Part shown: piece after piece, positions 1 through 35,475 of the stretch | Layout: each line of letters starts with the position of its first letter | Numbering within the stretch: the stretch's first letter is position 1 | Assembly (NCBI GenBank): GCA_000388065.2 | Contig: KB932211.1 | Source of the DNA: Fonticula alba ATCC 38817 | Taxonomy: Eukaryota; Protista; Nucleariida | Strand: one strand, 5' to 3' | DNA: 35,475 nt | Made by a program: the position numbers and the translations under genes | The notes under the pieces: model-generated | The model's database searches: none | The model's input: the letters and a program-made list of their open reading frames with translations, nothing else | Told to the model about the DNA's origin: nothing

Positions 1-117
1 GGGGGGGGGGGGGGGACCCGGCGAGCGAGAAGACGCCCACGAGTGCAGATCGCACACCGCTCGGAGAGGCATCAAACACACAAGCCAGACAAAGGCCTCC
101 CCATCCAACAACCCGTT

Positions 118-424
118 CGTTGGCTGCTGGGTTGAAACGCAGCGGTGTGATCCCTGGGTAGAATCGGGCAACGCATGGATGAACGGTAATGTGTATATCT
201 CTGGGTACAGAGGGAATATACAATAGGCAGCGATGCAGGCGCATCGGTGGACAGAGCAGGGGCCGCAGCCTTATATACCTAGGCTGCGGCACTCATACAA
301 GCATTGGTAGTGGTGGGGTCACGTGTCGTGTCACGAGCGGGGCATTTCATGGGTTTAGATTATCGGATGATATAATTCACCTTTTCTTAACACAAAAGGA
401 CTTTCGCTAGGACACACGCATGAT
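118..424. promoter_or_regulatory. Conserved upstream motif, copy 1 (split by the 133-349 insertion)
   Basis: CGTTGGCTG at 118-126, then ATTATCGGATGATATAATTCACCTTTT...CACGCATGAT at 359-424, matching 3784-3872. A regulatory role is inferred, not shown. Confidence 0.4.
133..349. mobile_element. 217-bp solo-LTR-like insertion
   Basis: Starts TGAAA (133-137) and ends TTTCA (345-349), giving TG...CA ends with a 5-bp inverted repeat. Flanked by the direct repeat TGGGT at 128-132 and 350-354. More AT-rich than its flanks. Removing it restores the 10-nt spacing of the motif seen at 3784 and 14346. Confidence 0.75.
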
Positions 425-1573
425 ATCAGTCCGGCAGGCTCACCTTTTACGCATACCATTCTGCAATCCGCGGCAGGGAAGGATCGCGTGCCTGTTTCGT
501 GTGTCCCCGCGAGAGACCACAATGCCCCCTGGATTTCCGCTGTTCAGCGTGTGTCTCGATCGTGCGCGCACGCGCGTGCGCGGCCCCCCATAGCCCGATT
601 GCTNNNNNNNNNNNNNNNNNNNNNNNNNNNNNNNNNNNNNNNNNNNNNNNNNNNNNNNNNNNNNNNNNNNNNNNNNNNNNNNNNNNNNNNNNNNNNNNNN
701 NNNNNNNNNNNNNNNNNNNNNNNNNNNNNNNNNNNNNNNNNNNNNNNNNNNNNNNNNNNNNNNNNNNNNNNNNNNNNNNNNNNNNNNNNNNNNNNNNNNN
801 NNNNNNNNNNNNNNNNNNNNNNNNNNNNNNNNNNNNNNNNNNNNNNNNNNNNNNNNNNNNNNNNNNNNNNNNNNNNNNNNNNNNNNNNNNNNNNNNNNNN
901 NNNNNNNNNNNNNNNNNNNNNNNNNNNNNNNNNNNNNNNNNNNNNNNNNNNNNNNNNNNNNNNNNNNNNNNNNNNNNNNNNNNNNNNNNNNNNNNNNNNN
1001 NNNNNNNNNNNNNNNNNNNNNNNNNNNNNNNNNNNNNNNNNNNNNNNNNNNNNNNNNNNNNNNNNNNNNNNNNNNNNNNNNNNNNNNNNNNNNNNNNNNN
1101 NNNNNNNNNNNNNNNNNNNNNNNNNNNNNNNNNNNNNNNNNNNNNNNNNNNNNNNNNNNNNNNNNNNNNNNNNNNNNNNNNNNNNNNNNNNNNNNNNNNN
1201 NNNNNNNNNNNNNNNNNNNNNNNNNNNNNNNNNNNNNNNNNNNNNNNNNNNNNNNNNNNNNNNNNNNNNNNNNNNNNNNNNNNNNNNNNNNNNNNNNNNN
1301 NNNNNNNNNNNNNNNNNNNNNNNNNNNNNNNNNNNNNNNNNNNNNNNNNNNNNNNNNNNNNNNNNNNNNNNNNNNNNNNNNNNNNNNNNNNNNNNNNNNN
1401 NNNNNNNNNNNNNNNNNNNNNNNNNNNNNNNNNNNNNNNNNNNNNNNNNNNNNNNNNNNNNNNNNNNNNNNNNNNNNNNNNNNNNNNNNNNNNNNNNNNN
1501 NNNNNNNNNNNNNNNNNNNNNNNNNNNNNNNNNNNNNNNNNNNNNNNNNNNNNNNNNNNNNNNNNNNNNNNNN

Positions 1574-3472
1574 CACCTGGTGCAGCACCGGCCGCGGGTA
1601 CTTCCCCTCCACCGCCGCCAGCAGGTCGGCCAGCTTCTCCTCCGGCACGTACATCCCCCCCGGCCCGGCCCCGGCCTCCGGGCCCAGCGCCAGGAAGAAG
1701 TACTCCGGCGCATACCGGTACAGCATGCCGAACAGCACATCCGGCTGCTGGCCCATCTCCGCGGCCAGCTCCCGCACCGTGAAGCGCATCCGCCGGCCGG
1801 ACGGGTGCACCTGCTTCGCCAGCAGCCGCAGCCGCCGAATGTCCTCATCCGCCAGGGCGTACTTCCGGAATGACCGTCGCGAATCCCAAAAGCCCTCGGG
1901 CCATCCGAAGGAGGACATCGCATCCAACAAAGCGCTCTGGGGCACGCCCAAGTATTCACCTATTTCCATCTCTGCCAGCATGGGCCGCAGTCCGGCCAGA
2001 CCTCGGATCTCGGCTTCCAGGTTCCGACTCAGCCCCGGCGCCAGCAGCTGCACATTCGTCCCCGGGCCGGACCCATGCGCCTGCGGGTCGAAGTATGAAA
2101 CCCGACGATGCGCCGATGACCCGGCCGGCGCATGGCTCTCCTCGCCCGCCGGCGACCCTTCACCCGGGGGGGCCTGGTGCACCGGCGAAGTGGCCGGCAA
2201 GAAGCGCCGCGTGTACTCCCCCAGCGTCAGCCGGCCCAAACCCTCCGGCCGGGTAAGTTGCCGCACGGGGCGCTCTTCGGAATGGGGTAATACCACCCCC
2301 GGCTCATAGTGCCGGATGTACCAGCGGAGCCGATCGGCCGGTATCGCCAACTGCTTGGCCATGTCCCGGAGACTGTGCCGGCGCTCTTGCAACAGCCCTC
2401 GCATCTGGGCCACCTTCTCCGCCGGCAGCTCCCCCCGCAGGTGGACCATGTACTCCGGGCATAGGCCCGGTCCGTGCAGGCTGATCGTTTGAAAATTCAG
2501 GCCGGTCGATTTGTGGATCGCCCACAGCGAGGGCACCGGCACCTTCTGCAGCCCTGCCACCAATGCCCCTCGCAGGGCTTCCATCTCTGTGGCTGGCAAA
2601 TGCGGCACCATCACATCTCCATGCTCCCGGAAGTGCTTGTCGATGACCCTAGACAAGGAGGATATATCGCCCGAAAGGAGCAAGGCCATTGCCCCCCTCG
2701 ACAGGGGGGGATCCACGGTCAGCAAGTGCCCCAGCCGGCCGAGGCAGATGCGCCGTTCCCACACTGGCGTGGCCAAGATCTCCGGCACATGCTCCTCCAG
2801 CAGTTCTTCCACCTGCTTCGGCGGCAGGCGCACCAGTCGCGGCAGCACCGGCGCCAGCACCGGCGGATCCCGCCGGACCAGGTCCATCAGATCCTCGAAG
2901 ACCACATGCCCCGGGCCCACCCCGGCCAGGGGAACTTTCATCGATCGCCGGGCCGGCGCAATGCCAAACTCCCAGCCATAATGCCCCAGCAGACTCTGCA
3001 CCGATGCCCGGTCCATCCCCAGCAACTGGCCCATCGGGCCCAACGTCGCCAGGGGCCGACTTGCCCGGGGGTCCCCGGCAAGCCGCAGGAACAGCCGGAA
3101 GTGCGCCACATCGTCGAACCCCCGCGGCAGGGGCTCCTCCCCGGCCTCGATGGCCCGGCAGAGCCGCGCCCCGGCGCACTCGGCGTCGTAATTCGCACAC
3201 CCGGCGGACGTGGCCACTTTGGTGCTCGTGCTTTCGGCGGCCGAGGAGAATGCCCGCATATGGACCAGCGACATGCCCCCGGGAGCCATGATGATGGCCG
3301 GGCACGCTGTCGCATGTATGCCCCCGTTGGTGGCCAGGGGGGGAACCTGGCCCCGAGCGGCCGGTGTATGGCCCCCGGCCAGAGACCAGCCCCGCCGGGC
3401 CGCCACCGCCGCCATCAATGCCGGCGAGCCCCATGCACGCAGGGCTCGCACGGCCGTCCCTGAAGCCAACAT
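1574..3472 (-). CDS. Hypothetical protein with presequence-like N-terminus and multiple HTH-like motifs (3' end lost in N gap)
   Basis: Open from ATG 3472 (MLASGTAVRALRAW...) for 633 codons to the gap, with globular-protein-like composition unlike the overlapping frames. The in-frame region upstream of 3472 crosses an (AG)n microsatellite, so 3472 is preferred over 3748. CAG|GTG at the gap edge may be a splice donor. Confidence 0.8.
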
Positions 3473-3526
3473 CTGATGAGACGGGTCGAGGGAGAAGGCG
3501 AGAAGAGGAGAAAGGCGCGTGAACAC

Positions 3527-3530
<4 letters not shown>

Positions 3531-3560
<30 letters not shown>
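3531..3560. repeat. (AG)15 microsatellite
   Basis: Directly visible. Confidence 0.95.
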
Positions 3561-3563
<3 letters not shown>

Positions 3564-3769
3564 GGGGGAGGGGGGAAACAGAGGTTGCCATGTGCCCCAA
3601 AAGCGGCCCCCCGCGCATGCGCCCCCACGCCCACAAATAGATCCCCACACACAGCCCCTCCAAAGAGCAGCCCGGAGGGGGCCCCGGCCCCAGCGAGGGG
3701 GACATTCGAGAGAAGGTCGCACGCCACTCCACAGGACACCGCAAACACAAACCCAAGGAAGGCCTCCCA

Positions 3770-4810
3770 TCCAGCAGCCCGTCCGTTGGCTGTCTGCCTC
3801 GCATTATCAGATGATATAGTTTCACATTTTTCCTTTGAAGAAAGACATGATTTGCTTAGGGCCCACGCATGATGGGTTACATCCGCCGCTTAACTCAAAT
3901 CATCCCGCCTTGCAATTCACCAAGACGGGAGGCATGGTGCTGTGCGCCCCCCCGCCAACCCGGCGCCGCCCTTCCCCGCGCCCCCTCGTCGCAGAAAGGC
4001 GGCCCTCCTTCGGCCTCCACCATGGCCGGCTGTCTGAGATGGCGAATGGCCCCCCCCCCTCCACCCTTTGCGCCGGGACAACCGCATGCTCTCGTGCATG
4101 CAGCCTGTCTTCTTCGCCGCCGCTCTCTCGCTCGCCCCCAGCTCCTGCACTGGCCTCCTGCTGCTCCCCCGGTCAGCGGCGCGCACCACGCACCTCGTGG
4201 GCCCGGCAGTGCGGCGCGGCATGGCGGATGCTGGCCGTGAGTGCCGCCCCCCGCTCGCCTGGCCCCGCGCGGCCGACTGTCGGCCCCTCCGACAAGCGAA
4301 GGCGCCGCATCGGCCTTCGCCGCAGGACAATTCACCCTCCGCCGGCTCACGGCCACCAGAACCCATAACCTTTTTCTCGCCCTCCCCCAGCGCGGAGCAG
4401 CCTCTCCCGGGCGCCGAGAAGCGCCCCCTCTGTCTTTGGCAATTCCGGCAGGAGCCCTGCTTGCCCCCGCACAGTGCGTGTGTGCCAAGTGTGCCCGATC
4501 ATGGGGCTTCTCTATTTGTCCGCCCTCCAGACGGTCGCCGCACGCAGCATCGGCCATGGACACGATGGCGTGCGTCTACAAGTTCCCTTCTCGCCGCCAG
4601 CGAGTCCACCACATCGCGCGGGACCTTGTGCCCTGGCCGGGCGGATGGACATGGCCGGCACAGAGCCGATGCCTCGCCGCCTGCTTGCCCAATTCACCCG
4701 GCGCCGGGAACTCGCACATGTGCCGCGCACCATAGCCCCATCCCCCCTAAACGGACCCCCTCGCCACCATCGACCCATGTATGTGCGCGAGGGGAAGGCC
4801 CACAGCTGCA
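3770..4810 (+). repeat. Diverged duplicated block, copy A (partner about 14330-15260)
   Basis: Shared collinear anchors: CGTTGGCTG motif, GCATCGGCCTTCGC, CACGGCCACC, a pyrimidine tract plus CCCAG, GCCCCCTCT..TTGGCAAT, CGGCCATGGAC, and ATGTGCGCG...CCCACAGC. Boundaries are approximate. Confidence 0.65.
3784..3872. promoter_or_regulatory. Conserved upstream motif, copy 2
   Basis: CGTTGGCTG-N10-ATTATCAGATGATATAGTTTCACATTTTTCCTTTGAAGAAAGAC. An AT-rich island about 310 bp upstream of the ATG at 3472. Confidence 0.45.
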
Positions 4811-5974
4811 CCCATACCAGGGTGGGGGGCGGGAGTGGGCCTGCGCGCATGCCACCACCGAGCGAGATGCCGACCAGCGGCCAGAGGGCAAAGGGGAGAG
4901 CCACAGCCGGCAAGACCCCCGACACCAGGCATGGGACGCTCGCCAGCGCACAGCCACGCGCCAACGGCACCTTGGACGTCGGGGATGCGCCTTGGATCGC
5001 GGACGACACGCATAGCGCCATTCCGCCCCTCCCTCCGGCCGCAGCCGTCTCACGCGACGCACCCGCACATGGTGCGACCTCCTCCTCCGTCCACCCGCCG
5101 GGCGGATGCCAAAATGCACGCAGGCACCCATGGTGCGGCCACACACACGCACAGCTGCCCGGAGGCCCCCCTCCCGGACATGGGCCGGGGGCGCGCCAAA
5201 GTCAGCGGCATGTCGCTCGGGCCGAGCAACCGGTCCCGGCGGCCCACCGCGCCGAGGACATGCCAATCGCAGGCTGGCATCGGGCTCGGCCGTCACACGC
5301 ACGCACGCGCTTGGACTAGCGGCGGGCGGCAAAAGGAAACCCATGTCGCGGGGGCTGGCGCACACGCCCATCCACAAACCGGAGCGCAGCTCGCCTCCAC
5401 ACGCCCCAAGCCAGGAGTGGCCGTGTCCGGCCCATGGACGCCAGAAAACCGACGGAACACAAGTCCACGCAAGCTCGCAGGAGGACCGCCGACCGAGCGA
5501 AGTAAGTGGGCACCGCCACATGCACAGAGGCAGGGCATAACCGACAGCCCCCTGCGAAGGGCCCCCAACGCCTGGCCCCGGTCAGGGGGGGCGGGGGGGG
5601 GAGGCGCGGGGGCGGGCCAAGGCCAACCGGGGCCCGCTCAGGCGTGTCTGCGCGGTAAGGAGCAAGCACCAGCACTATAACTCCAGAGTAAGGGGGGCGG
5701 GGGGGGAATGTCCACAGGGGCAGGAATGACACGGGCTAGGGTGGTCGCAAAGTGCCTCTGGTACCATGATCCACGTCGGCACTCACCACGTTCGGCACCC
5801 GGCCGGGGGCGCGCCGACAAGCACTCGCACATGGACCCCCCCCCACCCCCGCACCCCCACACATCATGCGCCTTGCGGTCCGCCTCGCCGGCCGAGTGGC
5901 ATTCAATTGTTCAAAAGCACCGGTCGCATCCGGGCACACCCACACAGACACGCATGACACTGCCCGGGGCCAGA

Positions 5975-6247
5975 TGCCGGCCATCCTCGCATATGGCCGA
6001 CAACCGCCGAGCCAGGGCGAAGGGCGCTTCCGGTCGGCCAGCCGCGCCGAGCCAGCCGCGCCCGGGTCAGAGCGAGCCGCTCGCTTCCTCGCACTCGCGG
6101 GCCCGGCGCTCCGTGGAGCATACGCGCCCGGGCCGGCCGCAGGGGCCCGACTCCACAACAGAAAGGGGCGGTCCGCCGGTGCCGGCCGCGGCCGGTCGCG
6201 CGCCTCGCCCGATGCCACGCGCCACGCGGATGAGGCCCGGCGCCGGG
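5975..6247 (+). repeat. GC-rich dispersed repeat, copy 1 (partner 35176-35475)
   Basis: Near-identical direct copy from TGCCGGCCATCCTCGCATATGGCCGACAACC to GATGAGGCCCGGCGCCGGG. Confidence 0.92.
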
Positions 6248-7920
6248 AAGGGACGCGGCTCCGGTCGCCGACATGCCCGGGGGGGGGGGGGGGGGGGCAC
6301 GCACGCCTCGAAGCCCGCCCGGCTGCGGCCGACACCAGCGCAACAGCGCCCAGCCTGGCCACCACGCCAGCGTCCCCGGCAGCTGCCGCCCGTGCAAGGG
6401 CCTCGCGCCACGGTCACACCCAAGGGGAGGAGGACGATGGCGAGGCCGCCGGTGTGCACCCTGCGCCGGCCCCCTACCGGGCAGAGGGACACCCCGACGC
6501 CGGCGCCCGCAAGGGCCACTCCCAAGCCCGGAACGATGGGGCATGTGTGCTTCACGCCGCAAGCACACCGCCCGGACCCGAGAGCCCCAGGACCACCACC
6601 TGCATGGGCCCCGGCGGGCGCGGTCACGGCCACCGGCCCCGAGCCAGGCGCTCCGGGCCGGCCCACGCAAGGCGGGGGGGGGGTCTCCCTTTCCCGAGTG
6701 TCCCGGGAGAAGCACCTCCCGGCGGTTGTGGGTTCCCTCAGCACGTGCGGCACGAGTGAACAGGCGGCCAAGACCCCGGCTGCGCGGGCCGGCCCACCCG
6801 GGGCAGGGCCTTCTTGACTGATTGTCACCAGCGCCCTGGGGTCCGACCATATGGGTCCATCATGTCCCGGGGGTTGTGGGGGTTTGCGTGCTTCAGCATA
6901 TAGGGGAGCGATCCCAAGGAGGGGAGCATGGAAGGGGCAAGAAAGGGGGCTTGATTGACGCGGCGGCGCGCCCCGCCCCAGCAGGACACCCCCACATGCG
7001 GTCCGAGGGGCGTGTGCGTGCGGCGGTCATCGCCCGCCCGGGACCCTCCCGGAAGTTCCTGCTCTCCGCCCCGGTCCCTCTCGCTCCGAGGGCCAAGCCG
7101 TGCACGTGCGGACCCTCTCGCCACGAGGCCTTCCCCCCGGCAAGCCAGCTCGGCTGTGTCCTCCCCTCCCACCACCGAAGCAAGGGAGCCCAGCTTGCCT
7201 TCCCCAGCAGCCCCCCTCCCCGCCTGCTGAGGGCAGCAACGTGCCGAGCACTGTTCCTGCCCGGTGCTCGAGCCCTCTCCGGGGACCGCGACCGCATGGC
7301 AGTGCCGGCGTGCACGCGCGCAGTTGCCTCCCGGATGCCTGGCGTGCGCCCCGCTTACTGGAGGCACGCCAGCCCCCGCCCTCCGTCCCCCCGTCCCCCC
7401 GACATGCTGCTGTTGCCCCCTCCTGGGGGTACCACAGCCCCCTTTGTGCTCTCGGCCTTGCGCGAAAGCACCCGCCACCCTCCTGGTACATGTGCACACG
7501 GACTGGCCGCGCGCGCAAAAAAAGAAAAAAAAAGAAGAAGAAGACATGATGTGGCTCGCCCCATGCCACACCCCGGGGACCTTCCGTCGACCGAGCACCA
7601 CGCGCAAACGGCGCGCCACACCATAAACTCCCCGGGAGGCAAAAGGGAAAACCCAACAAACATAGTATTGTTCGAGGAAAGGCACATGCAGCGGGAGGGG
7701 AGAAAAGAAGACCGGGAGCCTACGACAAAGGGCGGAGGAGGGTAGGGAAAAAAGCGACCAGCCCCGGGGCAAACACGCCCCCTCTCAGGACGGGCCCAGT
7801 CGGAATGGGGAGGGGGGGGGGGCAGGCCAAAGGAAGACGAAAAGGGGCGGCTAGCAAAGAGGCAGCCCCCAGGCAGGCGGCCAATCACGCACGCCCTCCC
7901 CGCCCCTCTTCTTGCCCCAA

Positions 7921-10900
7921 TTACAGCGAGGTCTGGCGCAGCACATCCAACAGGGCATTCGCCACCTCCGACTGGGTCAGAGGCAGTTGGCCCTCGCGCC
8001 GCGGCGGCGATTGGCTATGGGGGAATGCATGCCGCCCCGCACTCGAGGCGCATGCCTGCATGAGGAGCGACAGCTGGCGCCCAGAAAGCACCGAATACAG
8101 GTCCAGCCAAGAGCACAGGGCTGCCAGCTTCAGGGAAAAGGCGGTCAGCTGCGTCGGCGAAGGGAGGCCCCCCTCGGCCCGGGCATGCTCGACATCCCCC
8201 AGAGCCCTGTGAACCATGACCCCGAGACAATGCAAAATCACATTGCCAGCGGCCTCCTGGAGTTTGCACGAGGCCAGGCAGGGAGATTCGCCCAAGATGG
8301 CCAGGGCATGCCTCCGGACAGGTCCCGGCAATTCCAGATTCTGCACGATGCGCGACCGGGCTCGATGGTCCGAGGAGCAGAGATCGATCATTTCACACAG
8401 CAGCCTCTTGTCAAAATTCGCGGACACGTCCCGGGCCCACTTGGTGGACAGGAGAACCCCCGCAAGCAGCAGCCGGTCCAGCCCGCCGGCCCGCTCGGTC
8501 TTCAGGATCGAGTCCACCATCTGCAGGACAGCATCCAGCTCCCCCTCCAGGTGCTTGCCCAGGTGGTAGCTCTTGGTTTCCACTTCGTGAGCATTGCCCT
8601 GGCATGCCTTTGCCACGGAGGCCGCGGGCCATTGATGCTCGTCCATCCGGCAAAGCTTGCTCCCATTGTACACCCCCTCCGGGCCGCGTGACAGCAGGAA
8701 GTAAAGAAGCAGGCGCGCCTGGCGAGTCCAGTCCCAGACCGTGCCGCCGCCCTTCAGGATGTCATACTGCGGCAGGGGCGGCATGCTGGTTTCCTGCTTG
8801 CCCCCCAGCGAATTGAGGCTCCTCCTGAAGATGGGCAGCATGGCCGGGCTCTGCTTGGGGGTCTCCCGGGGGAAGGCCATGTAAAAGGCCTGCACAAAGA
8901 GCCGCAAATGGGGAAACCCCTGGAGCAGTGGCTGCACCAGGTACGGCGCATGGATGCACTGGCAGCGAGCCGATGGCGCGGGCCCCGGGCCGGCCGCCGA
9001 ATCCGGCCCCTCCTCCGGGCGTGCCACGGCATTGGCTCGCCACCGCATGTGGCATGCTTTCGGTGGATGCTGGCCCTGGGGCAGGGCCTGGCCCTGGTCC
9101 GGGAGCCGACCAGACCCCGTCTTCGACCGTGTGCCGTGGTCCCTCGGCTTGGTGGCCCAATGCCGAGTGACAGGTGGCGGCGCCTCGTCGGACATGATGC
9201 ACCACGGGGCATCCCCATCCACCGGGCACTTCCGCAGATACTCCTCCAGGGCGTTCAGATAATTCTTCTGCGCATAGGTGCCCATCTGGTGGACCCCCAC
9301 ATTGTAGAGCCCCAGGCACAGGAGGATGCCATTTCGGTTGGCACTGAAGGGCACATCCGGGCCCAGCCGCGAGTGCATCGAGTCCCGAAGGAGCATCAGC
9401 ACCCCGGGGCCATTGCACTGATGCAGCCGATTCGAGAGCCTGTCCATGTGGCTCCGGTTGCGCATCAACACCTGGAACACGCTCGGATCCAGCTTGCCAC
9501 CCGACTGGACGGGCTTGTGCATGAAGCCCATCAGGTGCGTCGGGTTCGGCAGATGCTTCAAAATGAAGCGCAGATTTTCAATCGACAGGCGGTACGGCCG
9601 CATCCTCTCCCGCCAATTGGTGTCGAAGTCCTTGCCCTCCTCGGTCCAGGGATCAAACAGCGCGGGAAAGCAGCGGGCCGCCTGCTCGAAGTGCAACCGC
9701 ACCTGGTGGTCATCCTCCAAGAAGAGCCCCTTCACCAGGTCCCACACCCGGCCATCCGGCGGACCGAAGTCGCAGCCCAAAATCAACGGCAGCCAGGCCA
9801 GCTGATTGGGATCTGCCCATGTTTGCCCGGGGCCATCCAGCCGGCCACAGACGGGAGCAATGGCCGAGCCAGGGCCAAAGAGTGGGGGGGAGGGGGCGGG
9901 GAGGGGCGGGGGGGGTTAGCGAAGCCGCACCAGGGCATGAGAGAAGGCCCAGCGCGGCGTCCTGCGTCTGCGGCCACCACCAACGAGGGCGCCAACCTCG
10001 AAAGGGCCCCCGGCCCATGCAGGAGCACGTGCGCCAAGGTGCCGCGCCTCCACGCAGGCGCCTGCAGTCTACCAATGGAAGGGGGCGGCGGCGGCGGGAA
10101 ATCAACCCCCCAGCACATGCTCATGGACGCACACTTCACCTCGAGGTGGTTCTTGAGCCTGGTCCGGAGGAGTGTCTTGTTGGACCAGCCCGTCGGGTCG
10201 TCGGGATCCCTTTCGAATGTCGCCTTCCCATGGGCCTCCTTCAGCTGGAATTGCTGCTGGAACAGGTAAAAGACATTCATCTGCCCATACCCGGATACGG
10301 CGAAGTCCAAGTCCGGGCTGGGGCTCTGTCAGCAGGAGGGCACACTGCGCCAAAGGCCAGCCGGGCAGAGCATGCCCGCGACACAACCACCGAGGGAGAA
10401 GCACGTCGGCGCACCTGAGAACCGGGACCTTAAAGTGAAGGCTGAGCAGGGACAGCACCTCGTCCGCCTCCGAAAGCGACCCAATGTAAGCCAGCCGCTG
10501 AGGCTGCTCCCGGGCCAAGGCCGCCAGATGCACCTGCGCCAGGGCCCATACATTGATGAAGTCCACGCATTGACTCAGGGGCCCGGGCCGGGGGTAGTAA
10601 AGTGCCGGGGAGTCTGTCGGACGCGCCAGCGCCTGTCGAATGCCGCACAGCTCATCGCACCCCCCGGTGCTGGAGCAGTCCGCATTGTGCCTCGGCATCC
10701 GGCGCGTGGGGCACAGTGCGCCCGAGCAGCAGAAGGGCACGCATCGGTCCGAGTGAATTTGCCCCCTAAAGTGGTCGGCCGCCGTGAAGCCCCCATCCTC
10801 GCCGCCGTCCTGCCACTTCTGCAGGTAGTCCGCAAGGCGCGCCTGCAGACGCCGGTTTGAGTTCTCCTTGCGTTCTTTCGCGGTGACTTCCTTGACGGAG

Positions 10901-11253
10901 GGCTTCAGACCGTCCATCACGAACACCGGGTACCACTGTGCGTCCGAGTGGTGGGTGCATTTTTCGCGCGGGCAGATGCAAGTGCAGGCGCGTGGGCCAC
11001 GGCCAGGCCGACCAGTCGGGAGTCCGCCGGGGGCGGTGACATCGTCCGAGCAAAGGGGGGGGGGGGGGGGAGACACCCACGCGTGTCGGAAGGGAGATGT
11101 CAATGCGGCCGTATCCAAGCAGCCGAGGTGGGCTCCCAGCCCCGGCACCCCACCGGCACTCGCGCGCGCCCTGCCCCCCCCCCCCCCCCCCCGCGCCCCC
11201 CGCCGGGCCCACCCCCCGGCCCCCCCCCGGCGCCCCCCGCGCCCGGACCCGCC

Positions 11254-11289
<36 letters not shown>

Positions 11290-12132
11290 ACCTGCCCGCC
11301 GGGTGGCTGACAGGGCCNNNNNNNNNNNNNNNNNNNNNNNNNNNNNNNNNNNCCCCCCCCCCCCCCCCCCGGATGCAGCGCCCCGACCGGGGGGGAACAC
11401 CGCGAGATGCCGAGTTCATAAGGGGTCCCCTGGACGGTAGGCGGCTCTCCCGCCCTCCCGCCCCTCCCCCGCAGCCACACGCAGGCCCCAGCGCACCCTG
11501 TTATACGCAAGCCACTCCACAAGCGCGTCGAGATAGGGGATGATCAGGTGAGAGTCATAGCCGATGCTCCGGGTCTGGCCCCGGTAGAGGAAGTTCGATG
11601 AATTCATCAAGTGAAGGACGCCATTCAGATCGATCGGCAACACTCGCCAGGCGTTCCCCTCTCGCCGGTTGAAGAAGTGGCCATAGAGGGACGGGGAGGA
11701 CTTCCTGGCATCCGGAACAGGCCTGGGTTTGGCGGGGCGCCAGGCGCCGGTCGGGCCCGCCGGGCCGGACGGACCACCGCCACCGGTGACACGCGCCCCG
11801 GTGCCCTCCTGGGCAGGTGTCCCGGCGGCAAGTGCCTCTGGCGAGGGGAGGACCACCGGGGCGGAGGGCCGCCCGTGCGGATTCTCCCCATTTTCGCCCT
11901 CGAGGGCGGGCTTGTCGCCATCCTCATCATGGTCATCATCGGTGCCGGGGTCATCATCGGTGCCGGGGTCATCATCGACATCGAGCTCGTCCGAAGCGAT
12001 ACCGCCAGCGTCTTCCATATCAGACGGCGGCTCCCCCTGGTCCAGGGGATCCAGCGAGTCCCCGGAGTCCTCCCGCCGTGGGGGCATGCTGCCGCTCGGC
12101 GTGGTATACAGATTGATTCGATAGATTCCCAT
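7921..12132 (-). CDS. FEN1/XPG-superfamily PIN-domain nuclease, Asteroid-like (XPG_I_2 type), 4 exons, about 1077 aa
   Basis: Exons 12132-11497, 10935-10415, 10317-10133 and 9812-7921 join through GT..AG introns in consistent phase (0, 2, 1), total 3234 nt, stop TAA. Motifs appear in the canonical order: MGI, VLPIDLNG, YPVFVMDG..K..T..ER, SEADE..SLL...VPVLS-PDLDF (split across an intron) and the H3TH motif LPLILGCDF. Small in-frame introns inside exons 2 or 4 cannot be excluded. Confidence 0.82.
11289..11317 (+). repeat. 29-bp exact repeat after poly-C, copy 1 (partner 13618-13646)
   Basis: CACCTGCCCGCCGGGTGGCTGACAGGGCC is present at both sites. This copy abuts an N gap. Confidence 0.85.
11925..11977 (-). 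repeat. 18-bp in-frame tandem repeat (DDDPGT x2) within the nuclease acidic insert
   Basis: TCATCATCGGTGCCGGGG occurs twice on the plus strand. Confidence 0.85.
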
Positions 12133-12164
12133 GGAGTATGGTAGGCGGTGGCGCGCGACGTGGG

Positions 12165-12195
12165 GCAATCAATGGGCGGGATTTCTTTAATAGGA
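12165..12195 (-). promoter_or_regulatory. Possible core promoter of the nuclease gene
   Basis: The minus strand reads TATTAAAG, CCCGCCC and ATTGATTG within about 60 nt of ATG 12132. Motif resemblance only. Confidence 0.3.
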
Positions 12196-13194
12196 GGCGA
12201 GAGATCAAAGAGGGAATCGATGTGTTGCCTGCTCGGGCGGTCGCGTGCATGAGGCCCACTCTTAAGTCTTCTACCAGAAGGGAGAGGGGGGGGCGGGCGG
12301 GCGAGAGACACAGAAAGAGGAATCGCCCCTGGGCTCCGACCCCCGGGCCGGCCTCCGAGAGGAAGCCCCGAAACGGCTGACCAAAGCCACGCCAGAAACT
12401 TCGGCGATCCGCGCTCGCTCTGTTCGTCTTTCCCCCAGCTCGGGGGAGGTGCTCGCCCCCCGCCGCCCCCCCAATGTCGAGGCCCCCGGACCAAAGGGGG
12501 AAGCCGGAGACTCTGGCAAGGGAGGCCACTTGCTTCTTTGGCCTCCCCACTGTTGGGCAGATCTGCCAACGTAGTCAAAAGCCCCAACGCACGGCTCGGC
12601 CAGCGCTCAAGCAACTTGCTCAGGGGTCCGCTGGGCTCCACCCCATTTCGCGGCGCGTGTCCGTGAGATCGCCGGGGCCCGACCTCCCCAGTGGCAAGGC
12701 GGGACCCGCGTTCGGAGCGCCCCGCAGGAAGCGGCCGGGGCTCGGCGCGCTGATCTTCCGAGATGCACAGGCCGAGGGGCGCGGCGCGGGGGCCGCCCTC
12801 TCCGCCGCGCCCATGTCCGGCCGGTCGATCCTCTCCGGCATATCGGCGGCGGTGCCTCCCCCCCCCCGTCCCCGCCGCAAGCAGCCATACTCAAAGCAGG
12901 CAGCTGCCCCAGCCTCGAAGAGGCACGCGTGTCCGGCAAAGGAAAGCCCCAGGCTCGGGCCCCCTGCCTCCTCTGCCTGACGCTGTCCCGCCGCTTGGTG
13001 AACACACGCCCACGATACCATCCAGGCAAGCACCCGCTCGCCCTCCTCCGCCCTCCCCCCTCGCCCGGCCCCTGCCGGGCAAGTGTAATCCAGGGAGTTT
13101 GGCATATTCGATGTCGTGAATGGCCACATGTGTGGTCGACCCAGGGGCCCCTATGGCCTTTCGGAGGGGAGTCCGCACCATGGAAGCCACGCAC

Positions 13195-13260
13195 CTGCTG
13201 CTGCTGCTACTGCTGCTACTGCTGCTACTGCTGCTGCTACTGCTGCTGCTGCTGCTGCTG
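13195..13260. repeat. (CTG/CTA)22 trinucleotide microsatellite
   Basis: Directly visible. Confidence 0.95.
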
Positions 13261-13617
13261 CTTGAGCTCAGCCCCGGGGGCAGGGAAGTTCTTTGGGCCC
13301 CGGCAACCTCCGGCGCGCTCTGGCCACACGGTCTTGCCCGGGTCCGCTCGACCAGCCGCGTGGCGGCCGAACGGCAATCACCCCGGTCGATCGCGAGCGA
13401 AGGAAATCCCGCGGAAGCGGACCACCGAAAGCCCTCCGGCCCGGCGCCAGCGTGTGATGCCGGTGGGCATGTGGATGGGCTGATCCCGGGCCAACACCCC
13501 GGGCGGCTGCCTGTCCATGTCCCCGCTGGCAGAGGGCCGACGCCCATACGCACAACCGGATGCCACCTTTTGGGAAGGCACCGCTTGCCTCCATCCGTGT
13601 CCACCCCCCCCCCCCCC

Positions 13618-13646
13618 CACCTGCCCGCCGGGTGGCTGACAGGGCC
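13618..13646 (+). repeat. 29-bp exact repeat after poly-C, copy 2
   Basis: Identical to 11289-11317. Confidence 0.85.
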
Positions 13647-14329
13647 AAAACCACAGGCTCTGCTCGCCAACCCCCCTCACCCCATGTGCGCCACAATGTG
13701 CATCGTAGCCGGATTGCCACCCCCTCACATCCCCCGCGAACGCCCGACACACAGGGGAAGCACGTCCTATCAGCCCCAGCACGGGCGGCTCATGCGCTGG
13801 CCAGCACACGAGGGAGCATCGGGAAAGGAGGCGCGCGACCGGCCCAAAGGGCGCTGCCTGTGAACGGGAGCCCCGGCGCCCGGGGGGCGTTTCTCATGCA
13901 AGAGAAAAAAAGAAGACCAGGCAGCCAGCCCGTGAGGATGCAACATGCCGGGGCCGGGCATGCACCGCATGCGAGGGATCTCCCCGTTAAGTCAGGCCAC
14001 CCATCTTTGTCAAGCACGCGGTGGATTCAACGATCCGTGCACCCAGGCCGCGCTTCGTAGCCGGCGACACCCAAAAGCATCACCGCCGCAGCCACATAGG
14101 TATCATCGCCAGCAATAGCGGAAATGGTTTCACAGGTAGCCGATGGCAAAGCGCAAGACTGGGGGAAAAAAAGCCCACCATTGGGCCCGGCATGACCTTG
14201 CTAAGAGGGAGTGGGTCTACGGGAAGCAGAAGGAATCCTGCCTGGCCGGAAATAAAGGGAGGGGCAGAGACAGGGAGAAAGAGAGATAGAAGCGGGGAGA
14301 GATTGCAATGCGCCCGGAGAGGCCCACCG

Positions 14330-15260
14330 ACCAGCGCGGCCCGTTCGTTGGCTGTCCCGCTCGCATCATCAAACCATTTAATTTCGCTTTTTCCTTTGAC
14401 AAAGACTACGAGACGCGCACGCACGATACCGACCTCGCGTGCCCTTCTCTCTCTCCCTCTCTCTCTCGCCCCTGCGCCCCTCTGCCCCCATGACGGAGCC
14501 ACCTAAAAGGGAATCGCTCGCCCCCCCCCCCCCCCCCCCCCCCCCCCGTCTCCGGCCTGCTGGTGGCCTCGCTGCTGTGCGGCTNNNNNNNNNNNNNNNN
14601 NNNNNNNNNNNNNNNCCCCCCCCCCCGCCCCTCCTTCTCTTGGCCCCCGCTCGCCTGGCCCCGCGATCAGTGATGCATCCCCACAAGCCAGCAGGTGTCC
14701 GGCTCTCCGACAGGGAAACGGAAGGTCGCGCGCATCGGCCTTCGCGGCCGGGCCACCCTCCACCGGCACACACGCACACGGCCACCGGAAGCACGGCACC
14801 TTTTTTTCCCCTTCTCCCAGCGGGGCAGCCTCCTCCGGGCGCGAAGAAGTGCCCCCTCTCTCCTTGGCAATCCCGGGGGGGGGGGGGGGGGGGGGCTCTC
14901 CTCGCTCGCGCCAAGGGTGCCCGGCGCTCGGCCATGGACCTGCTTTGTGATGTACACCCTTCGGACGTTCGTCCTCGCGCGCAGAAAGGTCCGTGGACGA
15001 AATAGGGTGTTATGGCGCGACCTGCCCGGGTGCATCAAGATTCTCCGCCTGTCTGTCCATGACACCCGGGGGTCGTGTACCTTGGAGAGTGGAGCCGCAG
15101 CCAGCACCACCAGCACCGAGCACATGTCCCCCTCCACCTAGCTGCCCACGGCGCTTCGATTGGAGCTCACACATGCCGGCCCATGGCCAGCATATCCACC
15201 CACGCAGGGGCCCGCTCGCGATCGGTGCATATGTGCGCGTGGGAACACCCACAGCAGCAG
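14330..15260 (+). repeat. Diverged duplicated block, copy B, including motif copy 3 at 14346-14406
   Basis: CGTTGGCTG-N10-ATCATC...TTTTTCCTTTGACAAAGAC, followed by the same collinear anchors as 3770-4810. Confidence 0.65.
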
Positions 15261-17102
15261 CAGCAACAGCAGCCACACGGAGCTGGAGGGCGATGGCATG
15301 CACATCGGCCCACATGCCGCCCGTCCTCCTCGCATGGAGGCGGGCCCAGCTGGGTCAGCTGGATTGCCCCCAACACAGGTACCCCCCCCCCCCAGGGTCC
15401 CTCCTGCGCGCGGGTATGGCGCCTTCTCCCGGCAGCCCGACTCGGCGCCGCGCACCACGCGGGCGTAAGCAAGCACACACCATGGGCGTCCCAATGCCTG
15501 CGCGCCCCTTTGTCCGGCCAGAGGCTGCTCACCCCGCATGCGTGCGAGCCAATGTCCCACATGGGGGAAGCGAGCGGGCCCGACGAAGCAGAGCCGAATG
15601 CATGCACGAACCCTGGCAACAGGTGCCGCTGGATCCCTCGGGGGATCTCGCTCCGGCTGGGCCTCACACGCCAGCCGGGGAGCCAGGCAAGCCGCGACAG
15701 GGGCGCCGGTGGGCATGCTCTCCCGGCCAAATCACAGCCCCCACGTCCGGGCAAACAGCCACCCAGTAGGCCCCGGAGGGGAGCCGCACCCCGGCGAGAA
15801 GAAGGACACCGGCCAGCCTTTTTTTTTTTTTCGCGCGCGCCCCCAGGCGATGAGCTTTGTCATCTTGCAAACATGCCCCGTGCAATGGGGCCCGGAACCC
15901 GAGTCGCCGCCGCGGGCAGGTGCGGGTCCGCGCCCGCGCGCTCGTCCACAGCACAGGCTGCGACACACCCGAGCCAGGTGCCAGCAAAGGGCAACGCAGG
16001 GAGGGGCAGGCCCGGGACCGGCCATGTCGCCGACGCTGTGCCCCCCGGGGGGGGGGGGGGGGGAGGCCCAGCGCGTCGACAGAGTCCGCAGCAAGCAAAA
16101 AAAATGGCCCCGCCTCCCAGGGCATGCGCAGGCGGCGCAAGGGCGAGGCAGACGGAGGGAGCCAAAGCACGGCCCGCGCCGCATCGTGTGCCTTGCGGGC
16201 CGGGCCAGACCCACGGCGAAGGTGGCCGCTTTGACACCCGCACCACGGCTCGACGCGCCCCGCGCGCCCGGGGGCCGCCTTGCCCTGCCGGCCGGGACCA
16301 GCGGAGGTGCCCACAGCGCGGGGCACGATGTTTAAATTTCCAATCGGCATGGCGGCCGGCCCGTTGTCACTTTCCACCATCGCCCCTCCGAGCGGATGGG
16401 CAGGCCGGAGCGCGGTCGAGCCCCGGGCCGGGAGCAGCGCACACACGCGCGCCCCGGGGCACTTCCGTCCATGGCCGCCGACGGCGGGCCCCCGGTCCGG
16501 CCGGGAGACTGGGGCGTCGGCGATCGCACCACGGCCGCCACGCGGACCACCTCGACTCCCGTGCCACCCCCAAGGCCGGCCGCCCAGCAACCACCCACCC
16601 GGCCACCCTGGCGAACATCCGCCGGCCAACAAAGCCGGACGCCCGCGGCCCTGCCCCCGGCGCGACAAGGCCCCGGCGCGCGATCTCCATCAGCGACATC
16701 AGCCCCCGCCCCCTCACGCACCCACCGAAAACACCGCAAAAACTGCCGGGAGCCCGACCAGAGCGAATGCCCCCCTCGCCGGGGCTGACCTCGTAGAAGG
16801 AGGCGCCCCAGAGCCCCAGCCAAGGCAAGGCACTGTTCGGGCGAGGGGGGCTTCCCCGGGGACGGGGGGCAAGAAGCCGGGCCGTCGCCGGTTATGGCTA
16901 TGGTTGCTCGACCGTGCCGGCTTGCGCGCGTGTCGCGTGGCGATCGGCCCGAGAGCCGGGTGCTGGCCACGCGAATGACGCTACATCCGCCGAGACCCCC
17001 CCCCCGGGCAGGCCCCTCTTCCGGCGGACGACCATCAAAGGCATGGCGTCGATCTAAGACACAGGGCGACGGGGGGAGGGGGGGAGTTCCAACGAGCACC
17101 CA

Positions 17103-17145
17103 GCCAGTACCCGGCCAGTACCCGGCCAGTACCCGGCCAGTACCC
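17103..17145. repeat. 11-bp tandem repeat GCCAGTACCCG x4
   Basis: Directly visible. The last unit is one base short. Confidence 0.92.
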
Positions 17146-17300
17146 AGCTGTCCGTCGACCCGTGGGGCCGGAGCAGAAGGGCGCCGGCCTTTTGCCCGGG
17201 AATATACTTGCCCATGTATTATTGCCCCTTTTTTCCCCGATCAGGACCCAGACCAACAGAGGGGGGCACCCCACCCGGAACCGCCCCGGCCCTGCTCGCC

Positions 17301-17899
17301 TGTAGTGGAATCCCCATGTAAGCTGTGAATAGAGCAACACGTGAGAGTATCCACCTCACGTGTTAAACCAAAGAAGGACAAAGTTCCAATAGCATTCTCT
17401 TGATCGAGAATGCGGGGTTGGATAACGGCCCAGGTGGCCCGGCGAGGTCGAGCGGTGTAGGCGCTCGACCAAGCGTGGAGATACGCGGGGGGGGACAAGT
17501 CCCACCGCGGGGTTCTCAGATCCACCCCTTGACCTATCCCAAAGGTCAAAAGGGGGGCTCCCGCAAGGGACCTCCCGAGAGTGAAGACCTTAGCAGCTGT
17601 GTGTCGAAGAGTATACGAAAGTATAGCTGAAACACCAGTCAAGTCGACGAACACCTGTTCTAAGGCTTCCTCTCGAACCCCTTTTATTTATTCGAGTTTC
17701 TCTTTCTATTTCGCTTGCCACTAACTCGACTCAAACCGAGTTACTGACTCACTCTGGAAACAGACGACCGTGAACCGCTGGTTGGTATGTTCCCTTTATT
17801 CATGCCTAGAGGTTACTAACCGGGTGGCAGATCACACTGGTACCCTTCGTCAAGCTTCACTCACTTGACTTAGGCTTAACCCGTGTGAACCCTGCTACA
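17301..17899. mobile_element. 599-bp solo LTR of an LTR retrotransposon
   Basis: TGTAG...CTACA termini (5-bp inverted repeat) with an exact 5-bp target-site duplication TCGCC at 17296-17300 and 17900-17904. GC drops sharply relative to the flanks. AATAAA occurs on the minus strand near 17685 and 17797. No gag/pol sequence is adjacent. The superfamily cannot be determined. Confidence 0.88.
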
Positions 17900-18523
17900 T
17901 CGCCCCCTACACGTGCCCCGAGGGCGTGCACGTGAGCACAGGACACCGCGGGGCCCCATCCTGGAACATACCTCGCGGCCATGTCAATGGTTGGGGTCTT
18001 GGGGCGGAGAGGGGCCCCCCACCCTTGGTGCGATTCTCCGTTCCACCCCCGATCCCAATTCTCAGCCCCTCTCCTTCCGAGGGCGCCTCGCCCCCCCCTT
18101 CCGGGGCTGCCCCTTTGCCGGACATTCGCCGCCCATTCGGGCCCGACTGGGCGGTCCGATCCCGCCCCCTCCGGACAACCTTGCGGCTGCCGGTCGGCTC
18201 GCCCGGTTCGCCAGCTCACTGTGCCCCGGCCGGCGGCGAATGCCCGGCAGAACAGCCGTCAAAGCCGCGCCCCTCAAGTGACCACCGCCCAAACCCGCCA
18301 GCACCCGGCCGGGTCATTTCCCGGACACAGGCCCCCGGCTAGACGGCTGATGGGTGAGTGGTACGGGGCGCCGTCTCGTTCCTCGGGCCAGGGGAGCGGC
18401 TGCGCAGCGACGACGCAGGGCAGAGGGGCACACGGGCCCGGTCGTGGGGATCTCCGGTCCGGCTCTTCGCGGCCAGGCCGGGTCCCCAGGGATCAACAAT
18501 GGNNNNNNNNNNNNNNNNNNNNN

Positions 18524-21500
18524 TACCGAGGTCGACCCCCTCGAGTGCGTGTTCCTCCAAGAGGGCCAGGTCTGCATCGACTCGGGGCTCATGCTGGTGG
18601 CCTTCAGCTTCCATCACCTTGGCCAGGGCAAGCGCGCGATCACGCTCCCGGCGTCGTGCCCCACGGTCAAGTGGTGCCTCAACTGCCTGGACGTGCCGTC
18701 CACCACCAAGACCCAAATCCGAGCCCTCGCTCGCCAGCGCTGGGTTGGCGACATGGCCGCGGCCGGCATCAAGGCCCGGGCCTGCAAGGCCGACTGCCAC
18801 GAGGCCCGCTTGGCGCTGGCCACGCGCCTGGCCGCTCACCAGAACAAGCTCCTGCTCAGCCTCCACGGCAGCCTGGTCCTGGCGGAGTTCGATCACCCCC
18901 TACACAGCCTCCACCCGGACCTGCCCGACGGCCCGGCCAAGACAACGCTCCTCAAGAACAAGCTCTGCCCGGAGGCCCACCTCGAGCCAACCACCACCCC
19001 GGGCCAATTCCTCCTGGCCGATCCATCTCACGGCCGCGGACTCCTAATCCCCCTCGACCGGCTCCCCTGCAAGACCCTCGTCCTGTCGAAGGTGCGTCTC
19101 GCTTGCCGGATCCGCCTTGCTTTTTGTCCCCCCCCCCCCTGAGAAGGCAGCGACCTGCTCGTGCCAGCCCATCGATCACCCATACGTCCCAGGCCTGTGC
19201 CATTCCACCCACTGCTCGACGCTTCTCCCTCCTCCCTCCCCCCCCTCCCACCGCCACTCCTCCCCGCAGCTGTCATGAACTATCGCTTGGAGATACTCGC
19301 CTCCGGGCAGCCGTACCGCTTCACCGATGAGTAGGGCGACGCTCACTGGATCCCCGAGGTACGCCCATGCCGGAAGCCCGAATGGCTCCTCCATCGAGGG
19401 GAACACACACACACACACAGACACAGACACAGACATAGACACAGACACAGACACAGACACACACTCACACTCACACTCATATTCACACTCACACTCACAC
19501 TCTCACCACCCTCGCTCCGGGCCCCGCGCCCCACCCGGCCGGCATCCCCCTGCTCAGGTCGGCCAATCCGGTAGCTTTGCCTTCCGCTGCGAGGATAGGA
19601 TCCTCTTCATCGCAAAGGACAGGGTCCAGTACTACTGCTTCATGACCGGCAATTTACACACCCACAGTCTCATGTCCAGCCGGCTGCCGATCGATCAACA
19701 TGGCACCTTCCATTTGAACGGCCCTCTCCTGTACATATCTTTCCTTGCCCAGCCCATTGGTCTGTTCCTCAGGAGCAAGACCCACCTATTTCCCGAGGTG
19801 CGCCATGGGCAACCCCCTCGCCATGACCGCCCGCCTTCTGTGCTCGTCCGCCCGCCCGCCCGCCCGCCCGCCCGCCCGCCCGCCCGCCCGCCCGCCCACC
19901 TGACCCTCTCCGCCCTTTCTTTGCACCCAAGCGCGGTGTCCCCGGCAGTGACCTCTTCGTATGCAGTCAGCGGGCGTTGCTGCTCGAGAGGAATGGTATC
20001 ACAGCATTCGCCTTCGACTCAACCCGCTCCCCCAACACACGCACCACCTGGTCCACGGTTAGCTCGAAATCATGGGATACCTTCACCCTCGACGGGCCGC
20101 TCCTATGTGCGACATCTCACGACACTCCGGTCGGCCTCTTCGTCGGTGGCTCCACCATCAGCCTGCCCGAGGTATGACACATGCCCGGCCGGGCCGGGCC
20201 GGCCCACATCCCCCTCCTCGGATCTGCCCCGCTGACTTGCCTGCGCCCGGCGTTGGCCCCGACACAGAACCGGACCCCCGGGCACCCGGCCTTTGTCTTC
20301 CATGACACCGTGCTCGCCCTGTTCCAGACCGGAATCCGAAGCTTCTCCCTCAGCATGAAGGGCCAGCCGGCCGACGGGCGTTGCTGGCTGAAGACCAGAA
20401 TCCCGGCCGATGGGACCTTCCTTCTCAAGGGCCCGTTCCTGCACCTGTCCTCCCGGGCCGACCCCATCGGCTTTCTCCACGACCAAGACATCCACCAGAT
20501 GTGCCAGGTGTGTTTCTCCCGTCCGCCGGCCCTTCGCCGCGCCTCACGCCCAATGCTCGTCCCTTGTCTCATGGCTCTTCTCACCCGGCCCCCCCCCCCC
20601 TTCGGCCCCGTTCTCCCGCTTCTCGCCCGCCGCTCCAGAATGGCACCGCCGGCCGGGCTTTCTTCATCCATGGCAACACGGTCCTGCTGAATTTCCGCGG
20701 CGACGTGTGGGAGTTCCGCTTTTCCGACTTCAATGAGCTTCTCAAGCAAACCATCTGGCCCGATGTGGTGGTCACCCCGACCGACACCTTCACCCTGCAG
20801 AGGTCCTTCCTATTTGTATCCTCCCAGAAGTACGCCGTCGGGGTCCTGCTCAACGACCAAATCTATTCGTTCCCCCAGGTACATGGCCGCTTGGCGCTGG
20901 CCCTCCACCCTGCCTGGTCGCTTGCCCGCTCGCCCGCTCGCCCGGTCTCACGCACGCTCTTCCGTAGTACGGCGCATCGGGACACGCGCTCTTCTCGGGC
21001 CCGGGTACCATTTTGCTCATCCACCAGAGCACCGTCTTATCCTTCTCCATCGACAACACCGTCGAGCTGGCACAGGGCCCGGCCTGGGCCAAAATCCCCC
21101 CCTCGCCCGATGCCACATTCGTCCTGGATGGCCCTTTCCTGCGGGTCTCCTCGCACCCGGCCCCGATCGGGCTCTACCACGAGGACCGCCTGCTTCGGCT
21201 GCCGCCAGTGCGCGCGCACACACACACACACACACATGCCTTCACCACCTGCCCCGGGCTACTCACCCGCCCGCCTGCCCTGCCCACAGCTCGGCGCCCC
21301 TGGCCACCCCGAGTTTGTGGCCGAGAATGCCGTGCTCATCGCCAGCAGCAGCAGCATCCGCTTCTTTTCCCTCGATTCGGGCGCCTCTTCGCCCTCGGAG
21401 CTTAGCCCCGCCGGGGAGCAGCACATCCCCCCCGGCAGCACCTTCACCCTGGATGGGCATTTCCTGCGCCTGCCCTCCCTCTTGGCCCCGGTCGGCCTCT

Positions 21501-21916
21501 TCGTCCAGGGCCATGCCCATCCCATGCCCGAGGTATGGCCCTGGTATCCTCTCTGGCTGCCGCTTGCCGTCTGCCCCGCCCCGCCCCGCCCCGCCCACTC
21601 ACTTGCCCCCTCGATCCCCCGTGTGTCGCGCAGGCCGGCGTCGCCGGCCACACCGTCTTCGTTGGTGCCAAGGAGATCTTGCTCCTGCAACGACAGGGCA
21701 TCCACTCCTTCCCCATCCACCCGTCGGGCCAGCCCACCGAGGGGGCCCCCTGGGCTCGGATGCCCATCCCCGCCGGCAGCACCTTCGCCCTGGATGGGCA
21801 CTTCCTGCACGTGTCCTCCCTCCCGGCCCCGGTCGGCCTCTACCACGAGGGCACCGTCTATCCGTTGCCCAAGGTCCGCCCAACGACGGCCACCTGTCGC
21901 CCACCTCCCGCCCCCG

Positions 21917-21947
<31 letters not shown>

Positions 21948-24900
21948 CTGCCTTGCGCTCGCTCACTCCCATGCTCCCGCCGTTGGCTGCGCGCACCCTG
22001 CAGGTCGGCGTCCCGGGGGGCCACATCTTCGCCGGCGCCCGAGAGACCCTCCTCCTGCGGGAAAATGGCATCCACTCCTTCCCGGCCAGCCAGTCCAGCC
22101 GATTCGCCAAGGGGGTCTTCTGGGCCAAGATGCCCATCCCCGCCGGGAGCACCTTCACCCTGGATGGCCATTACCTGCGCGTGTCCTCCCTCCCGGCCCC
22201 GGTCGGCCTCTACATCGAGGACAGTGTCTACCTGCTTCCCAAGGTCCGCCCAACAGCGGCCCCCCGCTCGCCGGACTTTTTTCCCTTTTTCCATTTTTCG
22301 CCATTCCCCCTCTCACACACCACATAGGCCGGTGTCCCGGGCAAGAGGATGTTCGTCCATCGCAAGGTCGTCTTCGTCATCTGCAAGGGCGGCGTCCGGC
22401 TTTTCCCCCTCGGGACTACCCAGCTGTACCCGGATGGTGTGGTCCACATCCCGTGCTCCACGTCATACAGCTCGGCCTTCGCCCTGAAGGGGCCCTTTCT
22501 CCATGTCACCTCGCACGAGCAGCCCCTTGCCCTGCTGTTTAAGGACAACTTCTACCACCTGCCCCCGGTAGGTGCACCGGCCGCCGCCCATCGCCCTGGC
22601 CTTCTGCCCGCCCCCCTGCTGGCCATGTCGCGCCCTCTCACCCTGCCCCCCCCCCGCCCGGCACACTCGCCCGTCCAGGTCGGCCGCCCCGGAAAGCAGG
22701 TGTTCGTCGACCGCCACACCGTCTTCCTCATCCACAAGAACATCGTTCTCGCCTTCTGCCTCCGCCAGCCGGAGCTCGCGCCCGAGGGGACCGTCAGTTG
22801 GCTCCTCCCCGCGGGCAGCGGCGGATGCTTCACCCTGAATGCCCCTTTCCTGGCCGTGTCCACCTCCGACCAGCCCATCGGCCTCCTCGTCGGCGACACC
22901 GTGCATCTGCTTCCCCAGGTCCGAGCCCGCCGCCCTGCCTGCTCGGTGTTGCCGGCCGCCCACCGGCCCGCCCCCCCNNNNNNNNNNNNNNNNNNNNNNN
23001 NNNNNNNNNNNNNNNNNNNNNNNNNNNNNNNNNNNNNNNNNNNNNNNNNNNNNNNNNNNNNNNNNNNNNNNNNNNNNNNNNNNNNNNNNNNNNNNNNNNN
23101 NNNNNNNNNNNNNNNNNNNNNNNNNNNNNNNNNNNNNNNNNNNNNNNNNNNNNNNNNNNNNNNNNNNNNNNNNNNNNNNNNNNNNNNNNNNNNNNNNNNN
23201 NNNNNNNNNNNNNNNNNNNNNNNNNNNNNNNNNNNNNNNNNNNNNNNNNNNNNNNNNNNNNNNNNNNNNNNNNNNNNNNNNNNNNNNNNNNNNNNNNNNN
23301 NNNNNNNNNNNNNNNNNNNNNNNNNNNNNNNNNNNNNNNNNNNNNNNNNNNNNNNNNNNNNNNNNNNNNNNNNNNNNNNNNNNNNNNNNNNNNNNNNNNN
23401 NNNNNNNNNNNNNNNNNNNNNNNNNNNNNNNNNNNNNNNNNNNNNNNNNNNNNNNNNNNNNNNNNNNNNNNNNNNNNNNNNNNNNNNNNCCCCCCCCCCC
23501 CCCCTGGTCAACTCGAATAGGACAAGCCCATCGAGGCCCTGCTGGCCTCCCGGCGCGTGCTGGTCTCCGGTCAGCGGGTCCTCTCGCTCCACGACAACTT
23601 CCTCCTGTGCCATGAGTACCCCTTCGGCGAGGAGCAGTGCCGGCCGGCGGCCTTCGTCTTTGCCCTGCAGCTGCCCCTCTTCCCGGCGACCCTGAGCTTC
23701 ACGGCCGACTTTTTGCCCGCCCAGGACACCTGCCGGGTGCTCATCGACGGCCAGTGGAGCATCGTGGTGGACCTGGCCCGCGGCCGGCCGGTGGACTTCC
23801 TGCCCGGTGATGGGCTCTTGGCCCCCTCGGACCCCGTGCGCCCGGGCCCCTTGCCGCCGCCCGCATCCGCCACAACCATGGCCCATGTGCTGACGTAGCC
23901 CCCCCCCCCCCCCCGCCCCCCCGCCCCACGGACCACCATGGCGCGCAGCCTGCGCTGGCCCGCCCCACCGGCGGCACCGCCGCCATCCTCCCCCGGAGCC
24001 TGGTCGTACTCGACGCCAAGCAAGGCGCCCTGGCCTTCGAGCTGCTGGTCAAAAACCGGCGGCTCCTGCCGCCCTGCGGCCCGGCCCGGCTTTTGCCCCG
24101 CTGGGCCTTCCGCCCGGCCCGCGTCTTCCCGGACCCCCAGCCGGGGGTCGTGGCCATGGCCGCCGGCAATGAGGTGACCCTCCTTTCCCTGGAGGGGGGC
24201 GACCTGATCCGCGGACATCTCCGCCTGGTTCGTGCAGATGCCCGCGCACGCCCCCCCCCCCCCCCCCCGCCCTGCAACGCTCCATGCTTCGGGGCACACA
24301 CAAACACACAGCGAGCAGACTTTCCACCTACCCTTCAATGGCCGCCAGTGTCTGTCCACCACGCAGCTGGACGACGGGTCGCTGGTGATGCAATTTGCCG
24401 ATGGCTACTTCGACATGCTGTCCACCAATCCCGTCATGCATGCGTCGCGACTCTTCCCCTGGCGCGACACGGCCGGTGCGTCCCGCTGCTCCCCGGCCGC
24501 GGCCGGCCCTCGGCGCGCGGTCTCCTGGCGCTGACCCCCCTGCCTGCCTTTTTGATTGCCCCCCCCGCCGGAGGACCCAGGCTGCCTCGACCAGATTTGG
24601 GTCTGTCCCTGGTTCCCGCTCAGCTGGGTGGCCTACCACGCCTCGGGGGAGTTTGTCTTCCACTCGACTCTGCGCAAGCCCAACGTCACGGCCGAGCCCT
24701 GGGCCTTCGTCCCCGCCCGGCGGTCCTTCTCCCTGGGCGTGTCCACATGGCCACGCCCGGCCGCCTGCCAGCCGGGGATCACGCCCCCCCTCGGGGTGGC
24801 CTTCATCCAGCACAAGGACCAGCACTATTGCGTCCTCCTGTACGTCGAGGCGAGCTGCCCTCTCGCTCTCTCTCATCCTCTCGCTCTCTCGCTCTCTCTC

Positions 24901-25363
24901 GCTCTCTCTCGCCCTCTCGCTCTCTCTCGTCCTCTCGCTCTCTCTCGCCCTCTCGCCCTCCCGCTCTCTCGCCCTCTCGCCCTCCCGCTCTCTCGCCCTC
25001 TCGCTCTCTCTCGCCCTCTCGCCCTCTCTCCGCCCCCGCCCCCCTTCCCTCACCATAACCCACAGACACGGGCAGCGGCTGGCGCTCATCCCACGGCGTG
25101 ACATCATCCGGCTATTCATCGATCCAGCGAGCCAGGAAACCCTGTCCAAGCCGCTGCTGTGTTGGATGCAAGACATCCGGGCTCCCGTGCAGGGGGACAT
25201 CTGCGTACCCGGACCGTCCATCCAGCAGCGGCTCACGCACCCGACGGTGGTCCTTCGCCGAAATATCCCCTGGAAGTCGTCCTTCATTGTGCAGCCCTTC
25301 ACCATGGAGAGCCTCACAACCTGCCGGACCCAGATCCCCATCAGGCTCTGGAGCCCGTCATGA
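18524..25363 (+). CDS. Large multi-exon hypothetical protein with tandem 80-aa beta-rich repeats (5' end and one internal segment in gaps; link across 19092-19557 uncertain)
   Basis: Exons: up to 19091; 19270?-19358 (contains an in-frame TAG); ten repeat exons from 19558 to 22918; gap; 23521-23835; 23949-24227; 24319-24475; 24581-24839; 25066-25363 (TGA). The GT..AG junctions from 19558 onward are phase-consistent, and the microsatellites fall in the predicted introns. A possible first micro-exon is ATGG|GTGAGT at 18350-18353. Confidence 0.75.
19404..19505. repeat. Intronic CA / CAGACA / CACTCA compound microsatellite
   Basis: Directly visible, between the donor at 19359 and the acceptor at 19557. 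Confidence 0.9.
19558..22918 (+). repeat. Array of ten phase-0 exons, one 80-aa repeat each
   Basis: Exons 19558-19797, 19932-20171, 20268-20507, 20639-20878, 20968-21207, 21290-21532 (243 bp), 21634-21873, 22004-22243, 22328-22567 and 22679-22918. Introns are 82-134 bp. Consensus xGxPGxxxF...LL...I..F...W...TFxLDGxFLxVxSxxxPVGL......LPx. Confidence 0.92.
19845..19897. repeat. Intronic (CCGC)n microsatellite
   Basis: Directly visible. Confidence 0.9.
24855..25030. repeat. Intronic (CTCTCG)-type compound repeat
   Basis: Directly visible in the last predicted intron. Confidence 0.9.
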
Positions 25364-28300
25364 GTGCCTGGCCCCTTTGCGCGCCCTCGCCCGGACATGG
25401 GCACCCACGCCGCCCACGGGCCCGGGCAATGGCAAGCACCAGGCCCCCGGCACGTGCCCAGCGCCCTTGGGGCGCATGCCTCCCCGGGCCCGGGCCCGCA
25501 GCCGTCCGGCGCGTGTGTCCAGGCAAAGAGCCTCAGCTCGATGCCCCCCCCCCCCCCCGAGCACTTGGCGTCACCCCTTCCCCGCCCCATATGCACGGGT
25601 GCCCATGGCCCTCGCCGCCCGCAGCCGGCTCCCAGGGCGGCCGCTTCCCGAAGGCCCGAGCCGGCCGCCGCCACTCGCCCCGGACGGGGGGGGGGGGACA
25701 GTGTCCCGTCCATCCGGTCCCGACCCCCGGCCAATGGGCCGATTCCCCTCTGGACAATACAGCCACCCTCCATCGGCCTTGCCCACGCGTGAGACCGAGC
25801 TTTTCTTGTTCATCAGCACCCAACGGCCAGCACCCAGGTCGACACACACACACACACACGCGCGCGCGCCTCCCCGACAGACGTGCCCACCGGGCTGTGT
25901 GCCCCGCCCGGCACGCCCACCCCGGCCAGGCGCACTGGCCCATGCTCGCATATGCCTCACGCGGCCGGGCCGGGCTCCATTCGCGCCCATGCCCCTCCGA
26001 GGGGCCCTGTGCCCCTCTTGGTCCTCGACGGGCTCGGGCTTCGTCGAGGCCGGCCCTCCCGAGAGACGTGCCTCGTGGATTTGCTCCCCGTCCCCCCCCT
26101 CTTTTTTTGGCCACTCAGCCGTAGGCAGGGACACCGGAGGGGCGGAATGGCCGCATCGCCTGGGGCGTGGCCCCTGCCCTGACCCCCTGGAGGAAGAACA
26201 CCCCGCCGGAGCGGCAGCCCCGGCAATAGCCCTTCTTCCGCCCAGCGGGGTCCTCCCCCGGCGCCCGCCCCCCCCTCCGCCCCCGGGTCGCGAGCCGACC
26301 ACACCAGGTCGGAGATCCGGACCGGGCGCAATGCAAAGGCCCCGCCACATGCTGAGGAGGGCACTTCCCCGCTTCGCACGGGGGGGGGGGGGGCGGGGGC
26401 CCGGCGGGTTGCCAGTGCGCGTGCGAGCCCAACGGAAGGTGCGCGGCTCGCGCCGGCGGCCGCGGGTGCCATGCCCGGCGGCCTGGCCGGCGGGCGCCGG
26501 CCCAAGCGAAGGCCTCCTGAAGCCCAGCCCCGAGCGTCCAAAGGCCCGGCTCCCGGCCCCGGCGACGGCCGGGCCCTCGACCCTCCGGGACGCATGTGCC
26601 TCTGGTGAAATGGATTTGGCCCATGTCGATCGGATGTCTCCAGACAAGGGGGGCCCCGATGGCCCGGCCCACGATCACCAAGCGCCCGGGTGCCATGCCT
26701 CGCCCGGCCGCACCGGGCCTCACGCCAACAGCTTCTCCCTGTTGCCGGTGGCTTGGAAATACTCCGCCTAAGAGCTGCGTGCGTGCATCGACTCCTGGTC
26801 GGGCCGCGGCTGCACATACTGGCTGGCCCGCCCGGCCAGCAGCCGCGGGACCCCGCCCCGAGCACCGGCAGCAGGCCCATACCCACCCCGGTCGGAGCCC
26901 CTGCCGAGCATGCCGAAACTCGCCCCACGGCATCGGGCCCTCGCCACAGCCCCCCGGCCCAAGCACCGGGGCCTGCACTCCGAGCCCCGCCCGGAGGACA
27001 GGCAAGCCGAGGCCAGCATGTCACCATGGCCCGGCGCCATGGCTACCGCGAGGAGCCAGCCGCCCGGATGTGTGGCGCCTCTGCCGCACAGCTTGCCCTG
27101 CCTCCCCGGGCACGCGGGGGCCACGCACGCCCTCCATCCGGCCTGCAATAGCAGACGAGCAGGCACCCCGGCAGTCAGGCGGGCCTTCGGCCGAATGGCC
27201 ACCCGCGGGACTGCTCGTGCTGCCGGCTGGCCCGGGCCCGGGCCCGGGTCGAGGAGCGTGCCGAACTTGACGTGACCCGCCAGCCGCGGCGTATGCTGCC
27301 GCCAGCGCCCCCGTCCTCGGCCCGCTGGCCAGCACGCATGGCTGAAACCCGGCCAAGGGGCGGGCCGGAGTCTCGAGAAGGGGCGCATAAAAAGCCCCCG
27401 CGAAGACGCCCCGCTTAGACGCCCTGGCCGGAAACCCCAGAAGGGGGAACAAGCACGAGGCCGGCACCAGGCCGCACACGACACACGCGCCAGCCCTGGC
27501 GCGGCTGTGCGAGCCCGCCCGCTCGGCACAAGTGGCTCCTCGTCCTTTTCCCAGCTCCGCACCCTCAATCCGGGGGGGGGGGAGGCGGGGGGGTGCCGGC
27601 GGGAACCGGCGGCAGAATACCCCGGCCTCGGGAGTGCCCCTCGCCGACAAGGGGGCACGGGGCGAGAACGCGTGGCAGGGCCTCGCGGAGCGGCCCCGTC
27701 GTCGCAGACCCAGCTCCAGGGGGGCCGGTCTGGGCCCGAACCGCCGGCCACACCTCGAGGCCGAGCTGCGGGGCGGATGCGCTCGCGCGCTGGGCCCCCC
27801 TTCCGGCCGAGATCGTCCAAACGGGACAAGCTCGTGCTTACGCAAGAACGGGACACATACGCCCGCCAAGCGCGCGCACACACGCAGGAAACCCCGTCGG
27901 CAAAAAGGCTGCTGACCATGAAACACTCTGCGCCCTCACCCTTCCAAAAAAGCTCCCCTTGTTTCGATCTGATGTATGAGCACAAGCCCCCCCGCAGATC
28001 TCCGTGCTGAAAGGCCCCCGGCCGTCATGCCGGAAACATGGCCACCGCCATCGGCCCGGCTGCCTGCCCCCTCGCACCCCTGCCCACGCGGCCGGCCGCC
28101 GGTCCTCATGGCTACTCCCTCGGCTGCCGACGCACATCCTCCCGGCAGGGGTGCGTGTCTTCGGTCCGCGGCAGCCCCTATCCGGCCGATCTGGCTGGCC
28201 TCCGACCGCAAGGGGGCTACCGCGAACCGAAGACACGTCCCCCTGCCGAGCCGGGCGTCGCTGCCCATCGCGCTGCCCATCGCGCTGCCGGCAGGGCCCG

Positions 28301-29105
28301 GCAGCCTCCGAGCGCCCTCGGGTCAGATACACACCGCGCTGGACATTCGCCCGCCACCGGCCGCAGGACACCCCGCTCAAGCCCCGAGTAACCGAGTCGC
28401 CCTCCGCCAGGCCCATGTTGCATGTTGTGCGTGCCTCCAACCTCCATGCGGCCAATGCCCCCGACCCCTGGCTCGGAAATTGCCAGCGGCGCCCAGGTGC
28501 GCCAGCCATTCCGGGCGCCGGCCCGCCCGCGCCCGCATGCTCCGGCACGGCGGGCAAACACAAACACTGAGGGGGAAAAAAAAAGGCCAAAGATATTCAT
28601 CCGTCAGATGCGCGCCCTCCTTGGGGCCATTCGCCGAGTGGCCGGCAGCCACCACAGCCCCCGGAAACAGCTCAATATGTGGAAACCCACCCGGTCAGGG
28701 TCCCTCCGCTGGCCCGCGGCCACGCCGGGCGCCGAGGGACGACAAAGCGCGGCGGACGCCCTCCTGTGGCCGGTCCCAGCATCGCCGGCATCCGCGCAGG
28801 GATACACCGGCCAGAGGCGGGACATGGCCCGGTCTGCCGGGGGTGCCCCGGGCCGCCGGGCCCCGGCGGTGGTGGCGGACTCGTCGGGTCTTGCGGGGCG
28901 GGGCCGGGTGCAGGCCAGCATGCTGCCAGGGAGGGCAGAACCCCCCCGCGCGAGGAGGTCGCGACGCCGGGAGGCCGGGGCGATCCTCGCGTGAGACCAC
29001 CCGGCGTTGCAGGAGGCGTGCCCGGCACAGAATGCCACCCCGGGGGCCCGGACACACCACCGCCCACGGGAGACCACCCCCGGTCAACCACACATTCGCT
29101 GGCCT

Positions 29106-29123
29106 CCCGCCCCCCTATAAAAG
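29106..29123 (+). promoter_or_regulatory. GC box followed by TATA box (CCCGCCCC...TATAAAAG)
   Basis: TATAAAAG at 29116-29123 in an otherwise very GC-rich region, followed by AT-richer sequence. Motif resemblance only. Confidence 0.35.
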
Positions 29124-29166
29124 GCCCCCCTTCCTCGGCGTTCCCAGCCCGGGAGTGAGGCACGTC

Positions 29167-29910
29167 ATGGTTATGTGTCCTGATTATTATTGCCCTTATC
29201 GTCCTGACCTTTTGTCACCCTCTCATCCCTGCTCAGAGCTCCCACCCGACGCACGCCCGTCCGCGCATCTCCCCATCCATCACCCACCATGCTATCTGCC
29301 TCCTTTCATCGAATTAAGCCGCTACTTCAGCAGTTCCAAGCCCGTGGCCACCAGGCCATGCGAGCTCGGAGTCCCACCAGCCGGCAGCCAGCTTCGCATG
29401 CGCGGCCTCAACAGACCGCAGATGCCCCCTCCTCCCCCCCGCCCGCGGGGCGATGCTCCCGGGGCAGAGGCCGGCAAATGCACCTCCACCGTCGGCGCAG
29501 GGGGCAGCGGCAAGGGCCGTTCCATGCCCCCCGCCCGTGCGCGAATCCCATCGAGCCCCATCCCAAACACGGAAAGCACTTCACGCTCTCTGGCATTGTT
29601 GTGAAGCTTCTTGGTGCCCTTGGATTTTTCCCCACGGTCGACTATCTCCAAACCAGCGGCCAAATCCAGCTAGGACCCAAGTTCAGCGCGGAGTGGTATC
29701 TATTGTTTCGTCGCAATACCCGTCCTGGTCAGGAGTGTATGCCAGCCCTGGAGGGGAGATGCCGGAGACGTGCGACTGAGCGCGATGAAATGGTGACGAA
29801 TTGTCTCCTTCTTGCTGAGCCTTAGTTCAAGGAAGGATCGGACACCCAAAAAAATGGCACCAGGGACATTGCCAAGCTGCTGAAAGCGACAACAGTACTT
29901 GTGCACTCGC
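29167..29910 (+). pseudogene. Possible decayed gene of unknown family
   Basis: Lies after the TATA box. Has an out-of-frame hydrophobic stretch (LCVLIIIALIVLTFCHP) and a 178-aa ORF (29289-29825) whose frame continues past a single TAG (..LLAEP*FKEGSDTQKNGTRDIAKLLKATTV). No family recognised. Confidence 0.25.
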
Positions 29911-30136
29911 GCCCTTCCCCTTCCATCTCTCTTTCTCTTTTTTCTTTCTCTCTCCCTCTTGCTCGCTGGCTCGCTGCTTCTCTTTGCCATGGCACCCACC
30001 GCCATGGTGGCCTCCTTGGCGTGTCACCCGCATCGGTCTTTCTTGCTTGACCTCTCGCTAACTCTTCCTCTGCTCTCGCGATGGGTGCCTTCGGCTCTCT
30101 AGGTCGCCCTTTCAGCTGCTCCGGACGGTCCCTGAT

Positions 30137-30180
30137 GAGCCGATAACGTATATATATATATATATATACGTTATCGGCTC
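30137..30180. repeat. Perfect 44-bp palindrome with (TA)10 core
   Basis: GAGCCGATAACG-(TA)10-CGTTATCGGCTC is fully self-complementary. Confidence 0.95.
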
Positions 30181-32144
30181 GCGGGGATGCTCCGCCGATG
30201 AAATAATTGAATTTCGTGCTTTTTTTTCGGGGGGGGAGGGGCGGCCAGTGCGAGATGGCACACGCCGCCGTGCGCCAGCATGCCGGCACACTTGCTCGGA
30301 TATTCGCACGCTTGAACATCTTCCTTGCCCACACACTTGCCCACACGCTCGCCCGCCCGTGTGTAAGACGCAAATGGCCGGGCTTTCCAGAGCCATCCCA
30401 GCGCCGCCCTGCAGACGGGTCAACCCTGCGCGCGCCCGTGCCACCACCCCGGGCCACCGCCGCCCATGTGGCGACCGGCCCTGGCAAGAGGAAAGCCCCG
30501 CAATGTGGCAATGGTGCCCGGGACGCCGGACTCTCGCCCAGGCCCGAGCGTCTCCTTGTTGCTGGCTCCCCGGCCGTCGTGCTGATGACCGCCCCTGGCG
30601 ACAGGGAACAGGGGGGAAGGGGATCAAGAGCATGGCGGCATCGTCGGGGAGCCCCCCCCCCCCCGCCTCCCAGAGGCAGCCGCACTCCAGGCGAGCCGCA
30701 AAGAAGAAGTCGCCTCTCCCTTAAGCCGGCCGGTGGCATTTCGGGCCCCGGCCGAGAGGCGCTGGGCAGATGCACGCGTGTCGGCGCGCGCGGATGCAAG
30801 TCCGTCCCGCCGCCCATGTTTGAGCAAGGCGGCGGGTTCCGACAAGAGGCACGGGCAAAACCGGAGGGAGGCACGGCAGAGGAGGAGTGTCCCCGGCACC
30901 GGTGGATCAGGCCCCGGCAAGGGCGCCGCATGCACACAATCACTTGCCTTCCTGCCTGTCGGCCCCCTGCGATGCGCATCCAGGTAAACATGTCGGCCCC
31001 CCCCCCCCCCCCCCCGACGCAAGGTAAGATCACACCACGCCCTCGGCCGGGAAGCAGGACGTCGGGCACTTTCGCCATGCCACTCACAGACAGGCATCGG
31101 ACGTGCGAGGCCCCGGCATGCACCATTTCCCGTGCGGTCATGCTGCCGCGACGGCGGCGACCGCCACCGAGGCCCCTCCCTGCACGGCTCCCGCCGACCC
31201 GGCCCCCGGGCATGCCGCATCCGTCGAGTGCCTCGCGCATGCTGGGTGCCTGCGTACCCGATGTCCGATCGGCCGCTGGCGGGTGTGCAGGCAACGCCCG
31301 GCCCCTCCCCCCCTCCCGGGCGCCCGCCGTCCCCGGAAAAGGGGAGTGCCACGGTGCCCCCACCGGCCTGCCTTTTTCATGGTCCCCATCATGGGTCGAG
31401 AGACACAGGTGTGCCTTGCTTGCATCTCCGGGGGGCATTTGTCTGTACCATTGCGCGCGCACCACGGCCGGGCGGCCAGAGAAGGCGTGCCAAGGACGAC
31501 CCCTGTCCATATTGCCAGGATGCGGACGTGCCCATCCTTCGCGAGGGTGGCAACGTGGCGCGACCCGGCGCTGGGGCGAGGCAGCCCATCGCCACGCCCG
31601 ACACCCAAACCCGGCCGGGGAAAGTGTGCCCACGCGCGAAGACCACAGCAGAGAGCCCCCCCCCCCCCCCCCAGCCCCCCGCTCGCCGCCTCCCCTGGGC
31701 TCACTTCCCGACCGACGCCACCATCCCAGGGGACGGATCTCCTTGCAGCCAGGCAGCAAGGGCGGGACACAACTCCGCAGCCATACAGCCGTCCCTTGTT
31801 GGGGAAGGACAGCCGAGAGGCCGAGGAATGAGGCAACAGGACAGCGCCCACCGGAGCAAGGGAATGCCGGGATGGCGAACTGCTGCCATCTGGGGGCCGG
31901 CACGCGCCGCGCCGGGGGCGTCGCCGTGCACGGCAGACCACCCGCCCAGCCTGGGGACACACTCCCCCGCCAGGTGAGGAGAGACCGACAGACGGGGGGG
32001 GGGTCTAAAGGGGACACCGCTGGCTCGGCACCCGGCCGCGGTGCCCACATGTGTGGCCGCCCATCCTCCCCGGAGAAGATCCACGAGGCAAGCTCACAGG
32101 CCCATCGCCGTGAAAAGCCGGCAGGCAAGAGTGCGGTGGGGTAC

Positions 32145-32146
<2 letters not shown>

Positions 32147-32176
<30 letters not shown>
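32147..32176. repeat. (GA)15 microsatellite
   Basis: Directly visible. Confidence 0.95.
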
Positions 32177-32181
<5 letters not shown>

Positions 32182-32562
32182 CGCCGCCTCATTGGGTGTC
32201 GACACGGAAACACACGCGGGCTCGGGCGAAGAAACACCGAGGCAGGCCACACCGAAGGCCCACTGCAGCGCGTGCCCCACCCGGAGCACGGGCAGGTTCA
32301 ATCGACAAACGAGCGCACACCAGCCGATGGCCAGCCCCTCGCCAGGCAGATGACCACGGCCATGCGCAGGCCGGGGACCGGTCTCGAGGCTCTGGTGGCT
32401 GACCCGCGGAAGGCTCGGTCGCTGCAGGTGCCCGGCCGACGGCGAGCGCACACCCGGAATCAAAGGCCGCAACAAGCACCGATGAGTGGGGAGACTGCCA
32501 GCAACACGGCCCCCGGTCTCCTGTGATCGAGCCCGGCAGAGGGAAGAAGAGGCGCGCACGCG

Positions 32563-32584
32563 CACACACACACACACACACACA
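32563..32584. repeat. (CA)11 microsatellite
   Basis: Directly visible. Confidence 0.9.
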
Positions 32585-35175
32585 CGCGAGTGGAGGGCCT
32601 CCCGGATGTCAAGGCCTGTCGGCGTGCGAGCGGGATGCCGACCCCGTCGCCCGTGCGGGGCCTGGTCCCCGCCATTTTACCGCGCGGTCCCAATTCCCCC
32701 CTCGGCAGCTGCCCCGCCCCCTGGCCCGCTGGAGAACACCCACGAAAGGGGCCCCTCGTGGCTCGGTCTCCGGCGTAGGGCCACGGGAGCAGGGCCAACA
32801 GGGGAGAGCGCAAAGCCACGGAGGCGAGCACAAGCACAGGCGCGAGGAAAGCCGGCGCGTGGGGCGACCACCAAGCGAGGGCCCCCCATGCGCGACGTGC
32901 AGCCGGCTGCCAGGAAGAGACAAGGGGAGGCGCAGGATGGGATGGCACCGGGACCCGGCGGGGGGCCGTGCACACCGCCGCAGGCAGGGCACATGTGCAC
33001 GCACGGTGGCGACGGCCGCCGCGGCACCGGGGGATACTGCGCGTCCTGCCGCGTCGGACCCTCGGCTGGCCTCCGTCCACATGGAGCAACTGTCCACCGG
33101 TGGTCCCACCATGGCGGAGGGGCGGGGATGCCAGGCACGTGCGCGGCCGGGCCCGGCGCGACGCACACACGCGCCACTGCCGCGGCTCGCCGAAAAGGAC
33201 AAGAGCTTTGGCCAGGCGCGCGACAGGACGGGGCCACGGGCGGCCCACATCGAAGGGGGGGTGAAACATGGCCAGGCAGGGATGCGGGTCGCCCGGAAGC
33301 GGCGACACCTCCCGGCACACGCACCACGCCCCAGCTGGGGAAGCGGGCGGCAGGGACAGGCGCCGATGGGCCACGGCGCACCGGAGCGCACACGGCCCCC
33401 GGTGCGGCTCGACGGGTGCCAGGACAGCCGGCAAGCCGCCGTGGGCAACTGGACACACCCGGCAGTCGCCAAGACACCGGCCCACGCTGGCCGCCCGTCG
33501 CGGCCCAAGCCAGCCCGCTGGCAGTGGCCCCGGCTCGCGAGCACCCACTGCCCCGACCCGCCGGCTCCCTGCCGGACCTGGCCGCCCGTCGGACCCGGCG
33601 CTCGGCCCCGAGCCCCGGTCCCCGCGCCAGGGCACCGGGCGGGGGGCACTCCCCCAGGCCGCGGACGCGTCTCGGTGCGTGGGCCTCGTCCGGGGGAAAA
33701 CAAAACACACAGGCCTGGGGCCAGCTGTGCCGGCCCCCGGGCGCCCGGTCGGGGCGAGCCGAGGGGCGGCCATGAGCGAACGAGCAGCCAGCAGGGCAGA
33801 GGCCCGCCCTCGGACCGAGGCAGACATTGCCGCCGGCACGAGGGGCACGCCTGGCCATGGCGCCCGCGAAGGGCCGGCGAAAAGGGCAGCCCCCCGCCCC
33901 CCCCGGTGTGCACATGCTTCCCGAGCCGCCAGGGGAGGAGGACAAACCAATGGCCCGGGCAAACCCGATGCACGGCCCCAGCCGGCCTGCCAGTGGGGTG
34001 GCATGCACCCGGGCCTCGCGCGCCGCCGGGGGCCGGCCACCGAAGGGCCCCATGCCCGGACCGAGGGGAGGCTCCCGCTGGCCCACTGCCCGGCCCGAGG
34101 ACGAGTGCGCGCCGGTCGGCCTCCCTGCACGATGCATGCCAGTGGACCGACGCGCGTGCGCATGCAGGCGCACAGGGCCAGGGGCGCGGGCTCGACGCCC
34201 CGGGGCATGCCCGGCGACATGGGCCGCCGCCGGGCCCGTGTGCCCTAGCACTCCCCCCCCCCCCCCCCCCGGCACGAGCCGTACCAGGGCCCCGAGCATG
34301 CAGACATGTCCATGGTGACAAGCCGCGACATACGTGCAGCAGGCCGCCGAGGCTGCCCGGGCGCAAGCAGCACAGCTCGTGCACGCCATCCACAGCCGGG
34401 AGAGAGGCACCTGGCGAGATCCCGGCCGGCCGCCCCACCAGGCGACCATGTCGCGGGCCCCCGGACGACCCGCCGGACAGACCGGCACACGGGGGGACCC
34501 ATCGGCGCGCGGCCAGCCGGCACGCCCTCCCACGCGCAGCCCCCCCGGCCTGACCGACCGCAGCCAGGCGATGGCCATCGCCCTGGGACACGGCACAAGC
34601 GCCCGGGCCAATCGGCGGCTCCCGGCCGGAGCGCCCCACAGGGAGCCGGCGGCCTCCCGGACACCACGAGGCCCGGGGCAAGGCCCGGCACTCGGCACAA
34701 GGACGGGCACCCATCCTGCACGGCCACCAGGTGCAGCGCCTGGCCCGGGGCCGCCAGCCGCCCCGGCTCCGCAGGGACCGTCGCCCTCCCCGCAGACAGA
34801 GCACCGGGAAGCTGCATGGGCCGTGTCGGGCACATGTGCAACTCACCGACACCGGCGCCGGGGAGGCGGCCCGCTTTTTCTGCGTGGGCGGCGGCAGCAC
34901 CCCAGGACCCGGGCGACGGACGACCAACAGAATGGTCGCCGAGTGTTGAAAACGGGCCCCCGCCCAGCGGGTCAGGCGGGCAGCCAAGGGCGATGCTCAC
35001 CGCCCGCAGGGGTGGGACGCCACACCTGTCCCTTCCGGTTGCCTGGACCACTGGACCGCCGTGCTCCGGCAGCCAGAGACACAGAGGGAGCCGGAGGAGG
35101 GGGGCGGGCAAGGAAAGAAGGACACCCATTCGCCGAGCCGGCACTGGCGCACACGTGCCCCGGGCCCGGGCCAAG

Positions 35176-35475
35176 TGCCGGCCATCCTCGCATATGGCCG
35201 ACAACCGCCGAGCCAGGGCGAAGGGGGCTTCCGGTCGGCCAGCCGCGTCGAGCCAGCGGTGCCCGGGTCAGAACGAGCCGCTCGCTTCCTCACACTCGCG
35301 GGCCCGGCGCTCCGTGGAGGATGCGCGCCCGGGCCGACCGCAGGGGCCCGACGTCGGCGGGCATCGGCCGCAGCACGACCCCACAACAGAAAGGGGCGGT
35401 CCGCCGGTGCCGGCCGCGGCCGGTCGCGCGCCTCGCCCGATGCCACGCGCCACGCGGATGAGGCCCGGCGCCGGG
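35176..35475 (+). repeat. GC-rich dispersed repeat, copy 2 (runs off the window end)
   Basis: Matches 5975-6247 apart from scattered substitutions and a 27-bp insertion (GTCGGCGGGCATCGGCCGCAGCACGAC). Confidence 0.92.

What the first reader, a model, noticed from the sequence alone, without database searches (positions are those of the whole stretch)
19558..22918. One-exon-one-domain array: ten symmetric phase-0 exons encoding an unrecognised 80-aa repeat
Seen: nine exons of exactly 240 bp and one of 243 bp, all phase 0 at both ends, separated by unrelated introns of 82-134 bp. Scaffold positions are nearly fixed (G5, F9, F51, L53, L58, P66, G68, P79), while residues ~27-48 vary widely with almost no length change. 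The six-frame ORF track hides this pattern. Established: symmetric exons can be duplicated, deleted or skipped without frameshift, as in exon-shuffled repeat proteins. Inference: about eight short hydrophobic strands per unit could form two 4-stranded beta-propeller blades or one beta-sandwich. The locus may be an expandable, variable-specificity binding protein. I recognise no WD40, kelch or LRR signature.
Basis: partly seen in the sequence, partly recalled or inferred. Interest (0 to 1): 0.82.

Follow-up and report, generated by a model that had tools for sequence, protein, structure and literature searches.

The report
Exon-per-repeat beta-blade array, Fonticula gene
Ten equal-sized exons of a slime-mould (Fonticula alba) gene each encode one copy of an unnamed 80-residue all-beta repeat that most likely folds as two beta-propeller-type blades; it is a real, lineage-restricted repeat protein grown by exon duplication, and nothing shows that it varies its specificity.

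Summary
There are nine 240-bp exons and one 243-bp exon at 19558-22918 (+). All are phase 0 at both ends, all introns are GT-AG and 82-134 nt long, and the conserved scaffold residues are as listed.

The window is Fonticula alba. The array is the middle of the annotated hypothetical protein H696_05421 (1401 aa).

A profile of the ten units, run against 1.84 billion representative proteins, finds only this protein and one Fonticula paralog. A third paralog shares the flanking domains. There is no Pfam hit and no sequence hit to any solved structure.

AlphaFold2 on two consecutive units gives a confident all-beta model (pLDDT 87.9, pTM 0.81) with 8 strands per unit. Five fold searches return almost only beta-propellers. 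One unit overlays two adjacent blades at 2.5-3.6 A, but the scores are weak (Z at most 5.7, TM below 0.5), and how the blades close into rings is unresolved.

In the paralog each unit also sits on its own phase 0-0 exon, so "one exon = one unit" is ancestral and the array grew by tandem exon duplication.

No RNA run holds the locus, so splicing, exon skipping and any role in diversification are untested.

Verdict: a new sequence family of a known fold class, of moderate interest.

The parts
18591..19091 (+). Annotated first coding exon (N-terminal region, aa 1-167 of P0001). The model is probably truncated at its 5' end.
   Evidence: Exact mapping of P0001 on the window. Homology to paralog P0003 runs upstream of the annotated ATG to 18528, right at the 21-N gap at 18503-18523.
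19335..19358 (+). 24-nt phase 0-0 mini-exon (ends ...IPE, like the end of a unit). It exists only in the annotation.
   Evidence: Mapping of P0001. AG before and GT after, read from the sequence.
19558..19797 (+). Unit 1 exon, 240 bp, phase 0-0
19932..20171 (+). Unit 2 exon, 240 bp, phase 0-0
20268..20507 (+). Unit 3 exon, 240 bp, phase 0-0
20639..20878 (+). Unit 4 exon, 240 bp, phase 0-0
20968..21207 (+). Unit 5 exon, 240 bp, phase 0-0
21290..21532 (+). Unit 6 exon, 243 bp, phase 0-0 (one extra residue in the variable loop)
21634..21873 (+). Unit 7 exon, 240 bp. First unit of the two-unit structure model.
22004..22243 (+). Unit 8 exon, 240 bp. 64% identical to unit 7, the youngest duplicate. 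The introns that follow units 7 and 8 share about their first 18 nt.
22328..22567 (+). Unit 9 exon, 240 bp, phase 0-0
22679..22918 (+). Unit 10 exon, 240 bp, phase 0-0
22978..23489 (.). 512-N assembly gap inside the intron after unit 10. It could hide a further unit.
   Evidence: The DNA contigs laid on the locus stop in poly-C on both sides and do not bridge the gap.
23521..25363 (+). Five exons of the C-terminal region (aa 977-1401), about 43% identical to paralogs P0003 and P0010. Exons at 23521-23835, 23949-24227, about 24349-24477, about 24583-24840 and about 25067-25363 including the stop codon.

Best explanation
The ten exons are genuine coding exons of Fonticula alba gene H696_05421. 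Each encodes one 80-residue all-beta module of eight short strands. This module most likely forms two four-stranded antiparallel meander sheets, that is, two beta-propeller-type blades, so the array supplies about 20 blades.

The array lies between an N-terminal region of about 175 aa and a C-terminal region of about 425 aa. Both regions are shared with two shorter Fonticula paralogs.

In the paralog whose gene was mapped (P0003), the one good unit and the one degenerate unit each occupy their own phase 0-0 exon. So 'one exon = one module' was ancestral. H696_05421 then expanded the internal module by repeated tandem duplication of an exon plus its intron; the phase-0 symmetry kept the reading frame. 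Most copies are old. Units 7 and 8 are the youngest pair.

The product is inferred to be a soluble, intracellular multi-blade scaffold or binding platform: no signal-like N-terminus in the paralogs (read by eye), no transmembrane segment, and no conserved cysteines.

Shown: the exon structure, the repeat, the restriction to one lineage, the all-beta prediction, and the exon structure of the paralog. Inferred: blade identity, how the blades close into propellers, cellular location and function.
For: - Exon and phase structure and repeat significance.
- Coding-type GC3 bias.
- The same exons are used in the public model P0001 (H696_05421).
- A profile search of 1.84e9 representatives returns only P0001 and the Fonticula paralog P0003 as credible hits. 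A third paralog, P0010, was found through the C-terminal region.
- The P0003 gene has its unit on a 237-bp phase 0-0 exon and its degenerate unit on a 216-bp phase 0-0 exon.
- Units 7 and 8 are 64% identical, and the introns that follow them share their 5' ends.
- A single unit folds poorly (pLDDT 62.6), but two units fold with pLDDT 87.9 and pTM 0.81, giving 16 strands and no helix.
- Structural neighbours are almost all beta-propellers. One unit overlays two adjacent blades of NanA sialidase, DDB1 BPC, LRRK1 WD40 and Reg_prop proteins at 2.5-3.6 A over 64-72 residues. Three to four blades overlay lactonase, PQQ, kelch and LVIVD propellers at TM 0.38-0.45. Foldseek lists are also propeller-only.
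- The ESM model of paralog P0003, though poor, has tandem-propeller neighbours.
- No 19-residue window exceeds a Kyte-Doolittle mean of 1.52, and no cysteine column is conserved.
Against: - All structural matches are weak: Z <= 5.7, Foldseek E >= 6e-3 apart from the paralog's own AFDB model (1.7e-4), and TM < 0.5. The tool's own note says Z under 8 can be just a common arrangement.
- Alignments that span both units have rmsd of 9-11 A, so the modelled inter-unit geometry is not a canonical propeller arc.
- Only 2 of the 5 AF2 models were confident.
- The alignment behind the model consists of paralogous units placed in both halves, which can blur intra-unit and inter-unit contacts.
- The two halves of a unit show no detectable sequence similarity to each other, and none to the C-terminal region.
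- No transcript evidence exists for any junction.
Confidence: 0.6

Rival explanations
1. Each unit is an autonomous beta-sandwich domain (Ig-like, HYR-like or PPC-like), and the ten domains are strung like beads, as in adhesins.
For: The 80-aa size fits. The one-exon-one-domain layout fits. The weak profile hits outside Fonticula are bacterial proteins made of PPC, HYR and Big repeats.
Against: Those hits cover only part of the profile (positions 23-68), with E values of 1e-5 to 1e-4 summed over several repeated stretches per protein (4 to 8). A single unit folds poorly while two units fold well. No sandwich family appears among the structural neighbours, apart from one TM 0.20 row. There are no conserved cysteines and no signal peptide.
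Confidence: 0.17
2. The array is a diversification device: a binding protein whose specificity or length is varied by exon skipping, or by copy-number change between strains.
For: All exons are phase 0-0, so any subset can be skipped or duplicated in frame. The predicted loop columns 27-48 are the most variable. dN/dS between units is high, 0.6-1.1.
Against: dS is near saturation and codon bias is strong, so the dN/dS ratios are unreliable. Variable loops on conserved strands are normal for any beta repeat. The DNA contigs of three 2025 runs laid here (two labelled as another organism, one sediment metagenome) match letter for letter and show no unit-skipping joints. No RNA data exist. Phase 0 is also the rule in the non-repeat exons of this gene and of its paralog.
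Confidence: 0.08
3. The protein is a very divergent member of a named propeller family, such as DDB1/CPSF160/Rse1-type triple propellers, or the CNH or HOPS/CORVET-type propellers.
For: The AlphaFold DB entry of the paralog carries the automatic name 'CPSF A subunit N-terminal domain-containing'. MMS1 is the top feature neighbour of P0003. Blades of DDB1 BPC are among the best overlays. CNH, Vps16, Vps39 and RMC1 appear in the lists.
Against: Pfam gives no family at E <= 1 for full-length P0001 or P0003. Neither the units, the C-terminal profile nor P0003 hits any solved chain at E <= 10, apart from one chance-level match (E 0.62, cerebellin-GluD2 fusion), although DDB1 (seen) and, to my knowledge, CPSF160 and SF3B3 are in the PDB. 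The Atlas scores of 0.74-0.80 are within the range that shuffled proteins reach.
Confidence: 0.1
4. The array is not a functional gene but a decaying pseudogene or an annotation artefact in GC-rich DNA that is full of chance ORFs.
For: There is no transcript evidence. The window is full of long spurious ORFs. dN/dS between units is high.
Against: Ten of ten units are open with exact GT-AG phase-0 borders. Core residues are conserved while the DNA has diverged to 20-64% protein identity. The GC3 bias is frame-specific. Paralogs have the same exon logic. The fold prediction is confident.
Confidence: 0.04

Closest known systems
Beta-propeller repeat proteins in general (WD40, kelch, PQQ, Reg_prop, YWTD and DDB1-type blades)
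   Same: Four-stranded antiparallel meander sheets of about 40 residues follow head to tail. Hydrophobic residues are conserved in the strands and Gly/Pro in the turns. One unit overlays two adjacent blades at 2.5-3.6 A.
   Different: No sequence signature of any Pfam propeller family. The repeating unit is a double blade of 80 aa whose halves are not detectably alike. Ring closure and blade number are unknown. The modelled two-unit geometry does not fit a canonical arc (rmsd 9-11 A).
Hemopexin-like four-bladed propellers (MMP-9, MMP-2, vitronectin)
   Same: They are the top Foldseek PDB hits for the 160-residue, four-sheet model. They also appear in the Swiss-Prot list.
   Different: E is only 0.02, TM 0.17-0.21 and rmsd about 15 A. 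There is no Pfam hemopexin match. The youngest duplication is of a single unit (7/8), not of a two-unit ring.
Exon-per-module repeat genes of animals (Ig, FN3 and EGF modules spread by exon shuffling)
   Same: One symmetric exon encodes one structural module, so duplication or loss of an exon keeps the frame.
   Different: From general knowledge, classic shuffled modules are mostly phase 1-1, extracellular, cysteine-rich, and found in many architectures. Here the phase is 0-0, there are no conserved cysteines and no signal peptide, and the module is confined to one gene family of one species.
Fonticula alba paralogs H696_06165 (P0003, 872 aa) and P0010 (796 aa)
   Same: The same N- and C-terminal regions, at about 42-43% identity. 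P0003 has the same unit on its own phase 0-0 exon.
   Different: P0003 carries one good and one degenerate unit, and P0010 a partial and a degenerate one, instead of a ten-unit array. The good unit of P0003 lies before the N-terminal region, not after it.

Membership tests
WD40 / kelch / other Pfam propeller repeat families | Significant match to the family profile HMM | tested here: not met
   The ten units were scanned at E <= 10. The only hit was a chance-level 2OG-FeII_Oxy match (E 0.047, below cut-off). Full-length P0001 and P0003 scanned at E <= 1 gave no family.
Beta-propeller fold (structural class) | Blades that are four-stranded antiparallel meander sheets packed face to face | tested here: met
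   This rests on a prediction only. The model has 8 strands per unit and no helix, with pLDDT 87.9. One unit overlays two adjacent blades of many propellers, 64-72 residues at 2.5-3.6 A, Z 4-5.7. The support is weak but consistent.
Beta-propeller fold (structural class) | Blades arranged radially and closed into a ring of 4-10+ blades | tested here: inconclusive
   Only two units could be modelled. Four-blade overlays give TM 0.38-0.45 or rmsd 9-11 A.
DDB1 / CPSF160 / Rse1 (MMS1_N, CPSF_A) triple-propeller family | Sequence match to the family profiles or to solved members | tested here: not met
   No Pfam hit. No solved-chain sequence hit at E <= 10 for P0003 or for the C-terminal profile. 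The only pointers are an automatic name in AFDB and weak blade overlays.
Ig-like / HYR / PPC beta-sandwich repeats | Profile match, and a sandwich fold of a single autonomous domain | tested here: not met
   No Pfam match. The bacterial hits cover only part of the profile. A single unit folds poorly. The structural neighbours are propellers, not sandwiches.
Exon-shuffled mobile modules | The same module is found in several unrelated domain architectures | tested here: not met
   A search of 1.84e9 representatives finds the unit only in P0001 and its paralog P0003. A third paralog has a partial unit.
Exon-shuffled mobile modules | The module is bounded by introns of the same phase | tested here: met
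   All ten exons are phase 0-0. The unit exons of P0003 are phase 0-0 as well.

The most novel reading that the evidence does not exclude
The 80-residue double-blade module is an orphan fold unit that does not close into ordinary 6-8-bladed propellers. Instead it builds an open or outsized blade super-structure, whose length the gene can tune exon by exon, through duplication over evolutionary time and possibly through in-frame exon skipping in transcripts. This would be a Fonticula-specific invention.
Probability: 0.12. Interest if true: 0.6.

Novelty: new member of a known kind. Interest (0 to 1): 0.36.

Why it matters
The finding gives a first structural reading of an uncharacterised protein family that appears to be specific to Fonticula. 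Fonticula alba is a key species for the origin of fungal-side multicellularity. The locus is also a clean, datable example of a repeat protein built by tandem duplication of a symmetric exon outside animals: mostly old copies, one young pair, and paralogs that keep the pre-expansion state. If the blades form an unusual non-closing architecture, that would interest structural biologists. Otherwise it is a tidy but ordinary case of propeller-repeat expansion.

Tried and rejected
- Pfam on the single units and on the whole proteins: nothing.
- Sequence searches of solved structures with the unit profile, the C-terminal profile and P0003: nothing useful.
- Profile-profile comparison of the unit against the C-terminal region, and of the first half of the unit against the second half: no similarity. 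I therefore could not show that the flanks are degenerate units, or that the unit is an internal duplication.
- Protein-atlas feature searches: scores of 0.74-0.88, which are leads only.
- Word-indexed homolog search with a family alignment: returned only P0003.
- A four-unit sliding-window alignment for a longer fold: MAFFT produced a staircase of identical overlaps, so I used the two-unit alignment instead.
- Search for an upstream unit like the N-terminal one of P0003: only a spurious low-complexity hit at 12317-12523.
- RNA evidence: no listed RNA run holds the stretch.
- Laying DNA contigs on the locus: the 512-N gap was not bridged, and the joints reported all end in the poly-C tract at 23899-23927, so they are artefacts.
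- Unit tree: unresolved except for weak 1/10/9 grouping.
- Gene locus of P0010: not on record.
- Ten long ORFs elsewhere in the window: no Pfam family.
- Literature: no paper names these genes.
Full report
**What is there.** They lie at 19558-19797, 19932-20171, 20268-20507, 20639-20878, 20968-21207, 21290-21532 (243 bp), 21634-21873, 22004-22243, 22328-22567 and 22679-22918. The nine introns between them are 82-134 nt long, all GT..AG, and strongly C-rich on the sense strand (45-62% C).

The translated units align with one single-residue indel. G5, F9, F51, L53 and L58 are invariant, and G2, F26, P66, G68 and P79 are at least 90% conserved. Pairwise identity is 20-64%.

A profile of the units finds these ten copies and nothing else in the six-frame translation of the window. 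Each unit is still found at E <= 4e-13 by a profile built from the other nine. In-frame GC3 is 0.75-0.91, against GC2 of 0.36-0.59.

Two details need correcting:
- Introns 7 and 8 share about their first 18 nt (16 of 18 identical by eye), so the introns are not all unrelated.
- A 512-N gap (22978-23489) lies in the intron after unit 10, so ten is a minimum count.

**Whose gene it is.** A HMMER search with the ten-unit profile against 1.84 billion representative proteins returned six proteins. The best (988 bits, ten stretches) is P0001. This is the 1401-aa 'hypothetical protein H696_05421' of Fonticula alba (XP_009497530.1, A0A058Z241).

P0001 maps exactly onto the window and uses the same ten exons:
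- A first coding exon at 18591-19091 and a 24-nt mini-exon at 19335-19358 come before the array.
- Five C-terminal exons between 23521 and 25363 come after it.

The second credible hit is P0003 (H696_06165, 872 aa), also from Fonticula. It has one good unit at residues 83-162. The remaining hits are a perfect-tandem ENA protein and bacterial PPC, HYR and Big repeat proteins. They match only part of the profile at weak E-values, and I regard them as noise or at most generic beta-strand similarity.

A search with the C-terminal region of P0003 found a third Fonticula paralog, P0010 (796 aa), and nothing outside Fonticula. A family-alignment search added nothing. Pfam gives no family for the units or for full-length P0001 and P0003. 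No solved structure shares detectable sequence similarity. No paper in the library names these genes.

**Family architecture and origin of the array.** P0001 and P0003 share an N-terminal region (42% identity over about 150 aa) and a C-terminal region (43% identity over about 440 aa). Where P0001 has ten units, P0003 has one degenerate unit.

I mapped P0003 onto its own locus, L001:
- Its good unit is a separate 237-bp exon (aa 85-163).
- Its degenerate unit is a separate 216-bp exon (aa 344-415).
- Both exons are phase 0-0.

So the 'one exon = one unit' layout predates the expansion. The array in H696_05421 is best explained by repeated tandem duplication of an exon together with its intron. 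Most copies are old: terminal branch lengths are about 1 change per site and the tree is unresolved. Units 7 and 8 are the youngest pair, at 64% identity, and the introns that follow them are still alike at their 5' ends.

Phase 0 is also the rule for the neighbouring non-repeat exons of both genes. The symmetry is therefore a property of the gene family and not a special adaptation of the array.

**Fold.** AlphaFold2 on one unit, with 14 aligned units, gave a weak model (pLDDT 62.6) with eight strands. The first four strands were better defined than the last four.

For a longer query I aligned all in-phase and out-of-phase two-unit segments. MAFFT kept them in unit register. A four-unit version collapsed into a staircase and was dropped.

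The two-unit model of units 7+8 is confident: pLDDT 87.9, pTM 0.81, 16 strands and no helix. However, only two of the five networks agreed.

Five independent fold searches returned almost only beta-propellers:
- Foldseek on the PDB: hemopexin, BLIP-II, BamB, PROPPINs, clathrin terminal domain; E >= 0.02.
- AFDB clusters: the best hit is the paralog's own model, followed by CNH, Reg_prop histidine kinases and lactonases.
- Swiss-Prot AFDB: RMC1, Vps16, Vps39, CNH kinases, coatomer.
- ESM Atlas shape search: lactonase, PQQ, kelch, SGL/NHL, LVIVD, Reg_prop; TM 0.38-0.45 over 95-124 residues.
- VIA-align: one unit (residues 6-79 or 86-160) overlays two adjacent blades of NanA sialidase, DDB1 BPC, LRRK1 WD40, BT4673 and others, with 64-72 residues at 2.5-3.6 A and Z 4-5.7.

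The poor ESM model of P0003 also has tandem-propeller neighbours.

All of these scores are weak by the tools' own yardsticks. Alignments that span both units have rmsd of 9-11 A. I therefore take 'two propeller-type blades per unit' as the best-supported reading, at about 0.6. How the roughly 20 blades, plus whatever the flanks contribute, close into rings is unresolved.

The two halves of the unit, and the unit versus the C-terminal region, show no detectable profile similarity.

**Likely function.** No 19-residue window in any of the three paralogs reaches a transmembrane-like hydrophobicity (maximum Kyte-Doolittle mean 1.52). By eye, the N-termini of P0003 and P0010 do not look like signal peptides. 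No cysteine column is conserved in the units. By inference, the protein is a soluble intracellular blade-repeat scaffold or binding platform. Its partners are unknown.

**The diversification idea.** Columns 27-48 are the most variable (2.25 bits against 1.5-1.8). They coincide with the predicted loops between strands 3-4 and 4-5, which is what any beta repeat shows. dN/dS between units is 0.6-1.1, but dS is near saturation and codon bias is strong, so these ratios are weak evidence.

No listed RNA run holds the locus, so neither the junctions nor exon skipping could be tested. DNA contigs of the original 2012 sample cover the array. Contigs from 2025 runs, labelled as another organism and as a sediment metagenome, match letter for letter at about 3x depth with no unit-skipping joints. 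They therefore give no information on copy-number variation between strains. The reported joints all run into the poly-C tract at 23899-23927 and are artefacts. The 512-N gap was not bridged.

**Comparison and verdict.**
- The array works like a propeller-repeat protein, but it fails every sequence-based membership test for named families (WD40, kelch, DDB1/CPSF_A, hemopexin, Ig-like).
- It resembles exon-shuffled modules in its symmetric exon borders.
- It is not a shuffled module, because it is confined to one gene family of one species.
- It is best filed as a new, lineage-restricted sequence family within a known fold class, expanded by in-place exon duplication.
- Earlier notes of this scan near the locus did not bear on it.

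Interest is moderate: a clean example and a first annotation for an orphan Fonticula family, but not a surprise to a specialist unless the blades turn out to form a non-canonical architecture.

Noticed in passing
window 18503-18591: The annotated start codon of H696_05421 (18591) lies 68 nt after a 21-N gap. Homology to paralog P0003 (its residues 158-183) continues upstream of the ATG to 18528, right at the gap. The public model is therefore probably truncated at its 5' end. P0003 has about 157 more N-terminal residues, including a unit.
   Followed up: partly
window 24313-24349: The annotated acceptor at 24349 drops a motif conserved in both paralogs (LPFxGRxCL, present in frame in the window). 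In-frame AG acceptors exist for exon starts at 24316 and 24319. Either would add about 10-11 conserved residues.
   Followed up: partly
window 19798-22678 (introns of the array) and 19001-25000: The introns are extremely C-rich on the sense strand (45-62% C), with long poly-C tracts and CCGC/GCCCC microsatellites. GC skew stays at -0.25 to -0.33 across the whole gene. The poly-C tracts are where the independent short-read contigs break.
   Followed up: partly
window 19300-24300, runs X8, X10 (organism B, 2025) and X9 (sediment metagenome, 2025): Runs labelled as a different organism, and a sediment metagenome, contain short contigs letter-identical to this Fonticula locus at about 3x depth. 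This suggests the same strain is present as a co-cultured or contaminating eukaryote.
   Followed up: no
window 19403-19506: A compound (CA)n/(CAGA)n/(CACACT)n microsatellite of about 100 nt fills much of the 199-nt intron in front of unit 1. A (CA)10 tract lies in intron 5 (21217-21236).
   Followed up: no
window 2649-16796 and 25957-34220: Ten of the longest ORFs elsewhere in the window, on both strands, have no Pfam family at E <= 0.001. In this roughly 70% GC DNA, most long ORFs are probably chance read-through, so the six-frame ORF list is a poor guide to genes.
   Followed up: partly
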